Origin: Fibrobacterota bacterium
Lineage (GTDB): Bacteria; Fibrobacterota; Fibrobacteria; UBA11236
Assembly (NCBI GenBank): GCA_947482115.1
Contig: CANKII010000002.1
Coordinates: 424,137-488,136, forward strand
Direction of reading: 5' to 3'
DNA: 64,000 nucleotides
A program made the position numbers and the translations under genes. Below the pieces are notes generated by a model. That model was not told where the DNA came from and ran no database searches. It was given only the letters and a program-made list of their open reading frames with translations. Positions 1 through 64,000 of the stretch are shown here, in pieces (position 1 is the first letter of the stretch; every line of letters starts with the position of its first letter).

Positions 1-765
1 TCCGAGTTGGTTGGTGCGCACGAAGCCGCCCTTGCCATTGGCCAGTTTCACGGACAACCAATCTCCGCGCTGTTCCACGATTTCGAATCGCGAGCCTTCG
101 TGAACTTTGGCGAGGACTTGATAATTCTCTCCGGGTCCGCTGAACATTTCAACTGCGGGTTGGAGCACAATTCCGTATTGCATGGTTTCCTGCTGGTGAA
201 TCTTGTAAATCAGGGAAGGGGAGAAAGCGGCCAAGGTCAGCGAAGCGACCACGGCGATTAATATGGAAAGCCAGCGCAGGAATGAAGTGAGGAACAGCGC
301 GGCAGCGACTGCGGCAAATGCCAGAGCGAACAGGCCGAAAGCGATCCACAATCCGGCACGAACCGAGTAACTCGCATGCACATTCCACAATAACTTGGTC
401 AGCAGGTTCGGTTCCGGTTCAGGGATCTTGTCCGCCACTTGCGACTGTGCGAACCGCAAATTGAACTGAATATCCTCATCCAGCGGATCCAGTTTGCGTG
501 CCCGCTCATAATTCAGAATCGAAAGGCCCAGTTGATGCTGGCGGAAAAGGGCATTGCCATGGTTGTAATAAAGCCGTGCATTAGCCACGCCTAAATCCTC
601 GGCCTTTTGGTAGTCAGAAGAGGCTTCCTCGAAGCTTCCTTTTTCATAGGCTTCGTTCCCTTTGCGGAACCAGTCGGTCGCCTGGGAAAGATCGGATGCG
701 ATGGCACCGGAAAAAGAAAGAAGAAGGAGGAGAGCTAAGCCCCTCACCCCCAACCCCTCTCCCAT
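1..765 (-). CDS. BatE-like TPR + SH3b membrane protein (3' end cut by window edge)
   Basis: Absent from the ORF track because it runs off the window. Manual minus-strand translation is open from 846 to 1. It reads MGEGLGVRGLALLLLLSFSGAIASDLSQATDWFRKGNEAYEKGSFEEA.. (TPR), then two hydrophobic helices, then an SH3b-like tail ..EGSRFEIVEQRGDWLSVKLANGKGGFVRTNQLG. Candidate starts are ATG 765, GTG 747, or ATG 846 (an ATGA overlap with the batD stop). All three lie in or read through the repeat. Confidence 0.7.
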   Translation of the reverse strand, partial: MGEGLGVRGLALLLLLSFSGAIASDLSQATDWFRKGNEAYEKGSFEEASSDYQKAEDLGVANARLYYNHGNALFRQHQLGLSILNYERARKLDPLDEDIQFNLRFAQSQVADKIPEPEPNLLTKLLWNVHASYSVRAGLWIAFGLFALAFAAVAAALFLTSFLRWLSILIAVVASLTLAAFSPSLIYKIHQQETMQYGIVLQPAVEMFSGPGENYQVLAKVHEGSRFEIVEQRGDWLSVKLANGKGGFVRTNQLG

Positions 766-842
766 CTTAAAGGATAAGAGAGGGGAGAAGTATGTCCTAC
801 TCCCCTTCCCCTCAAGAGGGGAAGGGGTTGGGGGATGGGGTG
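740..842. repeat. Composite G/C-run palindromic repeat, copy 1
   Basis: Sequence is cccctcacccccaacccctctccc-atcttaaaggat-aagagagggg ... ctccccttcccctc-aaga-ggggaaggggttgggggatgggg. The outer arms and two inner hairpins are self-complementary. Related copies lie at 3227-3326, 24771-24812 and 26365-26511. Confidence 0.8.
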
Positions 843-2606
843 TCATTTCAACTCCCTGTCCAACTGTTCCAACAGTTTTGCGCCGGCTTCGATATCCGCC
901 TTTAATTCCACTTCCGAAGATTTGAGGCCGGCGAATTGTCCGAAGTCACAGCGCTGCATGAGCGATTCATAAGTCCCGGCGGTTTCGATCGAAGCTCCGT
1001 GTTGTAACAAGACTTCCCGTGCATCATCCAGTCTCATGCCGCGGAATTCCTGATTCAAAGCATCGCTTGCCAGTCCCATCAAGGCTTCGGAAAGTTCGCG
1101 ATAGAAATCGACAGGCTTGTTTGAAGACAACGCCAGTTGCGCCTGCTTGAGTCGTTTGCGCATGCGGGACGCTGCCTGTGTTTTACGCAGGAAAGCCGCA
1201 TCCGTTCCCAGACGATCCCGGCGGCGGCGCAAGACCAACGCGCCGGCGAATGCCAGCGGGGAGAGCAAAATCAAGCCTCCAAACCAGACATGATGGTAGG
1301 GTAGATCGCCTTCGTTTTCCAATCGCGAATTGTTCGTTTTGATGTGACGAATGTCGGAACCCAAGTCGGAGATTTCACGCTGGGTCAAGGCGCGGGTTTG
1401 TGGAACGGTTTCCTCTTTGCCCGGGCCGACCTGAAGGCTGATGTGGTTCGCTTCCACCTGTGAATAGGCGGCACGTCGGGGATCAAAATAGGGGAAGGCA
1501 ATACCTTCAAGACTGTAAGCTCCCTGCCGCCGTGGAATCAAAGCGTACTTGAAAACCTTGGTGGTCCACTCCGTGTTGCCTTGCAAGGCACTGGAACTGG
1601 ATTCTTCGGGATCGAATACTTCGAAGTCTTTCAATTCCGGCATGATGGGCTTGGTCATGGATTTGGGTTGTCCATTGCCGCGAATGGTGACCGTAAGCGT
1701 AACCGCATCTCCGGCGGCCACCGTGGTTTTATCCACCTTGGCGGAGATGGAATATTCACCCACTGAGCCGGTGAAGCCAGTAGGGGCTCCCGAAGGCAGC
1801 GGAAGGACTTCCATTTTCAACGGTTCGGCAAATGCCTTTTGCGTGATGACGTTGGCTCCGCCAAAAAACATGTCGAACATGTCCTGACCATTGCGGCCGT
1901 TGCGCTTGACCACCTGATATTCCACCGGAATGCCTTCCAGACTGGCCGTGCCCGGCAACAGGGGAAACAGGGCGATATGGATGTCAAACACCTTGGCCTG
2001 CTGGCCGTTGATGGTGACAACCGTCGGGGCGATGTTTTTTTCCAGGCGCTCGAAGAAGAATTTTTCACCGATCAGTTTCTGCATGTCCTGCGGCAAATTG
2101 ATGGCCTGTACGCCGTCCTTGGGAAGAATGCGCAGGGTATAAAGAACCTGCTCGCCGATATAGGCTTTTCGTTTGTTGACCGTGGATTGTGTGGTGAGGC
2201 TGGAAACGGATTTGGTGATGTTGATTCGTGCGCTACCGAGTTCCTGCGTGAAATCCTTGAACACATAGCGAATGGGTCCGAGGACGTAAGCGCCGGGTTG
2301 CTGGGTGCTCAGGGAATAAACAAAGGTGGTGATGTAGGAGTTGTTGTGGCTGACCTGTCCGTTGATGATGGTGGTCTGGGAGTTGGAAGACATGGAAGTG
2401 TTTTTGGTGACCTGAAAATGCTCCAGCCCCTGTACCTGGGGCCACGGCAATTCCTCTTTCTTGTCATTCGCAACCTGAACCTGTAAGGTGAAGGTTTCGC
2501 CTGTCATCACGTCATTGGTGCTGAGACTGGCACCGGCGGACATGGCCCATCCGCATCCCGTTGCCAGGATGAAGACAAACAACCCGATGAATCCAAAAGC
2601 CTTCAT
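843..2606 (-). CDS. batD: BatD-like oxygen-tolerance protein
   Basis: 587 aa with a signal/lipobox-like N-terminus (ILATGCGW), repeated Ig-like BatD modules, a TM helix (VWFGGLILLSPLAFAGALVL) and a helical cytoplasmic tail. Sits after batA/batB/TPR. Confidence 0.8.
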   Translation of the reverse strand: MKAFGFIGLFVFILATGCGWAMSAGASLSTNDVMTGETFTLQVQVANDKKEELPWPQVQGLEHFQVTKNTSMSSNSQTTIINGQVSHNNSYITTFVYSLSTQQPGAYVLGPIRYVFKDFTQELGSARINITKSVSSLTTQSTVNKRKAYIGEQVLYTLRILPKDGVQAINLPQDMQKLIGEKFFFERLEKNIAPTVVTINGQQAKVFDIHIALFPLLPGTASLEGIPVEYQVVKRNGRNGQDMFDMFFGGANVITQKAFAEPLKMEVLPLPSGAPTGFTGSVGEYSISAKVDKTTVAAGDAVTLTVTIRGNGQPKSMTKPIMPELKDFEVFDPEESSSSALQGNTEWTTKVFKYALIPRRQGAYSLEGIAFPYFDPRRAAYSQVEANHISLQVGPGKEETVPQTRALTQREISDLGSDIRHIKTNNSRLENEGDLPYHHVWFGGLILLSPLAFAGALVLRRRRDRLGTDAAFLRKTQAASRMRKRLKQAQLALSSNKPVDFYRELSEALMGLASDALNQEFRGMRLDDAREVLLQHGASIETAGTYESLMQRCDFGQFAGLKSSEVELKADIEAGAKLLEQLDRELK

Positions 2607-2611
2607 TTCCC

Positions 2612-3334
2612 TTACCAGTCCTCTTGTCCCGATCCAGTGCCGCGTTTACGCGGAGCATCCTGCCGTTGTTGTTGGGTTTTCTTTTCCTCGTCCACGAAGG
2701 AATTTAACAACCGCTCCGCTTCCTCCTTGCTCATCTGGCCTGGCATGCGTTTCGCCTGGCCGCCTTTGCCGGAAAAATCCTTGGGGGGCTGGCCGTTTTT
2801 GTCCTCCGGTTTGGGTTGCGGCTGCTTGTTTTTATCCTGACCGGCACTGTCTTTCGGACTTTGATTCTTGTCCTGTTGATCTTTTTTCTGGGAGTCCTTG
2901 CCTTGGTTTTTTGAGTCCTTGTTTTGACCGTTCTGATCTTTTTGATCCTTCTGGTCTTTTGGGTTCTGTTTGGAATCCTTGTTCTTGTCGTTGTTTCCGC
3001 CGCCGCTTTGGTTTTGATCCTGGCGTTGCTGGTTTTTCATCTGCTTCAACAAGTCGTTCAGATTTTGAAGTTTGGGATCATCGGGATAATTCTGAAGGCC
3101 TTCCTCAACCTCCACGCCGGCTTCCTGCATCCGGTTGTCGATGTACTTATAAAAGGCCCCATGCAAATAATCTTCGGCGCTTTTGGCCAACGAAGAAGAA
3201 GCGAGAAGTAGGAGGCATAACAATGTCCTCACCCAACCCCCGTTCCCCATTCCCTCTCCATTCTTAAAGGAATGGAGAGGGAATGGGGCTGTGACCTGGG
3301 CAATAGATAATGGGGGATGGGTGAGGTGGTTCAT
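2612..3334 (-). CDS. Secreted low-complexity K/D/Q/N-rich protein of the Bat operon
   Basis: The start at 3334 forms an ATGA overlap with the upstream TPR gene stop, but the N-terminus then translates the repeat. The alternative start ATG 3250 (MGNGGWVRTLLCLLLLASSSLA) gives a canonical signal peptide. The central region is KDQKDQKDQNGQNKDSKNQGKDSQKKDQQDKNQ. Confidence 0.7.
   Translation of the reverse strand: MNHLTHPPLSIAQVTAPFPLHSFKNGEGMGNGGWVRTLLCLLLLASSSLAKSAEDYLHGAFYKYIDNRMQEAGVEVEEGLQNYPDDPKLQNLNDLLKQMKNQQRQDQNQSGGGNNDKNKDSKQNPKDQKDQKDQNGQNKDSKNQGKDSQKKDQQDKNQSPKDSAGQDKNKQPQPKPEDKNGQPPKDFSGKGGQAKRMPGQMSKEEAERLLNSFVDEEKKTQQQRQDAPRKRGTGSGQEDW
3227..3326. repeat. Composite G/C-run palindromic repeat, copy 2
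   Basis: Outer arms are cctcacccaaccccc / gggggatgggtgagg. The inner hairpin ccccattccctctccattc-ttaaa-ggaatggagagggaatgggg is a perfect 19-bp stem by eye. It fills the gap between the TPR gene stop (3331) and ATG 3250. Confidence 0.8.
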
Positions 3335-4134
3335 ATCACTCCCGTGCCTCCCTGTTGCGCGCGGGGATCCTGCTGTTGCGGAGGCGACGGCTTTTCGCCT
3401 TTCAGGATTTTGATGACGTCGTCAATGCGTTGCACATAACTCTTGTAAGATGCCGCAGTGGGATCCTCACTCAGGATGGCCTCCAATACGGATTTGGCTT
3501 CGGCATAGCGGTGTTGTTGTGCCAATTGCAAGGCACGGGCCAAAGCTTCTTTCGCCTTCGCATCCGGCTCGGGCGGTTTTTGATTGTTGGGCTGTTGCTT
3601 CTGTTGCTGTTCTTTCTTGTCCAGCAATTCCTTGATCCGGATTTGCGTCACTTCGACATTGCGTTTTGCATCCGCATTATTCGGATTGATTTCCAGTGAC
3701 TTTTTGTAATGTGCCAAAGCTTCGCGATAATCCGAAATGCCTTCCTGCTGTCCGGCTTGCAATGCCGCCTCGCCTTTGCGGAAATAGGCATTGCCCATAT
3801 TGTAATGGGCTTTGGAAACCAAAGCGCCGTCCTTGCTTTCCAAAGCCTTGGCATAAGAGGCAATGGCTTCGGGATATTGTTTCTTCCGGAGCTCGGCATT
3901 GCCACTGTTATAAGCGAGAATTTGGGACGCAGGTTGATCCTGCGCGGCCTCGGCATATTTCTTCAAAGCCTCGTCATAGTTTTCATTGTGATAGGCGCGG
4001 TTTCCCTGTTTGGCCGGAGAACTTTCCAATCCGAAAAATCGTAACAGCGCGTTTTGTCCCAGTGCAGGAACGGCAAAACTCAGGAGAGCCGCTATGCCCA
4101 ATCGTATCCATGCTTTGGATTCACGGCGCATCAT
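3331..4134 (-). CDS. batC: TPR-repeat protein, BatC-like
   Basis: Signal peptide followed by TPR motifs (YNSGNAELRKKQYPEAIASYAKALE; YNMGNAYFRKGE..AL.HYKKSLEINPNNADA). ATG 4134 makes an ATGA overlap with the batB stop. The track start at 4152 is the alternative. Confidence 0.8.
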   Translation of the reverse strand: MMRRESKAWIRLGIAALLSFAVPALGQNALLRFFGLESSPAKQGNRAYHNENYDEALKKYAEAAQDQPASQILAYNSGNAELRKKQYPEAIASYAKALESKDGALVSKAHYNMGNAYFRKGEAALQAGQQEGISDYREALAHYKKSLEINPNNADAKRNVEVTQIRIKELLDKKEQQQKQQPNNQKPPEPDAKAKEALARALQLAQQHRYAEAKSVLEAILSEDPTAASYKSYVQRIDDVIKILKGEKPSPPQQQDPRAQQGGTGVI

Positions 4135-5156
4135 GTGAATCTCCCGGCCCATTCCCGTTTGCGACGGCGGCGATCCGAAATCAAGGTCTCGGCGATTAAC
4201 AAAGCCAGTGCGATAGCCAGAGGCAGTTGATAGCGGTCTTCAAAGCGGGTGAATTTGTCCGCATCGGTTTCCCGTTTTTCCATGCCGTTGATCTCCTTGA
4301 GAACATCAAGCAATTCATAATGACCCGGTTCGGCGTGGTAAAACTTCCCGCCGGTGAGCTGTGCGATTTTTTTCAACAGCTCCGGATCCATGCGGGACGC
4401 CACAATGTTCCCATCCACATCCTTCTTGTAAGCAACCCGGCCATATTCATCCTTGATGGGAATGGGCACGCCAGAAGTCAAACCAATTCCCACCGTGTAC
4501 ACGATGACGCCTTCTTTGGCGGCTTCCGCAGCGGCGGCTTCCGCGCCGCCGCTGTGATCCTCGCCGTCGGTGAGCAACAGCAGCACGCGGTATTTTCGAT
4601 CGGAAGGGTCAAAGGCTTTCATCGAGGTTTCGATGGCTCGTCCAATGTCCGTACCCGGTGTTTCGATCAGATTGGGATCGAGCACGTCGAGGAAAATGCG
4701 AAAAGCGCTGTAGTCCGAGGTGAGTGGGCATTGCAGAAATGCATCTCCGGCAAAGGCCACCAGTCCCACGCGATCTCCTCCGAGTTGATCCACGAAGCGC
4801 ATGATTTCTTGCTTGCTCCGGGCAAGGCGGTTGGGTTTGATGTCTTCGGCGTACATGGAAAGCGACACATCCATGGCCACGACAATGTCGAGCCCGCGTC
4901 GCTTCATCAATTCCATTTTGGTGCCCCATTGTGGACGCGCGAGGCTGAGTACGACGAAGAACACAGCGAAAAGCAGCAGACTCATCTTGATGATTTGACG
5001 GATGATGGATGTGCCGGCCACCATGCGTTTCAGCATTTCTGTTTCAGCAAAGCGTTTCAACAGCGCCGACTTGCGCCAGAAAGCCCATGCGAAGAAAGCG
5101 CCCAAAACAGGAATCAGGAGCATCAACCAGAAAGCAGACAAGTTCCCGAATCTCAT
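4131..5156 (-). CDS. batB: VWA-domain protein BatB
   Basis: N-terminal TM helices and a vWFA MIDAS motif (DIVVAMDVSLSM..PNRL). The likely start is MRFGNLSAFWLMLL at 5156, 1 nt after the batA stop. The track start is 5201. Confidence 0.85.
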   Translation of the reverse strand: MRFGNLSAFWLMLLIPVLGAFFAWAFWRKSALLKRFAETEMLKRMVAGTSIIRQIIKMSLLLFAVFFVVLSLARPQWGTKMELMKRRGLDIVVAMDVSLSMYAEDIKPNRLARSKQEIMRFVDQLGGDRVGLVAFAGDAFLQCPLTSDYSAFRIFLDVLDPNLIETPGTDIGRAIETSMKAFDPSDRKYRVLLLLTDGEDHSGGAEAAAAEAAKEGVIVYTVGIGLTSGVPIPIKDEYGRVAYKKDVDGNIVASRMDPELLKKIAQLTGGKFYHAEPGHYELLDVLKEINGMEKRETDADKFTRFEDRYQLPLAIALALLIAETLISDRRRRKREWAGRFT

Positions 5157-5157
5157 A

Positions 5158-6153
5158 TCATGGCACCTTCCGGAATCGGGTTTGCGCCAGAATGGATTCA
5201 AGGATTAACAGGCCGAGAGCGATGTAAGCCAAGGTCATGAACAATTCGCGATAGCGGGAGTAACTGTTGGTTTTAATCTCGGACTTTTCCAGTTTGTCGA
5301 TGGACTGGTAAATATCTTGCAAGGCTTGATTGTCCTGGGCGCGGTAACATTTGCCGCCGGTGAGATCCGCGATTTGCTGAAGCATGGGCATGTCCACATC
5401 ACTGCGAATGGCCACGATGCGTTTTCCGAAGACCGGATCATCGACTTCGATGGGTTGATCGCCGTCCTTGCCTACCCCGATGGTGTACACCTTGATTCCC
5501 AGCGCTTGTGCCGCACGCGCAGCCGTGACCGGATCCACTTCACCAGAATTGTTCTGTCCATCGGTGAGCAGCACAATGACCTTGCTCTTGGCTGTGGAAC
5601 CACGCAGACGGTTTACGCCATTCAATATCGCAGTTCCAATGGCCGTTCCATCTTCAACATGACCAAAATCCACGCGGCGCAAGAGTTGTGTCAAGACGCT
5701 ATAATCCAAGGTCAGCGGACATTGCGTATAGCTATGACCCGCAAAGACCACTAAGCCGATACGATCATGCTTGCGGCCCATGATGAAACTTTCAATCACC
5801 TTCTTGGCTGAAATCATCCGGTTGGGTTTCAGGTCCATGGTCTTCATGGAACTGGACACATCGAGGATCAAGGTGATATCCACGCCCTGTGTACTCACTT
5901 CCTCCAACGTTTCGCCCTGTTGGGGTCGAGCCAATGCGACAACGATCAAGGCAATGGCGGCCAGTCTTAACACAATCAGGACATGGCGCAAACGGTATGC
6001 TGTGCTGGGCGGCATGCGCTTCACAACGGCGAGCGAAGGAAAACGAATGCTGGCACGGCGCTGCTGATGACGGCGCAAATAATCCAAAGCCAGCAGCGGG
6101 ATAAGTGCCAGCAAGACAAAAGCCTGCGGATTTTGAAAATGAGGCCACGTCAT
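5158..6153 (-). CDS. batA: VWA-domain protein BatA
   Basis: MTWPHFQNPQAFVLLALIPLL.. followed by the vWFA MIDAS motif DITLILDVSSSMKTMDLKPNR. ATGA overlap with the upstream gene. Confidence 0.9.
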   Translation of the reverse strand: MTWPHFQNPQAFVLLALIPLLALDYLRRHQQRRASIRFPSLAVVKRMPPSTAYRLRHVLIVLRLAAIALIVVALARPQQGETLEEVSTQGVDITLILDVSSSMKTMDLKPNRMISAKKVIESFIMGRKHDRIGLVVFAGHSYTQCPLTLDYSVLTQLLRRVDFGHVEDGTAIGTAILNGVNRLRGSTAKSKVIVLLTDGQNNSGEVDPVTAARAAQALGIKVYTIGVGKDGDQPIEVDDPVFGKRIVAIRSDVDMPMLQQIADLTGGKCYRAQDNQALQDIYQSIDKLEKSEIKTNSYSRYRELFMTLAYIALGLLILESILAQTRFRKVP

Positions 6154-7184
6154 TTTTGTGGCCCCCCTGATTTGCCCCCCTCCGGGGGGCTGGGGGGGGA
6201 GGAAGGCTTGGTCCGCTCTGCAAAATCTTCCATCTCGCGAATCCGCTTTTCCGCTTCATCGTTTGTGATGCCAACAGTCGCGTATTTCAGAGGATCGAGA
6301 GATTCGCAAAATTCCCGCAGCCAGTCCTGTTGTATTTGGGAAAGGGGAAGCGGTGTCGCCTTGCCTAGGAATTCCTCGGTGGTGGATTCCAAAGCTTCAA
6401 TCCCATAACGGCGGCCCACATAATTGCGGAGAATTTCAGAAAGGGTGAAAGCGAATTCGCGCGATAGGTTTTGACTCGGAAGGTTGGCTTCACGAAGCAA
6501 ATGCAATCGATGAAGCGCCTCTTCGTAAGGCGGTAATGGTGGCGGTTCCGCCGCAGCGAGAATTTTCTTCGCTTGTATTCCGCGCCAAACGAAGAAACCA
6601 ATTAAAGCCAGTACAATGAATCCCAAACCGATGGCGCCCCATGGAGGCGGTTCGGGAAGGACTGCAACATCCGCGATGTCGGCAATGTCTTTTTCCGTTT
6701 CGGGCGAGGTGCGTTTGACCTTGATCTCGGTGGGCTGGGTGTAAAGAACCAGGGTATCCGTTGGCATGGACGATTGTCCACCCGAATAAAATTCAACGCG
6801 CTGCGGCGGCAGGGTATAGGTTCCCACCGTGAAGGTGGAAATGGTGAAGAGATAACTGACTGTGGATCGCCCGTCTTTGCTGGTGGTGGTTTGGGTGTGA
6901 TAATCCTTGACCTCGAATGCGCCGAGATTGCCCAATACGGCGGGCAACTCCACATGGCCGGATGCGGGGCCGGTGACATCGATTTCGTATTGGACGCGAT
7001 CTCCGATGGTGATTTCGGATCGATCCACCTTGGCTGTGACGTCCACGTTGGGCGCGGCGGTAGCGGACAACACGAATCCGATAATAATGGCCGCCACCGT
7101 ACGGGCGATGCATGCCATGCCCGGCAGGGCGTCCGGCCGGACGCCCCTACGAACGCCCAACGTTTTTAACATCATCCTAAACAC
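6150..7184 (-). CDS. BatD-N-like / DUF4381-like membrane protein
   Basis: 344 aa with a signal sequence, one Ig-like module (VDRSEITIGDRVQYEIDV), a TM helix (WGAIGLGFIVLALIGFFVW) and a helical tail. It occupies the position between DUF58 and batA that is typical of Bat operons. Confidence 0.7.
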   Translation of the reverse strand: MFRMMLKTLGVRRGVRPDALPGMACIARTVAAIIIGFVLSATAAPNVDVTAKVDRSEITIGDRVQYEIDVTGPASGHVELPAVLGNLGAFEVKDYHTQTTTSKDGRSTVSYLFTISTFTVGTYTLPPQRVEFYSGGQSSMPTDTLVLYTQPTEIKVKRTSPETEKDIADIADVAVLPEPPPWGAIGLGFIVLALIGFFVWRGIQAKKILAAAEPPPLPPYEEALHRLHLLREANLPSQNLSREFAFTLSEILRNYVGRRYGIEALESTTEEFLGKATPLPLSQIQQDWLREFCESLDPLKYATVGITNDEAEKRIREMEDFAERTKPSSPPSPPEGGKSGGPQK

Positions 7185-8076
7185 GGTTCTTCGCCCTCTT
7201 GCGGAAATAATCGATCAACGGTTGAATCGTATCCTCGTATTCCTTGCGAATCAAGATTTCCACGAAGTCTGTGTTCATACGGCGGAACAAGCGCCGAAGG
7301 TGCGTGCTTTCCTTTTGTACTTCTTTGCGAAAGGTTTCGCGAAACTCGGCATTACTCGTGTCGATGAGAACGACTTCACCGGTTTCCGCATCTTCCAATT
7401 CCAGAAAACCCACATCGGGCAAATCGCGCTCGCGCGGATCGGCCACCGTGATGGCGACTGTATCATGGCGTTGCCGCAACAACTTCATCGGCTGTTCAAA
7501 ATTTCCTGTGGCGAAATCGGAAACGAGGAAGACAACGGCACGGCGTTTCAAAAGTTTGTTCACCTGTTCCAGTGCATTGGCGAGATCCGTTCCGCGTTCC
7601 TGCGGTTCGTGATACAGCAACTCGCGAATGACGCGCAGCACATGCTTCTTGCCTTTTTGCGGCGGGATGTATTTCTCCACCTTGGAAGTGAAAATGAGCA
7701 GGCCCACGCGGTCGTTGTTTTTGATGGCAGAGAAAGCGAGCAGCGCGCTCAGCGTTGCCATCACTTCGCCTTTCATTTCCTTCTGGCTTCCGAATTCTCC
7801 GGATGAGGATGCGTCCACCACCAGCAACACGGTGAGCTCACGCTCTTCCACATATTGTTTGACGAACGGGTGTCCCTGCCTTGCGGTCACGTTCCAGTCG
7901 ATGGAACGGATGTCGTCGCCAGGAGTGTATTCGCGCACGGCGGAAAATTCCATCCCGCGGCCCTTGAAGGTCGAAGAATACGCACCGGACAATACCGAAT
8001 TTACCACACTGCGCGTGCGGATCTCGATTTGACGGACCTTGCTAAGAATCTCAGAAGGAATCATGATCGATTGCAA
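7177..8076 (-). CDS. DUF58 domain protein (MoxR partner)
   Basis: Carries the motif REYTPGDDIRSIDWNVTAR and a vWA-like core. Lies immediately downstream of moxR. Confidence 0.9.
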   Translation of the reverse strand: MQSIMIPSEILSKVRQIEIRTRSVVNSVLSGAYSSTFKGRGMEFSAVREYTPGDDIRSIDWNVTARQGHPFVKQYVEERELTVLLVVDASSSGEFGSQKEMKGEVMATLSALLAFSAIKNNDRVGLLIFTSKVEKYIPPQKGKKHVLRVIRELLYHEPQERGTDLANALEQVNKLLKRRAVVFLVSDFATGNFEQPMKLLRQRHDTVAITVADPRERDLPDVGFLELEDAETGEVVLIDTSNAEFRETFRKEVQKESTHLRRLFRRMNTDFVEILIRKEYEDTIQPLIDYFRKRAKNRV

Positions 8077-8083
8077 TTAAGGA

Positions 8084-9082
8084 TTAGGGAACCTCGACGC
8101 TGTCGAACACGCGTTGCACCACATTTTCCGATTTGATTTCCTCGGCCTCGGCTTCGTAGGTAAGGATGATGCGATGACGCATCACATCCATGCCCACGGC
8201 CTTGACATCTTCTGGCGTCACATAGCCGCGGCCACGCAACAGGGCATGCGCCTTGGAGGCTTTTGCCAGACTGATGCTGGTACGAGGTGAAGCGCCGTAT
8301 TCGATGAGGTTGGCCAAATCCTTGATGCCCGCGCCCGCCGGATCGCGAGTGGCTGCAACCAAGTTGACGATGTAATCCAGAATTTTGTCATCCATGTAAA
8401 TGTCGTTCACCAGTTTGCGACAACGGAGCACTTCTTCTTCCGTGGTGATGTGCGTCGGAACATGCAATCCTTTGCCGGACACCAGATTCACGATGGCTTT
8501 TTCCTCTTCCTTGGTGGGATAATTCAACACCACTTTGAGCATGAAGCGATCCACCTGCGCTTCGGGCAGGGGATAGGTGCCTTCCTGTTCGAGAGGATTT
8601 TGCGTGGCCAGTACGAGAAACAATTTCGGCAAATCGTAAGTCGTGTCGCCGATGGTGACATGTTTTTCCTGCATCGCTTCGAGCAATGCGGATTGCACTT
8701 TCGATGGAGCACGGTTGATTTCGTCCGCCAGCACGATGTTGGCGAATACCGGTCCGCGCTTGACATTGAAATCGCCGCTCTTCGGATTGAACACCATGGT
8801 GCCGATCAAATCAGCGGGCAAAAGATCGGGTGTGAATTGTACGCGACTGAAATGACAGGAGATGGCCGAAGCCAGCGCTTTCACCGCCGTCGTTTTTGCA
8901 AGACCCGGCACGCCTTCGAGAAGAACGTGTCCGTCGGCCAACAGACCGATAAGCAGGCTTTCCAACATGTGCTTCTGGCCGACAACGGTATGCCCGACTT
9001 CGTCGAGAATTTTCCGGAAGAAGGCCCCTTCGTTTTTGACCCGTTCGGTCAAAGCCTGAATGTCCACTTGTGTTGTTGTCAT
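8084..9082 (-). CDS. moxR: MoxR-family AAA+ ATPase
   Basis: Walker A GVPGLAKT and Walker B LADEINRA. 332 aa, the typical MoxR length. Confidence 0.95.
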   Translation of the reverse strand: MTTTQVDIQALTERVKNEGAFFRKILDEVGHTVVGQKHMLESLLIGLLADGHVLLEGVPGLAKTTAVKALASAISCHFSRVQFTPDLLPADLIGTMVFNPKSGDFNVKRGPVFANIVLADEINRAPSKVQSALLEAMQEKHVTIGDTTYDLPKLFLVLATQNPLEQEGTYPLPEAQVDRFMLKVVLNYPTKEEEKAIVNLVSGKGLHVPTHITTEEEVLRCRKLVNDIYMDDKILDYIVNLVAATRDPAGAGIKDLANLIEYGASPRTSISLAKASKAHALLRGRGYVTPEDVKAVGMDVMRHRIILTYEAEAEEIKSENVVQRVFDSVEVP

Positions 9083-10032
9083 TCGTTTTCCCCTTGAATA
9101 TGAAGACAGTTTTTCAGGATGCGATAGGTGTCTTGAAGTTCATGCGGCTCTTTGCGTCCGCCGGCGTAGCGGGCATGATGAAAGAGTTCGCGCAACTTGT
9201 TCCAGCCTTCGGCTTCCTGCGGATTTGGATGGCGAATAAGATACTGATCCAGCAGCGTTTCGAACCGCTTGGAATCCGAAGATTTTGTTCCCAGATTGTA
9301 GCGGAGGAATTCCAGACAGACTTTTTCCGCATCGGCAATCCAGTTGCGGCTGTCCACGGTATTCCATCGGCCTTTTAAACTTTTGACTTCCGGCGAAAAA
9401 TCCCGGTTGTTTTCCTTGTGCGACTGGAGCCGTTTGACTTGAAATGTTTTCCATCCTCTCCATCCACCCCAGCCCAACGCGGCGATGGCTGCCAGGAACA
9501 GAATCAGTTGAAACCAAAGCCGTTTCCAAAGGGGAACGTGCTCGGGGCCAATATTCAGGAAGGCGCCGGGAACGTACAATCCTTCTTCGCGGTTTGAGAA
9601 GCCGGTGAGATAGCGAAGTTTGAGCGGCGAGACTTTACCGCTTCCCTGCGTTCGTGCCAGCAACTTGTAAATGAATTCCGTGGCATTGCGGGCTTCGCCA
9701 TTCTCCACCGTTTTACGATGGGTCGTGCTTTGATCCACGATTCGGAAGCCGGGAGTTTCCAGACTGTCGGGTGCAAGCACGACCACGGGGATGCGAGAGT
9801 CCTGCCACTCCACCAGCAACTGGTATTCGACGGTATCACCCACGCCGACATGTTCGGAAAGGAAGGAACCCTTGGCCGACAATTTCACAGCATCTTCGGG
9901 AGTCGCATTCATGGAGTCTTTGAGGACGGGCGTGGAATCGATTTGGGCGGCCGCAGAGAAAGCGCAAACGATGACAAGCGCTAGGGCCGGAATGGCGCGC
10001 CGGAAAGGAACGTCTTTCAAAGCCGGGTTCAT
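9079..10032 (-). CDS. BatD-like single-pass membrane protein, first gene of the operon
   Basis: Signal peptide, an Ig-like module, a TM helix (LWFQLILFLAAIAALGWGGW) and a helical tail. This is the same architecture as 6150-7184. ATGA overlap with moxR. Confidence 0.65.
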   Translation of the reverse strand: MNPALKDVPFRRAIPALALVIVCAFSAAAQIDSTPVLKDSMNATPEDAVKLSAKGSFLSEHVGVGDTVEYQLLVEWQDSRIPVVVLAPDSLETPGFRIVDQSTTHRKTVENGEARNATEFIYKLLARTQGSGKVSPLKLRYLTGFSNREEGLYVPGAFLNIGPEHVPLWKRLWFQLILFLAAIAALGWGGWRGWKTFQVKRLQSHKENNRDFSPEVKSLKGRWNTVDSRNWIADAEKVCLEFLRYNLGTKSSDSKRFETLLDQYLIRHPNPQEAEGWNKLRELFHHARYAGGRKEPHELQDTYRILKNCLHIQGENE

Positions 10033-10070
10033 GGGGCGGATTAAACTACCAAAAAATCTATCTTGAATCC

Positions 10071-10679
10071 ATGTTCGTTCCGTCCCGTTCCTCGTTGCTC
10101 GAAACCCTTGTGGATCGCCTGGCGGATCTGCCCTCCATTGGCCGCAAGTCCGCCCAGCGGCTGGCCTATCATATCCTCGCCACGCCCATGGAAGATGTCG
10201 AGGCTTTGAGCCGCGTTTTGCTGGAAGCCCGGCGCGGGGTTCGGCCCTGTACCGAATGTGGCAACCATGCCGAAACGGAATTATGCGCCGTATGCTCCAA
10301 CGCCCGCCGTGATAAGGCAGTAGTCTGCGTGGTGGAACGGCCGGCGGATATTACGGCCTTTGAAAGATTGGGAAGTTACCGGGGCGTTTATCATGTTCTC
10401 GGTGGAGTCCTGTCACCGCTGGACGGCATTGGCCCCGGAGAGATCAATCTGGCGAATCTTTTTTCCCGTTGCGACCGGGGGGTTACGGAAATTATTCTGG
10501 CCTTGGGCACGCATGCGGAAGGGGAAGCCACCTCTTCTTATATAGTCCAACGGTTGGCGGGGCGTACATTGCGGGTGACCCGTTTGGCGCGGGGACTTCC
10601 GGCGGGCAGCGATCTCGAATTTGTGGATGAGATTACCATGCAGCGGGCTCTCGAAGGTCGAGTCGATTTACGCCGCTGA
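10071..10679 (+). CDS. recR: Recombination protein RecR
   Basis: HhH N-terminus (LPSIGRKSAQRLAYHIL), a C4 zinc finger (CTECGNHAETELCAVC) and a Toprim region. Confidence 0.95.
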   Translation: MFVPSRSSLLETLVDRLADLPSIGRKSAQRLAYHILATPMEDVEALSRVLLEARRGVRPCTECGNHAETELCAVCSNARRDKAVVCVVERPADITAFERLGSYRGVYHVLGGVLSPLDGIGPGEINLANLFSRCDRGVTEIILALGTHAEGEATSSYIVQRLAGRTLRVTRLARGLPAGSDLEFVDEITMQRALEGRVDLRR

Positions 10680-10710
10680 CTTCGACTCCGCTCAGTCAGC
10701 AACGAGATTC

Positions 10711-11292
10711 ATGAAAATCATTTCTGCAGAAATGGTGACTTCGGCAGCGGATGCTTCCGGTTTCCCCGATGACAATCTTCCGCAAATTGCTTTGGCGGGT
10801 CGTTCCAATGCCGGCAAATCTTCGCTCATCAATGCACTGTGTCATTCCCGTGGAATGGCGCGATCGAGTCAGGCCCCGGGGAAGACCCGCTTGATCAATT
10901 TCTATCGGGTCAACGATGCTTTTTATTTGGTGGATCTTCCCGGCTTCGGTTATGCCAAGGTTGGACGCGACATGCGGGACTTGATGGAAATTGCGCTGCG
11001 CGCTTATTTCGATTCCGCGAAATCCTTGAAAGGTGTCTTGTATCTGGTCGATCCGCGTGTGCCGGACAGCCCGGTGGATCATGCCGCGCTGGAATGGATT
11101 CTGGAACGTGATCGACCGTTGATGGTGCTGGCTGCGCGTGCAGATCAACTCAAGAAAGCAGCGTTGGAAAAAGCCCTGGCCGAGATCGCGAAGAATCATC
11201 AGCTGCCCGAATCTCCTTTACCCGTCAGTTCTTTAAAGAAGACGGGATTGGATGAGGTCTGGGCTGAATTGATGCCATTGGTGGTTCAGTAA
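10711..11292 (+). CDS. engB: Ribosome-biogenesis GTPase EngB/YsxC
   Basis: G1 motif GRSNAGKSSLINAL and DLPGFGYA. ATG 10711 (MKIISAEMV) is preferred over the track start 10621, which overlaps recR. Confidence 0.9.
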   Translation: MKIISAEMVTSAADASGFPDDNLPQIALAGRSNAGKSSLINALCHSRGMARSSQAPGKTRLINFYRVNDAFYLVDLPGFGYAKVGRDMRDLMEIALRAYFDSAKSLKGVLYLVDPRVPDSPVDHAALEWILERDRPLMVLAARADQLKKAALEKALAEIAKNHQLPESPLPVSSLKKTGLDEVWAELMPLVVQ

Positions 11293-11334
11293 GTAATTGC
11301 TCTTCCATATTGGAGGAGGAAACCGTACGGTCCT

Positions 11335-11859
11335 CTATCTAAATATTGTTGCTGCGGCAGCTCCTAAGGGCGAATTTTGGCTGGGTACCTCGGAAGATGA
11401 TTTTGTTTTATACAAAGCCGATGTGTGGATCCAGACATCCGACTCATCAAAAGACACTCCCAGCGTGCTTCCGGGCAAAAAAGTCGTGAGCGTGTTGTTT
11501 TTATAGTGAATTTGAAGATTGTATTGTCTGCCTGCGGAGGAGACCTGCATGAGGGTGTCTGAAAGTATCTGCAGAATGGTGCCTGTATAAGTAGCCGAAT
11601 TAACACCATTCGTGATATGCTGAGTCATTTCCCCAGCCGCTGATATGGTCATTATGCCTGAAATGGCATAGCCCGGGGTCGTATCCGTAATGACCTGTCC
11701 GTTTGAATATTTTATTGTAAATCCGCCGAGGGTGTAACTTCCTACAAGCTGGCTGCCAGTTAAATCTGCGTGTCCTCCGCCGTCGACACTGGTGGAATTG
11801 TTACAAGCAAGGATGGACAGCGAAAGGATGATCGAAAGAAGGGCCAAAGTCGATTTCAA
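11335..11859 (-). CDS. Lipoprotein, function unknown
   Basis: Lipobox LSILAC after a signal peptide. The remainder is a beta-rich 174-aa protein with no motif I recognise. Confidence 0.6.
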   Translation of the reverse strand: MKSTLALLSIILSLSILACNNSTSVDGGGHADLTGSQLVGSYTLGGFTIKYSNGQVITDTTPGYAISGIMTISAAGEMTQHITNGVNSATYTGTILQILSDTLMQVSSAGRQYNLQIHYKNNTLTTFLPGSTLGVSFDESDVWIHTSALYKTKSSSEVPSQNSPLGAAAATIFR

Positions 11860-11927
11860 GTTGCCTCCGTTTGTTTTGTCACCCTCTAGACTTGCAAAGA
11901 TATAGAATGGTAACCGTTCAATGCAAT

Positions 11928-12314
11928 TTATTTCCCTTTATCCACACCCCATTTTACCGCGCCGCGACAGGCGATGAATAAAAAGACAAAGCAATAGAGT
12001 ACAGCGGACTCGCCCTTGTTGATTGCCGGAAAGAAATTGGAACCCATCTGAAATTTCCAGTGGAATTGAAAATAGGCCACGGCCATCATACCGCTGCAAA
12101 CGAAGGCAGCGCAACGGGTTTGAAAACCAACCAGAACTAAAAATCCGCCGATCAGTTCAATGATTCCACCAAACCAAATCTGGGACCCAAAAGTGGGATG
12201 GAATGCGGAAAGCAAACCGAAAATCTTTTGGATTCCATGAAATGAAAGCATTGCCCCGGAAATGATCCGCAGCAGGGCATAGGTGTAGTCCGAATATTTA
12301 TCAAGCCACTTCAT
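11928..12314 (-). CDS. DoxX-family membrane protein
   Basis: MKWLDKYSDYTYALLRIISGAMLSFHGIQKIFG.. with four TM helices. The start at 12314 is preferred over the track start 12353. Confidence 0.8.
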   Translation of the reverse strand: MKWLDKYSDYTYALLRIISGAMLSFHGIQKIFGLLSAFHPTFGSQIWFGGIIELIGGFLVLVGFQTRCAAFVCSGMMAVAYFQFHWKFQMGSNFFPAINKGESAVLYCFVFLFIACRGAVKWGVDKGK

Positions 12315-12786
12315 AATTTTCTCCCGACTGCATCTTCGCCAGCAACTCATCAAATCGACTCATGCTGGAATCATAACCGACCACGGCGAATCCCTTGGTC
12401 GCTTCGCATTCCTCAGTCGTCCTGAACAGCATCCGTTTGACGATTTTGGTTCTGCCGTTTTCTTCAATGAAATCCGTGGTCACATGAAACATCTGCGGGT
12501 TGGCGTCGTCGCCATGATGATAAACCATGCGCGAAGGCTTCACCACTTCGATGTATTCAATCCGGTTGGGATAATCGGTGCCGTCAGGCCCGTGCATAGT
12601 CAGTCGCCATATGCCACCGGGTTTCACATCCATTTCATGAATGGTATTGGTAAATCCCTGCGGGCCCCACCAAATTGCGACAATCTTGGGATCCGTCCAG
12701 GCTTTCCACACGAGATCGCGCGGTGCATCGAAGGTTCGGGTAAATACCATTTCCCGATCGGATGGATATTCAACAAGGGTTTTCAT
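12301..12786 (-). CDS. SRPBCC/AHSA1 (Aha1-like START fold) protein
   Basis: Typical AHSA1 N-terminal pattern: FTRTFDAPRDLVWKAWTDPKIVAIWWGP. Confidence 0.85.
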   Translation of the reverse strand: MKTLVEYPSDREMVFTRTFDAPRDLVWKAWTDPKIVAIWWGPQGFTNTIHEMDVKPGGIWRLTMHGPDGTDYPNRIEYIEVVKPSRMVYHHGDDANPQMFHVTTDFIEENGRTKIVKRMLFRTTEECEATKGFAVVGYDSSMSRFDELLAKMQSGENYEVA

Positions 12787-12805
12787 GATCTTTTCCTTCT
12801 AACCT

Positions 12806-13453
12806 TTATTTGCGTTTAACCAAACGGATGTGGGATACGGTTTCGGAAGGGACAAATTCGACACACTCATATTGCTTTGCGGTTTCGTCCCCGTTTTCAA
12901 AGAGACGTTCTCCGCCCCCCAAAAGTTTTGTCGTCATCACCAGGTGGAGTTCGTCAATAAGGCCTGCATTCAAGTATTGCCTTACCAAATTCGTGCCCCC
13001 TCCGATGCGCACGTCTTTTCCGTTTGCCACCGCGAACGCCTTCTTCAATGCGACTTCAATCCCTTCGGTGACAAATTCGAAGCTGGTGCCGCCTTCCATG
13101 GGAAAGGATTTTCTTGCATGATGCGTCAATACAAATACAGGGTGATGATAAGGAGGATTGGGACCCCACCAGCCTTTCCACTCTTCATCGCGCCAGGCCC
13201 CGCGAAGGGGACTGAACATATTGCGCCCCATGATGGTCGCCCCGATTCCGTCATCGGCGCGGGCTGCAAACCCGTCGTCTATCCCTGTGCTTCCGCCTTC
13301 ACTTCCGAACATTATTTTAAAAGTTCGGGTGGCGAGAGCCCAATCCATGATGGGCATCCCTCCAACTCCAAAAGGGTTTTCGAGGCTTTGACCCGGTGCG
13401 GCGGTATAACCGTCCAATGACATGGTGTATCCACGAACGACGAGCTTTGGCAT
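12806..13453 (-). CDS. Dihydrofolate-reductase-family protein (RibD C-terminal-like)
   Basis: MSLDGYTA..., ..DELHLVMTTKLLGGGERLF, about 215 aa, typical of the YyaP/RibD_C family. Confidence 0.8.
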   Translation of the reverse strand: MPKLVVRGYTMSLDGYTAAPGQSLENPFGVGGMPIMDWALATRTFKIMFGSEGGSTGIDDGFAARADDGIGATIMGRNMFSPLRGAWRDEEWKGWWGPNPPYHHPVFVLTHHARKSFPMEGGTSFEFVTEGIEVALKKAFAVANGKDVRIGGGTNLVRQYLNAGLIDELHLVMTTKLLGGGERLFENGDETAKQYECVEFVPSETVSHIRLVKRK

Positions 13454-13481
13454 TTTTCTTCTCCTTCTTTCTTTCCCCCGC

Positions 13482-14009
13482 TTAGCGGGATTGTACTTCT
13501 TTCAGATATGTTTCGAGTTGCGCAAGGCTTCCACCCCAGCCTTGTTCCATTCCCGCGTGGGCCGCGTTGAAGGTCTGGATTTCCTCTTCGGTTGAATGAT
13601 GTGGAGTCCACACGATCGTAATCGTCGTCTTTCCGTCCTTTTCGGTGAATGTGGCAGTGGACAACATATGCTTTGGCCAGGTCGGCGCAAACGGGTGGCT
13701 GGTGATGTTGCCCTCTGCATCGGCGAAGGATTGGATCTGAACCACCTTTTTCGGCGGTTCGATTTCAAGGTATTTGCAGAGGCCCCACATCTCGCCTCCG
13801 TCCGGGGTGATCATGCAATAGTGGGACATGCCGCCCGCGCGGAAATCCATTTTCGTGAACGACATTCCCCCTCCGCTGGGATTCATCCATCGTGCGACGT
13901 GTTCGGGTTCGGTCCATACTTTCCACACGAGATTGCGTGGCGCATCGAACACACGTGAGATGACGAAGTCTTTTGAGGGTTGCGAGGCGGTGGTGTTATC
14001 TGCGTTCAT
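13482..14009 (-). CDS. SRPBCC/AHSA1 protein
   Basis: ISRVFDAPRNLVWKVWTEPEHVARWMNP. Stop/start overlap with the arsR-like gene. Confidence 0.85.
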   Translation of the reverse strand: MNADNTTASQPSKDFVISRVFDAPRNLVWKVWTEPEHVARWMNPSGGGMSFTKMDFRAGGMSHYCMITPDGGEMWGLCKYLEIEPPKKVVQIQSFADAEGNITSHPFAPTWPKHMLSTATFTEKDGKTTITIVWTPHHSTEEEIQTFNAAHAGMEQGWGGSLAQLETYLKEVQSR

Positions 14010-14359
14010 TTTTTCTTCTCCTTTTTTTGCAGTTCTTTCAAGTAATCATCCAGTCGATCGAAGCTGGCCTCCCAGAAACGGCGGTAATGTTCCACCCAGT
14101 CCGAAGCCTCCTTGAGCGGTCCTGCGTCCAGTTTGCAGGGTCTCCACTGTGCTTCACGGCCCCGTGTGATGAGTCCGGCGCGCTCGAGCACCTTGAGATG
14201 CTTTGAGATCGCCGGAAGGCTCATGTTGAACGGCGCCGCCAATTCCGTGACAGGCATTTCACCTCCGCTGAGCTTTTCCAGAATCGCCCTGCGCGTCGGA
14301 TCCGCCAGTGCGGCAAATACTGGGCTGAGAGGATCGGAATGCGGAGCTTGTTTCACCAT
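14006..14359 (-). CDS. ArsR/SmtB-family transcriptional regulator
   Basis: Winged HTH: VFAALADPTRRAILEKLSGGEMPVTELAAPFNMSLPAISKHLKVLERAGLI. Confidence 0.9.
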   Translation of the reverse strand: MVKQAPHSDPLSPVFAALADPTRRAILEKLSGGEMPVTELAAPFNMSLPAISKHLKVLERAGLITRGREAQWRPCKLDAGPLKEASDWVEHYRRFWEASFDRLDDYLKELQKKEKKK

Positions 14360-14375
14360 GTCTGCTTGCTCTCTT

Positions 14376-14879
14376 TCAGGCGCCCATCTTTTTGATCATG
14401 TCCACGAGTTGATCGAGGGCTTTTCCCCAGCCTTCATGAAATCCCATTTCCAAGTGCGTTTTGCAATCAGCTTCGTTTTCGTGGATGACCGTGGCCGTGT
14501 ATTTGGTTCCTGTTCCGTGGGTTTCAAGCGCAATGATTGCGGTGAAAACAGGGACGCCGGGAAAGGGGCTTTTTGCCGGCCGGAAGCCCGGTGACAATGC
14601 GGAAGTCCACGTCAGTTTTTCATTGGGAATAACTTCGAGGTAACATCCGGTGTTCGGAAAATTCTGTCCTTCGGGGGACCGCATTACCGTGTGGAAAATT
14701 CCCCCGGGGCGAAGATCGATTTCACATTCCACCGTTTGCCACGGAGCGGGGGTGAACCACTTCTTGAGGTGCTCCGGTGTTGTCCATGCGGCCCAGACAA
14801 GCTCACGGGGAACGTCGATGATGCGTTCAAGGACAAGGTCCCGTTTTGAATCCGGGGGAGTGCTCATGGGGTGAATCAT
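14376..14879 (-). CDS. SRPBCC/AHSA1 protein
   Basis: [28 protein letters not shown]. First gene of the ArsR cluster. Confidence 0.85.
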
Positions 14880-14971
14880 TGTTTTTCTCCTTCAGTTCCG
14901 GGTCGATATTGTATTTAACCTAATGGTAAAGTAAGGAGCCTGAAAAGGTTTGTCAAGGGAAAATTTGCACA

Positions 14972-15004
14972 AATAAAAAAACGGGCTTTTACACCCGTTT
15001 TTTC
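14972..15004 (-). terminator. Rho-independent terminator downstream of the rhodanese gene
   Basis: aaaaaaacgggc-ttttaca-cccgttttttt. The stem is aacggg/cccgtt, flanked by A- and T-runs, so it could work bidirectionally. Confidence 0.6.
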
Positions 15005-15027
15005 CGAACAGAAACCAATTTTCGTCG

Positions 15028-15345
15028 TTATTTACTCAATCGCATTTGCAATCCCGCCCATCCTCCGCCATTCACTACTTCGGAAAAACCCTTCGATTCA
15101 AGGAGTCTTTTCGCAGAAGCGCTGCGCATTCCGCTTGCGCAACAAGTGATGACCGGCTTATCCTTGGAAATTTTGGAAAGATGTCGATCAAGGATTTGCA
15201 GGGGAATATTCACGGAGCCTTTGATGTGGCCTCCTTCAAATTCTCCGGCCGTTCGCACATCAATGATTTGGGCATTGCGTTCGAGTAGTCCGGTGAAATC
15301 CGTCGGTGCTCCAAATCCCAACATTTGCTTTATGGAATCAAACAT
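15028..15345 (-). CDS. Rhodanese-domain sulfurtransferase
   Basis: Single 105-aa rhodanese domain with the active-site loop CASGMRS. Confidence 0.85.
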   Translation of the reverse strand: MFDSIKQMLGFGAPTDFTGLLERNAQIIDVRTAGEFEGGHIKGSVNIPLQILDRHLSKISKDKPVITCCASGMRSASAKRLLESKGFSEVVNGGGWAGLQMRLSK

Positions 15346-15356
15346 GGTTTATCCTC

Positions 15357-15830
15357 TCATGCCGCTTTTTGAAGCAGCTCAGTTACGTGGGTTGGTTTGT
15401 TGGTGAAAATCCGTTCTCCGTTGTAAATCACGTCCCAGGTCACCGGGATGATTTTTTTCAGCATATGGCTGATGCCGCAATATTTTTCCTGTGAGCGGGT
15501 TACGGCGTCAAGCGCAAGGGCTTTGTCTTCGGAGTTTCCCTGAAAGTCGTAGATGATGTGGACGGCCGTGTATTCGATGGGCGGTTGAGCGCTGATTTCA
15601 CCAGAAACCTTCATGCTGAATCCATCCACGGGTTTTCCTGCCTTGCGCAGAATGGATACCACGTCCATTCCTGTGCAACCCGAAAGCGCGGTGAGGATGA
15701 AGGGTTTTGGAATCGGTCCTAGGTCGTCGCCACCCACCCGTTCCGGCGCATCCATGACCACGGTATGTCCGTCCACCAAGGCGTTGAATTGCATCTTGCC
15801 CATCCATTGGGTCTCTATCTCGTGCAGCAT
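15357..15830 (-). CDS. OsmC-family protein
   Basis: 157 aa with an OsmC-like pattern (GPIPKPFILTALSGCTGMDV ... CGISHML) containing two conserved Cys. Confidence 0.7.
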   Translation of the reverse strand: MLHEIETQWMGKMQFNALVDGHTVVMDAPERVGGDDLGPIPKPFILTALSGCTGMDVVSILRKAGKPVDGFSMKVSGEISAQPPIEYTAVHIIYDFQGNSEDKALALDAVTRSQEKYCGISHMLKKIIPVTWDVIYNGERIFTNKPTHVTELLQKAA

Positions 15831-16048
15831 GATTCGCCCTCCTTTCCCTTGTTCTTGTTTGTCCGGATTCCGAACGGAAGGTAGAGGGGACAGAAGCGCA
15901 CAAAGCTGGTCAGGAGCAGGATGCCAGCCAGCACCATCAGGACTGTACCCAAAGTTCCGGTGACGACTTTTGTGGAATACAGGATGGCAATGGTTATGAC
16001 GGCAATCAACCGCAGAAGCTTGTCCGTTTTGCCGATGTTCGTGATCAT
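15815..16048 (-). CDS. DUF2892 (YgaP-like) small membrane protein
   Basis: NIGKTDKLLRLIAVITI.. ..LTSFVRFCPLYLPFGI, the typical DUF2892 signature. Confidence 0.8.
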   Translation of the reverse strand: MITNIGKTDKLLRLIAVITIAILYSTKVVTGTLGTVLMVLAGILLLTSFVRFCPLYLPFGIRTNKNKGKEGESCCTR

Positions 16049-16114
16049 TTCAGGTTCCTCCGTTGTGTTTAAACAGAAGATACCACGTGACCCGGGCCGG
16101 GTCAGTCACATAGG

Positions 16115-16744
16115 TTACAGTTCTCCGAGCAGCTTGATTTGATTGCGGTAGAGCAGCACTTTCCCGTCCCGCTCCAGTTTTTTCAGGAGGCGGGAAATCA
16201 CCACGCGGGAAGTGGCAAGTTCGGTGGCAATTCGCTCGTGGGAGAGATTGATGAGCGAAGAGTCAATGGCTTCGGACTTGTCCTTAAGATAGGCAACGAG
16301 ACGCTGATCGAGATTCTGAAAGGCAATGAGGTCGATTGTTCTCAATAACTCGTTGAAACGATTACGGATGGTTTTCATGACGAAATTTTTCCATGTGGGA
16401 TATTTCACCAGCCATTCATCCATCGATTCCATCGGAACGGTGAGCATTTCCGCGTCCTCTTCCGCCACAGCGCGAATCTCGCTGGGAAGCCGTTCCATGC
16501 AGCAGGTAAAGGTCATGGCGCAACTCTCATCCGGATTGATGTAGTAGAGGAACAGTTCGCGGCCGTCGTTTTCCACCCGTGAAATCCGCAGTACGCCGGA
16601 AAGGAGGATGGGCATGACTTTCACCACTTCACCGCTTTGAAGAAAAGCGTCACCGGCCTTGATGTGCACGAGAGACGCCTTGTTCGCAAGCTCCTGGACG
16701 AGTTCGGGCTCAAACAGATCGTGAAAATGTTCCGGAATTTTCAT
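16115..16744 (-). CDS. Crp/Fnr-family transcriptional regulator
   Basis: A cNMP-binding beta-barrel plus a C-terminal HTH (RIATELATSRVVISRLLKKLERDGKV). ATG 16744 gives an ATGA overlap with the MFS gene stop. Confidence 0.9.
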   Translation of the reverse strand: MKIPEHFHDLFEPELVQELANKASLVHIKAGDAFLQSGEVVKVMPILLSGVLRISRVENDGRELFLYYINPDESCAMTFTCCMERLPSEIRAVAEEDAEMLTVPMESMDEWLVKYPTWKNFVMKTIRNRFNELLRTIDLIAFQNLDQRLVAYLKDKSEAIDSSLINLSHERIATELATSRVVISRLLKKLERDGKVLLYRNQIKLLGEL

Positions 16745-18183
16745 GCTCCCGACTTTCGTTGTAGACCCAACCATCCGATTAGGAAGGAAATGGCGAGGAA
16801 AGCCGCGCCGGTTGCCAATGCCATGCGATAGCCGGAGAGTACCGCATCGGTTCCGTTCACGAGTCCGGCGAGTTTTAAATGCGCTGTGGTTCCGGCGGCG
16901 ACGGCTACCATCACAGCCAAGCCAATAGCGCCACCGAGTTGTCCCGTGGTATTCAGAATACCGGAAACCAAACCGTGCTCATCAGGTTTAGCACCGGAAG
17001 TTGCGAGAATCATCAATGTCACGAAGGCGGGCATAACGCCGCAGGAAATCAGGAGCGTGGCGGGCAATACGTGAAACCAGTAGGTGTCGTGCGTCTGGAT
17101 TAAGGCCAGCAAACCAAGACCGGTGGTGCCGAGGAGCGTTCCCGCCAATAATACCGCCTTTGGGCCAAAGCGATTGGCGAGTTTTCCGCCCCAAGGGCCG
17201 GCAATGCTGGCCATGATTCCATGCGGCAGGAATACGAGTCCGGTGTGAAGGGGGGCGTAACCGAGTATTTGCTGGAAGTACAGGGTGAGAATCAAATTCA
17301 TGGCGACCATAGCCGCGCTTAAAAAGGTGATGATGAGATTGGAAACGGCGATGCCTGGCATCAGGAAGATGCGGAGGGGCATAAGGGGTTGTTCGGTGCG
17401 CATTTCTACCACGATGAATCCTGCGATCAACAGAAAGGATGTTCCAAATAATCTCCATGTGGCCCACGAAGTCCATCCTGCGGCGGAAGCTTGTACGAGT
17501 GCATAGACCAGCAGCATCAGTCCCGAGGTCACGAGTACGCTGCCGAGAATGTCGAGTTTGATTTTCTGTTTCGGCAGTGGAGCTTCTTTCACCAAGCGCA
17601 GGACCATGAAGAACAAGGCGATTCCCAGCGGAACATTCACGAACAAAATCCATCGCCATCCGAAGAAAGCTGTCAGAATTCCACCCATCACCACGCCGAT
17701 GGAATATCCCGCTGCGGCCACGGTTCCCCAGATTCCCAAGGCGCGATTGCGCTGTGGGCCTTCATCGAAGGCACCCATGAGCAGAGCCAATGCCGCCGGT
17801 GTGAGTAGCGCGGCTCCCAATCCCTGCAGACAACGCATGGCGATCAACATGGTTGGAGTGGTGGAGAAACCACCGAGCAAGGAGGCGAAAGTGAACAAGG
17901 CGGTTCCGCCGAGGAAAATGTGTTTGCGTCCGAAAAGATCGGAAAGTTTTCCACCGAGCAAAAGAAATCCGCCGAAGACGATGCCGTAACCGGTGAACAA
18001 CCATTGGATGGTTTCAGGTGTAAATCCGAGGGCTTTTTGGATGGACGGCACGGCGACGTTGACGATGGAGAAATCGAGGACGACCATGCAATCGGCACAG
18101 CAAAGCAAAGTGAGGATTAACTTCTGCCAGGAAGTGAAAGGGATATTTACAGCGGTTGTTCCGCTTTGGGAATCGGGTGTCAT
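16741..18183 (-). CDS. MFS transporter, DHA2 (EmrB/QacA, 14-TMS) type
   Basis: 480 aa with about 14 hydrophobic segments and an MFS motif (GKLSDLFGRK). Confidence 0.9.
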   Translation of the reverse strand: MTPDSQSGTTAVNIPFTSWQKLILTLLCCADCMVVLDFSIVNVAVPSIQKALGFTPETIQWLFTGYGIVFGGFLLLGGKLSDLFGRKHIFLGGTALFTFASLLGGFSTTPTMLIAMRCLQGLGAALLTPAALALLMGAFDEGPQRNRALGIWGTVAAAGYSIGVVMGGILTAFFGWRWILFVNVPLGIALFFMVLRLVKEAPLPKQKIKLDILGSVLVTSGLMLLVYALVQASAAGWTSWATWRLFGTSFLLIAGFIVVEMRTEQPLMPLRIFLMPGIAVSNLIITFLSAAMVAMNLILTLYFQQILGYAPLHTGLVFLPHGIMASIAGPWGGKLANRFGPKAVLLAGTLLGTTGLGLLALIQTHDTYWFHVLPATLLISCGVMPAFVTLMILATSGAKPDEHGLVSGILNTTGQLGGAIGLAVMVAVAAGTTAHLKLAGLVNGTDAVLSGYRMALATGAAFLAISFLIGWLGLQRKSGA

Positions 18184-18238
18184 TTCAAAGCCTTGAGAAA
18201 CTTGTTACAGGTTCAAAAGGGAAGGTAAATTTCAAACC

Positions 18239-19243
18239 GTGAAAATCCCACCAAGACTTATCCCGCTTATCGAAGACGGCATTATTGACGAAGTCATCGG
18301 ACAGGTGAAAAGCGGCAAGGAGGCCGACGTTTTCGTCGTCCGCACCGGTGAGGAAGTCCGCTGTGCCAAGGTTTACAAGGAAGCCAACAACCGCAGTTTC
18401 CGCCAATCGGTTCAATATCAGGAGGGCCGCAAGGTCCAGAACAGCCGCAGCGCCCGCGCCATGGGCAAGCGCACGAACTACGGGCAGAAGGAAGCGGAAA
18501 CTTCGTGGATTAGCACCGAGGTGGCGGTGTTGAATACATTGAGTCACGCGGGCCTTCGCGTTCCGCAGCCGTTTGGGTTCTTCGATGGCGTACTGATCAT
18601 GGAACTGATTCTCGGCGAAGACGGTTTGCCTGCGCCACGATTAAATGACCTGAGTCTTTCCGCCGAAACCGCACTCGGCTACCATGAATTTCTGATTTCC
18701 CAAATCGTGCGCATGCTGTGCCTGGGAATCATTCACGGTGATTTGTCCGAGTTCAATGTGCTGGTTGATGCGGAAGGTCCCGTCATCATTGATTTGCCGC
18801 AGGCGGTTAATGCGGCGGGGAACAACAGCGCGAGCATGATGTTTGCCCGCGATGTGGACAATATGGCCCGTTACTTCGGCCGCTTTGCGCCCGAACTATT
18901 GGACTTGAAATACGCGAAAGAGATTTGGGCTTTATATGAGAAGAACAAACTCAATCCGCATGTGGTGCTGACCGGAAAATTTCAGGAACCCACTCGCGTG
19001 GCGGACGTGGCTGGCGTCATGGCAGTGGTTGGGGATGCGCGGAAGGAACACGAGTCCCGTTTGTTGAAGAAAGCGGAGGCTGCGAATGAATTGAAAAACG
19101 CGGGGAAGCGGGAGGCGTTTAAGGAAGAAAAGCCGGAGGATTTTGTTCGCGGTAAACAGGATTCGCGTCCATCGCACAGGCCTGTGGCTCCGCCGGACAA
19201 ATCCCGGTCCGAACCCAATCCTTGGGGGCGTCGACCCCGTTAA
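18239..19243 (+). CDS. RIO1-like atypical serine protein kinase (bacterial PA4780-type)
   Basis: SGKEADVF (P-loop-like), catalytic IIHGDLSEFNVLV, and the metal loop IIDLPQAV. Basic C-terminal tail. Confidence 0.85.
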   Translation: MKIPPRLIPLIEDGIIDEVIGQVKSGKEADVFVVRTGEEVRCAKVYKEANNRSFRQSVQYQEGRKVQNSRSARAMGKRTNYGQKEAETSWISTEVAVLNTLSHAGLRVPQPFGFFDGVLIMELILGEDGLPAPRLNDLSLSAETALGYHEFLISQIVRMLCLGIIHGDLSEFNVLVDAEGPVIIDLPQAVNAAGNNSASMMFARDVDNMARYFGRFAPELLDLKYAKEIWALYEKNKLNPHVVLTGKFQEPTRVADVAGVMAVVGDARKEHESRLLKKAEAANELKNAGKREAFKEEKPEDFVRGKQDSRPSHRPVAPPDKSRSEPNPWGRRPR

Positions 19244-19389
19244 AGCGGTTTGCGTCCAGTGATGACGCGAACCAGAATCACGACAACGGCGATGACGAGG
19301 AGGATGTGGATGAATCCGCCCATGGTGTAGGCCGAAACCAAACCGAGCAACCAGAGAAGAACCAGTACGACGGCGATGGTGTATAACAT
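19240..19389 (-). CDS. lmo0937-family small membrane protein
   Basis: MLYTIAVVLVLLWLLGLVSAYTMGGFIHILLVIAVVVILVRVITGRKPL (49 aa). The track ORF (to 19497) is an upstream extension. Confidence 0.7.
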   Translation of the reverse strand: MLYTIAVVLVLLWLLGLVSAYTMGGFIHILLVIAVVVILVRVITGRKPL

Positions 19390-19589
19390 GTTGGGGTTGC
19401 TTTCTTTGAATCTTTGGTTTTTTGCCATCACCTTTGAAGTGCTGATTGCCGGGTAGAAAATCATTATCCCGAGTCGGGGATTAAATACGCAGATCACCTA
19501 CCTCAAATTTATTTCTGTATAGCTTCAAAGCATTGGGAAATTTGTTGTGCCGGGTTAGTGGAGCAAGGTTAGCAAGAATTAGTAAAAGC

Positions 19590-19955
19590 TTATCCGCTTT
19601 GAACTCCATTAGAAGGGCGTTGTTGAAACGCTTCTTCAAATTTTTCTGGTTGCGGGTTGCCGTGTTCGAGCCAATTCATCGCAAAGACGTCAATTTGTGC
19701 CTTAGCATAATCCAACGCACTCGCACCTGTAAAGCCAGAACCAGGAAGCCCTGTTTCTTTTTGTACAACTAAAATGGTTAGCGGTGGCATGTTGTTTATG
19801 AGACAATAAGATTGAATAGGTTCAAGTAATTGACCAAGTCCTGATGTTGGTACACCGATTAGCTTGCTGACATGTCCATATGTCAAAGATTGGCGATTTG
19901 TGGCTGCCCATGCGAGGATGGCCCATATTTGACAGGCGCGTTCAGAGCGATTCAT
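19590..19955 (-). CDS. MGMT/ATL-like winged-helix protein lacking the catalytic Cys (second gene of the AT-rich cassette)
   Basis: The pattern QIWAILAWAA..QSLTYGHVSKLIGVPTSGLGQLLEPIQSYCLINNMPPLTILVVQKETGLPGSGF resembles the methylated-DNA-protein-cysteine methyltransferase DNA-binding fold, but the PCHRV site reads PPLTILVV. TAATG stop/start overlap with the upstream ORF. Confidence 0.6.
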   Translation of the reverse strand: MNRSERACQIWAILAWAATNRQSLTYGHVSKLIGVPTSGLGQLLEPIQSYCLINNMPPLTILVVQKETGLPGSGFTGASALDYAKAQIDVFAMNWLEHGNPQPEKFEEAFQQRPSNGVQSG

Positions 19956-20686
19956 TAAAGCCCCCCCAAGGCAGGGTAAGTGAATTGGCTGATTATTTTA
20001 AAATGCCATGATAAAAGATCTTTTGCGTACTTACACAATAAGCAATGCTTATAGAATACGTAGTTTATCTCGCCCGAAGCATAGTCTAGGAGCATTTGAT
20101 GGGCGTATCTTTGGTCCGAATGCTGTAATATCCCGTTGTATAAGTAACCAAAGTTTGATTGCGCTAGAATGAACTTTATTGCTTTGTTGTGTTCGCCTAA
20201 AAATTTTAAGAATAGGGCGGTAATATCTCGGTCACATTCGTCGAGTACCGTTAAGACCAAACCTTTTGTTTCGTCTCTATTTTTCATTAGCGAACAACAG
20301 TAAGCGTTAATTTTTGAATAGTGTATTGAGTCGCTTTGATTGCTTAATATCGAACGATACTCGTTCAAAAGGAGTCTAAGGGAATTGTGTTCCTTGAAAT
20401 AATATTTTCCATCTTCAGCTTCTTGGATCGCGGTATTTTCGATCACTGGTAAATGATTATACCTGCTCACGAAACATATGGCCTGGGCCTTTTCTTCTTC
20501 TGTTAGAAGATCTCTGGCAACCATTGTTCTAATTTGAAAAGAAAATGATTTTGGCATTTTCGTTTCAATAATTTGGCCAACACCTTTTCCGATTTCATTA
20601 ACTTCTCTCAATACGTCACTAAGTTTTGATTGAATTCTGGAAATTTCCAGCGGGTTCTCTTTTCTTTGTTCAAATCTTAGCTTCAT
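19955..20686 (-). CDS. Hypothetical 243-aa protein (first gene of the AT-rich cassette)
   Basis: Long ORF in a visibly AT-rich segment. Predicted mostly helical, with no motif I recognise. Translationally coupled to 19590-19955. Confidence 0.6.
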   Translation of the reverse strand: MKLRFEQRKENPLEISRIQSKLSDVLREVNEIGKGVGQIIETKMPKSFSFQIRTMVARDLLTEEEKAQAICFVSRYNHLPVIENTAIQEAEDGKYYFKEHNSLRLLLNEYRSILSNQSDSIHYSKINAYCCSLMKNRDETKGLVLTVLDECDRDITALFLKFLGEHNKAIKFILAQSNFGYLYNGILQHSDQRYAHQMLLDYASGEINYVFYKHCLLCKYAKDLLSWHFKIISQFTYPALGGL

Positions 20687-20706
20687 ATGAAAGGGGAACT
20701 TTCCCC

Positions 20707-21234
20707 CTACTTCTCACTCAGCGTCTTCAAATTCCCCAACCCCTCTTCAAAATCCTTCCCAATCAACTTGTCCATATTGCAAAAGATTCCCATGACTTTC
20801 ATCATGTAAGGACTCGACCCGCTCATGGCCCATGTCACCATCGTCGCTTCACCCTCGGGCGCCAGCGTGAAATTGACGACGTTGTGTCCCGCAAAAGGTT
20901 TGATAAAGTCGAGTTTCATTGTCACCTTCGATGGCGTGACAGCTTCCGAGATCTCCATTGATCCTGCGCCAGCTTTCGAATTGCCGTCCCACGCAAGCAC
21001 CGCGCCCACGCCACTGTCCGGCCCGCTAAAGGTTTTCTTCATCGCTGGATCCAGTTTTTCAAACGGCGACCACGAACCCCAAACATGCAGATTATTGAGG
21101 AGCAGGAAGATTTTCTCCGGCGGAGCCTTGATGCTGGCCGAACGTTGAACGACAAATGTGTTCGGCTTGGTCGCGGCAAAAATCAGGATTGCGGCGATCA
21201 CGATGACGAGGGTGATGAGGATTTTCTTGAACAT
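20707..21234 (-). CDS. SRPBCC-family (polyketide cyclase/dehydrase-like) protein with an N-terminal TM anchor
   Basis: MFKKILITLVIVIAAILIFAA.. then ..VQRSASIKAPPEKIFLLLNNLHVWGSWSPF, an SRPBCC pattern. Confidence 0.8.
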   Translation of the reverse strand: MFKKILITLVIVIAAILIFAATKPNTFVVQRSASIKAPPEKIFLLLNNLHVWGSWSPFEKLDPAMKKTFSGPDSGVGAVLAWDGNSKAGAGSMEISEAVTPSKVTMKLDFIKPFAGHNVVNFTLAPEGEATMVTWAMSGSSPYMMKVMGIFCNMDKLIGKDFEEGLGNLKTLSEK

Positions 21235-21417
21235 GGTGGCCTCCGGGGGGTAATTTTCAGCTTAAAGGTTAGACAATATTATCCCGGTCGTTTCGGCTAC
21301 GCTCAACGACCAGACGCGAGCTATTCCGCTGGCTGAGCGGCTTGTGCTGAGCCTGTCGAAGTAAGCCGAAGCCAGCAACTTGCCAACCCCCTGCACAATT
21401 GGGATTTTCTCTGTCAG

Positions 21418-22485
21418 ATGAAAGAAGCTGACCTGCGGTGTTTCAATCGAATTTTCCTGATTGCCGTCCTGTTTTCCGGCGCATTCCGGCTTTCATTCGC
21501 CCAATCCTCCGCTTGGACAGTGCGAACATCGGGAACAACAGCCGAAATGCATTCCGTGGCGTGGGGGGGATCCGGCGGCGGACAGTTCGTCGCCGTCGGC
21601 GCGGGCGGTACCATTCTCACTTCTCCCAACGGTGTGACTTGGACTTCGAGGGCAGTAGGCGCGGAAAATTATCTCAACGCAGTGGTGTGGACGGGAAGTC
21701 AGTGGGTTGCGGTCGGTGCGGATACTATAGGAGTGACAGGTGCGATTCTCACTTCAGTTGATGGATCTTCATGGATCTCGCGGAATTCCGGAACAACCGC
21801 TCCTTTGCTGTCAGTCACATGGGCCGTCAATCAGCTGGTTGTTGGAGGCAAACGCGGTGTTATTCTCACTTCACCGAACGGGGTAAACTGGACTTCGCGC
21901 ACTTCAGGAACAATGGACGGGGTGAGTGCCTTGGTTTCAAACGGCTCCCAAATTGTTGCGGTCAGTGATGCCGGAGCCATCCTGACATCGCCGAATGGTG
22001 CGACGTGGACAACCAGTGTTGCGAGCACCATGAATTCCCTGTACTGTATTGCATGGACAGGTTCGGAATTTGTGACTGCGGGCGTGTCTTCGATGAAAAC
22101 CTCCATGGACGGGATTATATGGACTTCACTGGCTTCGGGATCTTCCGATATTCGCGGGATCGCTTATACCGGGGCACAATTAGTTGCCGTGGGGTTTAAT
22201 GGCGCCCTACAAAGCTCTGCGAACGTTGTGAACTGGACGACCCGCAATTCGGGAACGACAAACACCCTGTACTCGGTTGTTTCAAACGGAGCGCTCTTGG
22301 TGGTAGTGGGAAAAAACGGCACCATCCTGACTTCACCGCTTGATCCCGTGGCCAACTTTCGCCATTTACAAATCCGGAATAATTCCGCTCCTGGGTTGAC
22401 CTTGTATCAATTCTTTACAGCTTACACCTTGAACGGGAGAAAACAGATTGTGTTGCCAACCCCCTTCAGAAAAGGGATTTTCTAG
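21418..22485 (+). CDS. Secreted beta-propeller protein (Ycf48/BNR-like blades)
   Basis: Signal peptide, then about 7 repeats of G(T/A)ILTS.(N/D)G..WT.(R) spaced about 40 aa apart. Confidence 0.75.
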   Translation: MKEADLRCFNRIFLIAVLFSGAFRLSFAQSSAWTVRTSGTTAEMHSVAWGGSGGGQFVAVGAGGTILTSPNGVTWTSRAVGAENYLNAVVWTGSQWVAVGADTIGVTGAILTSVDGSSWISRNSGTTAPLLSVTWAVNQLVVGGKRGVILTSPNGVNWTSRTSGTMDGVSALVSNGSQIVAVSDAGAILTSPNGATWTTSVASTMNSLYCIAWTGSEFVTAGVSSMKTSMDGIIWTSLASGSSDIRGIAYTGAQLVAVGFNGALQSSANVVNWTTRNSGTTNTLYSVVSNGALLVVVGKNGTILTSPLDPVANFRHLQIRNNSAPGLTLYQFFTAYTLNGRKQIVLPTPFRKGIF

Positions 22486-22524
22486 TCCTTGATGAAGTCA
22501 CACGGGCAAACGGAGGATTGGCGG

Positions 22525-23958
22525 ATGAGAACACGAAACACGATCCTCTTTTCATTGGCCGTATTAAGCTTTTGCATGGGTGCCAATCTCCAGCCGCAGG
22601 ATTATCTCTTCATCGCCACGCATCGCAATCCCACCCAGGTTGTTTCCGACGACAAGGTGGCCTATGTGCTCACCGAGGGTGGAGTGCTGCTGTACGATTA
22701 CCGCCGCCAGCAATGGTTGGACAATATCGCTCCCGGACTGGGTGTCAGTAACATCGCCTACAATCCAGACAGGAATCAATTGCTGATGGCTGCGCGAGGC
22801 GGGGCCATTCTGGAATATAACCCTGTGTTTCGCCGCGTCTCCGCCTCTTCTGCAACCTTCGCAGGCGTGCCGTCGGGAACTCCGCCTGCTGATTTAGTCG
22901 GGTTGCAATTGGGAAACGATTACACCTTTCAGACGGACACGCGCGGAAACACGGTTCGGGATCGCTACAACCGCCGCGTCGGCGTGAATACTGCCACCAT
23001 CTTCGAATACGATCACCTGTGGATTTTGACGGCGGGTCACGGTTCGTTCCTCGGTTCCATGCGCCGCAGGGAAGCCGCTCCTGCGTGGTTTGGACTTTAC
23101 GATTCTTCGGTCAGTGCCATTTATACCAACGGCAAGAATGTGTGGTTCGGTGCGCCCAATCCGGCAGGTGCCCTTGTGCGCGCGAAAACGGATCTCACCG
23201 ATTGGCGTATGTACGCTGCGCAGCAGGGCTACGATTTTATTGATGGAACGATTTACGACATGCTTCAATGGCGGGATTATTTGTGGATCGCCACGGCCAA
23301 GGGCGTGGTTCGGCAGGATATGAATTCCGGGGAGTTCCGGTTGTTCCGGAGGATGCAGGGCTCCACTGATATTGCGGTGTACCGGTTGTATGTGCATCAA
23401 GATCAACTTTATGTGGCCACGGCGAATGGCGTGGCTGTGATCGACGCCCCTGAATCGCGCTTCCACAATTCGGAATTGCCGATCAACATCTCTCCCGTGG
23501 GACGCGATCTTTGCTCCAGCGGTCAGGATTTGTGGGCGGCCACCAGTCTCGGGCTGTTTGTCCTGCGCAAGGATGGTTGGAAATCCATCAAGGATGTGAC
23601 CAAACAGGATGTGCCGGAAGCGTGGGCTGGGAATGTTCCCACGGTGGGATTCAAGGATTCTGTTTTATACTGGGCCAGTGCCAGTCGCGTATATCAAAAG
23701 GCCCGCGGACATCAGGCGCAAACCATGATCGAGGTGGCCAATGTATTCCGAATTTTATTTGAAGGCGATGTAATGTATGTGGGTTTTGACACCGGCGTTC
23801 GCGCCTTCAATTTGAAAAGCCATTTATGGGCCGACTTCCGTCTGGAAGACGGCATTCCCGGCAGAGCCGTGCAAACTTTTTTTGTGAAGGACGGGTTGCT
23901 GTGGATTGGCACCGACCTCGGTGTCATGCGGATCAAGGTCGGGCCGTATTTGCCTTAG
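22525..23958 (+). CDS. Secreted beta-propeller protein (two-component-regulator-propeller-like)
   Basis: Signal peptide MRTRNTILFSLAVLSFC. Repeated W(I/F)(A/G)T..G(V/L) blades (LWIATAKGV, LYVATANGV, LWAATSLGL, LWIGTDLGV). The track start is TTG 22489. Confidence 0.7.
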   Translation: MRTRNTILFSLAVLSFCMGANLQPQDYLFIATHRNPTQVVSDDKVAYVLTEGGVLLYDYRRQQWLDNIAPGLGVSNIAYNPDRNQLLMAARGGAILEYNPVFRRVSASSATFAGVPSGTPPADLVGLQLGNDYTFQTDTRGNTVRDRYNRRVGVNTATIFEYDHLWILTAGHGSFLGSMRRREAAPAWFGLYDSSVSAIYTNGKNVWFGAPNPAGALVRAKTDLTDWRMYAAQQGYDFIDGTIYDMLQWRDYLWIATAKGVVRQDMNSGEFRLFRRMQGSTDIAVYRLYVHQDQLYVATANGVAVIDAPESRFHNSELPINISPVGRDLCSSGQDLWAATSLGLFVLRKDGWKSIKDVTKQDVPEAWAGNVPTVGFKDSVLYWASASRVYQKARGHQAQTMIEVANVFRILFEGDVMYVGFDTGVRAFNLKSHLWADFRLEDGIPGRAVQTFFVKDGLLWIGTDLGVMRIKVGPYLP

Positions 23959-23961
23959 GCC

Positions 23962-24720
23962 TTAGAACGCGAGGGCTCCGCCGAGCTCCATATTCCATCC
24001 GCTGCCGTCCACAAGTGCGGGGTCTATGCCTGGGACGCGATACTTGAGATCGGCATAGGCTGCAATCGGAATAATCGGCAGCTTGGCATGCGCGCCCAGT
24101 TGCAGGAAAAATCCTATGCCCTTTTCAAAATCTGCAGCCTTGATTGCATCTACAATGATTTTTGCGGCCTTGGAATTATCGTTGTCCGTATTGGGATCAT
24201 AGCTCGGGTCACTATCCAAGGCCTTTTTCGCAAATGCCGGACTGAGGATAGGGGCGGCCACACCATAACTCAGGCCGCCGCCCGCATAAACCTTGATGAG
24301 TTTGATCAGAGGAGGGAATTTGAAAAAAGGATAAAGCACTGCCACATCGCCCAAAGCCCGGGCGAAAAAGGGCTTCCCCTCAACACCCGGCACTCCCAAA
24401 TCAAAGGAAACGGGTTTTTCCAGTGTGGGGTTTGTTGAGCTTAAAGACACGTCGTAGTAACCGAACTGCAAATTGCCCGCAGCTTCAATATCCACAAGAG
24501 GTAAAAAGTCGATCCAGAATTTGGCTCCGAAACCTTGAATGCCGGAAAGCCCCCTTTCATCGAGCGACAGCGTATGTGTGACACCTTGGGCGATGACACC
24601 TTTTGACGCCTTCACCTCAAGACCCGGTACCAAGCCAAAGTGACCGCCAATGCCGAAGATGGCATGGGAATAGGTGGCGAATAGGCCCAGTACCAGTAGC
24701 GATTTAAGCGGTGTTTTCAT
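23962..24720 (-). CDS. Outer-membrane beta-barrel protein (paralogue of the 55084-56388 C-terminal domain)
   Basis: Signal peptide, alternating hydrophobic strands and a terminal ..MELGGALAF (aromatic C-terminal residue). Clear similarity to 55084-56388 (QFGYYDV, AGGGL, DLKY). Confidence 0.7.
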   Translation of the reverse strand: MKTPLKSLLVLGLFATYSHAIFGIGGHFGLVPGLEVKASKGVIAQGVTHTLSLDERGLSGIQGFGAKFWIDFLPLVDIEAAGNLQFGYYDVSLSSTNPTLEKPVSFDLGVPGVEGKPFFARALGDVAVLYPFFKFPPLIKLIKVYAGGGLSYGVAAPILSPAFAKKALDSDPSYDPNTDNDNSKAAKIIVDAIKAADFEKGIGFFLQLGAHAKLPIIPIAAYADLKYRVPGIDPALVDGSGWNMELGGALAF

Positions 24721-24770
24721 AAGGCCTCCGGAGGGACAGGATAGGAAAATATAACCCCTCCTGTTTGCGT

Positions 24771-24812
24771 CCTCCCCTCTTGAGGGGAAGGGCCAAATGG
24801 GTGGGGTGACTG
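24771..24812. repeat. G/C-run palindromic repeat, partial copy 3
   Basis: cctcccctc-ttga-ggggaagggccaaatgggtggggtg resembles the right half of copy 1. It lies between the OMP gene start and the pgeF stop. Confidence 0.6.
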
Positions 24813-25562
24813 TTATACCAGCGCAATGACTGCAGCCATGCGCCCCGAAGCGGCGCCGTCACGACGATAGGAGAAAAACCTTTCCGCATCCGTCCGCGTG
24901 CAGGCTTCTACGGCGGTGATGTGATTTACAGAAACCCCGGCAGCTCCGGCTTGCGAACGATTACATCCCTGCAAATCGAAATAGAATCGATTCTCTTTCC
25001 GTTGAACATGAGGTTGGGGGAGAGTCTGTGCGATGTCTTCCGAAATTTCCAGCATCCAAGTCGATAGACACGGGCTCAAGGCGACAAAAGTGGATTTGGG
25101 AAGACAATGACCGGAATGAAAAAGTTTTTCCAATGTCCGTCCGAGAATATTGTCGCGACTGCCCCGCCAGCCGGCATGCACCGCCGCAATGCAATGGGTT
25201 TCCGGATCGGCAATCAAAACACCGAGGCAATCACCTAAAGTCACCGCCAGAATCCGGCCGCCGTCGCGGGTGTAAATGGAGTCGATGTTTTCGAGTGAAG
25301 CCTCCGGGGCCGCGAAGATTTCCTGAATCCCATATCCATGACAAAGTCGGGGAAGCGCAAGAGTTTTGTCTTCCAAGCCTTGCGATTGCAGCAGTAAATC
25401 CCAATTCCTTTGGACATTCTCGGGATTGTCACCCGAGGAAGGGCTCAGGTTAAGGGACGCGAAGCTACCCGTACTGATTCCACCCTGCCGGGTGGTGAAA
25501 AAAGCCCTGATTCCGGAGACTGGCTCCAAAACCGGAATAACCGTGGTGGGAATCGATATCAT
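24813..25562 (-). CDS. pgeF: Peptidoglycan editing factor PgeF / YfiH (DUF152 laccase-like)
   Basis: FFTTRQGGIS..SLNLS, ..CLGVLIAD.., ..AAVHAGWRG. ATG 25562 is preferred. The track start 25676 would overlap the divergent gene. Confidence 0.85.
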   Translation of the reverse strand: MISIPTTVIPVLEPVSGIRAFFTTRQGGISTGSFASLNLSPSSGDNPENVQRNWDLLLQSQGLEDKTLALPRLCHGYGIQEIFAAPEASLENIDSIYTRDGGRILAVTLGDCLGVLIADPETHCIAAVHAGWRGSRDNILGRTLEKLFHSGHCLPKSTFVALSPCLSTWMLEISEDIAQTLPQPHVQRKENRFYFDLQGCNRSQAGAAGVSVNHITAVEACTRTDAERFFSYRRDGAASGRMAAVIALV

Positions 25563-25646
25563 GTGTGGAAGGATAATTTCCGAAGCCTCTCCTTTACCCG
25601 GTTGCAGCCTTGAGTTAGCTTTGGAAGCCGTTTTTGAGGAAACCTC

Positions 25647-26363
25647 ATGGAAAATCCAATCAAGACCCCGGGTCAATCGTCGCTTAAATCCTCCTCCCTG
25701 TGGGACTGGTTCATCGATGAAATTTATCCCCGCTATGAAAAGCAGTTGCTGGGGGGCCTTGTTGCCGTCGTTGTCGTCGTGCTCGGGTATTTCCTATGGA
25801 ACTACAACCACAATAAGAGCGAGATCGCGGACAACAAGAAATTGGGCGCGGCTTACGTTTACATCGAAAAAGGCCAGCTTCCCGAGGCAGAAAAAGCCCT
25901 GACGATTTTCCTGGCCCAAGGCCCTTCGAAGTTGGCGGCGGACAAGGCCAATATGTTTTTGGGAAAGACTTATTACGAGCAGCAGAAATACGATCAGGCT
26001 TTCGATGCCTATAGCAAGGTGAGCAAGGGCAACAAGGCAACGCGTCTGATTTATCTGGGCGCATTGCATGGCAAAGCCGCCTGTCAGATGCAGAAGAAGG
26101 ATTACGCTGCGGCCGTTCAAACCCTTGATGAATTCCTTTCCCTTGCCATGCTGCGCACCGGCAATCCCAAGGAAACGCTGGCTGGAAAAGAAGTGGTGGA
26201 TATGAGCCCGTCCGTTCCCAATGCCCTGTGGAAACAGGCTCTTTGCTACCGTGAATTGGGCCAAGCCGACAAGGTCAAGGCTGCGGTTGAGAAATTGCAG
26301 AAGGTTTATCCCAATTCCCGTGAAGCGCAGGACGGCGCAAAATTATTGGCGATGGTGGAATAA
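25647..26363 (+). CDS. Membrane-anchored TPR protein (YfgM-like)
   Basis: One N-terminal TM helix (LLGGLVAVVVVVLGYFLW) followed by TPR-like helices (GKTYYEQQKYDQAFDAYSKV). Confidence 0.65.
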   Translation: MENPIKTPGQSSLKSSSLWDWFIDEIYPRYEKQLLGGLVAVVVVVLGYFLWNYNHNKSEIADNKKLGAAYVYIEKGQLPEAEKALTIFLAQGPSKLAADKANMFLGKTYYEQQKYDQAFDAYSKVSKGNKATRLIYLGALHGKAACQMQKKDYAAAVQTLDEFLSLAMLRTGNPKETLAGKEVVDMSPSVPNALWKQALCYRELGQADKVKAAVEKLQKVYPNSREAQDGAKLLAMVE

Positions 26364-26364
26364 C

Positions 26365-26511
26365 ACCTTCACCCTTAAACCCTCTCCCATCTTAAAGGAT
26401 GAGAGAGGGAAAGGTCTTATGGTTTCTTCCTTCGATTTCTTTTTAGTTCTTCTTAATTCTTCTCCCCTTCTCCCATACTTTAAGATGGGAGAAGGGGTTG
26501 GGGGATGAGGG
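26365..26511. repeat. Composite G/C-run palindromic repeat, copy 4 (two halves with a spacer)
   Basis: Left half: caccttcacccttaaaccctctccc-atcttaaaggat-gagagaggg. Right half: ccccttctccc-atactttaagat-gggagaaggggttgggggatgaggg. It abuts the uvrB ATG (26512). Confidence 0.8.
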
Positions 26512-28545
26512 ATGTTCCGCCTCGAAGCCCCCTATAAACCCGCCGGGGATCAACCCGCCGCCATTGAGCGCATCGTTCAGGATTTTCGCGAAGGTGCGAA
26601 ATATGAAACCCTCCTGGGCGTGACCGGATCCGGCAAAACCTTCACCATGGCCAATGTGATCCAGCAATTGGACAAGCCCACGCTGGTGATTTCCCACAAC
26701 AAAACACTCGCGGCCCAGCTCTATCAGGAGTTCAAGGCATTTTTCCCGCACAATGCCGTCGAATATTTCGTCAGCTACTACGACTATTACCAGCCCGAAG
26801 CTTACATGCCGGTGACGGACACTTACATCGAAAAGGACTCCGCCCGCAACGAGGAAATCGACAAGCTGCGTTTGCGCGCCACGGCATCGCTCATGTCCCG
26901 CAAGGATGTGGTCGTAGTGTCTTCCGTTTCTTGCATTTACGGATTGGGCGCACCTGCCGAATACAAGAAGATGATGGTGGAAGTCAAAGTGGGGCAGGGT
27001 GAGGGCCGCGAAGCCCTGATGCGCCGCCTCATCGAAGTGTATTATGCCCGCAACGATTTTGAATTCAAACGCGCGACCTTTCGCGCACGCGGTGATGTGG
27101 TGGAAGTACGTCCGGCTTATGATGACTTTGCGTATCGCATCGAATTTTTTGGCGATGAAGTGGAGCGCATTCGCCGCATCCATATTCTCACCGGAGAAGA
27201 AGAAGCTGAGTTTCAGGAAGTTCTCATTTATCCTGCGCGGCATTATGTGACCAGTGAAATGGGCATGGAACGGGTGTTGAAGGACATTCGTTTGGAACTG
27301 GACGAACAGGGCCGCAAGTTCACTGCTGAGGGGAAGCTGCTGGAAGCGCAGCGTTTGAACCAGCGCACCATGTTCGATCTGGAAATGTTGAAAGAAGTCG
27401 GATATTGTTCCGGCGTCGAGAATTACAGTCGCATCATTGAAAATCGTCCCATCGGCTCCCCGCCTTCCACTCTCATGGATTTCTTTGGGGACGATTATCT
27501 CCTCATCATCGATGAATCGCATGTGTCCATGCCGCAAATTCGCGCCATGTACAATGGCGATCGCGCCCGCAAGGAAAGTCTTGTGAATTACGGTTTTCGT
27601 TTGCCCTGCGCGCTGGACAATCGCCCTTTAAAGTTTGACGAGTTCGAAGCACGCATGCCGCCGTCGCTTTTCGTGTCTGCCACACCTGCGGATTATGAGC
27701 TGGAAAAGTGCGGGGGAGTGGTGGTGGAACAGGTGATTCGCCCCACCGGTCTGCTCGATCCGGAGGTGGAGGTTCGTCCCATCAAAGGGCAAATCGACGA
27801 CATTCTGCATGAAATTCACAAACGGGTTCAGGTGCATGAGCGCGTACTCATCACGACTTTGACCAAGCGCAGTGCCGAGGATCTCACCGAGTTCCTCAAG
27901 AACGCCGGCCTCAAGGTGAGTTATATGCACTCCGATACCGACACCATGGCGCGAACGGAAATCATCCGCGAATTACGCGAGGGAATCATCGATGTATTGG
28001 TCGGCATCAATCTGTTGCGTGAGGGGTTGGATTTACCTGAAGTGTCCCTGATCGCGATTCTCGATGCGGACAAGGAAGGTTTCTTGCGCAGCAATCGCTC
28101 GCTTATCCAAACCATCGGTCGGGCGGCGCGCAATGTGCAGGGCAAGGTTTTACTTTACGCCGATCGTATCACGGACAGCATGCACTATGCCATGGAAGAG
28201 ACCCGGAAACGGCGGGAGAAGCAGGCGGCCCATAATCGGGAACACGGCATCACTCCCACCACCATTTTACGTGAAATTCACAGCCAATTGCAAATGGTAT
28301 CGGAGGAAGAATCCGAGGATCTTCGGAGTCTGCTGGTGGCCGAACAGGTGCAGGAATATGGAGTTGAAAATCTGGAGGATTTGCGGCGGGATATGAATGC
28401 CGCAGCCGATGCTCTGGAATTTGAACGCGCCGCGCTGCTTCGGGACCGGATTAAAGAGATTGAAGGTGATGAAAAACACCAAAATAAAGGGAAAAACGCC
28501 GGAAAAGGGCCTTTAAAATCTTCCAAACGCGTCATTTCCCTTTGA
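26512..28545 (+). CDS. uvrB: Excinuclease ABC subunit B
   Basis: F.L..PYKPAGDQP.AI, Walker A GVTGSGKTFTMANVI, DESH, and a C-terminal UVR motif (ALEFERAALLRDRIKEIE). Confidence 0.97.
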   Translation: MFRLEAPYKPAGDQPAAIERIVQDFREGAKYETLLGVTGSGKTFTMANVIQQLDKPTLVISHNKTLAAQLYQEFKAFFPHNAVEYFVSYYDYYQPEAYMPVTDTYIEKDSARNEEIDKLRLRATASLMSRKDVVVVSSVSCIYGLGAPAEYKKMMVEVKVGQGEGREALMRRLIEVYYARNDFEFKRATFRARGDVVEVRPAYDDFAYRIEFFGDEVERIRRIHILTGEEEAEFQEVLIYPARHYVTSEMGMERVLKDIRLELDEQGRKFTAEGKLLEAQRLNQRTMFDLEMLKEVGYCSGVENYSRIIENRPIGSPPSTLMDFFGDDYLLIIDESHVSMPQIRAMYNGDRARKESLVNYGFRLPCALDNRPLKFDEFEARMPPSLFVSATPADYELEKCGGVVVEQVIRPTGLLDPEVEVRPIKGQIDDILHEIHKRVQVHERVLITTLTKRSAEDLTEFLKNAGLKVSYMHSDTDTMARTEIIRELREGIIDVLVGINLLREGLDLPEVSLIAILDADKEGFLRSNRSLIQTIGRAARNVQGKVLLYADRITDSMHYAMEETRKRREKQAAHNREHGITPTTILREIHSQLQMVSEEESEDLRSLLVAEQVQEYGVENLEDLRRDMNAAADALEFERAALLRDRIKEIEGDEKHQNKGKNAGKGPLKSSKRVISL

Positions 28546-28614
28546 ATTTGGTTGTATTTTTATCCGCGCTTTGACATTCATAGTCAATTCGAAACCTTTT
28601 CCAGGAGAAATCAC

Positions 28615-29214
28615 ATGAACATTCTTTCCACCAAAAAAGTTTTAGCTGGTGCTTTGGTCGTCTTGGGCTTGTCCATGACGAGCACCCTCACAGGTTGTCT
28701 CACCGATGACAAAAAAGACACCGCTCCCGTTGATACGTCTCACCACACGGCTTGGGGTACCTCGATGACCGCGAATCTCGGTGCACAAGCCCATCCGACA
28801 TTGGGCTCCGTTCTTGATTTGGATTCCGGCAAAGTATGGCTATCTGCTGTGGCAAATCAGAATCAGGCGAAAATCGACCTCGTTTACCTTTATTACAACA
28901 ATGCGGCCCATTTGGACGGTGCTCGTGCCGCCCGGGATTCCGGCGCTAAATACACAATCAATCTTACGAACACCTATGATACGACCAAAGTAAAGGATAT
29001 CATGATGGTGAAGGTGACTGCAAAACCCGCTGATCAGGAAGCTGGAAGAACCGCATATACCGCGGGTTCGCTGATCCGCTCCACTACCATTGCTGCCGGC
29101 GACAAGTTCGTCGTGAAGACGACCGAAGGCAAGTACACTTATGTCGAGATTACCGCTATTGCGGGAACGACGGCGGGTACTGCTGACGTGTCGTTTATAA
29201 TGGGATCCCTCTAA
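28615..29214 (+). CDS. Lipoprotein, function unknown
   Basis: AGGAGA RBS upstream of ATG 28615. Lipobox LTGC. The track start (28552) is an upstream extension. Confidence 0.65.
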   Translation: MNILSTKKVLAGALVVLGLSMTSTLTGCLTDDKKDTAPVDTSHHTAWGTSMTANLGAQAHPTLGSVLDLDSGKVWLSAVANQNQAKIDLVYLYYNNAAHLDGARAARDSGAKYTINLTNTYDTTKVKDIMMVKVTAKPADQEAGRTAYTAGSLIRSTTIAAGDKFVVKTTEGKYTYVEITAIAGTTAGTADVSFIMGSL

Positions 29215-29239
29215 AATCAATTCGACATTTGGAATTGAA

Positions 29240-29270
29240 CGTCATCTCCTTTGGGGGATGGCGTTTTTTA
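29240..29270 (+). terminator. Rho-independent terminator
   Basis: cgtcatctcc-tttg-ggggatggcg followed by tttttt (two G-U pairs in the stem). Confidence 0.7.
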
Positions 29271-29335
29271 TTTCCCACCCACTGACTTGCTAATTTCTTC
29301 CCTCAAGTCGTTGAATTCGTGTTCAAGGAGATCCT

Positions 29336-32068
29336 GTGAAAATTGCCAAACGAATCATTCTGGTCGGAATCCTCCTCGTCGTCTTGCTATATGCGGGGCT
29401 GTATGTGGGAGTGAAGATCGCGCTGCCTCCCTCCAAGATTCGTGAAATTATTCACACCAGGGGGACGGAAGCCCTCGGCCGTTCCGTGGATGTGGGGGAC
29501 ATCAGTGTTCATATTTTCCCCACCCTCAAGCTTGCTATCAACGATATCGTCGTGGCAAATGCGCCGGGGTTCTCCAAGGAACCGCTGATCAAGCTGGGTG
29601 AAGTGGATTTTTCGCTGAGCCTGCTTTCCCTGCTGCACTTCTCGCCCGTGATCGACGAGATCAAATTGCTGTCTCCGGAAATTCTTTATGAAGTGAATGC
29701 TTCGGGTCACAGCAATCTGGAAGGCATTGGTAAGACGGACACATCAGCACCAAAGGCTCCGGAACCTTCTGCCGCCCCTTCCGCTTCCGAAGCAAAAGCG
29801 CCGGAACTTCCCGTGGCGCTGCTGCTGAAATCTTTTGTGATCATGGACGGAAAAGTCCGTTATCTGGACGCCTCATCCGGTCGTGAGATTTCAATGGGAA
29901 GCATCCAGCAAAAAGCATCTCTCGACCTCGATCTGCAACTTCAGGATGTATTGAGCAAGGGTCTCTTGGAGATCAATGAGATCAGCGTGAAGGATTCCGC
30001 CTCCGCTTTGCGCAAGGGCGGCATCCGCGTTTCCATCTCTCATGACATTCGTCTGGATCTTCCCGGCGAAAATCTGCGTCTGAATAAAATCGAGATGTCC
30101 TTCCAGGATATCCATGTGAGCATTGACGGTTCCGTCAGTCATTTTAAAACCAAACCCGTATTGGACTTGAACATCTCTGCGCCTTCCATCTCCCTCGCTT
30201 CGGTACTCAAGGAAGTTCCGGCCGCGTTGTCTCCCGATGTTCCCAAGCTCAAGGCGGAAGGAACGGCTTCCTTGCAGGCTCATATTCAGGGCGCGTTGGA
30301 TACCGGTTCCATGCCGGAGGTCGATGCGACTTTCAAAATCAGCGGCGGTGCGGTGCATCACGCCGATCTTCCTCTTGGAGTCGAACATCTTGAAATGGAT
30401 GCGGCATTGCACGGGGAATCTCTGAATCTCACAAAGCTGACTTTTGACATGGGTCAAAATCCGGTGCGAGTGGAAGTGCTGGTTTCACAGCTTCGCGACA
30501 AGATTCCCCAACTGGAAAAATTGTCCGTGGATGCGGTGTTGGATCTCGGCGGTTTGGCGGCGCTTGCACAGCGCATGGGAATGCTCGACAAGGACATTCA
30601 CCTTGCCGGAATGGAAACGATCAAATTGCAGGCTTCCGGCCCCATGGATGCTGCGAATCCGCAGAAGCTTTCCGCGACGGGAACGGTGGACTTGAAAAAC
30701 GTTTCGCTGTCCCTGCCTGAAAAACCGTCCATGACATTCACCGGACATGTGGACATCGCCAACGAGCGCATCCGGGAACAACTGGCCGCGAAGATCGGGA
30801 AATCCGACGTGACCGTGAACGGGGATGTGACGAATTATCTCCCGTTGGTTTTGCAAAAGAAGATTTCGGGTTTCCGAACTCGTGTCAAGTTGGATGTGCG
30901 CTCCGGAATTCTGGATCTCGACGAATTGCTGCCGAAGCCCTCTCCGGAAGATACCGTGGAGACCGCAGCAGTTACGCCGGTCATCACCGAATATCCGCCA
31001 CCACCACCTGTGGACGGCGACATCACCGTGACTTTGGGAAGCACGCGTTTGATGGGATTGGAGATGACGCAATTCCAGATGCAAACTTCGCTGCGGCCCG
31101 GCGAAGTCAAGTCGGACTTGAAGGGGAATCTTTACAGCGGAGGATTTTCATCCTCCGTGCGCGCCGCCGTTCAAAATTCCAAGGACATGAATGTCTTTTT
31201 CAAAGCGAATGTCAATCATGTGGAGGCCAATGATTTCATTTCGCGCCTCAACGACCGCGTGCCGCTGAAAAGCCGGTTGTTCAAATCCATTGCCCGCCAA
31301 AGCGACAACCTCATCTACGGAAAACTCAACCTGAATGCCGATTTGACGACTCACGGCCTTCCGCATCAATTCGCGAACAATCTCAGCGGCACGGTGCTCG
31401 CCGCCCTCACCGACGGGAAGATCATGGAGTCCGGGCTTACGAAAAATCTTTCCAGTGCCCTTTCCAAAGTCAATTCCTCACTCGGATTCAAGGAGCTGGC
31501 GTTCAGCGAATTGAAAGCGGACCTGAAGGTGGAGAATGGGAATTTATGGGTGCGCGATTTCCATGTCCAAGCCTCGGCGTTGGGAGGAGCGCAGGCTTCC
31601 GGAAAAATCGGTTTCGACAATGCACTGGATCTGAATTTGACGCAAAGCCTGCCACCCGGCGTTTCCAAAATGGTGGGTGGGGCGACCGGTGCGTTGACCG
31701 GACAGCTGGCCAAACTGGCATCCGTGCCGCAACTTGCAAACGCCTCCCTCGTGCCCATGGATAAAAGTGGACATGCGTTATTGTATTACCTCGTGGGTGG
31801 AACTCTCACGCAGCCAACCTTTTCTCTCGATGCAGGGCGCATGGCCAAAGAGGGTACTGGAAATGCCAAATCCGCTTTGGAAGATGCATTGCGCCAGAAG
31901 CAAAACGAATTGAAGGCAAGAGCGGAGGCCGAGAAACAGAAACTTGAAGCGGAAGCCCGGGCGCGCATCGAAGCGGAGAAGAAAAAAGCCGTGGACAAGG
32001 CCAAAACCGAGGGCGCGAATCAAGTCAAGCAACAGGGAAAGAAACTGTTGAAGAACATTGGACTGTAA
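29336..32068 (+). CDS. AsmA-family outer-membrane biogenesis protein
   Basis: N-terminal TM anchor, then the AsmA-like start (..GDISVHIFPTLKLAINDIVVANAPGF..EPLIKLGEVDFSLSLLSLL). Long beta-rich body and a charged coiled C-terminal tail. Confidence 0.75.
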   Translation: MKIAKRIILVGILLVVLLYAGLYVGVKIALPPSKIREIIHTRGTEALGRSVDVGDISVHIFPTLKLAINDIVVANAPGFSKEPLIKLGEVDFSLSLLSLLHFSPVIDEIKLLSPEILYEVNASGHSNLEGIGKTDTSAPKAPEPSAAPSASEAKAPELPVALLLKSFVIMDGKVRYLDASSGREISMGSIQQKASLDLDLQLQDVLSKGLLEINEISVKDSASALRKGGIRVSISHDIRLDLPGENLRLNKIEMSFQDIHVSIDGSVSHFKTKPVLDLNISAPSISLASVLKEVPAALSPDVPKLKAEGTASLQAHIQGALDTGSMPEVDATFKISGGAVHHADLPLGVEHLEMDAALHGESLNLTKLTFDMGQNPVRVEVLVSQLRDKIPQLEKLSVDAVLDLGGLAALAQRMGMLDKDIHLAGMETIKLQASGPMDAANPQKLSATGTVDLKNVSLSLPEKPSMTFTGHVDIANERIREQLAAKIGKSDVTVNGDVTNYLPLVLQKKISGFRTRVKLDVRSGILDLDELLPKPSPEDTVETAAVTPVITEYPPPPPVDGDITVTLGSTRLMGLEMTQFQMQTSLRPGEVKSDLKGNLYSGGFSSSVRAAVQNSKDMNVFFKANVNHVEANDFISRLNDRVPLKSRLFKSIARQSDNLIYGKLNLNADLTTHGLPHQFANNLSGTVLAALTDGKIMESGLTKNLSSALSKVNSSLGFKELAFSELKADLKVENGNLWVRDFHVQASALGGAQASGKIGFDNALDLNLTQSLPPGVSKMVGGATGALTGQLAKLASVPQLANASLVPMDKSGHALLYYLVGGTLTQPTFSLDAGRMAKEGTGNAKSALEDALRQKQNELKARAEAEKQKLEAEARARIEAEKKKAVDKAKTEGANQVKQQGKKLLKNIGL

Positions 32069-32089
32069 TTCTGGTCGGCGGGGGCTTCG

Positions 32090-32179
32090 TGGCGGAAGAG
32101 GTGAGATTTGAACTCACGTTACAGTTACCCGTAAATCAGTTTTCGAGACTGACGCCTTAAACCGCTCGGCCACCCTTCC
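32090..32179 (-). tRNA. tRNA-Ser (anticodon CGA), class II with a long variable arm, CCA encoded
   Basis: Manual fold. Acceptor GGAAGGG/CTCTTCC (one G-U). Anticodon stem TCAGT/ACTGA with loop CTCGAAA. Variable arm TTACGG-GTAA-CTGTAA. T-arm GTGAG-TTCAAAT-CTCAC. Ends in G-CCA. Confidence 0.9.
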
Positions 32180-32298
32180 AGTAACCACGAAGGGGTGGAA
32201 TTTTAGCAAAGATGCGCCTTTATTGTTCAGACTTTATTCACGGGGTTGCCTAGCGCGTGCATGAATGCTAAGCTCAAAGAGCCATTTAAACCGCGCTT

Positions 32299-34464
32299 AT
32301 GGAATTAAAAAATCCCATCCCGGATTCACGGACCCAATGGACCGTCGAACCCACTGATTCCGCTTTGTTGGGGGCTGAAGTTCTGCGCCACGGGGTGCGT
32401 TTCGGGGTGTATTCCCGCCACGCCCGCCGGATTTTGATCGCCCTGTTTCGTGAAGGCGATGTCGATCCGGTTCAAGTGCTTCCCCTTCCATCCTGCCACG
32501 GACACGTGTTTCAAGGATTTATTCCCGGACTGAAACCCGGTTGGCTGTATGGATTCCATGCCGAGGGGCCTTTTGACCCGAAACAGGGTCAGCGTTTCAA
32601 TCCGAAAAAGTTTTTGATCGACCCCTACGCCCGTGCCCTGCACGGAAAGTTCCTCAATCCCGAGGGGGTTCTCGCCGGGTACGCTCCCGATGTGGAGGAC
32701 GCAGATCTTTTTCTCGATCATCGCCCCAGTCATCCCTTCATGCCGAAATGCGTGATTACGGAAAGTCGCTTTGACTGGCAGGATGTTCGTCCGCCGGAAC
32801 TAACTCGTGATCGGCTGGTGATTTATGAAATGCATGTGCGGGGATTTACAGCGCATGAATCCTCCAAGGTTGCTTTTCCCGGAACCTTTCTGGGTGTGAT
32901 CGAAAAAATTCCCCATCTCAAATCTTTGGGCATCAATGCAGTGGAATTACTGCCCGTGCATGCGAAACATTCCGAGGAATTGCTGACCCGCAGGGGATTG
33001 TCGAATTACTGGGGCTACAATACCGCCGCATTTTTCGCGCTTGATCCTGTTTTCGGAAGTGGAAAATATCCCGGTTGTGAAATCGACGAATTCAAACTCA
33101 TGGTTCGCGAATTGCATCGCGCCGGCATCGAAGTTCTTCTCGATGTGGTTTATAATCACAGCGCCGAGGGTAACGAATTGGGGCCCACCTTGTCCTTGCG
33201 TGGACTGGACAATCGATCCTATTACTCATTGACAGGATCCGAAGAAGCCCCTTTCCGCCATTATCGCAATCATACCGGTTGCGGGAACACCCTCGACTTC
33301 GGGAATCCCGCCGTGGTGAAATTGACGCTGGATTCACTGCGGTATTTCGTCGAGGAGTTTCATGTGGACGGATTCCGGTTTGATCTCGCCACGGTGCTGG
33401 GGCGTGAGGGCGGTGGCGCTTTCGATCCTGCGGCTTCTTTTTTCACCGCTGCCGCGCAGGATCCCGCTTTGCGAAAAACCAAGCTCATCTCAGAGCCGTG
33501 GGATTTGGACACGTATGCGCTGGGCCGCTTTCCCGACGGCTGGATGGAGTGGAACGGCGCTTTCCGGGATGTGACGCGGCGCTGGGTTCGCGGTGATTCC
33601 CACGCGTTAGGTGAGTTGCGCGAGAGGCTCGAGGGTTCCCCGGATCTTTATGAACCGAGGGGTAGGGAGCCTTGGAGCACGGTGAACTTCGTGACCTGCC
33701 ATGACGGATTCACTTTGCGCGATTTGGTCAGCTATGAACACAAGCATAATGAGGCCAATGGCGAAGATAATTGGGACGGCACCAATGAGAACCTCAGCTC
33801 CAATGGCGGGCATGAAGGTGAAGGCGCAACTGTTGAAGTGGAAGCTCTGCGCGATCGTCAGATTCGCAACGCCATTCTGCTGGCTGTACTGGCGCGAGGC
33901 ACGCCGATGCTTTTGGGCGGGGATGAGTTTCGCAGAACGCAGGGCGGAAACAACAACGCTTATTGTCAGGACACCCCGGTTTCGTGGTATGACTGGAGCC
34001 ACGTTGAGGCGCAATCGAAATTCGTTCGTTTTTTTCAGCAGGTGCTGGCGTGGAGAAATAAAATCGGAATTTCCAATACTTGGGAATCGGTTTCAAATCG
34101 AGGGTGGGGACGTTGCTGGCAGGGTTGGGATGCAGCGGGAAGACCGTGGCCGGAAGACAGTGTGCCCCACACACGACATGCTGCTTTTCTGTTGCGAGAG
34201 CCCACGGAGGGACCTTTTCAGAATCGTGTGGAGCCCGGTGAAAATTCACTGCAGGCTTATCTGTTGCTGAATTCGGAGGGAGAAGAGAAAGTCTTCAATC
34301 TTCCCGCCTTGCCACCTTCATGGCATTGGATTCGGGTCGTGGATACCGCTTTGGCGTCTCCGCAGGATATTGAACCGGCGGGAAAAGGTTTCTCCCTCCC
34401 GGTTGGAGACCGCTATCCGGTCGTTTCCCATTCTTCCGTACTATTGCTTTTATCTAAATTCTGA
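32299..34464 (+). CDS. glgX: Glycogen debranching enzyme GlgX (GH13 isoamylase-type)
   Basis: CBM48-like N-terminus, IYEMHVRGFT, GFRFDLA, EPWD and FVTCHDGFTL. Confidence 0.92.
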   Translation: MELKNPIPDSRTQWTVEPTDSALLGAEVLRHGVRFGVYSRHARRILIALFREGDVDPVQVLPLPSCHGHVFQGFIPGLKPGWLYGFHAEGPFDPKQGQRFNPKKFLIDPYARALHGKFLNPEGVLAGYAPDVEDADLFLDHRPSHPFMPKCVITESRFDWQDVRPPELTRDRLVIYEMHVRGFTAHESSKVAFPGTFLGVIEKIPHLKSLGINAVELLPVHAKHSEELLTRRGLSNYWGYNTAAFFALDPVFGSGKYPGCEIDEFKLMVRELHRAGIEVLLDVVYNHSAEGNELGPTLSLRGLDNRSYYSLTGSEEAPFRHYRNHTGCGNTLDFGNPAVVKLTLDSLRYFVEEFHVDGFRFDLATVLGREGGGAFDPAASFFTAAAQDPALRKTKLISEPWDLDTYALGRFPDGWMEWNGAFRDVTRRWVRGDSHALGELRERLEGSPDLYEPRGREPWSTVNFVTCHDGFTLRDLVSYEHKHNEANGEDNWDGTNENLSSNGGHEGEGATVEVEALRDRQIRNAILLAVLARGTPMLLGGDEFRRTQGGNNNAYCQDTPVSWYDWSHVEAQSKFVRFFQQVLAWRNKIGISNTWESVSNRGWGRCWQGWDAAGRPWPEDSVPHTRHAAFLLREPTEGPFQNRVEPGENSLQAYLLLNSEGEEKVFNLPALPPSWHWIRVVDTALASPQDIEPAGKGFSLPVGDRYPVVSHSSVLLLLSKF

Positions 34465-34506
34465 ACGCTTTGAATATCACGTATACCACGGCCAAGAAAG
34501 CCCTGT

Positions 34507-36540
34507 ATGCCTCCTAAACGGCAACTGAATCCTCTCCAGTGGCTGAAGATTTGGGTTTTGGGCCGCTCCCTAAACCCTGAAGATTCCAAAATCTTTCACA
34601 ACCTGACCCTGATCGCCTTTTTTGCGTGGGTGGGGTTGGGAGCCGACGGGCTTTCCAGCTCGGCTTATGGTCCCGAAGAAGCTTTCCGGGCTTTGGGCGA
34701 ACACAGCCGCCTCGGAATTTTCGTGGCTCTCGGTTCTGCGCTCACCGTGCTTGTCATTTCCGCCAGCTATTCCCATCTCATCGAATTGTTTCCGGCTGGT
34801 GGTGGCGGATATCTCGTGGCCAGCAAATTGTTGGGGCCGCGGTGGGGCATGGTTTCAGGTTGTGCCCTGTTGGTGGATTATGTCCTGACGATCACCATTT
34901 CCGTGGCATCGGGAGCGGATGCGATTTTCAGTTTTCTTCCCGCCCATTTGCTGCACTACAAATTGCTCTTCAATTTTCTGATGCTTTTCCTGCTGATCGT
35001 CATGAATTTGCGGGGTATCAAGGAATCCGTGGTTCCGCTGGTTCCCATTTTTCTGATCTTCGTCTTCACTCATGCCTTCGCCGTCATTTACGGCATCTCG
35101 GGACATTTGTGGGAATTTCCAGCCTTGGTTCGCGATACCGGACATGATTTCCATTCGACCTATCAACAACTCGGCCTGTTTGGAATCCTCGCGCTGTTGT
35201 TGCGTTCCTACTCCATGGGCGCCGGTACGTACACTGGAATTGAAGCGGTCAGCAATGGCATGCCGCTATTGCGCGAGCCAAGAGTGAGAACGGGAAAGCG
35301 CACCATGCTTTACATGGCCGCATCCCTTGCCTTCATGGTGTTAGGTCTCATGGCGTGTTATGTGTTTTACAGCCTGCAACCGGTTCCCGGGAAAACCCTC
35401 AACGCAGTGTTGTTTACCACGCTCACGGCATCCTGGTCTTCGGGCTCGGCCCATACTTTTGTCTGGGTCTCTCTTTTCACGGAAGCTGCCATTTTGTTTG
35501 TCGCCGCACAAGCGGGGTTTTTGGGCGGTCCGCGCGTGCTGGCCAACATGGCTCTGGATCGCTGGTTTCCCACCCGCTTCACTTTGTTGAGCGACCGGCT
35601 CGTGACGCAGAATGGCGTATTGATTATGGGAATCGCCGCGGCGATTCTTTTGCTGGTCACTCGGGCTTCCGTGGCCTTCCTCGTGGTGCTTTACTCGATT
35701 ACGGTGTTCATCACCTTTGTGCTTTCACAGGCGGGGTTGGTCCGCTATTGGTGGGAAAACCGGCGGCAGGGGCATTGGAAGCGGCGACTCCTCACCAGTT
35801 TGACCGCGCTACTGCTCTGTTCTTTCATCCTCGTGATGATGACGATTTTCAAATTCTTTGAGGGCGGCTGGATCACTTTGATTATCCTCCTGCTCTTAAT
35901 CGGTTTGGCATTGCTGGTGCGCAGTCATTACGACACGGTGGGCCGGCACTTGAAGCGCATGGACAATCTGGTGCAGGCCGCACGGCTTTCCGCCATCAAC
36001 AGTTCCATCGGTAAAATCATGCACGCGGACGGTGCGGAAGGCGCTGAGGTCAAGGCTCCCGCGTACGATCCCAAGGCGAAGACGGCCGTGCTTTTTGTTT
36101 CCGGATTCGATGGACTCGGATTGCACACCTTGTTTTCCATCATCCGTCTTTTTGGTGGCATCTACAAGAACTTTGTCTTTGTGGAAATTGGCCTGATCGA
36201 TGCGGGAAATTTCAAAGGTGAAGACGAGATTGAGAATTTGAAAAAACATGTGGACGTCGAACTCAATGAATATGTGGAGTTCATCCGCCGCCACGGTTAT
36301 TACGGGGAAGGAATCTCGGCATTGAGTCATGACATGGTGGAAGGTAGCGCTGAATTGGCGCCGCAAATCATGACCCGCTTTCCCCAAGCGGCGTTTTTCA
36401 TGGGCCAGCTGGTGTTTCCCGAGGAAAGTTTTGTCTCAAGATTGTTTTATAACAATGCCGTGTTCGCCGTGCAGCGACGGTTGTACCACTTGGGAATTCC
36501 GTTTTTGATTCTGCCGATCCGGGTCAAAGCCCGGGTTTAA
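34507..36540 (+). CDS. APC-superfamily permease with a large cytoplasmic C-terminal domain
   Basis: About 12 TM helices (GADGLSSSAYGPEE motif near TM1) plus a soluble tail of about 200 aa. The substrate cannot be assigned. Confidence 0.8.
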   Translation: MPPKRQLNPLQWLKIWVLGRSLNPEDSKIFHNLTLIAFFAWVGLGADGLSSSAYGPEEAFRALGEHSRLGIFVALGSALTVLVISASYSHLIELFPAGGGGYLVASKLLGPRWGMVSGCALLVDYVLTITISVASGADAIFSFLPAHLLHYKLLFNFLMLFLLIVMNLRGIKESVVPLVPIFLIFVFTHAFAVIYGISGHLWEFPALVRDTGHDFHSTYQQLGLFGILALLLRSYSMGAGTYTGIEAVSNGMPLLREPRVRTGKRTMLYMAASLAFMVLGLMACYVFYSLQPVPGKTLNAVLFTTLTASWSSGSAHTFVWVSLFTEAAILFVAAQAGFLGGPRVLANMALDRWFPTRFTLLSDRLVTQNGVLIMGIAAAILLLVTRASVAFLVVLYSITVFITFVLSQAGLVRYWWENRRQGHWKRRLLTSLTALLLCSFILVMMTIFKFFEGGWITLIILLLLIGLALLVRSHYDTVGRHLKRMDNLVQAARLSAINSSIGKIMHADGAEGAEVKAPAYDPKAKTAVLFVSGFDGLGLHTLFSIIRLFGGIYKNFVFVEIGLIDAGNFKGEDEIENLKKHVDVELNEYVEFIRRHGYYGEGISALSHDMVEGSAELAPQIMTRFPQAAFFMGQLVFPEESFVSRLFYNNAVFAVQRRLYHLGIPFLILPIRVKARV

Positions 36541-36543
36541 AAT

Positions 36544-36813
36544 TCAGGTCTTGGGGCTGCGCAGGAAGAAAAATCCAGTTAAGGCAAACATCGAGGCAAG
36601 TAACAGTATTTCGATTGCCAGGTTGGTGTTATGCGCGAAGGGCAGGTATGTGAAAGCCTGTTTTCCCACGAACAACAGCGGCGCCAGAAAGAAGAAAATT
36701 CCGTACAGCGCTTTGCGGCTTCCGCCATCTTCCTTGCGCAGGGTCGTGGCCCGGGAGCGTACCCACAGAAAACCGGCCAAAATACAGATTCCCAAAATCC
36801 AGCGATCCGTCAT
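36544..36813 (-). CDS. Small membrane protein, hypothetical
   Basis: 89 aa with three hydrophobic segments. No recognised family. Confidence 0.45.
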   Translation of the reverse strand: MTDRWILGICILAGFLWVRSRATTLRKEDGGSRKALYGIFFFLAPLLFVGKQAFTYLPFAHNTNLAIEILLLASMFALTGFFFLRSPKT

Positions 36814-36845
36814 GCTGGCAAAGTTAGTTTTTAAGGCGGAACATC

Positions 36846-37304
36846 ATGAAATGTCCTTATTGCCAGGTTGAAGAAGATAAGGTGGTCGACTCCCGCGGGA
36901 GTCGCAACGGCAAAGCCATTCGGCGGCGGCGCGAGTGTCTCGGTTGCGGTCGGCGCTATACCACCTATGAGTATGTGGAAATGGCTCCCTTCATCATCGT
37001 GAAAAGCGCGGGACAGCGTGAGCCGTATGAGCGGCAAAAAATTCTGGATGGATTGAAGATGGCCTGCACCAAGCGGCCTATTTCCGCCGAAGCCATTGAA
37101 CAGATGGCGGACAACATCGAGAATCAGCTGCAAACCATGGCCGACGGGGAAATCAGTTCCAAGCAGATCGGCGAACTGGCCATGCGCCAGCTTTATCAGG
37201 TGGATGAAGTCGCCTACATCCGGTTCGCATCGGTGTATCGCAAATTCAAGGAAGTGAAAGAATTTTTGGCGGAGATAAAAGCCCTTCAGCAAACCTACGG
37301 CTGA
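36846..37304 (+). CDS. nrdR: Transcriptional repressor NrdR
   Basis: MKCPYC..VVDSR......IRRRRECLGCGRRYTTYE zinc ribbon plus an ATP-cone. Confidence 0.95.
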   Translation: MKCPYCQVEEDKVVDSRGSRNGKAIRRRRECLGCGRRYTTYEYVEMAPFIIVKSAGQREPYERQKILDGLKMACTKRPISAEAIEQMADNIENQLQTMADGEISSKQIGELAMRQLYQVDEVAYIRFASVYRKFKEVKEFLAEIKALQQTYG

Positions 37305-37319
37305 AGGGCTCCCACGATT

Positions 37320-37661
37320 TTAAACCCGGCCGTGTCGCGCTCCCCGCAACAGCGAGGATATCTGTTTCGCGGAAAGTTCATCCGCCGACTTTTTCTTTTT
37401 CGGCGCGCATTCTTCGCACAACGGCACATATTCGTTGGACACCGAAACGGCACCCTCGGCGCGACCGGTTTCCGCGATGTGATATTTGAGGCAGGGGCGT
37501 TCTTTTTTGCAGCGGTAGCAAATCGTCATTACGGGCTGTTGTTCGCCCCGGACAATCTTATCCTTGACCTTGTCTTTTTTCGAGATCTCATAGGCCCGGC
37601 TTAAAGACAGGTTCTTGCGGAGAAAGCGGTCGTGATTGTCATCGTTGTCAGCTGCCATCAT
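37320..37661 (-). CDS. Hypothetical zinc-ribbon protein
   Basis: CYRC..(x33)..CEEC pairs and a basic tail. No recognised family. Confidence 0.5.
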   Translation of the reverse strand: MMAADNDDNHDRFLRKNLSLSRAYEISKKDKVKDKIVRGEQQPVMTICYRCKKERPCLKYHIAETGRAEGAVSVSNEYVPLCEECAPKKKKSADELSAKQISSLLRGARHGRV

Positions 37662-37711
37662 GGGCGTCCCACCTCTTTCATGCCCATTGTGAAGGGCGGA
37701 TGGAGAAAATA

Positions 37712-38287
37712 CTAAAGGTTGTCCCAGGGAAGGTTTTTCAACGCGGTATGAGACATAAAAACCCGTCCCATCGAGGTTAATTGCAGTGGAAGCAGGTGCA
37801 AAGCCCGTTTTTCGCCGGGTCCCTGCCGGTGTTTCTCCAGAAATTGATTGACGCTTGTGTTGAGATCCACAAAAAAAGTCCGTTCTCCGGACAGGGAAGA
37901 GAGACTCGCATTGTAAATCTTCGCTTGTTCCCGCTGAGATTCTTCCGGCAAGAAGGCTTCGCAGACCGAGGTAAAGGCGATTTGCGCCCGGGTTTTTTGC
38001 AGGATGAGTTGCAGCAGGGATTCCAGTGTTTCGCGCATGATTTTCGGATCAGCGGAATGAAGTAAATCGGCGAGTCCCAGTCCGAGATAAACCCAATCGG
38101 GAGCCTTTCCCACCACATGGAAGGGTGCGCCTTTAAAGCCGGCTTCGAGTGTCAGGGCTTTTTCCCCGGGATGAAAGGATTGAACGGCAGTTTCGGGGTG
38201 CTGCATAACGAGCAGATCGACGATGTCTTCGCCATATCCTTCAGGAGGGCATAACAGTCCGTCGCCATAAAAAACGAGGTTCTTCAC
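37712..38287 (-). CDS. SGNH/GDSL-hydrolase-like protein with a degenerate block I (GDG)
   Basis: NLVFYGDGL at the N-terminus (Ser replaced by Gly) and WVYLGLGLADL (block III-like). The assignment is weak. Confidence 0.45.
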   Translation of the reverse strand: MKNLVFYGDGLLCPPEGYGEDIVDLLVMQHPETAVQSFHPGEKALTLEAGFKGAPFHVVGKAPDWVYLGLGLADLLHSADPKIMRETLESLLQLILQKTRAQIAFTSVCEAFLPEESQREQAKIYNASLSSLSGERTFFVDLNTSVNQFLEKHRQGPGEKRALHLLPLQLTSMGRVFMSHTALKNLPWDNL

Positions 38288-38342
38288 ACCATCTCCCCTG
38301 AAATCCGTCTGACAAGGCTTTTGGAGGTCAAAAAACGAAAAA

Positions 38343-38416
38343 TGGGCCCACTCCGGCTTGAACGGAGGACCGGACGATTATGAGTCGTCTGCTCTAACCA
38401 ACTGAGCTATGGGCCC
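38343..38416 (-). tRNA. tRNA with CAU anticodon (elongator Met or lysidine-dependent Ile2), no encoded CCA
   Basis: Manual fold. Acceptor GGGCCCA/TGGGCCC. D-arm GCTC-AGTTGGTTA-GAGC. Anticodon stem GACGA/TCGTC with loop CTCATAA. T-arm CTCCG-TTCAAGC-CGGAG. Lacks initiator hallmarks. Confidence 0.88.
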
Positions 38417-38581
38417 TCGGGTGGCAAAGGTACTCTCGCCCCCCTTTCCTTTGCAATGAGAAGGGTTTTAGGCAAAAAGGTTCGGCAGATTCAGGGGGAT
38501 GACATTATGTTTTTGACTCCATTGCGCCGGTTGCGGCGCATTTTAAAAGACGCGGCGAAGCCAATATCTGGCGGTAAGGAA

Positions 38582-39589
38582 ATGACTATGAACAAGCCTA
38601 TTCAATTTCTTGGAACCAGTTTAATCCTGTCCCTCGCATTGCTGGGTTGCAAATCGAAAATGGAATCCACCGGTGACGCCTATCTGAAGGCGGGCGATCC
38701 CGGCAATGCCATGGCTCAATATGAAAACGCCATGCAGCAGGGCGCGGTGTCGGCCGACTTCTATTCCAATTACACGGATGCTCATATCGCCCTTTTGCAA
38801 GTCGGTCTGGAGTCCGATCCTGCCGCTGAAACGCTCGATCCTCTGAAGGACAGCTTGCTCAGCCTTTTGAAACAGCATCCGGATGCGGCTAAAGAAGCCG
38901 CAGCATCGGCTGTGTTGCTGGAGATTGGAAGCAAACGCCTGGACATGGGCACCGAAGAGGGCGGCTTCCAGTTTCTCAATGCTGCGGCTGCTTTGCCTGG
39001 AAAATCTGCGGATATCGATGCCAAGGTGGATGCGGCCAAAAAGGCTTATCAAACCGGAAAGCTCAAAGAGATTTCAGACAAGCTGGATGAATCAGCCACC
39101 GATGGCACCGCTGGAATCGCGGCGGATTATGCGATGAACCAACTGGCCTTGGTGCTCGGCAGTGAAACTCCGGAAATGGCGGCCCTGTGGTCCAAGATCC
39201 GTGAAAAGAATCTGCCCACCTATCTCTTTTACGCAGCGCCCGGCCTGCTCGACAAAGCGGCGGATGCCCGCATCAACAAATACGGCATGATGATCGCCAT
39301 CGTGAAATATGTCGCTCCACCGGCTCCGGTGTTGATTGGAATCAAGGTGTGGAACAACACTTCGGGTCCCATTGACATCGACGGTTCCAATTTCAAGTTG
39401 GTGGATCGTCAGGGCAATGCATACGAAGCCGGCACAAGATTACAGGCGCTCAAGAAAAAGGCGACGGTGGAATTGGGCAAGGAAAGTGAACAGGGTGGTT
39501 TGATTTTCAAATTGCCCAAGGATGCCCAGCCCGATTATCTGGAGTTGACCGTGGATGACGGCCGCACCAGCCGTAAATATCTGCCCTGA
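38582..39589 (+). CDS. Lipoprotein with a C-terminal DUF4352-like Ig domain
   Basis: Lipobox LLGC after MTMNKPIQFLGTSLILSLA. The C-terminus IKVWNNTSGPIDIDGSNFKLVDRQGNAYE..LIFKLPKD resembles DUF4352. Confidence 0.65.
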   Translation: MTMNKPIQFLGTSLILSLALLGCKSKMESTGDAYLKAGDPGNAMAQYENAMQQGAVSADFYSNYTDAHIALLQVGLESDPAAETLDPLKDSLLSLLKQHPDAAKEAAASAVLLEIGSKRLDMGTEEGGFQFLNAAAALPGKSADIDAKVDAAKKAYQTGKLKEISDKLDESATDGTAGIAADYAMNQLALVLGSETPEMAALWSKIREKNLPTYLFYAAPGLLDKAADARINKYGMMIAIVKYVAPPAPVLIGIKVWNNTSGPIDIDGSNFKLVDRQGNAYEAGTRLQALKKKATVELGKESEQGGLIFKLPKDAQPDYLELTVDDGRTSRKYLP

Positions 39590-39598
39590 TCACACATC

Positions 39599-40594
39599 GT
39601 GTTTGAGTTTTATTGGAAAGCGGCAGGATTGCCGCTTTCCCGCTTTAAGGGCGCAATTACCGATTCCATTCCATTCTCTGTCGTCGAAATCGCGTTGTGG
39701 TTGGGTATTGCCTCCACTTTGACATGGATTGTTTTGTGGCTGCGCCACAAGAATTCCTCAACGAAAATCCTGCGTAGATTTTTCTTTTTTCTCGGACCGG
39801 CTTCCCTGATCGCATTGGCATTGGGTCAGGGGGCTTTACCGATAAGTCTCTCACCTTCTTCGTGGCGTCCATCGCTAACCCAAAAATTTGGAACGGACAG
39901 TGTGTATGAAACGGAATTCAAACTGTGGGTGAAGGAACGCGAAACCCGGCTTCGCAATGAGTTCAATTGGGATGGTTATCAATCCCTTTCCGAACGCGAA
40001 GTTCTTGAAACGTGTGACCACAGTTTGGACACGGTGCTTATGGATTTGGGATTGCCACCGGGACGTCATGTGCGAAACATCAAAGCGATGGGGCCGCTGA
40101 CCACGACGATGGGACTCATCTATGGCGGCCCTGCGTTTCACGATCCTGTTTTCAGCGAGTTGGCCATCATCCGCAGGGAAAAACTTCCCACGGGGCATCA
40201 TTGGCGGTTGATCGCAGCCTGTCATGAAACAGCACATGCCAAAGGCTTTACCCGTGAGATGGATGCGGAGATTCTGACGCAACTGGCTTTGATGCGTTTG
40301 CCGGATCCCCGATTCCGGGTTTTGGCGGACATTCATTTTCTTGAAAAGTCAGGGCTCAAGATTCAATGGCCGGATACCTTGATCGCCGAGTCGCGGCAGG
40401 TGAGAGCAGAACGATTGGAGGTTCAGAAGCATCAGCCGGTGATTCACTTTTTGCAGCGCTGGGTTCTCAAGCTGCATTTGGAAAATTCCGGCAAGAAATA
40501 CGGAGAGCGTGAACGGGAGGAAAAGTGGAATCCCCGCCAGCCTTACTTCGCCACGGTACATCGTCTTCAGTCTCAAATTCTTGGAAGCCAATAG
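39599..40594 (+). CDS. DUF3810-family putative zinc metallopeptidase
   Basis: GTG start, N-terminal TM helices and an HExxH-type motif (ACHETAHAKGF). Confidence 0.7.
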   Translation: MFEFYWKAAGLPLSRFKGAITDSIPFSVVEIALWLGIASTLTWIVLWLRHKNSSTKILRRFFFFLGPASLIALALGQGALPISLSPSSWRPSLTQKFGTDSVYETEFKLWVKERETRLRNEFNWDGYQSLSEREVLETCDHSLDTVLMDLGLPPGRHVRNIKAMGPLTTTMGLIYGGPAFHDPVFSELAIIRREKLPTGHHWRLIAACHETAHAKGFTREMDAEILTQLALMRLPDPRFRVLADIHFLEKSGLKIQWPDTLIAESRQVRAERLEVQKHQPVIHFLQRWVLKLHLENSGKKYGEREREEKWNPRQPYFATVHRLQSQILGSQ

Positions 40595-40596
40595 TC

Positions 40597-40920
40597 ATGG
40601 CTGCAAAACGCACTAAAGCCAAAACAGCCAAGCCTTCCACTCCGCCGCCGGTGCTTTATGATTTCGTCGTGGAAGAGGAATTGGATTTGCATGGCATGGC
40701 GGTGGACGAAGCCTTGGTGGCTGCGGGCCTGTTATTGGAAAGGCATCGCGGCAAGTCGGGAAGGATCTTGCGCATTGTCCACGGGCATTCCAATTCGGCA
40801 CCGGTTTCGATCCGCAAAAGCCTGCATCGCAATCTGAACACGGTGTGGAAACGCCAGGTGAAACGCTATCGTCTGGATTTCCACAATCCGGGTGCGACTT
40901 TGGTGGAAATTGCCCTGTAA
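40597..40920 (+). CDS. Smr-domain protein
   Basis: [12 protein letters not shown]......RIVHGHS, the Smr nuclease-domain signature. ATG 40597 lies 2 nt after the preceding stop. Confidence 0.8.
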
Positions 40921-40972
40921 TTCCTATCGTTATTGCCTTTATCCGCCAAATTTTGGAGAATACCGGTTCCTT

Positions 40973-42343
40973 ATGACCTTCAAGACGAAAATCCTCTGCA
41001 TCGGCGCAGGTTACGTGGGCGGCCCCACCATGACCATGATCGCCCGCAAATGCCCCACCTACAAAGTCACGGTTGTGGACATCAACAAGGCGCGCATCGA
41101 CGCATGGAACAGCGACAACATTCCCATCTATGAACCGGGGCTCGATGAAGTGGTGAAGGCAGCGCGTGGAAAGAATCTGTTCTTTTCCACCGACGTCGAT
41201 CAGGCGATTCGCGAAGCGGACATCATTTTCGTTTCGGTGAACACGCCGACCAAAACGTTTGGTGAAGGCGCGGGTCGCGCTCCCGATTTGCAGTACTGGG
41301 AAAAAACAGCGCGACAAATTCTCGCCAATTCTGATTCCTCGAAAATCATCGTGGAGAAATCCACCTTGCCTGTGCGCACCGCAGAGGCGATGGAACGCAT
41401 TTTGAACGGTAATCCGAAGGGCATTGAATTCGAGGTGCTGTCGAATCCGGAATTCCTCGCCGAAGGCAGCGCCATTCAGGATTTGGAAAATCCGGATCGC
41501 GTGCTCGTCGGTTCGCGCGAAACGCCTTCCGGTCTTGCGGCGCGCAAGGCCCTTGTGGACATTTATGCGCATTGGGTTCCGAAGGAAAAAATCATCGAGT
41601 CCAATGTGTGGAGCGCAGAACTTTCCAAGTTGGCGGCCAACGCTTTTCTTGCCCAACGCATTTCCTCCATCAACAGCATTTCAGCGTTGTGTGAAAAGAC
41701 CGAAGCGGATGTGGGCGAAGTCTCTTACGCCATCGGCATGGACAGCCGCATCGGCCCGAAATTCCTGAAGGCCAGCGTGGGCTTCGGCGGCTCCTGTTTT
41801 CAAAAGGATATTCTGAATCTGGTTTACATCTGCGAGTCATATGGATTGCACGAGGTTGCGGATTATTGGGAATCCGTGGTGCGCATGAATCAATGGCAGC
41901 AGAAACGGTTTGTGCAGAATATTCTGACGGGAATGTTCAGGACAGTTGCCGGAAAACGCATCGCACTCCTCGGCTTCGCCTTTAAGGCGGACACGGGGGA
42001 CACCCGCGAATCCCCGGCCATCTCGGTGGCGCTGGGATTATTGGAGGAAAAGGCGCAGGTGGTCGTTTCCGATCCGAAGGCGCTGGAAAACGCGAAGAAG
42101 GATCTGGCGGGCGCGGAAGTGATTTATGAGGAGGATCCTTATAAAGCGGCGGACGGGGCGCATGCGATTGCCATTCTGACGGAGTGGAAGTTGTATAAGG
42201 AACTGGATTACGCGAAAATCTTTAAATCCATGAAACAACCGGCTTTCATTTTTGATGGACGGAATATTCTGGATCACAAGAAATTGTTTGAGATGGGTTT
42301 CAATGTTTTTGCGATTGGTAAAGCAGCCCTGAAACATTTTTAG
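40973..42343 (+). CDS. ugd: UDP-glucose 6-dehydrogenase
   Basis: [13 protein letters not shown] Rossmann motif and [10 protein letters not shown] catalytic Cys. 456 aa from ATG 40973. Confidence 0.93.
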
Positions 42344-42378
42344 ATAGCGTAAAAAACGCAGAATCGGTTTAGGTTGTT

Positions 42379-42864
42379 ATGGATGTTAGCGGTATTGCAG
42401 TTACGATTGCTAAATGGGCCGTTGGAAGGATTTCAACAAAGCTTGCGGTTAAGCTCTTTCCATTTAACAATGATGGCCTGATAATTAGAGATTTGCGAGG
42501 ATCGCTTTTTCAAAAAGCTCAAAATGTCTTGGATTTGTCCTTTTATTTCGTGATCCAGAATTTTTCTGGATATGATGTTGAGATTCAATATGTTTGTCTT
42601 CGTGGCCGCAAAAATTCCGATCCCTTGTTTGTTTTGTCCGTGCCCGAACATTATGTTATAGCTGAAAAAGCTTACAAAGACTGCACGATTTCTGGAACAA
42701 TTTTTCCGGGGCAATCTGACATCATTGTTAATAAAGTAAAGACCACTTATAATCCGAATGAGATTGGAGTAAGTCTTGAAGTGAATTTTAAATACGATAA
42801 AATTGTCAGAACAGTTTATGTGAGAAACGATATGTTTCCGATCCAAGCTAATTGGACGAGTTAA
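42379..42864 (+). CDS. Hypothetical protein (AT-rich orphan)
   Basis: 161-aa ORF in a visibly AT-rich segment between ugd and dgkA. Beta-rich, with no recognised motif. Confidence 0.5.
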   Translation: MDVSGIAVTIAKWAVGRISTKLAVKLFPFNNDGLIIRDLRGSLFQKAQNVLDLSFYFVIQNFSGYDVEIQYVCLRGRKNSDPLFVLSVPEHYVIAEKAYKDCTISGTIFPGQSDIIVNKVKTTYNPNEIGVSLEVNFKYDKIVRTVYVRNDMFPIQANWTS

Positions 42865-42875
42865 AAACCCCTGTT

Positions 42876-43271
42876 ATGAATAAATCCCGTTTTACTTTTT
42901 CCAGTCGCTTCCGCAGCATTTCCTGCGCTCTCAACGGTATTCGAATCCTAATCTCCACCCAGCACAATGCATGGATTCACCTCTTTGCAACAGCGATCAT
43001 CATCCCCGCCGGATTTTATTTTCATCTCGTCAGAACCGAATGGCTGTGGATTATTCTCGCGGTCACTTCCGTGTGGGCCGCAGAGGCGTTTAACACAGCC
43101 ATCGAATATTTAACGGATCTCGCTTCGCCAGAGATTCATCCACTCGCAGGAAAGGCCAAGGATGTGGCTGCGGGTGCGGTGTTGATTACAGCGATGAGCG
43201 CGGCGGTGATTGGCCTGTTGATTCTCGGCCCGCATGTTTGCCTTCATTTCTGCCCTAAAACCGGACCTTGA
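42876..43271 (+). CDS. dgkA: Diacylglycerol/undecaprenol kinase DgkA (prokaryotic type)
   Basis: Three TM helices and the conserved E.FNTAIE......H.LAGKAKDVAAGAVL. Confidence 0.88.
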   Translation: MNKSRFTFSSRFRSISCALNGIRILISTQHNAWIHLFATAIIIPAGFYFHLVRTEWLWIILAVTSVWAAEAFNTAIEYLTDLASPEIHPLAGKAKDVAAGAVLITAMSAAVIGLLILGPHVCLHFCPKTGP

Positions 43272-43321
43272 CGACCAATTAGTGTCATTGTAAATTGTCC
43301 ACATAGAGGAGGACATTTGAC

Positions 43322-43726
43322 ATGACTCGGATCCTGACCAAACCAGCCGCCAAAAGGACTGCTGTTATTCGAAGCACCCTTCCGCATCCTTCCAAACTTG
43401 TCAGCCATATCCGCGAATTGACGGTGAGTTATGATTTCACTGAACGGGATTTGGCCGATATTTTGGATGTCACTCCCAGATCCATCACCCGTTGGAAAGC
43501 GCGTGATGAAAAACTGTCCAAACAAAAAATCGACCGAATCGACGTTTTGGAATCCATTCTCGATTTGGGGAAAAGAGTTTTGGGATCGGAGACAGAAGTA
43601 AAACATTGGCTTGGCAGTTCCGTGTTTTCCCTCGAAGGTCAAAAGCCGATGGAACTGATTAAAACAGAGTCGGGACGCCGAAGGGTGGAAAACGTCCTGC
43701 TTCAAATCGAAGGTGGAGTTTACTGA
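43322..43726 (+). CDS. Xre/ParS/MbcA-type antitoxin (DUF2384 toxin-binding domain)
   Basis: HTH (LADILDVTPRSITRWK) plus DUF2384 (W...S..LEGQKPMELIKTESGRRRVENVLLQIE.G). Confidence 0.85.
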   Translation: MTRILTKPAAKRTAVIRSTLPHPSKLVSHIRELTVSYDFTERDLADILDVTPRSITRWKARDEKLSKQKIDRIDVLESILDLGKRVLGSETEVKHWLGSSVFSLEGQKPMELIKTESGRRRVENVLLQIEGGVY

Positions 43727-43728
43727 GC

Positions 43729-44181
43729 GTGCTTCTTTATCGAATCTCGCCCAAAGCCTACCTTCCTCAAGATCCAACCGGTGCCGCTGCTACTTCGGAA
43801 GGTCGTTGGCATTTGATGGGGCAGCGTGTTTTGTATTTCTCCTCGTCCTTGTCATTGTGCGTGTTGGAGCTGAAGGCCAACGCTATTTCCTTTGAGCGCA
43901 TCCGAACCGCATACCATTATTGCACGATGAATGTGGATTCGATCAAGAATAGTGAATTCGTGGTGGATTCCTTTTATTCCAAGGATTGGACTCTTGATAA
44001 ACGGGCGTCACAACAATATGGCGCGGATTGGTTCAGCCGGAAAAGTTCTTTGATTCTAAAGGTTAAGAGTGCCGTTCTGCCTGTCGAGTGGAATTATCTC
44101 GTCAATACAACACACCGGGATTTCACATCGCTTTCTTTTCCCAGCCCTCTTTCTATTCCATTGGATTCCCGATTAAACTGA
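43729..44181 (+). CDS. RES-domain toxin (NAD+-depleting family)
   Basis: GTG start 2 nt after the antitoxin stop. Matches are GRWH (R), LYFSSSLSLCVLE (E) and a downstream S-containing strand. Typical size of 150 aa. Confidence 0.8.
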   Translation: MLLYRISPKAYLPQDPTGAAATSEGRWHLMGQRVLYFSSSLSLCVLELKANAISFERIRTAYHYCTMNVDSIKNSEFVVDSFYSKDWTLDKRASQQYGADWFSRKSSLILKVKSAVLPVEWNYLVNTTHRDFTSLSFPSPLSIPLDSRLN

Positions 44182-44949
44182 ACGCAGCCGTTCCAAAAAG
44201 AATTCCACGGCCGCAGTTCCGGCTTCGCCCAAGTTCCTCGTAAACTCATTCACGTACAAGTCGATATGCGACCGCATCACTTCGGATTCCATCGACTGCG
44301 AATGCTTCGCGCACAGTTCCAGCGCTTCGGATTCATGCGCCCAGGCCCAATCCAGACTGGCCCGAATTACCGCTTCGATTTCACCAGTCGTTGGCATATC
44401 CGATTGCTGTTGATATGCCAAAGCACCGAGTGGAATCGGAAATCCCGTTTTGCGTTCCCAATATTCTCCCAAATCCTGTACCAACTTTAATCCGTCCCGC
44501 GCATAGGTGAAGCGCATCTCGTGGATCACCACGCCTTGGGCATCCGGACGCGTGCAGAGTTCGCGATACAATTCATCAAATGGAAGGAACCGTTTGCGCT
44601 GTGAACCACCCGACCAAAAGTCGAAGAGAAAATTCGCCGTGGTTTGTTCTCCCGGAACCAAAGTCTCCACTTCGGGATTCCACGGATTTCCACCAGTCAG
44701 CAGCAGCGGGCCGCAACCGCGTCCTAATGCACCGCCGCAATTCAGCAATTTGTAGTTCGGGCAATTCAGCGCATTGGCATAGCTGATCTTCACCAAATCA
44801 CACGAGTTGTTTTGCGCCAGACGATTCAAAGTCTGCACATCCTCGAAAACAAATTCCGGATTCCACGCCGTTTCGATTTGCCCGAGCAAAAGTCCGGAGA
44901 AGATGAATACATCATTGGGACAAGGGGAAATGCCGACTTTGAGTTTCAC
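44173..44949 (-). CDS. mqnD: 1,4-dihydroxy-6-naphthoate synthase MqnD
   Basis: KVGISPCPNDVF...L and NCGGALGRGCGPLL. GTG 44949 gives a GTGA overlap with the mqnB stop. The track start ATG 44988 is the alternative. Confidence 0.85.
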   Translation of the reverse strand: MKLKVGISPCPNDVFIFSGLLLGQIETAWNPEFVFEDVQTLNRLAQNNSCDLVKISYANALNCPNYKLLNCGGALGRGCGPLLLTGGNPWNPEVETLVPGEQTTANFLFDFWSGGSQRKRFLPFDELYRELCTRPDAQGVVIHEMRFTYARDGLKLVQDLGEYWERKTGFPIPLGALAYQQQSDMPTTGEIEAVIRASLDWAWAHESEALELCAKHSQSMESEVMRSHIDLYVNEFTRNLGEAGTAAVEFFLERLRSV

Positions 44950-45626
44950 GAAAGAGGGTTCCCAAGTTTGTTGCGATGGATTTCCCAAAAGGTTTTGAGA
45001 GAAGACAATGCAATCTGAATGTTCTCTGGCCGCATATCCCTTTTTGCCGCGAGGTTGCTAATGGCCCGGATTTCACAAACCGGAATTTTTAATTCTCTTG
45101 CGGCCAATGCCACCGCCGCGCCTTCCATGCTTTCGAAATCCGTAGCGAAGATTTTTCGACGCAGCCAACCCGTGCCGTCCTTACCCGTGCAGCGATTCAC
45201 CGTTGCACCACGACCTTGTTTCGCTCCCGTAATCCATTCCGGAATCCATAAGGGCAGGGGAGAGCGAAGCAATGGATCGGCGAAGGGGAATGCGGACAAG
45301 GGACGGAAACCTTCTTCGTCGGGCATTTCCATTCCCAAGTCCGCAAACACTTCGGAAGTTCCCACTACGACATCGCTAATTTCCAAATGACTTTCCGGAT
45401 AGGCTCCGGCAATGCCGATATTCACAATCCATGCAGGTTTCAGGGATTGAATCCACGGAATAAGCCGCAGCATTGCGATGGGAATCCCCGCGCCAGTCAC
45501 TGCTGCATAGCCTTCGGGAATACGCCAGAGTTTATCCGATTCGATTGGTTCCGCATTTTGCAATCCAAAGGTTTGCAGCTCTTGCAATGTGGCTGCACAG
45601 ACAAGACCCGGTCCTGAAATGTTCAT
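44946..45626 (-). CDS. mqnB: Futalosine hydrolase MqnB (PNP/UDP nucleosidase fold)
   Basis: Nucleosidase-fold pattern (GIAGAY.., ..ESMEGAAVA..) and position directly upstream of mqnD. Confidence 0.7.
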   Translation of the reverse strand: MNISGPGLVCAATLQELQTFGLQNAEPIESDKLWRIPEGYAAVTGAGIPIAMLRLIPWIQSLKPAWIVNIGIAGAYPESHLEISDVVVGTSEVFADLGMEMPDEEGFRPLSAFPFADPLLRSPLPLWIPEWITGAKQGRGATVNRCTGKDGTGWLRRKIFATDFESMEGAAVALAARELKIPVCEIRAISNLAAKRDMRPENIQIALSSLKTFWEIHRNKLGNPLS

Positions 45627-46501
45627 GACTTCTCCTTACGGATTTGCGATTCCAAAGCTGCGGCTTCTGCTGGATCAAACTCTGCGGGTAGGGGAGAGAG
45701 ACAACTTGCGCTACCGAAGGCTAATGCGCGCTTCACGGAAGCCTCTGTATCGAGCCGGCGAATGATTCCATCTGTCAAAGCCGCGGTGACGGTGTCGCCT
45801 GCACCGATGGGATTGCGTATTCCGTTGAAAAGGGGGAGTGCATATTGTCCATCCGCAGCATTGGAATGCAACACACGTGCTCCGTTCGGGCCATCGGTGA
45901 TTAAAACGGAAGATTGTGAATTCTCAGATGCAGGAAACTTCGCGAACTCTTCCGCGTTCAACTTGATCCACGAAATGCGTTTCAATAATTCTGGAGTCAA
46001 TCCCATAACCGAGTCCCAAATTACAAGCGAAGCGGGAACAATGTTGAGGATGTCAGCGTAAAGAGATTCCGGAATTCCCGGAGGCAAAGTTCCGCAAATG
46101 ACAACGGCGTCGTAAGTAGGATCGTTTTTGATTTGCAACAACAAATCTTGCGCAATGTTGGCCTCGGTTACGGAAAACGGTTCGATGATTTCCGTCGCGG
46201 GTCCGGTTTCGGAAAGCAAGGTGATACACTCCCGTGTTTCGCCTTGTGTCCACACATGAAGGCTGCGGATTTTCCAGGATTCACAATCAGCGAGACAGCG
46301 CTGGCCATTTTCGCCGGCGAGGATTTGCAATAACGAAACCTCGTGACCCAAACGAGCCAGCACTTTGGCGGCATTGATTCCCTTGCCGCTGGCCAGAGTC
46401 CACGATTCACGGGCGCGATTGACCGAGCCGAGCTGCAAGGAAGGCAGGGATAGCACCTTTTGCCATGCGGGATTCAGGCCTGCGACCAAAATTTTTGCCA
46501 T
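45623..46501 (-). CDS. PfkB-family sugar(-phosphate) kinase
   Basis: N-terminus LNPAWQK...L..GSVNRA......SGKGINAAKVL resembles the 1-phosphofructokinase/tagatose-6-P kinase subfamily. C-terminal GAGDT anion hole. 4-nt overlap with mqnB. Confidence 0.8.
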   Translation of the reverse strand: MAKILVAGLNPAWQKVLSLPSLQLGSVNRARESWTLASGKGINAAKVLARLGHEVSLLQILAGENGQRCLADCESWKIRSLHVWTQGETRECITLLSETGPATEIIEPFSVTEANIAQDLLLQIKNDPTYDAVVICGTLPPGIPESLYADILNIVPASLVIWDSVMGLTPELLKRISWIKLNAEEFAKFPASENSQSSVLITDGPNGARVLHSNAADGQYALPLFNGIRNPIGAGDTVTAALTDGIIRRLDTEASVKRALAFGSASCLSPLPAEFDPAEAAALESQIRKEKS

Positions 46502-46576
46502 AATTTTTCCTTATTTCTCCGTAAGGCAAAAGTTAGGATTTCAGTTTCGCCCATCTTGATTTACTATGTAGTTCCC

Positions 46577-47647
46577 ATGGCGCAAAACAAACAATTACCC
46601 GATTTGGCTCTGGGCAAGCGCTGGCCTCATAACCTGTTGCAAATGTTTCCGGCGGGCTGGAAGCGGCGCTATCTGTTGCGGAAAAGCGGCGGAGATACGG
46701 CGAGTCCAGTGTTTAATCTCACGGAAAGCCTGAATACGGCGAAACGATTTCTCCTTATTTGGCCGGAACGCGCCGAGGATGTCTTGCTGGCTTTTCCCGC
46801 CATGCGGGTTTTGAGGGAAACTACCGGTACGGATTCCGTCTATGCCCATCTTTGCCGCGCCGATTTGACGCCGTTGATTGCCGACCTCTTTCCGGGTGAA
46901 CAACTGCTTTCGTGGACGCGTGAGGATTTGGCCTGGCATGAACCGGCCGTGCAATCCGAGGCGGAATCGTTGCGGACTTTTTCGCCGGATATTTCCATCA
47001 ACTTGATGCGCCCGAGTCCCACGGTGATCAAGGCTCTGGTGAAAGCTTCTGGGGCGCCTTTGAGAATGGCTGTGGATGACGGGGATGCTGCGTATGCGAA
47101 TCTGCGCGTGAAGGCCGAACCGGACAGTTCGCTGGCCTCGCTTTATTTTCAGTTTCTGAACTCATGGCGTTATGCCGGATTGAATCCGCAGGAACATTGG
47201 CCACGGCTTCCATTCGATGCGGATGAACGACAGGATGCTGCGGAAGCATGGGCGGCTTCAGGTGCTTCGCCGGAACGGACTTGGTTGTACGTCTATAATC
47301 CTGAAGACACCGCCCATCCACTGGACGATGATCTTTATGTGTGGTTGTGGGAAAAAATTCAGACGCGGGAATCTTCCGAGGTTTTCATGGGGCTGGTGGT
47401 TTTGAATGCGCCGAACAATTTGGTGGCGCGGGATGGAAAGTGGCGGGATGTTCCGGTCGTGAAATCTTCGAGTCTTTCCAGTTTCTCCAGCATTGTGGAC
47501 ATGGCCCGTGGCGTTGCAGCCTTTCAAGGCCCGGGACTTCACATTGCCAGTCTGACCGACGTGCGTTGCCTCGCGTTTTTAAAACGCGAGGAGTCGGCCT
47601 ATGACGTTTCGGATTTGAATAAAATGTTTACGGTGGAATGGATTTAA
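46577..47647 (+). CDS. Glycosyltransferase family 9-like (heptosyltransferase-like)
   Basis: RFLLIWPERAEDVLLAFPAMRVLRE matches the GT9 N-terminal pattern. C-terminal FQGPGLHIASLTDVRCLAF matches DSGPMHLAAALG.P. Divergent member, moderate confidence. Confidence 0.55.
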   Translation: MAQNKQLPDLALGKRWPHNLLQMFPAGWKRRYLLRKSGGDTASPVFNLTESLNTAKRFLLIWPERAEDVLLAFPAMRVLRETTGTDSVYAHLCRADLTPLIADLFPGEQLLSWTREDLAWHEPAVQSEAESLRTFSPDISINLMRPSPTVIKALVKASGAPLRMAVDDGDAAYANLRVKAEPDSSLASLYFQFLNSWRYAGLNPQEHWPRLPFDADERQDAAEAWAASGASPERTWLYVYNPEDTAHPLDDDLYVWLWEKIQTRESSEVFMGLVVLNAPNNLVARDGKWRDVPVVKSSSLSSFSSIVDMARGVAAFQGPGLHIASLTDVRCLAFLKREESAYDVSDLNKMFTVEWI

Positions 47648-47648
47648 C

Positions 47649-47695
47649 GTCGACATTGTAGGGGCAACCCGGCGGGTTGCCCCTACAATGTCGAC
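47649..47695. terminator. Perfect 21-bp-stem palindrome between convergent genes (bidirectional terminator candidate)
   Basis: gtcgacattgtaggggcaacc-cggcg-ggttgcccctacaatgtcgac. It starts 1 nt after one stop codon and ends 1 nt before the other. Confidence 0.7.
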
Positions 47696-47696
47696 A

Positions 47697-48785
47697 TCAC
47701 AAATATTTTTTCCACTTCGGATTCGCCTGCACCTGTTTCACCAAATCCTTCAGCCGTGCCGAATGGGTTTTGGGAACCACCAGCGTGACGCCACCGTGTT
47801 GAACCACCAGTAAATCCTTCACGCCGAAGGTGCAGACAATGCCTTCATCGGAGAAGCAGGTCGTCCCTTCGCTTTCCAGTTGCAAGGTTTCGCCAATGGC
47901 GCGATTGCCCTTGGCATCCGCCGCATGCAACCGATCCAGTGAACTCCATGCGCCGATGTCATCCCATTTGAATTCCGGGATCACCATGCGGATGCGCTCG
48001 GCTTTCTCCAAAATTCCGTAATCGATGGAGATGTCGGGAATCGAAGCGTAAATGCGTTTCAATTTGATTTTAAACGATGCCTTGCGCGGATCCAAATCTC
48101 CCGCAGCTTCAAAGGCTTTCGCCGTTTGCGGCATGTGCTTTTGGAACTGTTGCCAGAGATAATCCACGCGCCATGCGAACATGCCGCTGTTCCAGAAAAA
48201 TTTTCCGGAGTCCACATACTGTTTGGCTTTTTCCGCAGAGGGTTTTTCATGAAACCCTGCCACTTCCAGAATTTTCAAATCCTTTTTGTCAGGTTTGATT
48301 CGCGAATCCCCTTTGGACTCGACGTATCCAAAACCCACATCCGATCGCGTCGGTTGAATTCCGAAGGTTACCAGACAATTCCCATCCGAGGCAACTTGAG
48401 CCGCCGCCTTCATGGCACGTGCAAATTCCTTGGGAGGTCGAATGGCATGATCCGCAGTGAGAACCAGCATCACGCCTTTGGGATCTTCCCGCATGATGAG
48501 TCGGGCTGCCAATGCGACTGCAGCAGCGGTGTTCCGTCCCTGAGGTTCCGCCAAAGTGAGCACTCGGCTCATGCCTTTGGTTTTTGCCTTCACGGGCTTT
48601 TCCAGATTTTTACTGACGACCAGCCGAACCGGAGCGGTTTTACTGAAGGAACGGATGTTCTTGAGCGTGTCTTCCAGCATGGATTGCTGGGTAACCAATG
48701 GCAATAATTGTTTGGGGTGCAGGGAATTGCTGTACGGCCAAAAACGCTCCCCTTTTCCCCCTGCCATGACAACGGCGTGAATCAT
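47697..48785 (-). CDS. manC: Mannose-1-phosphate guanylyltransferase
   Basis: MIHAVVMAGGKGERFWP.S nucleotidyltransferase motif. ATG 48785 is preferred over the track start 49001. Confidence 0.88.
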   Translation of the reverse strand: MIHAVVMAGGKGERFWPYSNSLHPKQLLPLVTQQSMLEDTLKNIRSFSKTAPVRLVVSKNLEKPVKAKTKGMSRVLTLAEPQGRNTAAAVALAARLIMREDPKGVMLVLTADHAIRPPKEFARAMKAAAQVASDGNCLVTFGIQPTRSDVGFGYVESKGDSRIKPDKKDLKILEVAGFHEKPSAEKAKQYVDSGKFFWNSGMFAWRVDYLWQQFQKHMPQTAKAFEAAGDLDPRKASFKIKLKRIYASIPDISIDYGILEKAERIRMVIPEFKWDDIGAWSSLDRLHAADAKGNRAIGETLQLESEGTTCFSDEGIVCTFGVKDLLVVQHGGVTLVVPKTHSARLKDLVKQVQANPKWKKYL

Positions 48786-48912
48786 TCCAAGTTCCCTTCG
48801 AAAGGCCAAAATTATACGATTTTCGCAGTTCTCTTTCCCGGGAAAGATTTTTTTTCTGTCATCGAATGATTCAAGGCGTGAAAAATCCCGGCTGAAGGTA
48901 TTATCAAGAGCT

Positions 48913-49779
48913 ATGGCATCGTTAACCCGGCATCTGACCCAAGATGCGCATGTCGATCTCCACATGCATTCGACCCTCTCAGATGGCGGGCTTCCCGTCA
49001 AGGAGTTGATCGATCATTGCATCAGCCAGGGGCTTTCGGCCATTGCCATCACCGATCATGACAACATTGATTCCTATGAAGAAGGTCGTGAATACGCTGA
49101 GGAAATGGGAATTGAGTACATCCCCGGTGTGGAGGTCAGTTCCTACTGGGAAGGGAACGATATTCACATTCTGGGCTATCTCTACGAGCCGACTCATTTG
49201 GGTTTGAACCGGACCTTAATTTCCCTGAAGCAGCGCCGCAGGGAACGCGCCACGGAAATCGTTAGGCGTCTTGCAGTGCATGGTGTCGAGATCAATTACG
49301 AGAAGTTGGAGAAGAAAACCCACGGTGGTAGCATTGGCCGTGCCCATATTGCCTCGGCTTTGGTGGAAGAGGAATACGTTTCCACTTTTCAGGACGCTTT
49401 TACCCGTTACTTGGGAAACAGCACCAAGGTAATGGAAGGGATTGAAAGCGAAAAGTTGACGCCGCAGCAGGCCATTCAACTGATTCTCGATGCCGGTGGA
49501 ATCCCTGTCATGGCACATCCCTCCAAAACCAACCGCGATGACTTAATCCCGTCCCTGGTCGAATACGGTCTCAAGGGAATCGAAGTGTATTGTCATGGTC
49601 ATGGTTCCTCCTGCTTCCGCAAGTACAAGGAGATTGCCAAAAAGAACGACCTTTTGTGCTGCGGAGGGGCGGACTTTCACGTGCCCCGCAAGGATACCCG
49701 ATATGCACCAGGGAGCCTGCGCATCCCTTATGATGTGCTGGGAAAGCTCAAAAACGTCAAAGAAGGCGCTTGCGTTTAG
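48913..49779 (+). CDS. PHP-domain phosphoesterase (TrpH/YciV-like)
   Basis: VDLHMHSTLSDG, AITDHD and MAHP motifs. Confidence 0.88.
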   Translation: MASLTRHLTQDAHVDLHMHSTLSDGGLPVKELIDHCISQGLSAIAITDHDNIDSYEEGREYAEEMGIEYIPGVEVSSYWEGNDIHILGYLYEPTHLGLNRTLISLKQRRRERATEIVRRLAVHGVEINYEKLEKKTHGGSIGRAHIASALVEEEYVSTFQDAFTRYLGNSTKVMEGIESEKLTPQQAIQLILDAGGIPVMAHPSKTNRDDLIPSLVEYGLKGIEVYCHGHGSSCFRKYKEIAKKNDLLCCGGADFHVPRKDTRYAPGSLRIPYDVLGKLKNVKEGACV

Positions 49780-49853
49780 ATATTTGATTATTATTTGACA
49801 ATCGGTTTGAATCTCTCTAGCTTTGGGGTTAAGATTCCAACCCACCTGAAGTT

Positions 49854-50840
49854 ATGAAACCCAAGACCCATAAAATTTCCGCGCTTGAAACGCTATTTGC
49901 GCGGATTTTTCGCATTGTCGAGGGCAAGGAATATCTCGTCAACATCCATTGGGGAGCTCGTCGCAATTCCTTTTCCCGGCCATTGCACTTGTCCCTCATC
50001 CGTATTGTGATGGGAACGGCTGCCGTCGTCTTGCTGGGTTTGGCCTGCCTTTCGTTCGAGGTGGGGCGATGGGGCGTCACCGAGTTGCGCTACCGGTTTG
50101 CCCAAACATCCCATCACCGCTATGTGAACCGGCTTCAGGGTGTACAGACATCCTTCAGTTCCTTTGAGACAACATTGGATACCATCTTTCGGCAGGAACA
50201 AAAGATGCGTGCGCTATACGGAATCAATTATCTGGGTTCCGGATACGGTTCGTTTGGTGTGGGTGGTCGTACCCATCTTTCTGAAACGGATCTGGATCTT
50301 TCCAGCGGTTTATACCAAACGCTTTTCAAGGACATGCTGAAAAGTCACCAGTTGCGCGGTAAAATGGACTTCACTTTGAAAAACCTGCGTCAAATATCCG
50401 AGTTTGTAACCTATCGCAGTAATTTGTGGGATCACACTCCTTCAGTCGCTCCTGCCCGTGGCGAGTGGACCAGTCCTTTTGGTTATCGTGTCAATCCGGT
50501 TACGGGACAATACGTTCTGCATGCCGGTTTGGATATTGCCGGCAACCGTTGGACTCCCATTTACTCCCCTGCGGATGGCATTGTGAATACTGCGGAGCCC
50601 AGCGAAGATTATGGGAACATGATTATTCTCGATCATGGAAACGGTTTTCACACCAAATTTGCCCATCTTCAACGGATTTTGGTGGAAAAGGGCCAGTTGG
50701 TAAAACGTTACACCCTGCTCGGCTACATGGGAAGCACGGGTCGGGCTACGGGAGTCCATGTCCATTACGAGGTTGTCCGGGACGGCTCTCTTCAGAATCC
50801 GGAAAGGTTTATCCTTCCTCCGGGTTTAATGGTGGATTAA
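49854..50840 (+). CDS. M23-family metallopeptidase
   Basis: N-terminal TM helix, coiled region, and the H.G.D / HLH. motifs (LHAGLDIAG.., GSTGRATGVHVHYEV). Confidence 0.9.
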   Translation: MKPKTHKISALETLFARIFRIVEGKEYLVNIHWGARRNSFSRPLHLSLIRIVMGTAAVVLLGLACLSFEVGRWGVTELRYRFAQTSHHRYVNRLQGVQTSFSSFETTLDTIFRQEQKMRALYGINYLGSGYGSFGVGGRTHLSETDLDLSSGLYQTLFKDMLKSHQLRGKMDFTLKNLRQISEFVTYRSNLWDHTPSVAPARGEWTSPFGYRVNPVTGQYVLHAGLDIAGNRWTPIYSPADGIVNTAEPSEDYGNMIILDHGNGFHTKFAHLQRILVEKGQLVKRYTLLGYMGSTGRATGVHVHYEVVRDGSLQNPERFILPPGLMVD

Positions 50841-50853
50841 CCAAAATCCCCGA

Positions 50854-50881
50854 TTTTCCTGCAAGATTTTTTGCAGGAAAA
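50854..50881 (+). terminator. Hairpin terminator candidate after the M23 peptidase gene
   Basis: ttttcctgcaa-gatttt-ttgcaggaaaa, an 11-bp perfect stem. No long T-tract follows. Confidence 0.5.
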
Positions 50882-51041
50882 TCAAATTCCGTTCTGGTAC
50901 GTTTTAAGCAGCGGCATACAAGGAATGACGATATATTTCCGTTGCCCTGTTTCCCGGTATCCGTCCGGGAGACTTTTTTGCTTTTTTGCAATGTTTTTTG
51001 GGATTCAACTTGAGTTTTCGAATTGAGAAAGTGAGGGGAAT

Positions 51042-51839
51042 ATGAAAAGAAAGACCATTCACATTCTGGTCGCCGCACTGTTGCTGATTGGAAGCAATGC
51101 ATTGTTTGCCCAAGTCGCAAGACCCGCAGGCACATACGGCTGGTTTGGCAAAACGATCTCGGTCGATCGTTCCCGTCAGCTCTATGTCGGACTGAACGCA
51201 AGCATGTGGGTGTTTTATGATCTGCCCAATGCCATACTTTACCAAGCCTGGCAGGGTGGCGCCACGGGTGGAGCTTATGTGACTGGGGCTCCCCAGACCG
51301 TGACCCAGGAATACTGGTTCTGGAACGGTACCCCGCAATTCCCCCATGTCTATAGGACTTCCGGAACGAACTACTTCAAGGACAGCGTGAGTGAATACTT
51401 CGCCAGTTATACAAAACCGGCGGACATTACGACCCATTACACCAAGTGGCCCAAGCAGCCACTGAATGCCACTTGGGGCGGCCCCTACCGGTCGTGGTCG
51501 GTGTTGAACAACAGCGCGAATGTGGGTGCCAAGGTTCGTTTCCGTGGCTATACAGTTTCCACAACGAATATCTTTGCGTTGAAATTTGGTCTCATCCTTC
51601 CCGGTGGCGGAGAAATCAGCGTAACGGAATCCCCGGAATACTCCAACCAGCCTTCGGGAAACCATCTCGTTCGGACTTTTACTTTCTCGGGAATCCCCTC
51701 GGGCTATCAAGTTCGTCTGGAACACATGGGCGGCACCAACGCCGCCGCCTGGTCTGTAACTTCGGGATCGGCGACAATACAAAGCGGTGGCATGGTGCAA
51801 ACCGCCGACGGCCAAACCATTTTGAACGGTTCTTTTTAA
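51042..51839 (+). CDS. Secreted hypothetical protein
   Basis: Signal peptide MKRKTIHILVAALLLIGSNALFA. Aromatic and Gly-rich beta protein with no recognised family. Confidence 0.65.
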   Translation: MKRKTIHILVAALLLIGSNALFAQVARPAGTYGWFGKTISVDRSRQLYVGLNASMWVFYDLPNAILYQAWQGGATGGAYVTGAPQTVTQEYWFWNGTPQFPHVYRTSGTNYFKDSVSEYFASYTKPADITTHYTKWPKQPLNATWGGPYRSWSVLNNSANVGAKVRFRGYTVSTTNIFALKFGLILPGGGEISVTESPEYSNQPSGNHLVRTFTFSGIPSGYQVRLEHMGGTNAAAWSVTSGSATIQSGGMVQTADGQTILNGSF

Positions 51840-51849
51840 GGGGGATGTG

Positions 51850-53793
51850 ATGAACTTCATCAAATACTTGATTCCGTTCGCACTGGTTTCATTGGGATTT
51901 GCCCAGACCCGCGCTGGAAGCGGTGCTCCAGTGGCCGGTGCGCATCCTTCCTATACGGTCACGGACATCCGGCCTACAACCGGAACCGCCAGCGCCGCTA
52001 GTGTGCCATGGCCCAATACCGGAGGGGCGTTGTCCTTTCCCATTGGCGGCATGGATTTCATGTCAGATGGTCGTTTGGTGGTCACCAGTTGGAGAGACCC
52101 TTATGAAGTCTTCATCGTGAGCAACGCGATTATCGGAAGCACTCCGAAATCCGCCACTGTGACCAAATTCGCCACCGGACTTTCGGAGGCCATTGGCGTC
52201 AAGGTGATCAACGATTCCATCTACATCCTCGAAAAAGATCAAGTCACCTTGCTGTTGGACAACAACAACGACGGCACGGCTGATGAATACCGGGCGATTG
52301 CTTACGATTGGACCAAGTCGGTGAACTCGAAGGAGTACGCCATGGGCTTGCCCTACGACGGAACTTATTTCTATGCCGCTTTTGGGGATCCGACCATCAG
52401 CAATGCCACCGCTGTTGATCCCGCTCCAGCGGGCCGGCAGAACGGTGTTCTCCGTTTTCGCAGAAGCGACGGGGTCACGGAACCCTTTGCCGCCGGATTG
52501 CGGGTGCCGGGTGGCATGAGCTATGCATTCGGTCAGGTATGGGTGACGGAAATTCAGGGAGGTTATCGCCCCTCCAGCGTGGTTTACAATCCCAAGTACG
52601 GGCGTTTCTACGGTCGTCCCATTAATCCTCCCGCCGTGTTTCAACCTCTTACGGTGCCGATTCCTGCTAAGGACAGCTTTCCCTATGACAGCCCGGATTT
52701 GTCGGCTGCGGCTGCGACGCCCTTCGTCTTGAACCTTCCTTTCAAGAACACCGGCGTTTCCGGGGCGGGGCCCATTGGATGGCAACGTTCGCCAGCCCAG
52801 CTTGTCGAAATCAAGTCGGGTCCTTTTGTGGGCCAGATGCTCGTGTCCGAATCGGATAACGGAGAAAGTGGATCGGGCGAAATGATCCGGGCTTTTGTGG
52901 AACAAACCCCTGACGGAGAGTATCAGGGTGCGGTCTTTCACTTCACCAGTAACAAGGTTTTTGGCGGTACTACCGCACCCAGCGGCTTTAGCAAGAATGC
53001 CTGCATGGCCTTGATTAACGGTCCCGATGGCAATGTTTATTGCGGGGCCAACGGGGCGACTTCCGCCGGCTGGAGTCGAAACACCAGCGTCGGTTTGGAT
53101 CGGATTTCCCTGAGCGGAGCCGCAGTTCCTTTTGACATGCTGGCCGTGCGCAGCACCGGTCCGAATACTTTCGAATTCCAGTTCACCCAGCCGCTGGCCG
53201 CCAGCCTTGGCAACGATGTTTCAGCCAATCTGACCGTGCAAAAATGGTGGGATCGCATGTCCGATGAATATGGCTGCTGTCGCGTGGGTACCGCCAATCC
53301 CGCCTCCCGATCGATCAAGACGGTGGCCACGGTAAGCGGTGGTGTGGCAACAGTGCAAACGGATCGCACCAAGGTGACTGTAACTTATCCCGCGAGCACC
53401 CTCACCCCGCATTGGCAGTATTATTTCAAATGGAGCGACAACATCAAGAACGAATCGGCCCAGACGCTGTATGGGGCCGAGGTGTTTTACACGCTCAACG
53501 CATTTGGTCCTGCAACCCAGATCGTGTCCGTGGAAAAGAATCATTCTCCTCTTGCCCAGGGAACTGTCTTCCACATGTCCAGAACCTTGGCAGGTTTGGA
53601 AGTTCAAACCCTGTTCAACGATGGCAAGCCTTATAGGGCCAGTATCGTGGATTTGAGGGGCCGAAATATCGCCAGTCACAATGGCAAGGGTTCGGAAAGT
53701 TTCATGTTCGATCGCGGCTCGCTGCCGGTCGGGACTTACATCCTGAAGATCCAGCATGAAGGCAAAGTGTACTCCCGGCTTGGAATTCAGTAA
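51850..53793 (+). CDS. Secreted beta-propeller protein (sugar-dehydrogenase-like fold?) with a T9SS-type C-terminal sorting domain
   Basis: Signal peptide. The segment MDFMSDGRLVVTSW..LSEAIGVKVINDSIYILEKDQVTLLLDNNNDGTADEY resembles soluble glucose/sorbosone-dehydrogenase-like propellers. C-terminal ..LPVGTYILKIQHEGKVYSRLGIQ resembles Por_Secre_tail. Confidence 0.6.
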   Translation: MNFIKYLIPFALVSLGFAQTRAGSGAPVAGAHPSYTVTDIRPTTGTASAASVPWPNTGGALSFPIGGMDFMSDGRLVVTSWRDPYEVFIVSNAIIGSTPKSATVTKFATGLSEAIGVKVINDSIYILEKDQVTLLLDNNNDGTADEYRAIAYDWTKSVNSKEYAMGLPYDGTYFYAAFGDPTISNATAVDPAPAGRQNGVLRFRRSDGVTEPFAAGLRVPGGMSYAFGQVWVTEIQGGYRPSSVVYNPKYGRFYGRPINPPAVFQPLTVPIPAKDSFPYDSPDLSAAAATPFVLNLPFKNTGVSGAGPIGWQRSPAQLVEIKSGPFVGQMLVSESDNGESGSGEMIRAFVEQTPDGEYQGAVFHFTSNKVFGGTTAPSGFSKNACMALINGPDGNVYCGANGATSAGWSRNTSVGLDRISLSGAAVPFDMLAVRSTGPNTFEFQFTQPLAASLGNDVSANLTVQKWWDRMSDEYGCCRVGTANPASRSIKTVATVSGGVATVQTDRTKVTVTYPASTLTPHWQYYFKWSDNIKNESAQTLYGAEVFYTLNAFGPATQIVSVEKNHSPLAQGTVFHMSRTLAGLEVQTLFNDGKPYRASIVDLRGRNIASHNGKGSESFMFDRGSLPVGTYILKIQHEGKVYSRLGIQ

Positions 53794-53829
53794 GCCGGAC
53801 TGTCTGAAATCAACAGGAGAGTGAAAGCG

Positions 53830-54975
53830 ATGAAACGCAAAAGCGTAATATGCCTCGGAGCTTTTTGCCTCCTTGCCGGAATGCCATTGGCTCAACCGAC
53901 ATCCGCAACCCACGCCGATTCCGGCTGGGTTGCCTTGTTTAACGGAACGACCTTCGACGGCTTATACACCTACATCTCGGGCACGGGTAAAGCCAACCCC
54001 GCGAATCAGACCACTTATGTCATCCAGCCTGAGAGCTCGATGGTCAAGGTAAGCGGAACTCCCGCCGGATTTTTGGGAACCGTCCGGCAATTTTCGCATT
54101 ACAAGGTGCGGGTGCAATGGCGATGGCCGGCAGGGACAACGGCGACCAACAACGCCGGTTTGCTGGTGCACATCGACAGTGTGGCGATGCTTACCTACAC
54201 CAGCGGCAATCGTCCGCGTTCCATCGAAGTGAATATGCGCCGCGATACGCAGTACCCCTTCAGTCTGTGGTCGGGACAGAATTTCGGACCCTATATCACG
54301 ACCAAGGTGACTGCGGTTCCGGCGACAAACACCGAGGGACAGTACAATCCCGCAGGCGTGGTCTGGACCAATGATCCGTGGATGAGCATGGGCCGGGTCA
54401 TTTCTGGAAGCCTGCAAACCAATCCGGAGCTGCCGATCGGGCAATGGAACACGGGCGAAGCCGATTTGTACGGCGACAGCGGCACATTCATCATAAACGG
54501 ACAGATTCGCACCAAGGGCTGGGATTTTCAGAATCGTGTGAATATCAACAACCCCACCCCCCGAGTCGCCTGCACCAAGGGCAGCATTGGATTGCAATCT
54601 GAAAGCGGCCAGATTTTCTACAGAAACTATGAGATCATGGAATTGGATTCCGTGACGAACGTGCCGGTTCACGCCACGCGCGGATGCACCAACCGGACCG
54701 CCACGAACTATAACTCCCACGCCGTGGTGGATAACGCCACCTGTGTTGGAGGAACCGCCGTGATGTTCAACTCCTATTCATCGCCGGATGTTGGCGCCCG
54801 TCTTTTTCTGAATGATCCGCAGGGTTCATGGGTCCAAATTCCCAGTGGATATTCCGGAGCCGAACTGTATAACCTGATGGGCCGTAAAGTCTGGTCTATC
54901 CGTGGCTCAAATATGCGGATGCAGGTTCCTGCCAGTGTGGAAACCGGAGTCCTTCGCGTTCGTTTGCTGCCTTAA
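53830..54975 (+). CDS. DUF1080 (3-keto-disaccharide hydrolase-like lectin fold) protein with a T9SS-type tail
   Basis: WVALFNGTTFDG.. and ..IGLQSESGQIFYRNYEIMEL bracket a DUF1080 domain. The C-terminal ELYNLMGRKVWS...GVLRVRLLP is sorting-tail-like. Confidence 0.7.
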   Translation: MKRKSVICLGAFCLLAGMPLAQPTSATHADSGWVALFNGTTFDGLYTYISGTGKANPANQTTYVIQPESSMVKVSGTPAGFLGTVRQFSHYKVRVQWRWPAGTTATNNAGLLVHIDSVAMLTYTSGNRPRSIEVNMRRDTQYPFSLWSGQNFGPYITTKVTAVPATNTEGQYNPAGVVWTNDPWMSMGRVISGSLQTNPELPIGQWNTGEADLYGDSGTFIINGQIRTKGWDFQNRVNINNPTPRVACTKGSIGLQSESGQIFYRNYEIMELDSVTNVPVHATRGCTNRTATNYNSHAVVDNATCVGGTAVMFNSYSSPDVGARLFLNDPQGSWVQIPSGYSGAELYNLMGRKVWSIRGSNMRMQVPASVETGVLRVRLLP

Positions 54976-54984
54976 GAAAATCCC

Positions 54985-55024
54985 GGTCGTTGAGTCCGCC
55001 TTAGGCGGATCGAAACGACCTTTT
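54985..55024 (+). terminator. Nested hairpin (REP-like) / terminator candidate
   Basis: ggtcgtt-[tccgcc-tta-ggcgga]-..-aacgacc followed by tttt. A related ggtcgtt..aacgacc hairpin lies at 21286-21311. Confidence 0.5.
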
Positions 55025-55083
55025 CATCCCCTCCGGGTCGTTTTTTATACTTTCGATTCGCGTGTCCTTACTTAAAAACAATC

Positions 55084-56388
55084 ATGAAATCTGATCCGAA
55101 AGCCTTTTCACTCAGGCAGGTGATGCTGTGGGGATTTTTGATTCTCGGGTTGCAAACTCCCGGTTTCAGTGAGATGGAAAGGACCTATCTCACGTTGGCG
55201 GTCATCGACCTTGCCGGCACCCGGGAGGCGAATGTCAACGTTCAGGAAAGGCAAAGCCTGACGGATGTGATTCGGGGTGTGGCCCGCAAGCAGCTCTCCG
55301 TTGCCAAATGGATCGTCCTCACCCGTGAAAACATCAGGGAGCAGCTGGATTCCGGAATGGATGTTTCGAATTGCGAGGACAAATGCGTGGTCGAGGTCGC
55401 CCGGAAATTAAAGGTCGATTATATCGTTTCCGGCGCCATTACGCGTCTGGGTTCCGAGTTGCACGTGAACATGAATTATTACGACATCGACGACATTGAG
55501 ATAGGGAATGTTAAAGGATCCGCATGGGCAAATGGAACCGATGCGGGGAGTTTGATCGCGCCTTTGGAAAAAGCCTCCGACAGCATGTTCATCAGTCTGG
55601 GAAAGCTTCATCCGCTTGAAGATACGGCGGCCATGAAAGCCCGTGCGAAGGCGAACAAGGAGTGGGACAGCCGCATTGACAATCAGACTTCTCCAAAATC
55701 TTTTGGTGTGGGCCTGCATTGGACTCCCGTCTTTGGTTTGGGAGTGAAAAAGGATGCGGGGAATTTCACCAGTCCCGACCTGATTTTCCGTTCCCTGAGT
55801 CTGGAACAAAAAGGTGTGTCCGGATTACAGGGCGTCGGCTTGAAGTTCTGGATGGGGGAACATCTCGAAGCCACGGTGGGCATGCAGTTCGGCTATTACG
55901 ATGTCAATCTGGTGGCGGATACCACGCGCTATCCGCTGCATTTCAACCTGGGCCGTCCGCTGCTTGCAGCGAAGCCCTATTTTTCGCGCTATATGGCCGA
56001 TGCGGCCTATCTGTATTCCTTCAATGTGGTGCACGTTCCGCCTGCTGTCAAATTTCATGCGGGGGGTGGATTGGCCCTCAGCTCGTCCACCAAGGTGATG
56101 ACACCTGCCTTTGCGGAAAGCGTGGTTCAAACCGCGATCGACAACGGAACATTCAATCCCCAAACAGGCACGAACGCCGAGATGGTCCGGATAATCGATG
56201 ATGCGTTCAAAAAAGAGAAAGCTGCAATCGGCGGGGGAGTCTTTGCGCAACTGGGCGCGAGATACAGGCCGCTCGCCATGCCCTTTGCAACCTATCTCGA
56301 CATCAAGTACCACGTTCTCGTATTGAATCCCGATCCGATTTCCGGACCCGATTTCACTTTGGAATTGGGCGCGGCCTTTTTGTTCTGA
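55084..56388 (+). CDS. Two-domain outer-membrane protein: LpoB/CsgG-like N-domain plus a beta-barrel paralogous to 23962-24720
   Basis: Signal peptide. The N-domain reads LAVIDLAG......L.D.IR.......W.VLTRENI...L........C.....G..L.VDYIVSG.I..LG. The C-terminal barrel ends ..LELGAAFLF. Confidence 0.65.
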   Translation: MKSDPKAFSLRQVMLWGFLILGLQTPGFSEMERTYLTLAVIDLAGTREANVNVQERQSLTDVIRGVARKQLSVAKWIVLTRENIREQLDSGMDVSNCEDKCVVEVARKLKVDYIVSGAITRLGSELHVNMNYYDIDDIEIGNVKGSAWANGTDAGSLIAPLEKASDSMFISLGKLHPLEDTAAMKARAKANKEWDSRIDNQTSPKSFGVGLHWTPVFGLGVKKDAGNFTSPDLIFRSLSLEQKGVSGLQGVGLKFWMGEHLEATVGMQFGYYDVNLVADTTRYPLHFNLGRPLLAAKPYFSRYMADAAYLYSFNVVHVPPAVKFHAGGGLALSSSTKVMTPAFAESVVQTAIDNGTFNPQTGTNAEMVRIIDDAFKKEKAAIGGGVFAQLGARYRPLAMPFATYLDIKYHVLVLNPDPISGPDFTLELGAAFLF

Positions 56389-56417
56389 TATCTGTTCCGA
56401 AGTGCCGGCTTCCGGCT

Positions 56418-59400
56418 TTACCGCGTGAACATCATGGACAGGTGTTTGTCTTCCACCTGAATATCCAACACGTAGGTTCCTTGCGGCAGAATCACCTTGG
56501 AGATGTCCACGAAATTTCTCCCGGAGTTTCGGATGCCTTCGGATACGTTGGCCATCAGGCGTCCCCTGAAGTCCGTCACGGAAATTTTTATGCGCGCCTT
56601 GTGAAGCAAATCGAATCCGATTTCACCGTCACGACCGATTTCCAGATCGCGCAAGCCCCGCTTCGCTGTAGTATTCCGGATCAAGGTCGGTGCCCTTAAA
56701 ATTCCACCGGTGCCGGAACCGGTTTCAAATCCCGCAGAATACGCGGTGTCCACGGTGGGAAAGCAAATGGAATAAAGATCCCTCTTGGAGCCGCTGGTTT
56801 GGGGAAGCCAGGTCAATCCGCCGTTCACGGTTTTGAGGATGACGCCATACCCGCCGGCCGCATAGCCCGTTTTGACATCGGTGAATCTCACGCTGTACAG
56901 GGTGGAATGGATCCCGCTGTTCAATGCCGTCCACGTATTTCCCGAATCCGAAGTTTTAAGAATGGTTCCACCGGTTCCCACGGCATAACCGATGTCGGCG
57001 GACGGAAAATGAATGGAGAACAGGGATTTCACTTTGGCCCCTGTCTTGAGAGTCCAGACGGTTCCTCCATTCTTCGTTTGGAGAATGGTTCCGCCTTCCC
57101 CCACGGCGAAACCCGTGCTGTCATTGTTAAAGAAAACAGATGTCAGATACTTTGAGGTGCCGCTGGTTTGAAGGCTCCAGCTCAAGCCGCCATCCTGACT
57201 TTTGATGATGGCGCCGCCGTATCCCACGGAATAGCCCACGTCGTGATTTGGAAAATGGATCGAATACAGCCAATGCGCGCTGTTGTCATTTCCCCATGCC
57301 GGAGTCCATGTAACTCCGCCGTTAATCGTTCTGTACACGCTTCCCTGTACACCTCCGCCTTTGCCCACGGCAAAACCGGTGTTGGCATCGGTAAAGTGGA
57401 CACCATACAAGGTGTTTCTGCGGTCGGCGGTCTGGGGATTCCACGTGACGCCCGCGTCTGTTGTTTTGGAGATGGTGCCGCCGCTTCCCACTGCATAACC
57501 CGTATTCGCATTCGTGAAATACACGGATTGCATCGCGACTGGTGTGGTGGAGATTTCATTCCATGAAAGGGTGGGTACAATCACCGAGATGATTAGAACA
57601 TTCGTGGTGGAACCCTGGCTGTTGCTGGCAGTGATGGTGTAATAGTTGCCTCCTTCACTGGACAGGGTCGGAACTCCGGAGATGATGCCCGTCAGGCTGT
57701 TGATGGAGAGCCCGGGTGGCAGGGAAGGGGAGACAGAATAATGGGTGACTGTGCCGGTGACAGTGGGCGAGTCATTCATGATGGTTTTGCCGACTGTAAA
57801 CGTTGCGGGATTCTGGCTGTAGGAAAGTCCGCCCGGCGGAAGACTGTTCACGGTGATGTTCACGATCGCCGTCGTCGAACCTCCGCCATTGGTGGCGGTG
57901 ACGGTGTAATTCGCAGCAGCAGTAAAGGTGGTGGTAACGCCGGAAATGACACCGGTGGAAGTGTTGAGGGAAAGTCCTGCGGGAAGCGTCGGGCTCACGG
58001 AGTAACTGGTGACGGTGCCCGTGACCGTCGGAACATTCGGCGTGATGGTGGTACCCAAGGTGTAAGTGACGGGAGTTGTATAGAGCAGGTTGGAAGGTGC
58101 GGCATTGTTCACCGTGATATTCACAATGGCTGTGGTGGAGCCTCCGCCATTGGTGGCGGTGACGGTGTAATTCGCAGCTCCAGCCAAAGCCGAGGGAACT
58201 CCGGAAATGACACCGGTGGAAGTGTTGAGAGAAAGTCCTGTGGGTAAGGTTGGACCCACAGAATAGCTGGCAACAGTTCCAGTGACCGTCGGCGTATTAG
58301 CGGTGATCGCCGAACCCAAGGTGTAAGTGACAGGCGTGGTATAAAGCAGACCGGAAGGCGCGGCATTATTCACGGTGATATTCACCGTGGCGGTGGTGAA
58401 GCCTCCAATGTTGGTGGCGGTCACAACGTAATTCGTTGCAGTGGCTAAAGCGGAAGGAACCCCGGAAATGACACCGGTGGAAATGTTGAGGGAAAGTCCT
58501 GCTGGCAATGCCGGACTGACGGAATAACTGGCAACGGTTCCCGTGACCGTGGGCGTGTTGGCGGTGATGGCCGTACCCAAAGTGTAGGTGACTGGCGTGG
58601 CATAGGTGAGGTTGGAAGGCGCGGCATTGTTCACCGTAATATTCACGGTGGCGATTGTCGAGCCGCTGCCATTGGTGGCCGTGATGATGTAATTCGCTGC
58701 GGCAGCCAAAGCCGTGGGAGCGCCGGATATCACACCCGTGGTGGCGCTGAGTGAGAGGCCCGCAGGCAAAGCCGGACTTACGGAATAACTGGTAACGGTT
58801 CCCGTGACCGTAGGCGTATTGGGATTGATGTCGGTACCCAAGGTGTACGTGACGGGAGTGGTATAAGCAAGGTTTGTGGGCGGTGCATTGTTCACGGTGA
58901 TGTTCACGATGGCCGTTGTGGATCCTCCACCATTGGAGGCGGTGACGGTGTAATTCGCAGCCGCCACCAAAGCCGTGGGAGTTCCGGAAATCACACCGGT
59001 GGAAGTATTGAGGGTAAGACCCGCGGGCAAAGGCGGACTCACGGAATAACTGGCGACGGTTCCCGTAACGGTTGGCGTATTGGGATTGATGGCCGCGTTG
59101 AGAGTGTAGGTGACGGGAGTGACATACATGAGATTGGTGGGCGGTGCATTGTTCACGGTGATGTTCACCGTCGCTGTGATCGAACCGCCAAAGTTGGCCG
59201 CCGTGACGATGTAATTGGAAGCGGCGACGGCCACCGTCGGCGTGCCGGAAATAATGCCGCTGCTGGCATGGATCCCGAGACCTTTGGGCAACGCCGGGCT
59301 CACGGAGTAAGTGACATTGATTGTGCCTCCCCCCAAAGTCGGGACGTTGGGGTTGATGGGGGCGTTAATGGTGTAGATGACGGGCGTGTTGTAATAGAGG

Positions 59401-60818
59401 CTCGTGGGCGGTTGCATCACCGTAATGGTGAATGGGAGTGAAAGCGAGGTCATGCCCACGCTGTTGTGCGCGGTAATGGTTTCTGCATAGCTACCGGTCG
59501 TGGTGGGTCGTCCGGTGATAATCCCTGTCACGGTATCCATGGTGAGGCCCGGAGGCAATGGGGCGGACAGAGAGAAGCGGGTGACCACGCCGTTGTATTT
59601 GGGGACATTCGGGGGAATGAGGGAATCCTTGTAGTAAGCTCCGTTATGCGAATAAGTGAGGACGGATGGCGGGTTCAGTAAAGCAGGTCTGAATTTGACC
59701 AGGGAATCTGCTCGGGGTTGCTGGTTCTTGTAGCTCAACCGGATCCAGTCGGGGGATCGCGCCACCTTGGACAATTCCCCCTCGTCAAACTTCCCGCAAA
59801 AATATGCGTCCGTCGAAAAGGCGGGTCTTCCCAAATACCCGTTGCTGCGCAACGTGTCCTTGATGTTGTAAATAAAACTGCCACCCCCGATTTTATTGCC
59901 GTCCTTGTAAAGCGTGGCGGTGAGGTTGGCGAAGGTGACGCTGTATTGGTGCCACTCGTTCGGTATCAGTGCTCCACTAGCGGAGGCTCCCTGCAAGATG
60001 GTTCCCGTGGGTCCGCCGGCCTGCAACCAGTTGATATCCGTGCTGGTCAGCGACTGGTTGAATTTGATGTTGTCCTGCGGAAGATTGGATCCCGGCGCAT
60101 TGAACACCTCGAAGAAAGATTCGTTGGGCTGTCCGGCGATGTTGGTGGGATACATCCACACCGAATAGGTGAAGCCGGTGGTGAAGGTTTTGTAGCCGCT
60201 GCCGATGTCGAAATACTGGTTGGTTCCATTGAGGGTGTCGGCCCAGCCGATGACGCCAGTCCGGCCCGCATTGGCAATGGTCAAATTCGCAGGTGTCGCG
60301 ACATTGCCTCCAGCCACCGCGTTGGGTCTCGCCGTGCTTGCCGATATTCCGCTGGGCTCCACTCCCAGATGCCAGACGGAATGGAATCCATTGGCGGAGT
60401 CGAACACGGCGCGCGGGTTCGAGCTGTCTCCGGCGGCGCTCTTTCCCCAGTACATGCGAATGCTGCGTGCGGTCAGTCCGGTGTCATTTCCATACACCGT
60501 ATCCGGCAAAACCCAAATCTCCGCCACCTGCTGGCCTTTGCTCCAACGCTCGATCTGGTAGGGAAGATGTATGGCTGCACTCGAGGCTCTGGAGAAACGG
60601 ATGTCCCTGCCATTGCTGTCGGCCGTCTGCGAGAAATCGAAATTGGTGGACTTGAGACGGATGAGGATCGGAATCTTTGCGACGTTGGCGGTGACTCCGG
60701 CTGTTCTGCTGTCAAAACTGATGTTCTTGTAATACGACCATTGGCTGTAAGTGTCCGCAGCAGACGCTGCGGTGATCGCAGATATCAGAACGGCTAAAAA
60801 GACAGATTTTCTGTCCAT
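56418..60818 (-). CDS. Giant secreted surface protein: DUF2341 + LamG-like lectin + about 9 Ig-like (putative Ig/cadherin-like) repeats + Ycf48/BNR-like propeller + T9SS tail
   Basis: 1466 aa. The N-terminus W.YYKNISF...........IPILIRL....FDFS....NGRDIRF......L.YQIE.W......IWV matches DUF2341. It continues with a LamG-like segment (..WHQYSVTF....LYKDG), about 78-aa repeats (P..L.Y..PVTYTLG..I..N.PTVTG.V.SYSVSP.LPAGLSLN..TG.ISG.P), propeller blades (GGTI.KT.DGG.TW) and a C-terminal ..LPQGTYVLDIQVEDKHLSMMFTR. Confidence 0.85.
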   Translation of the reverse strand: MDRKSVFLAVLISAITAASAADTYSQWSYYKNISFDSRTAGVTANVAKIPILIRLKSTNFDFSQTADSNGRDIRFSRASSAAIHLPYQIERWSKGQQVAEIWVLPDTVYGNDTGLTARSIRMYWGKSAAGDSSNPRAVFDSANGFHSVWHLGVEPSGISASTARPNAVAGGNVATPANLTIANAGRTGVIGWADTLNGTNQYFDIGSGYKTFTTGFTYSVWMYPTNIAGQPNESFFEVFNAPGSNLPQDNIKFNQSLTSTDINWLQAGGPTGTILQGASASGALIPNEWHQYSVTFANLTATLYKDGNKIGGGSFIYNIKDTLRSNGYLGRPAFSTDAYFCGKFDEGELSKVARSPDWIRLSYKNQQPRADSLVKFRPALLNPPSVLTYSHNGAYYKDSLIPPNVPKYNGVVTRFSLSAPLPPGLTMDTVTGIITGRPTTTGSYAETITAHNSVGMTSLSLPFTITVMQPPTSLYYNTPVIYTINAPINPNVPTLGGGTINVTYSVSPALPKGLGIHASSGIISGTPTVAVAASNYIVTAANFGGSITATVNITVNNAPPTNLMYVTPVTYTLNAAINPNTPTVTGTVASYSVSPPLPAGLTLNTSTGVISGTPTALVAAANYTVTASNGGGSTTAIVNITVNNAPPTNLAYTTPVTYTLGTDINPNTPTVTGTVTSYSVSPALPAGLSLSATTGVISGAPTALAAAANYIITATNGSGSTIATVNITVNNAAPSNLTYATPVTYTLGTAITANTPTVTGTVASYSVSPALPAGLSLNISTGVISGVPSALATATNYVVTATNIGGFTTATVNITVNNAAPSGLLYTTPVTYTLGSAITANTPTVTGTVASYSVGPTLPTGLSLNTSTGVISGVPSALAGAANYTVTATNGGGSTTAIVNITVNNAAPSNLLYTTPVTYTLGTTITPNVPTVTGTVTSYSVSPTLPAGLSLNTSTGVISGVTTTFTAAANYTVTATNGGGSTTAIVNITVNSLPPGGLSYSQNPATFTVGKTIMNDSPTVTGTVTHYSVSPSLPPGLSINSLTGIISGVPTLSSEGGNYYTITASNSQGSTTNVLIISVIVPTLSWNEISTTPVAMQSVYFTNANTGYAVGSGGTISKTTDAGVTWNPQTADRRNTLYGVHFTDANTGFAVGKGGGVQGSVYRTINGGVTWTPAWGNDNSAHWLYSIHFPNHDVGYSVGYGGAIIKSQDGGLSWSLQTSGTSKYLTSVFFNNDSTGFAVGEGGTILQTKNGGTVWTLKTGAKVKSLFSIHFPSADIGYAVGTGGTILKTSDSGNTWTALNSGIHSTLYSVRFTDVKTGYAAGGYGVILKTVNGGLTWLPQTSGSKRDLYSICFPTVDTAYSAGFETGSGTGGILRAPTLIRNTTAKRGLRDLEIGRDGEIGFDLLHKARIKISVTDFRGRLMANVSEGIRNSGRNFVDISKVILPQGTYVLDIQVEDKHLSMMFTR
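57582..59672 (-). repeat. Tandem coding repeats (about 234 bp, about 9 units) inside the giant gene
   Basis: The central units are near-identical at the protein level (NAAPSNL.YTTPVTYTLGT.IT.N.PTVTGTV.SYSVSP.LPAGLSLNTSTGVISG.P.ALA.AANYTVTATNGGGSTTAIVNITV). Confidence 0.85.
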
Positions 60819-61001
60819 TCCGTTTTCCCTCGCACCTATAAAGTTACAGCAGACTGCTCTTTTTAACGCATGAATCTGGCTGTAAAGTTAGCTACCAAAC
60901 GGGGGGATTTTGGGCGGTTGGAGTGACGTGGGTCACTTCAAGCGCAACTTTATTCCGTCCTTTGGATGTAGGTTAACGAGGATTCCAAACCGGAGGTTCC
61001 C

Positions 61002-61397
61002 ATGAAACAGGCTTCGCTCTTTGCAATGTGTGCGGTGTTCTTGTCGGGCTTTGTCGCGGATGTTCACGCGGCGCGGGGTATCGTGACCACAAAACCCGGG
61101 GGAGGAGGTGCGGCCAGCGGCAAGATTTTGAACCCGGCGGACTCCGGCGGCGATGCATCGACGCAGTCTTCTCCGGATGCGGCGGCGAAACCGGCGGAAG
61201 GGAAGAAAGGTCTCAATGCGGTGAACGTGAAGCTGGCGAGGGAGAAAGCGCCGAGTGATTCGGCTTTGGGTTCGGATCCGGTCGAAACGCAGGAGGGTAA
61301 TGTCACTATCAAAGGGGTAAGGGTGAACATCAACCGGACGGCTCCAGGCGATTCGGATTCGGGAGTGAAAAGGGTTTTGCCGACGGTGAATAAGTAG
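61002..61397 (+). CDS. Small secreted Gly/Ala/Ser-rich protein, hypothetical
   Basis: Signal peptide MKQASLFAMCAVFLSGFVADVHA followed by a low-complexity body. Confidence 0.5.
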   Translation: MKQASLFAMCAVFLSGFVADVHAARGIVTTKPGGGGAASGKILNPADSGGDASTQSSPDAAAKPAEGKKGLNAVNVKLAREKAPSDSALGSDPVETQEGNVTIKGVRVNINRTAPGDSDSGVKRVLPTVNK

Positions 61398-61621
61398 GGA
61401 ACGGGAGACGGATTATGAGAAAGATCTGTTTTTAAGGCTTTCTATCCCTGCGTTCCATTGTTTTCCCCATCCTCTCCCTGTCAGCTTCTTTAATGTCTTT
61501 GTTGGCGCTATTTTACAGGAGGTACACTTCGGCCACAGGTCATCCAAAAATTCTGACACAGGTTCGACGCCGCTGACGAGCAAGTGTATCCACAGTATTT
61601 TTAGGTTCCAAGAAAACTATC

Positions 61622-62185
61622 ATGCGCGACTATTTTTATGAAAAATTTCCTTCGCAATTTTCCAGTATTGCCACTCAACGTCCGAACGGCACTGTCCGTG
61701 GACACATCCTGGCAGACCCGTCCGTAATCTTCTTTGGTGGGGCTGATTGGAAGAATGTTGCAAAGGATCTTAACGCGATACCCATGTCGGATCGATCTCG
61801 ATTCGTCTTCGCTTTGTTTATGGTGGTCTTGACGGATCAAGCGTTATATGCGCACTTCCGCGACTCATATGATGCATGGCGAAGGAGAACAAACTTTCCC
61901 AAGTTTGGCTGGTCGGGCTTTGGTCCCCACAACGAAAATCCTTTCAAAATCCTCTGGGCCCCAGAGCGAGAGGGGTTAATCGACAGCAAGGAATTTCTTG
62001 GGGCGATCCCCGAATTCGTGAGGTTTTTTATGGATGAAACGACTTCTTGTTTTCGCCAATACCTTCCGGAAGTGGACCTGCTGGCATTCTTTAATGCGAT
62101 CAAAATCGATAGTGGATACACCTTTCATGAGGGTGAGATCGTCTCTCGAGTTAAGGAGGAATTTGAACTCCTAACAAACGGCTGA
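61622..62185 (+). CDS. Hypothetical 187-aa protein in the lower-GC segment
   Basis: Clean ORF convergent with 62196-63284 (10-nt gap). No signal peptide and no recognised motif. Confidence 0.55.
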   Translation: MRDYFYEKFPSQFSSIATQRPNGTVRGHILADPSVIFFGGADWKNVAKDLNAIPMSDRSRFVFALFMVVLTDQALYAHFRDSYDAWRRRTNFPKFGWSGFGPHNENPFKILWAPEREGLIDSKEFLGAIPEFVRFFMDETTSCFRQYLPEVDLLAFFNAIKIDSGYTFHEGEIVSRVKEEFELLTNG

Positions 62186-62195
62186 ATGGAGGGCT

Positions 62196-63284
62196 TCACT
62201 CTTTCGCTAGACAGCAATTGCTGGGATCGACTGGCGCAAGGCAGATACATCTCCCAGTAGGAAGCAAAGGAAATATTGCGGCGCGATCGATATCGGAGCG
62301 AAAATCAAGACTATATCTGATGATCGTCTGACAAATCTTCCTAAGGGCAAGTTCTTCCGCTTTTAATTTTCCTGAAGTATAAGCCCCGAATATGAACGCA
62401 TATCTTTGCATTAAGCTGAGTGTTTTTTCTGTGGCCATCCGCAATTCGCGATAATCTTCTGACCAGTCTGAGGAATGAACAGGATGCCAAGCTATTTCGG
62501 AAATGTGTAAGTGCGGATGAGCTGTAGAAGGTGCCACTTGTTGTTCAACTTCCATGAAAGCCCCGCGATTGGGATGGACAAACTCTGAAAGAAAGGTGTA
62601 TAAACTTCCAAAATCGACATGACTTAGTGGTTCGAAATTTCGTACAGCATCTTCGATAGATGCTAGTAGTTCACCAATTGAATCCTTTCGATCTCGAAAA
62701 TCAGCTATGTCTGAAAAGCGAATGTCGGCTCTATCATAAGGCTTGAACTCTCCAGTTTCGATTAAATGGATCCAGTCCACGCCCGTTCTTTCTGCTCGTT
62801 CCCAAAGGGATTTTAATAAATATGGTGTTTTGTCAAACACTTCAGTTGGGTATCTGCCGGCACGGCATTCCTTTTCCAAGGATTTGAAAAGTTGCCCTCC
62901 CTGAGTAGAAACAACATTTGCCACCTTAGTGCATATCCCGCAAACCTCCAAGAGTAGTCGAGTATTGTAAGCGCGCCATCTAATTCGATCTCGTTCGCGA
63001 AATGAATTTAGAGCATCAACAATTGTTGTTGCAACTCTGTATCGCTGTCTACGAATTAATTCAGCGCTACCCGCAATGGCAAGCAAATCTCGTGTGAAAT
63101 CCAAGAGGCGATCTCCGGTATGCTCAGATACCAAATGGCCTATTTTCAGAGCACGAGGTTCCGAATCAAGCCAGCCACAAGAATCTTTCATCAGCGTATG
63201 AAAGCTTGAGGGTTCGAACCGCAGGAGTGTAGCGACTTGATCAAAGGAGTATAGCGTATTTGAATTAGCATTTGTGCGTTGCAT
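62196..63284 (-). CDS. Hypothetical 362-aa protein downstream of the brxL-like gene
   Basis: Strong SD (GGAGGTGG) 5 nt upstream of ATG 63284. Helical protein with no recognised family. Contains RNFEPLSH (an Rx6H string) and FVHPNRG. Confidence 0.65.
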   Translation of the reverse strand: MQRTNANSNTLYSFDQVATLLRFEPSSFHTLMKDSCGWLDSEPRALKIGHLVSEHTGDRLLDFTRDLLAIAGSAELIRRQRYRVATTIVDALNSFRERDRIRWRAYNTRLLLEVCGICTKVANVVSTQGGQLFKSLEKECRAGRYPTEVFDKTPYLLKSLWERAERTGVDWIHLIETGEFKPYDRADIRFSDIADFRDRKDSIGELLASIEDAVRNFEPLSHVDFGSLYTFLSEFVHPNRGAFMEVEQQVAPSTAHPHLHISEIAWHPVHSSDWSEDYRELRMATEKTLSLMQRYAFIFGAYTSGKLKAEELALRKICQTIIRYSLDFRSDIDRAAIFPLLPTGRCICLAPVDPSNCCLAKE

Positions 63285-63429
63285 TACACCACCTCCAGTT
63301 CCTAGAGCTCTACCGCCACCAGATGCCCACCCTGAATCAACTCCTGAAACTTATCATCCAACATTCGCGCAATCCTCGGATCTTTTACCAATAATCCCGC
63401 TTCAATGTTCCGGCGTTGAGCCGCTTCGG

Positions 63430-64000
63430 TCAAATTTGCAGAGCTTTTAGCAACGCATCACGGGCGTCCAAGTAGTAGTGGATGGTAACCTTAGCTGCGA
63501 GATCGTCGGGCAGGTCGTTCAATTGCCTTCGACTGCTGATTGGCATGAGGATGCTAGCCGCACCTTTTTCAATGGCAGTTTCAACAACTGCCACCGGATT
63601 GAAGATAGTTTCAATGGAACCCCCAAGGTTCAAACCTCCCGTGACTGCAAGACCGCCTTTAATGCTTTTCTGAAGTAGTGAAGAACAAAGGGCGAGTAAT
63701 ACGCCAACGCCAACAGAAGCACCGCTCTTAGCACTGTCAAAGGCACGCAGTTGAACTGAAAATTCGTGTTGACGAGGTTCGCGATCCCCAACAAGCTCCT
63801 TTGCACGCGAATAGAGATTCTGTTCAGCGCAACGGACACTTTCCTTGAAGGGTGGTGAAGGCGGTTGGTTTAAAATCTTAACCCCGGCACCAGGCCCACC
63901 TGTAATATCCACCCGGTACAAACCCGTGTTTTCTTCACCGCCACCGGGCGCAATGACCCAGACCTGCCCGGGCGGAAGAGGATCGCTTCCAATGCTGTTT
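63430..64000 (-). CDS. brxL: BrxL-like Lon-protease-domain protein, C-terminal part (5' end off-window)
   Basis: The minus-strand ORF is open to the window edge. The sequence ..EFSVQLRAFDSAKSGASVGVGVLLALCSSLLQKSIKGGLAVTGGLNLGGSIETIFNPVAVVETAIEKGAASILMPISSRRQLNDLP..L..K..IHYY.DA.DALLKAL follows the Lon_C-like C-terminal pattern I associate with BREX BrxL (TIGR02688-type). Confidence 0.6.
   Translation of the reverse strand, partial: NSIGSDPLPPGQVWVIAPGGGEENTGLYRVDITGGPGAGVKILNQPPSPPFKESVRCAEQNLYSRAKELVGDREPRQHEFSVQLRAFDSAKSGASVGVGVLLALCSSLLQKSIKGGLAVTGGLNLGGSIETIFNPVAVVETAIEKGAASILMPISSRRQLNDLPDDLAAKVTIHYYLDARDALLKALQI

What the first reader, a model, noticed from the sequence alone, without database searches (positions are those of the whole stretch)
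61398..64000. Window ends inside a BREX-type defence locus; a lower-GC tail downstream of brxL carries only uncharacterised ORFs
The partial ORF at 63430-64000 has the Lon-protease-like C-terminal domain typical of BrxL. BrxL is normally the last gene of type 1 BREX (brxA-brxB-brxC-pglX-pglZ-brxL). The 2.6 kb from about 61400 onward is visibly AT-richer than the neighbouring chromosome. It contains one 362-aa ORF in the same orientation as brxL, a convergent 187-aa ORF and a possible micro-ORF, none with a family I can name. Defence islands commonly append novel accessory or independent systems directly after brxL. This is the best candidate in the window for an undescribed system.
Basis: partly seen in the sequence, partly recalled or inferred. 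Interest (0 to 1): 0.75.

Follow-up and report, generated by a model that had tools for sequence, protein, structure and literature searches.

The report
Patchwork gene tail after BREX
The window does end inside a known anti-phage system (type 1 BREX), but the AT-rich stretch after it is a patchwork of a dead nuclease-gene stub and two unrelated genes of unknown function rather than one new defence system; one of those genes belongs to a conserved family with an unrecognised fold that is worth testing.

Summary
Window 63430-64000(-) is the C-terminus of BrxL. Contigs of the same organism show brxC-pglX-pglZ-brxL directly upstream. The 2 kb after brxL has 45.9% GC against 52.4% for the window.

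The "micro-ORF" is a stub of a DrmC-type phospholipase-D nuclease gene. It is about 47 codons long, lacks the catalytic His, Lys and Asp of the HKD motif, and is fused out of frame onto the last codons of brxL. It is a deletion scar.

The 362-aa and 187-aa ORFs never occur together elsewhere. They converge, and their third-codon-position GC (GC3) differs: 0.36 against 0.52. They are independent cargo, not a module.

The 362-aa protein belongs to a very rare helical family distantly linked to DUF5677, with a C-terminal SEC-C-like Cys4 motif. A remote homologue sits in the same position after a type III-like restriction operon.

The 187-aa protein belongs to a conserved family with a confident model (pLDDT 90) and no structural relative in PDB or BFVD. 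Its divergent branches repeatedly sit beside WYL-WCX regulators and ADP-ribosylglycohydrolases. The window copy stands alone.

This is an ordinary defence-island edge with one good lead.

The parts
63430..64000 (-). 3' end of brxL: the C-terminal 189 codons plus the stop, encoding the LonP-type domain. This is the last gene of a type 1 BREX operon that continues beyond the window.
   Evidence: PADLOC BrxL 1.6e-51, TIGR02653 2.5e-23, Pfam Lon_C 1.3e-11. The full-length 683-aa protein in L001 has BrxL_N, BrxL_ATPase and Lon_C. brxC-pglX-pglZ lie upstream.
63302..63445 (-). Stub of a DrmC-type phospholipase-D (HKD) nuclease gene. About 47 codons remain, from the 'SSAN' of the GSxN motif to the native stop. 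It is out of frame with brxL and overlaps brxL's last ~5 codons. The catalytic His, Lys and Asp are missing.
   Evidence: The 43-aa ORF matches PADLOC DrmC at 2.8e-10 (model positions 224-264 of 267) and NCBIfam DISARM_DrmC_I at 3e-8. In the same frame, the similarity starts upstream of the TTG at SSANLT. It is 51% identical over 37 aa, E 8e-12, to the DrmC of a Nostoc plasmid locus laid out helicase-like protein / hypothetical protein / PLD, which I read as DISARM.
63290..63296 (-). Shine-Dalgarno GGAGGTG, 5 nt upstream of the ATG of the 362-aa ORF and just after the stub's stop codon.
   Evidence: Read directly from the sequence.
62196..63284 (-). 362-aa ORF on the same strand as brxL. It is an all-helical protein of a very rare family, distantly linked to DUF5677, with a C-terminal CxC...CC (SEC-C-like) zinc-knuckle motif. 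It has the lowest GC in the tail (44.3%, GC3 0.36).
   Evidence: Two homologues in 5.8 billion proteins and 11 hits in an exhaustive HMMER scan of 1.84 billion representatives. hhalign to the remote subfamily gives 98.9%, E 3e-17. The remote member P0084 hits Pfam DUF5677 at 1.3e-8. Weak SEC-C matches appear. Conserved motifs are RLxLE, VDW, YxFLS[DE]FxHP and CxC..CC.
61622..62185 (+). 187-aa ORF, convergent with the 362-aa ORF (10 bp between the stops). It belongs to a conserved single-domain family with a confidently predicted fold that has no recognised relative.
   Evidence: 73 homologues at 38-65% identity. AF2 gives pLDDT 90.3 and pTM 0.89. Foldseek best E is 1.1 against PDB and 0.88 against BFVD. 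A profile search of PDB sequences finds nothing. All family-invariant residues (F61, D72, Q73, P93, F95, G96, G101, E105, P107) are present.
61398..61621 (.). Low-GC (45%) intergenic stretch upstream of the 187-aa gene. It marks the left edge of the foreign block, which ends at the stop of a host-like 131-aa secreted-protein gene (61002-61397, GC 58.6%).
   Evidence: Composition. No Rfam match. No RNA fold beyond shuffled controls.

Best explanation
The region is the ragged 3' edge of a horizontally acquired type 1 BREX island. It is not a coherent extra system. It has three layers.

(1) The BREX operon, an ordinary system, ends here with a complete LonP-type brxL.

(2) A deletion or recombination scar follows at once. 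It is the last ~47 codons of a DrmC-type PLD nuclease gene, joined out of frame to the last codons of brxL. So another nuclease-bearing defence gene once lay here and was mostly removed. That gene was either a DISARM drmC or a stand-alone HKD nuclease.

(3) A 1.9-kb low-GC block then carries two convergent, intact orphan genes of separate origin.

The 362-aa gene has a strong ribosome-binding site, and no terminator-like site lies between it and brxL. It is therefore probably transcribed by read-through from BREX. I infer that it is a metal-binding helical accessory or stand-alone protein of the kind that rides at the 3' end of methyltransferase-based restriction operons.

The 187-aa gene is a solitary copy of a family with an unrecognised fold. 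Its divergent relatives sit in WYL-regulated ADP-ribosylglycohydrolase (ARG) conflict loci. I infer that it binds or processes an ADP-ribose-related or nucleic-acid ligand and works on its own here.

Shown: gene identities, the scar, the composition, the lack of linkage between the two ORFs, and the neighbourhoods. Inferred: co-transcription and any biochemical role.
For: BREX and BrxL.

The scar: DrmC HMM hits; the frame analysis showing SSANLT overlapping the brxL end; 51% identity to a full-length DrmC; the stub has BREX-like GC of 0.517, while the drop to 0.443 starts at the 362-aa ORF.

Independence of the two ORFs: no 187-family gene near P0001, P0002 or P0086, and no 362-family gene in any 187-family locus. 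GC3 is 0.36 against 0.52.

Read-through: no terminator-like site on the minus strand between 63430 and 63284; the folding z-score is -0.42; the SD is visible.

The 362-aa family in a parallel position: P0086 lies 133 nt after a ResIII / type III MTase / UvrD array, in an island that also holds GmrSD, ParE/RelB and an integrase. Its homology to the window protein is secured by hhalign at 98.9%.

The 187-aa family: a WYL-like regulator lies nearby in 9 context groups. These make about 7 lineages out of about 28 with usable flanks, if the three related betaproteobacterial loci are counted once. ARG lies nearby in 6 groups and RecBCD in 2. Other contexts hold an RT plus HsdM, HEPN/MNT plus PIN plus McrBC-like genes, an integrase island, or a type I R-M system. 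This pattern matches the ARG-centric conflict systems with WYL or Nudix regulators predicted by Iyer et al. 2022 (PMC9503650). The flank after brxL is variable in related BREX loci.
Against: - No expression or phenotype data exist.
- All contigs holding the tail are identical, so selection on these copies cannot be measured.
- The promoter and terminator scans use sigma-70 and intrinsic-terminator consensus patterns that may not fit this organism.
- The window clade of the 187-aa family mostly lacks WYL/ARG neighbours, and neither gene type occurs in the window or its 10-kb extension. The ADP-ribose link may therefore not apply to this copy.
- Several 187-family contexts look like ordinary metabolism: an ABC transporter, a TonB receptor, RNA polymerase alpha.
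- No background rate of defence genes was computed.
- The DUF5677 link is transitive. The window protein itself gives no Pfam hit.
- brxA and brxB were not seen, because the fetched DNA ends inside brxC.
Confidence: 0.6

Rival explanations
1. One reading: the 362-aa and 187-aa ORFs, with or without the micro-ORF, form one undescribed two- or three-gene defence system appended to BREX.
For: The genes are adjacent, share a low-GC block, are intact, lie next to BREX, and hit no known family.
Against: They never co-occur elsewhere, in 4 other 362-family contexts and about 44 groups of 187-family contexts. They converge with 10 bp between stops, so they cannot share a transcript. Their GC3 differs (0.36 against 0.52). 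The micro-ORF is a catalytically dead DrmC stub.
Confidence: 0.05
2. The 362-aa protein is a true BREX (or restriction-operon) accessory that works with BrxL and PglZ, for example as a sensor, regulator or back-up effector. It is co-transcribed with the operon. The 187-aa gene is unrelated.
For: It lies on the same strand as brxL, with a strong SD and no terminator-like site in the 145-nt gap. The remote homologue P0086 sits in the same place after a type III-like Res-Mod-UvrD array. Auxiliary effectors next to BREX cores are common (PMC12839542).
Against: Only 2 of 5 family contexts follow a methyltransferase operon. P0001 and P0002 lie among hypothetical genes, an HNH gene and an ISL3 transposase. 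The closest BrxL relatives lack it. Its GC3 of 0.36 against about 0.46 for brxL points to a separate and later arrival. The family has only about ten members in billions of proteins.
Confidence: 0.15
3. Both ORFs are functionless or selfish leftovers of mobile DNA that landed in a recombination hotspot. They have no role in defence.
For: The block has foreign composition and sits beside a deletion scar. The 362-aa family is extremely rare, and one homologue lies next to an ISL3 transposase. The one DUF5677 protein tested in the literature was not among those that protected (PMC12632615).
Against: Both ORFs are intact and keep all family-invariant residues. The 187-aa family keeps 38-65% identity across Planctomycetota, Chlorobiaceae, Binatia, Lentisphaerae and Betaproteobacteria, with a confident compact fold. 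That implies purifying selection for a function. Neither family was found in viral contigs.
Confidence: 0.15
4. The 187-aa family acts in DNA repair or the damage response rather than in anti-phage defence. Its presence beside BREX is coincidental.
For: One copy lies 36 nt after recD in a recC-recB-recD array. Another lies upstream of recC-recB. WYL regulators also control DNA-damage regulons (my own knowledge of PafBC and DriD). Neighbours include NERD/UvrD-like and SF1 helicases.
Against: RecBCD is a neighbour in only 2 lineages. Other neighbours are classic defence or mobile-element genes: type I R-M, an RT, McrBC-like genes, toxin-antitoxin pairs, an integrase. Repair and defence roles are not mutually exclusive.
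Confidence: 0.05

Closest known systems
Type 1 BREX (brxA-brxB-brxC-pglX-pglZ-brxL), the sub-group with PglZ 'type B' and LonP-type BrxL
   Same: The gene order brxC-pglX-pglZ-brxL, the domain content and the protein sizes all match. BrxL is 70.5% identical to the Deinococcus sp. NW-56 plasmid BrxL.
   Different: brxA and brxB were not seen because the fetched DNA ends in brxC. Unlike the Bacteroidota plasmid relatives, this locus has no McrBC-like pair between pglX and pglZ. The genes that follow brxL are specific to this locus.
DISARM DrmC, a PLDc_2-type HKD nuclease
   Same: The last ~47 residues align with DrmC models and are 51% identical to the DrmC of a Nostoc plasmid locus that has the DISARM gene layout. 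The match covers the S-x-N end of the HKD motif and the native C-terminus.
   Different: Only about 18% of the gene is left. The catalytic His, Lys and Asp are gone. No drmA, drmB or methylase gene is nearby. It is a pseudogene stub, not a working part. It is not the MIT_C-type HKD domain that replaces LonP in many BrxL proteins (PMC12839542).
Pfam DUF5677 (PF18928) proteins, and SEC-C / YchJ-type C-terminal metal-binding motifs
   Same: The remote family member P0084 passes the DUF5677 threshold (35.5 bits against 27.1). The window protein is linked to it by profile-profile alignment at 98.9%. The shared core includes RLxLE and YxFLS[DE]FxHP. The C-terminal CxC-x8-CC resembles SEC-C.
   Different: The window protein gives no Pfam hit of its own. 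The function of DUF5677 is unknown. It was enriched beside serine recombinases in defence islands, but the tested example was not among the protective ones. The N-terminal ~60 residues are specific to the close subfamily.
ARG-centric conflict systems with WYL or Nudix regulators (Iyer, Burroughs, Anantharaman, Aravind 2022, PMC9503650), and DarHTG (PMC13069673)
   Same: Divergent 187-family genes sit in arrays such as WYL-WCX / 187 / ADP-ribosylglycohydrolase / NERD-UvrD helicase, or ARG <-> 187 / WYL / 5'-nucleotidase. These contain the regulator, glycohydrolase, phosphatase, REase and helicase parts described for those systems. The layout resembles DarHTG, with the 187-aa protein where DarT sits.
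   Different: The window copy has no ARG or WYL gene within the 64-kb window or the 10-kb extension. The 187-aa model is mainly helical, not an ADP-ribosyltransferase or TY-chaperone fold, and matches no PDB structure. I could not tell whether the family is already listed in that paper's supplements, which are not held.

Membership tests
Type 1 BREX | BrxL with BrxL_N, an AAA+ ATPase and a C-terminal Lon-like domain, as the last gene | tested here: met
   PADLOC BrxL 1.6e-51 on the window fragment. The full protein has BrxL_N 1.5e-43, BrxL_ATPase 7.8e-128 and Lon_C 2e-10.
Type 1 BREX | PglZ phosphatase and PglX adenine methyltransferase directly upstream of brxL | tested here: met
   A 770-aa protein with a faint Pfam PglZ hit finds RefSeq 'BREX-1 PglZ type B' by tblastn. 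A 1113-aa protein has Eco57I/N6_Mtase domains and is 43-47% identical to the methyltransferase gene next to brxC in BREX plasmid loci.
Type 1 BREX | BrxC P-loop ATPase | tested here: met
   A 1145-aa gene has a weak BrxC-PglY_N hit. The 710 aa that could be read are 32-36% identical to RefSeq brxC.
Type 1 BREX | brxA and brxB at the 5' end | not testable with these tools
The related plasmid loci do have them.
DrmC / PLD (HKD) nuclease | A complete HxK(x)4D(x)6GSxN catalytic motif in a protein of about 240-270 aa | tested here: not met
   Only S-S-A-N and the C-terminal ~43 residues remain. Upstream, the frame runs into a stop codon and brxL coding sequence with no His, Lys or Asp in register.
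BrxL-HKD fusion (HKD in place of LonP) | The stub resembles the HKD domain found at the C-terminus of BrxL variants | tested here: not met
   The HKD domain of the Mesorhizobium BrxL is MIT_C-type (3.2e-38). BLASTP of the stub against it finds no alignment at E<=100.
Pfam DUF5677 | A match to PF18928 above the gathering score | tested here: inconclusive
   The window protein has no hit at E<=1. The remote homologue P0084 has 35.5 bits against a cut-off of 27.1. The link is A1 against A4 by hhalign, 98.9%, E 3e-17. The other remote members give no hit.
SEC-C metal-binding motif | A C-terminal CxC...C(C/H) zinc knuckle recognised by PF02810 | tested here: inconclusive
   C346, C348, C357 and C358 are invariant across the family. 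Pfam SEC-C reaches only 0.027-0.86 in relatives. The PDB profile hits to 2i9w and YchJ-C have E 0.46-3.5.
ARG-centric (ADP-ribosylglycohydrolase) conflict system | An ADP-ribosylglycohydrolase gene with a WYL or Nudix regulator in the same neighbourhood | tested here: not met
   Profiles built from the ARG and WYL neighbours find nothing in the window or L001. The feature is met only for divergent relatives: L023-25, L059, L061 and L067.
Any catalogued defence protein (PADLOC-DB v2) | A match of the 362-aa or 187-aa protein, or of their homologues, to a PADLOC model | tested here: not met
   No hit at E<=1 for either window protein. None for seven 362-family members at E<=0.01, apart from a stray E2 hit at 0.0076. 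DefenseFinder and later PADLOC releases were not available.

The most novel reading that the evidence does not exclude
The 187-aa protein represents an undescribed protein fold. It would be a working part, either a ligand sensor or an enzyme acting on ADP-ribose-linked targets, of WYL-regulated ADP-ribosylglycohydrolase conflict systems. Solitary copies such as the one beside this BREX locus would then act as single-gene immunity or counter-ADP-ribosylation factors. A second, weaker possibility is that the 362-aa DUF5677-like zinc-knuckle protein is a new auxiliary effector or sensor that plugs into the 3' end of methylation-based systems such as BREX and type III-like R-M.
Probability: 0.2. 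Interest if true: 0.7.

Novelty: new member of a known kind. Interest (0 to 1): 0.4.

Why it matters
As a whole the locus is an ordinary type 1 BREX island with a variable downstream flank, so it does not change how BREX is understood. It still offers three things.

- A clean example of defence-gene turnover. A PLD-nuclease gene has been cut down to a 47-codon stub welded onto brxL.
- A concrete, testable protein family. The 187-aa protein is about 190 aa, conserved across at least five phyla, confidently modelled, and without structural relatives in PDB or BFVD. It is repeatedly placed next to WYL-WCX regulators and ADP-ribosylglycohydrolases. If its activity were found, it could fill in a missing component of the predicted anti-ADP-ribosylation systems.
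- A second observation that a very rare DUF5677-like protein sits at the tail of methyltransferase-based restriction operons.

Tried and rejected
- Two-gene module. Rejected: no co-occurrence in any related locus.
- Stub as the remnant of a BrxL-HKD fusion, suggested by PMC12839542. Rejected: the BrxL HKD domain is MIT_C-type and does not align with the stub.
- PLD gene as a regular part of this BREX sub-type. Not seen in three related loci.
- Structure of the 362-aa protein. AF2 with 3 sequences gave pLDDT 37, which is unusable, so no fold search was run on it.
- More 362-family contexts. The viral scans were empty. A third homologue search added only P0085 and P0086.
- The 391-aa 'variant' of the 362-aa ORF in L007. 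It is a 16-N scaffold gap, not biology.
- The 187-aa protein as an ART/DarT-like toxin or TY-chaperone. The model is mostly helical and has no PDB match, so this is unlikely.
- Phage origin. Neither family is in IMG/VR or PHROGs.
- RNA elements, terminators or structured leaders in the tail. No Rfam match, and folding z-scores run from -0.9 to +0.1.
- Promoter-like and terminator-like sites. Their counts are no higher than in shuffled sequence.
- Profile searches of PDB sequences. Nothing for the 187-aa family and only the SEC-C tail for the 362-aa family.
Full report
**1.

Translating 63430-63999 on the minus strand gives 189 residues ending in a stop. They match PADLOC BrxL at E 1.6e-51 over model positions 492-678 of 680. 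They also match TIGR02653 'protease Lon-related BREX system protein BrxL' at 2.5e-23 and Pfam Lon_C at 1.3e-11.

Looking up the 362-aa and 187-aa proteins by exact sequence returned contigs from several metagenome samples. Their tail DNA is 100% identical to the window. Upstream of the window's end they carry a 683-aa BrxL, a 770-aa PglZ, a 1113-aa methyltransferase and a 1145-aa BrxC.

The full BrxL has BrxL_N, BrxL_ATPase and Lon_C. tblastn of the three other proteins finds RefSeq genes annotated brxC and 'BREX-1 PglZ type B', and the methyltransferase next to brxC in BREX plasmid loci. This is therefore a type 1 BREX operon and not a housekeeping Lon. brxA and brxB lie beyond the DNA I could fetch.

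61398-63429 has 45.9% GC against 52.4% for the window, with an sd of 2.4% for 2-kb windows. The BREX genes have 51-58%.

**2. The micro-ORF is a gene stub**

The 43-aa ORF at 63302-63433(-) matches sixteen PADLOC DrmC models, the best at 2.8e-10 over model positions 224-264 of 267. It also matches NCBIfam DISARM_DrmC_I at 3e-8.

Reading the same frame further upstream shows the similarity starting four codons before the TTG, at 'SSANLT'. That is the G-S-x-N end of the HKD motif.

Against the DrmC of a Nostoc plasmid locus it is 51% identical over 37 residues, E 8e-12. That locus is annotated helicase-like protein / hypothetical protein / PLD, which I read as drmA-drmB-drmC. Upstream of that point there is a stop codon and no His, Lys or Asp in register.

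The stub overlaps the last ~5 codons of brxL in another frame and ends with DrmC's own stop, 17 nt before the next gene. So a DrmC-type nuclease gene once lay downstream of brxL, and a deletion or recombination removed about 80% of it.

A recent survey reports that about a third of type 1 BrxL proteins carry an HKD nuclease in place of LonP (PMC12839542). I tested that origin. The Mesorhizobium BrxL-HKD domain is MIT_C-type and does not align with the stub, so a stand-alone DrmC-type gene is the better source. Three related BREX loci have no PLD gene after brxL and show quite different genes there. This flank is variable.

**3. The 362-aa ORF (62196-63284, minus strand)**

It has no hit in Pfam, PADLOC, NCBIfam or PHROGs.

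- Only two homologues, at about 48% identity, exist among 5.8 billion proteins.
- An exhaustive HMMER scan of 1.84 billion representatives found 11 hits. Three are remote full-length proteins.
- A profile search added two more.
- Profile-profile alignment joins the close and remote subfamilies at 98.9% probability, E 3e-17, over 274 columns.

The shared features are an RLxLE helix, a VDW motif, YxFLS[DE]FxHP and a C-terminal CxC-x8-CC.

One remote member passes the Pfam DUF5677 threshold. The cysteine motif weakly matches SEC-C and YchJ metal-binding tails. The AF2 model from three sequences was unusable at pLDDT 37.

The contexts differ. Two close homologues lie among hypothetical genes, an HNH gene and an ISL3 transposase, without BREX. 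The remote homologue P0086 lies 133 nt after a ResIII / type III methyltransferase / UvrD array, in an island that also has GmrSD, ParE/RelB and an integrase. That mirrors the position seen here.

In the window the gene has a GGAGGTG ribosome-binding site, and no terminator-like site or stable hairpin separates it from brxL. Read-through from BREX is therefore plausible but not shown.

DUF5677 appears in only two of the papers searched. In one it was enriched next to serine recombinases in defence islands, and the tested example was not among the protective genes.

**4. The 187-aa ORF (61622-62185, plus strand)**

It has 73 homologues at 38-65% identity. They come from Planctomycetota (including Rosistilla and Kuenenia), Chlorobiaceae, Binatia, Victivallaceae/Lentisphaerae, Methyloversatilis, Massilia and other Burkholderiales. 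None are in viral contigs.

With 55 sequences, AF2 gives pLDDT 90.3 and pTM 0.89 for a mainly helical domain. Foldseek finds nothing significant in the PDB (best E 1.1, TM <= 0.31) or in BFVD (best E 0.88). A sequence profile finds nothing in the PDB.

The invariant residues D72, Q73 and E105 and the near-invariant H103 and N106 sit in and around a Gly/Pro/aromatic-rich loop, FPKFGWSGFGPHNENP. This suggests a binding or catalytic site.

I gathered about 55 loci, which fall into 44 independent groups. There is no universal partner, but two neighbour families recur.

- WYL-WCX regulators occur in 9 groups once weaker profile hits are counted.
- ADP-ribosylglycohydrolases occur in 6 groups.

Examples:

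- WYL / 187 / ARG / NERD-UvrD helicase on one strand, in Methyloversatilis and an Oxalobacteraceae MAG.
- 187 / WYL overlapping by 4 nt in front of a type I R-M operon.
- ARG <-> 187 / WYL / 5'-nucleotidase / recC-recB.

Other copies lie near an RT and HsdM, near HEPN/MNT, PIN and McrBC-like genes, on an integrase island, or 36 nt after recD. Some lie among ordinary metabolic genes.

In a neighbour-joining tree the WYL/ARG-linked copies, apart from the weak WYL-like hit beside L052, occupy the divergent branches. The window's clade consists mostly of solitary genes. Neither WYL nor ARG occurs in the window or its extension.

The recurrent neighbourhood matches the 'ARG-centric' conflict systems with WYL or Nudix regulators, phosphatases, REases and helicases predicted by Iyer et al. 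2022 (PMC9503650). In layout it also resembles DarHTG (PMC13069673), although the 187-aa model is not an ADP-ribosyltransferase fold.

**5. The two ORFs are not a module**

- No 187-family gene lies near any 362-family gene elsewhere, and the reverse also holds.
- They converge with 10 bp between their stops.
- Their GC3 values are 0.36 and 0.52.

**6. Verdict**

The best reading is a BREX island edge where defence genes have been gained and lost. It consists of a working BREX operon, a dead DrmC stub, and two independently acquired orphan genes.

Mechanistic statements about the orphans are inferences. The 362-aa protein is probably a metal-binding helical accessory expressed with BREX. The 187-aa protein is probably a ligand-binding or enzymatic single-domain factor related to parts of WYL/ARG conflict loci.

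The locus is a new member of a known kind. The 187-aa family is the one lead that could turn out to be new biology.

Noticed in passing
window 43322-44181 (+): A RES-Xre toxin-antitoxin pair: a 134-aa Xre/MbcA/ParS-type antitoxin (Pfam 3.8e-10) directly followed by a 150-aa RES-domain toxin (4.6e-17). It lies inside a second low-GC patch at about 41600-44500.
   Followed up: partly
window 19590-20686 (-): A third low-GC patch (about 18500-21700) holds two abutting ORFs of 243 aa and 121 aa with no Pfam hit, next to a RIO1-type kinase gene (18239-19243). This could be another small foreign insert of unknown function.
   Followed up: partly
L023 8646-13486, L025 8682-13484, L024 219-2808: Methyloversatilis and an Oxalobacteraceae MAG share a same-strand array: WYL-WCX regulator / 187-family gene (4-nt overlap) / ADP-ribosylglycohydrolase / NERD+UvrD-like helicase. 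It converges with a 1134-aa RNase_H_2 + SF1 helicase that has a MkoA-like C-terminus. This looks like an uncharacterised WYL-controlled conflict operon.
   Followed up: partly
L036 1894-16242: A metagenomic defence island: ParE/RelB, a ResIII helicase, a type III methyltransferase, UvrD, the 359-aa DUF5677-like gene, a GmrSD_N protein, a 902-aa CDKN3-phosphatase + ADP-ribosylglycohydrolase fusion, and an integrase.
   Followed up: partly
L076 14511-18027 and L077 14248-17773: BREX-1 relatives with PglZ type B on Haliscomenobacter and Runella plasmids carry an AAA ATPase + McrC-like/restriction endonuclease pair inserted between pglX and pglZ. The window organism's BREX has no such insert.
   Followed up: no
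window 56418-60818 (-): A 1466-aa secreted protein with about seven near-identical He_PIG-type repeats followed by BNR/Ycf48-like repeats. It produces a strong local GC skew (+0.2 to +0.28). In some contigs of the same organism the gene is called as split or shortened ORFs (957+480 aa, 1299+176 aa). One of those contigs (L007) has a scaffold gap elsewhere, so this may be assembly collapse or real repeat variation.
   Followed up: no
L012 9552-10004: In the contig carrying the homologue P0002, a 150-aa ORF with no Pfam hit overlaps the start of the 362-family gene by 4 nt. This possible partner is absent from the window.
   Followed up: partly
L007 about 10623-10638: The 391-aa 'variant' of the 362-aa ORF called in one contig is caused by a run of 16 N (a scaffold gap), not by sequence variation.
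   Followed up: yes

Follow-up and report, generated by a model that had tools for sequence, protein, structure and literature searches.

The gene directly downstream of brxL, with which a complete type 1 BREX operon ends in this Fibrobacterota genome, is a real, intact, protein-coding gene. Its 362-amino acid product, P0001, belongs to an ultra-rare family, of which three full-length lineages were recovered in a search of 1.84 billion cluster representatives. We propose, tentatively, that P0001 is a stand-alone accessory defence protein which either serves as an effector-sensor of the backup or abortive type or binds nucleic acids, a reading which we regard as quite possible. From the genomic context we infer that the gene is accessory cargo of a defence island, moves horizontally and is lodged in the variable slot at the 3' side of BREX. 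The window, that is the whole 64-kb stretch of DNA that was analysed, corresponds to positions 424137-488136 of contig C2 in a genome of 2.7 Mb (15 contigs, GC 52.5%), and its relevant features are collected in Table 1.

Table 1 Features of P0001 and its immediate surroundings, with positions in the window. A1, three-sequence alignment of the P0001 family.
Feature	Position	Strand	Basis or remark
Convergent 187-aa neighbour P0003	61622..62185	+	Same low-GC tail; stop 10 nt from the P0001 stop
362-aa ORF (P0001)	62196..63284	-	ATG start, uninterrupted; soluble, probably all-helical product; ultra-rare family
Cys4 cluster C346-x-C348-x8-C357-C358	62211..62249	-	Follows invariant LPTGR; all four Cys invariant
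H256-P-H258 (HPHL), predicted loop	62511..62519	-	Invariant in A1
Helix F225-x3-Y229-x3-S233-x3-H237 (FGSLYTFLSEFVH)	62574..62612	-	Y, S and H invariant; position 225 aromatic (F/W)
RNFEPLSH, residues 215-222	62619..62642	-	R, N and H substituted in both homologues
Codon Y155 (TAT), TAG stop in L018	62820..62822	-	Metagenome contig comparison
R109-LLL-E113 (R-x3-E), predicted helix	62946..62960	-	Invariant in A1; resembles first DUF5677 signature
Basic patch RRQRYR, residues 78-83	63036..63053	-	R78, R79, Q80, R81 and R83 invariant
N-terminal segment, approximately residues 12-45, weak helix-turn-helix resemblance	63150..63251	-	Sub-threshold Pfam, P0005 only
Spacer, brxL stop to P0001 start	63285..63429	-	145 nt
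Shine-Dalgarno GGAGGTG	63290..63296	-	5 nt ahead of the P0001 ATG
brxL 3' end, last gene of the complete type 1 BREX operon, which runs past the window	63430..64000	-	PADLOC

An earlier, sequence-only reading of this DNA had described a clean 362-amino acid ORF co-oriented with brxL, and this was confirmed at 62196-63284 on the minus strand; within these limits the opposite strand holds no ORF of at least 60 amino acids. The sequence ahead of the start reads GGAGGTGGTGTA-ATG, which can be written as GGAGGTG-N5-ATG or as GGAGGTGG-N4. The Shine-Dalgarno sequence had been called strong and the best of its neighbourhood, and this holds, as neither the six BREX genes nor the other neighbours possess a comparable one, but the spacing originally given (GGAGGTGG-N5) is one base off. 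Genome-wide, with crude start calls, GGAGG occurs at positions -20 to -4 in approximately 4% of long ORFs and GGAGGT in 0.8%. The translation contains both strings that had attracted attention, RNFEPLSH (residues 215-222) and the Cys-rich CICLAPVDPSNCC (346-358). It contains no transmembrane-like segment, in agreement with what had been claimed (Kyte-Doolittle 19-mer maximum of 1.26). The description of the protein as mostly helical has low-confidence AlphaFold models as its sole indication.

The BREX operon (brxA-B-C-pglX-pglZ-brxL) lies at C2:487566-500091 and gives very strong PADLOC matches for all six genes, that of the full 683-amino acid BrxL reaching 4e-289. The minus strand of the spacer between brxL and P0001 shows no terminator-like hairpin and no promoter-like site in a consensus scan, and it has no match in Rfam. 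Since a terminator-like site is missing from the spacer, read-through from brxL into P0001 would be possible. The island is variable: none of the 11 genomes of the same genus contains BREX, P0001 or P0003, while all of them retain the 323-amino acid gene located upstream of brxA, and synteny ends directly after that gene. This absence, together with the break in synteny, places P0001 in a strain-specific island. More widely, P0001 was missing from 60 of 60 related genomes searched and P0003 from 40 of 40.

The base composition of P0001 is foreign both to the host and to the adjoining BREX operon. The gene has a GC content of 44.3% against 52.5% for the genome, and a GC3 of 36% against 53-60% in brxL, pglZ, pglX and brxC. 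Recombinases, transposases and flanking repeats were looked for at the locus and none was found. The convergent neighbour P0003 was considered as a partner of P0001 and rejected. It has no Pfam match but has 73 homologues elsewhere, none of which lies beside a homologue of P0001. A 418-amino acid gene convergent with one of the P0003 homologues proved to be unrelated.

Across five further genomes from the same class, the position after brxL is occupied by differing genes. In the closest BREX locus (brxL 66% identical) it holds an AAA_14/DUF4143 ATPase unrelated to P0001; the other occupants are a DUF4365 protein with a CoiA-like protein, a convergent DNA methylase, a ResIII fragment and an unknown ORF. 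The slot is thus variable, and in related BREX loci its occupants are other, unrelated genes, mostly of nucleic-acid or defence type. This agrees with a survey in which diverse auxiliary or backup effectors were described at the flanks of BREX core loci (PMC12839542).

The gene is maintained intact in nature. Its DNA was 100% identical in all eight lake and freshwater metagenome runs examined, drawn from three studies and spanning 2018-2023, and the alleles of brxL and P0001 were intact in each of them. The exact protein was found on 22 contigs of a public collection and in 40 blocks of an assembly index, and all of the listed places share the same brxL-P0001-P0003 neighbourhood. No RNA runs containing the gene were found. 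A contig of 1693 bp (L018) from a different sample in the same lake series is 99.8% identical and differs by three SNPs. Two of the three are nonsense changes, S601* in brxL and Y155* in P0001. L018 may stem from a natural lineage in which the whole locus has lost its function, or may be an assembly artefact. The premature stop in this one natural variant implies that P0001 is dispensable at least there.

The family to which P0001 belongs is very small. Two full-length homologues were recovered, P0005 (365 amino acids) and P0006 (362 amino acids), with 48-49% identity across 96% of the length. An exhaustive phmmer search of the cluster representatives returned six proteins, namely P0005, P0006, the two pieces of a nonsense-split P0001 allele and two P0006-like fragments whose remaining residues have no family match, which looks like the outcome of frameshifts. 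Word-indexed protein and profile searches added no further members, and neither did pattern scans of 185,579 species, each represented by one genome, and of JGI metagenome and IMG/VR contigs. The whole protein and its pieces gave no usable match in Pfam, NCBIfam, PADLOC or PHROG, and searches of the PDB by sequence and by profile with the whole protein, the N-terminus and the core gave nothing below an E value of 0.8. The designation of P0001 as an orphan that cannot be placed in a family therefore holds, and it is a genuine orphan-like gene. The family searches likewise gave no metabolic or housekeeping match; such a match had been named as speaking against the original proposal of an effector or sensor.

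The two homologues occur in settings quite different from that of P0001. P0006 comes from a Planctomycetota MAG, and the contig of P0005 carries DUF1559 and N_methyl genes, which we take to be typical of Planctomycetota. Compilation of the homologue neighbourhoods, as had been suggested, revealed neither a link to BREX nor a neighbour common to the three loci. BREX genes were absent within 8-10 kb on either side of both homologues (loci L001 and L002), an all-against-all comparison of ORFs found no common neighbour, and tblastx of the flanks produced no match and no shared flanking DNA. P0006 adjoins an ISL3 transposase, and its start overlaps an unrelated ORF of 150 amino acids. An HNH nuclease and the PADLOC candidate PDC-M63A lie at about 1.6-3.6 kb from P0005. 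The homologue genes have a GC content of 56% in loci of 60-65%, so that in all three hosts the GC content of the gene is below that of its locus. The occurrence of the homologues without BREX and without a shared neighbour leads us to regard P0001 as a self-contained single-gene module and not as a BREX subunit.

These observations bear directly on the idea that P0001 is a dedicated BREX accessory, either a regulator or an added subunit, with a role like that of BrxR or of embedded backup effectors. The co-orientation with brxL over a distance of 145 nt with no terminator between them, the linkage to BREX in every listed assembly place of this organism and the joint occurrence of stops in brxL and P0001 in L018 are what one would expect of such an accessory. 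Nevertheless, we consider it very unlikely, given that BREX neighbours are absent at both homologue loci, that the closest BREX has an unrelated ATPase in the same position, that PADLOC, with models for BrxA/B/C/L, PglX/Z, BrxD/E/F/HI/HII/P and PglW among others, assigns no family to P0001 at E values up to 1 while all six neighbouring genes match strongly, and that the GC3 of P0001 is some 20 points off that of the BREX operon. The original proposal of a candidate effector or sensor is therefore retained in part. P0001 does occupy a position in which accessory or backup genes are found at BREX loci, but a BREX-specific role is weakened by the homologues without BREX and by the unlike composition. 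Its role in defence is a positional hypothesis, a matter of guilt by association, clear at one locus (BREX) and mild at another (the HNH nuclease and PDC-M63A near P0005).

With only two full-length homologues and fragments recovered, the family alignment (A1) comprises three sequences, P0001, P0005 and P0006, with a mean column identity of 66%. Its invariant blocks are LWERAERTG-DW, ETGE, Y-RAD-SD-ADFR, FLSEF-HP-GAF-E-E, HPHL and LPTGRC-CL-V-P-CC, and its invariant histidines are H50, H237, H256 and H258. The Cys-rich C-terminus pointed out in the sequence-only reading is a conserved feature, as C346, C348, C357 and C358 are all invariant, and the putative knuckle would probably bind a metal. 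The H256-P-H258 loop is a candidate metal or catalytic site. At the N-terminus, P0005 gave sub-threshold Pfam matches to HTH_AsnC, HTH_24, HTH_Tnp_4 and PCI at E values of 0.05-0.2. No helix-turn-helix family matched P0001 or P0006, and a profile search of the PDB with the N-terminus was negative. A helix-turn-helix-like N-terminal segment is a lead and not a finding.

The same features could be accommodated by a cargo gene that borders the BREX island by chance and has no part in phage resistance, in the form of a DNA-binding or metal/redox-sensing regulator or of a leftover from a degraded mobile element. The weak helix-turn-helix-like N-terminus, the basic patch and the Cys4 cluster would fit such a cargo gene, yet no conserved target operon or partner for a regulator accompanies it, and the many invariant Asp, Glu and His residues look more enzyme-like than regulator-like. 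The ISL3 transposase next to P0006, the composition of P0001, unlike that of BREX, and the natural occurrence of a nonsense allele also speak for a non-defence role, as does the setting of the homologues, which are not beside recognisable complete defence systems. Against it stands a locus that contains no recombinase, transposase or flanking repeats. On balance we judge such a role to be rather unlikely.

A further proposal of the sequence-only reading, that RNFEPLSH might be the Rx4-6H motif of a HEPN protein, did not survive comparison with the homologues. R215, N216 and H222 are replaced in both of them, the string being aligned with KQYGT-GE and AEFGPPHS. No conserved Rx4-6H exists anywhere in A1, and none of the invariant histidines is preceded by a conserved arginine at a distance of 5-7 residues. 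HEPN families were not matched by any of the three members in Pfam at E values up to 10, nor in PADLOC, and solved HEPN proteins were not matched in sequence or profile searches of the PDB. The model for a HEPN reading would be HepS, which the Salmonella Gifsy-1 prophage encodes as a solo HEPN abortive-infection protein and which has a mutationally validated R100-x4-H105 (PMC13043305). Its crystal structure is published, but no PDB sequence match to P0001 was obtained. P0001 does contain R215-x6-H222, standalone HEPN proteins are common beside BREX (PMC12839542) and solo HEPN defence proteins exist (PMC13043305). Given the substitutions and the silence of the family searches, a canonical HEPN RNase acting through RNFEPLSH is nonetheless extremely improbable, and the alignment argues that P0001 is not a canonical HEPN RNase.

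Structure prediction gave no guide to the fold, including the four-helix up-down fold of HEPN proteins. AlphaFold2 on the three-sequence alignment reached a pLDDT of 37 with the full-length protein and of 46.6 with residues 95-362, and both models were unusable, so that no fold is assigned to P0001. The statement that a fold could not be assigned was borne out in this way, as the suggested Foldseek comparison with the PDB, run with these low-confidence models, retrieved generic helical bundles at E values above 1.

A resemblance to the domain DUF5677 emerged from the sequence of the family. On P0006, the Pfam model (PF18928) scored 11.7 bits (E 0.27), with a match that coincides exactly with the helix YAFLSEFVHP; this score is below the Pfam gathering threshold of 27.1 bits, and P0001 and P0005 gave no match. 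We derived a DUF5677 signature from 11 distinct proteins in 12 genomes of the same phylum. It consists of R-x3-E followed, about 100-110 residues later, by Y-x3-Y-x3-S-x3-H, in which R and H are invariant and E, Y and S near-invariant. The P0001 family shows the same arrangement, with R109, E113, Y229, S233 and H237 invariant in A1. A composite of this pattern, defined post hoc, was found in 7 of 2938 ORFs of this genome (0.24%), in 0.7% of shuffled P0001 sequences and in 8 of the 11 DUF5677 proteins. Comparison of A1 with DUF5677 by hhalign at three settings gave P values of 0.02-0.04 and probabilities of 1.4-2.5%; only the S-x3-H helix was confidently aligned, and the R-x3-E motifs of the two families were not aligned to each other. 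A DUF5677 HMM built here did not match P0001 when run against all ORFs of the genome, and the A1 profile found no match in the 12 DUF5677-bearing genomes.

It is possible that P0001 is a far-diverged member of DUF5677, a classification that would overlap with our preferred reading of P0001 as a stand-alone accessory defence protein. The Pfam match in P0006 falls exactly on the signature helix, the same helix is the one aligned by hhalign, and the signature residues stand in the right order with similar spacing, R, E, Y, S and H being invariant and position 225 aromatic. The Pfam score is nevertheless well under its cut-off, the hhalign probability is about 2% with the R-x3-E motifs unaligned, the HMM searches were negative in both directions, and both families were already in view when the pattern was defined. 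The failed statistics and the post hoc choice of pattern are the reasons why we record DUF5677 as a lead and not as a membership.

We propose a way in which P0001, as a stand-alone accessory defence protein, could work. The protein would act on its own, by binding nucleic acids or as an effector-sensor of the backup or abortive type. A possible DNA-binding part would be formed by the N-terminal segment together with the RRQRYR basic patch. In the putative helical core, the invariant polar residues R109, E113, Y229, S233, H237, H256 and H258, along with many invariant Asp and Glu residues, could make up an active or sensing site, and the C-terminal Cys4 knuckle would bind a metal. A more specific form of this proposal, which we think clearly unlikely as a whole, is that P0001 founds a new family of stand-alone immune proteins in the BREX 3' slot, with a helix-turn-helix-like head, a helical core and a Cys4 knuckle, and that its non-HEPN centre (R109/E113, Y229/S233/H237 and H256/H258) is distantly shared with DUF5677.

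To our knowledge, the mechanism of BREX restriction is not fully understood. Flanking backup effectors have been proposed to be part of the action of BREX (PMC12839542). P0001 is a BREX-flanking gene that falls outside the catalogued effector superfamilies and is thus a candidate for a new type of effector or sensor. If the resemblance to DUF5677 were true, an ultra-rare protein would be tied to a very widespread uncharacterised family and the residues to be tested would be indicated. If the more specific new-family proposal were true, it would provide the first mechanistic handle for DUF5677-like domains. As the evidence for a function is positional, the present value of P0001 is that of a cheap candidate for cloning, not that of a discovery.

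Among the closest known systems is the BREX island enzyme BrxU, which is of the GmrSD type (PMC8565348). The BrxR/WYL-type regulators (PMC9122589) resemble P0001 in being encoded by a small non-core gene at BREX, with a possible N-terminal DNA-binding segment in the case of P0001. They differ in lying upstream of BREX and in having wHTH-WYL-WCX domains, whereas P0001 is encoded downstream and matches no WYL or PADLOC model. The auxiliaries described at BREX flanks (PMC12839542) are closer in their setting, since P0001 directly adjoins a type 1 BREX operon with which it is co-oriented, in a slot whose content varies by genome. Those auxiliaries, however, fall into recognised nuclease superfamilies (HNH, HKD, PD-(D/E)xK, OLD/TOPRIM, HEPN, PIN and Schlafen), none of which is matched by P0001, and the homologues of P0001 are not linked to BREX.

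DUF5677 proteins are enriched on contigs with defence markers, and one such protein that was tested had no anti-phage activity in Enterococcus (PMC12632615). They have in common with P0001 the order R-x3-E and, about 110-125 residues further on, aromatic-x3-Y-x3-S-x3-H, as well as a predicted all-helical structure, and like P0001 they are encoded by low-GC single-gene cargo in the vicinity of defence genes. The similarity reaches significance with none of Pfam, HMMER and hhalign, and the additional N-terminal region and C-terminal Cys4 tail of P0001 are not part of DUF5677. HepS, finally, is a conceptual precedent for P0001 and not a relative. It differs in its canonical Rx4-6H, which is not conserved in the P0001 family, and P0001 has no detectable similarity to any PDB chain. 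The likeness lies in the concept, that of a single, helical, partnerless accessory cargo protein that could both sense and act.

A strong Shine-Dalgarno sequence is sparse in the source genome, where GGAGG lies upstream of approximately 4% of the long ORFs; no BREX gene has it. The GGAGGTG motif precedes P0001, the 362-aa orphan found 3' of brxL and a foreign ORF in this genome, and a comparable GAGGTGG is located 7 nt 5' of the ATG of P0006, its full-length homologue from a Planctomycetota MAG. At the locus of this homologue (L001), the stop codon of an unrelated 150-aa ORF overlaps the P0006 start codon (ATGA), and this overlap suggests that the two are translationally coupled. A counterpart of the 150-aa ORF is absent from the window and from L002, the locus of the second full-length homologue. 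Two short proteins, P0009 and P0010, are close to P0006 over part of their length and diverge thereafter, in what look like frameshifts in the sequences; their source could be a pseudogenised copy of the Planctomycetota homologue or errors made in assembling it.

P0003, the convergent neighbour of P0001, belongs to a small, uncharacterised family of 73 clusters, which includes members from Rosistilla ulvae (Planctomycetota) and a Burkholderiaceae MAG, and a Pfam search with P0003 returned no match. A recBCD operon lies directly 5' of one P0003 homologue and a reverse transcriptase is found near another; no P0003 homologue is paired with a P0001 homologue. In one assembly from a lake metagenome (L043), the repeat-rich adhesin gene of the window is split between an ORF of 176 aa and another of 1299 aa. 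The split suggests that this population carries a frameshift or a different number of repeats, or that the near-identical repeats were misassembled.

Features discussed in the text and their positions
Feature	Location	Strand
P0003, 187 aa	window 61622-62185	+
Adhesin, 1466 aa	window 56418-60818	
Split adhesin	L043 3339-7732	
GGAGGTG motif	window 63290-63296	
150-aa ORF	L001 9552-10004	
GAGGTGG motif	L001 9988-9994	
brxC, longest ORF, 1193 aa	L003 10089-13670	-
L018 SNP 1, brxL S601* nonsense	window 63680	
L018 SNP 2, P0001 ORF Y155* nonsense	window 62820	
L018 SNP 3, synonymous	window 63625	

Within the BREX operon, the longest brxC ORF shares 148 nt with brxB, the match to the PADLOC BrxC model begins at residue 49, and gene callers in other assemblies give a protein of 1145 aa, so that the downstream start is probably the true one. 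The variant metagenome contig L018 (ENA KAVA23-1 scaffold_90814) is 99.8% identical to window 62012-63704, with three SNPs. Its two nonsense alleles represent either a minor lineage in which the brxL-ORF locus has lost its function or an artefact of assembly, and intact alleles were present at both sites in all eight metagenome runs examined. In the genomes of relatives, the gene directly 3' of brxL differs from one genome to the next (L020-L024), the occupants being an AAA_14/DUF4143 ATPase, a DUF4365 protein with a CoiA-like protein, a convergent N6/N4 DNA methylase, a ResIII fragment and an unknown ORF. As these genes are mutually unrelated, the site after brxL appears to be a variable accessory slot.
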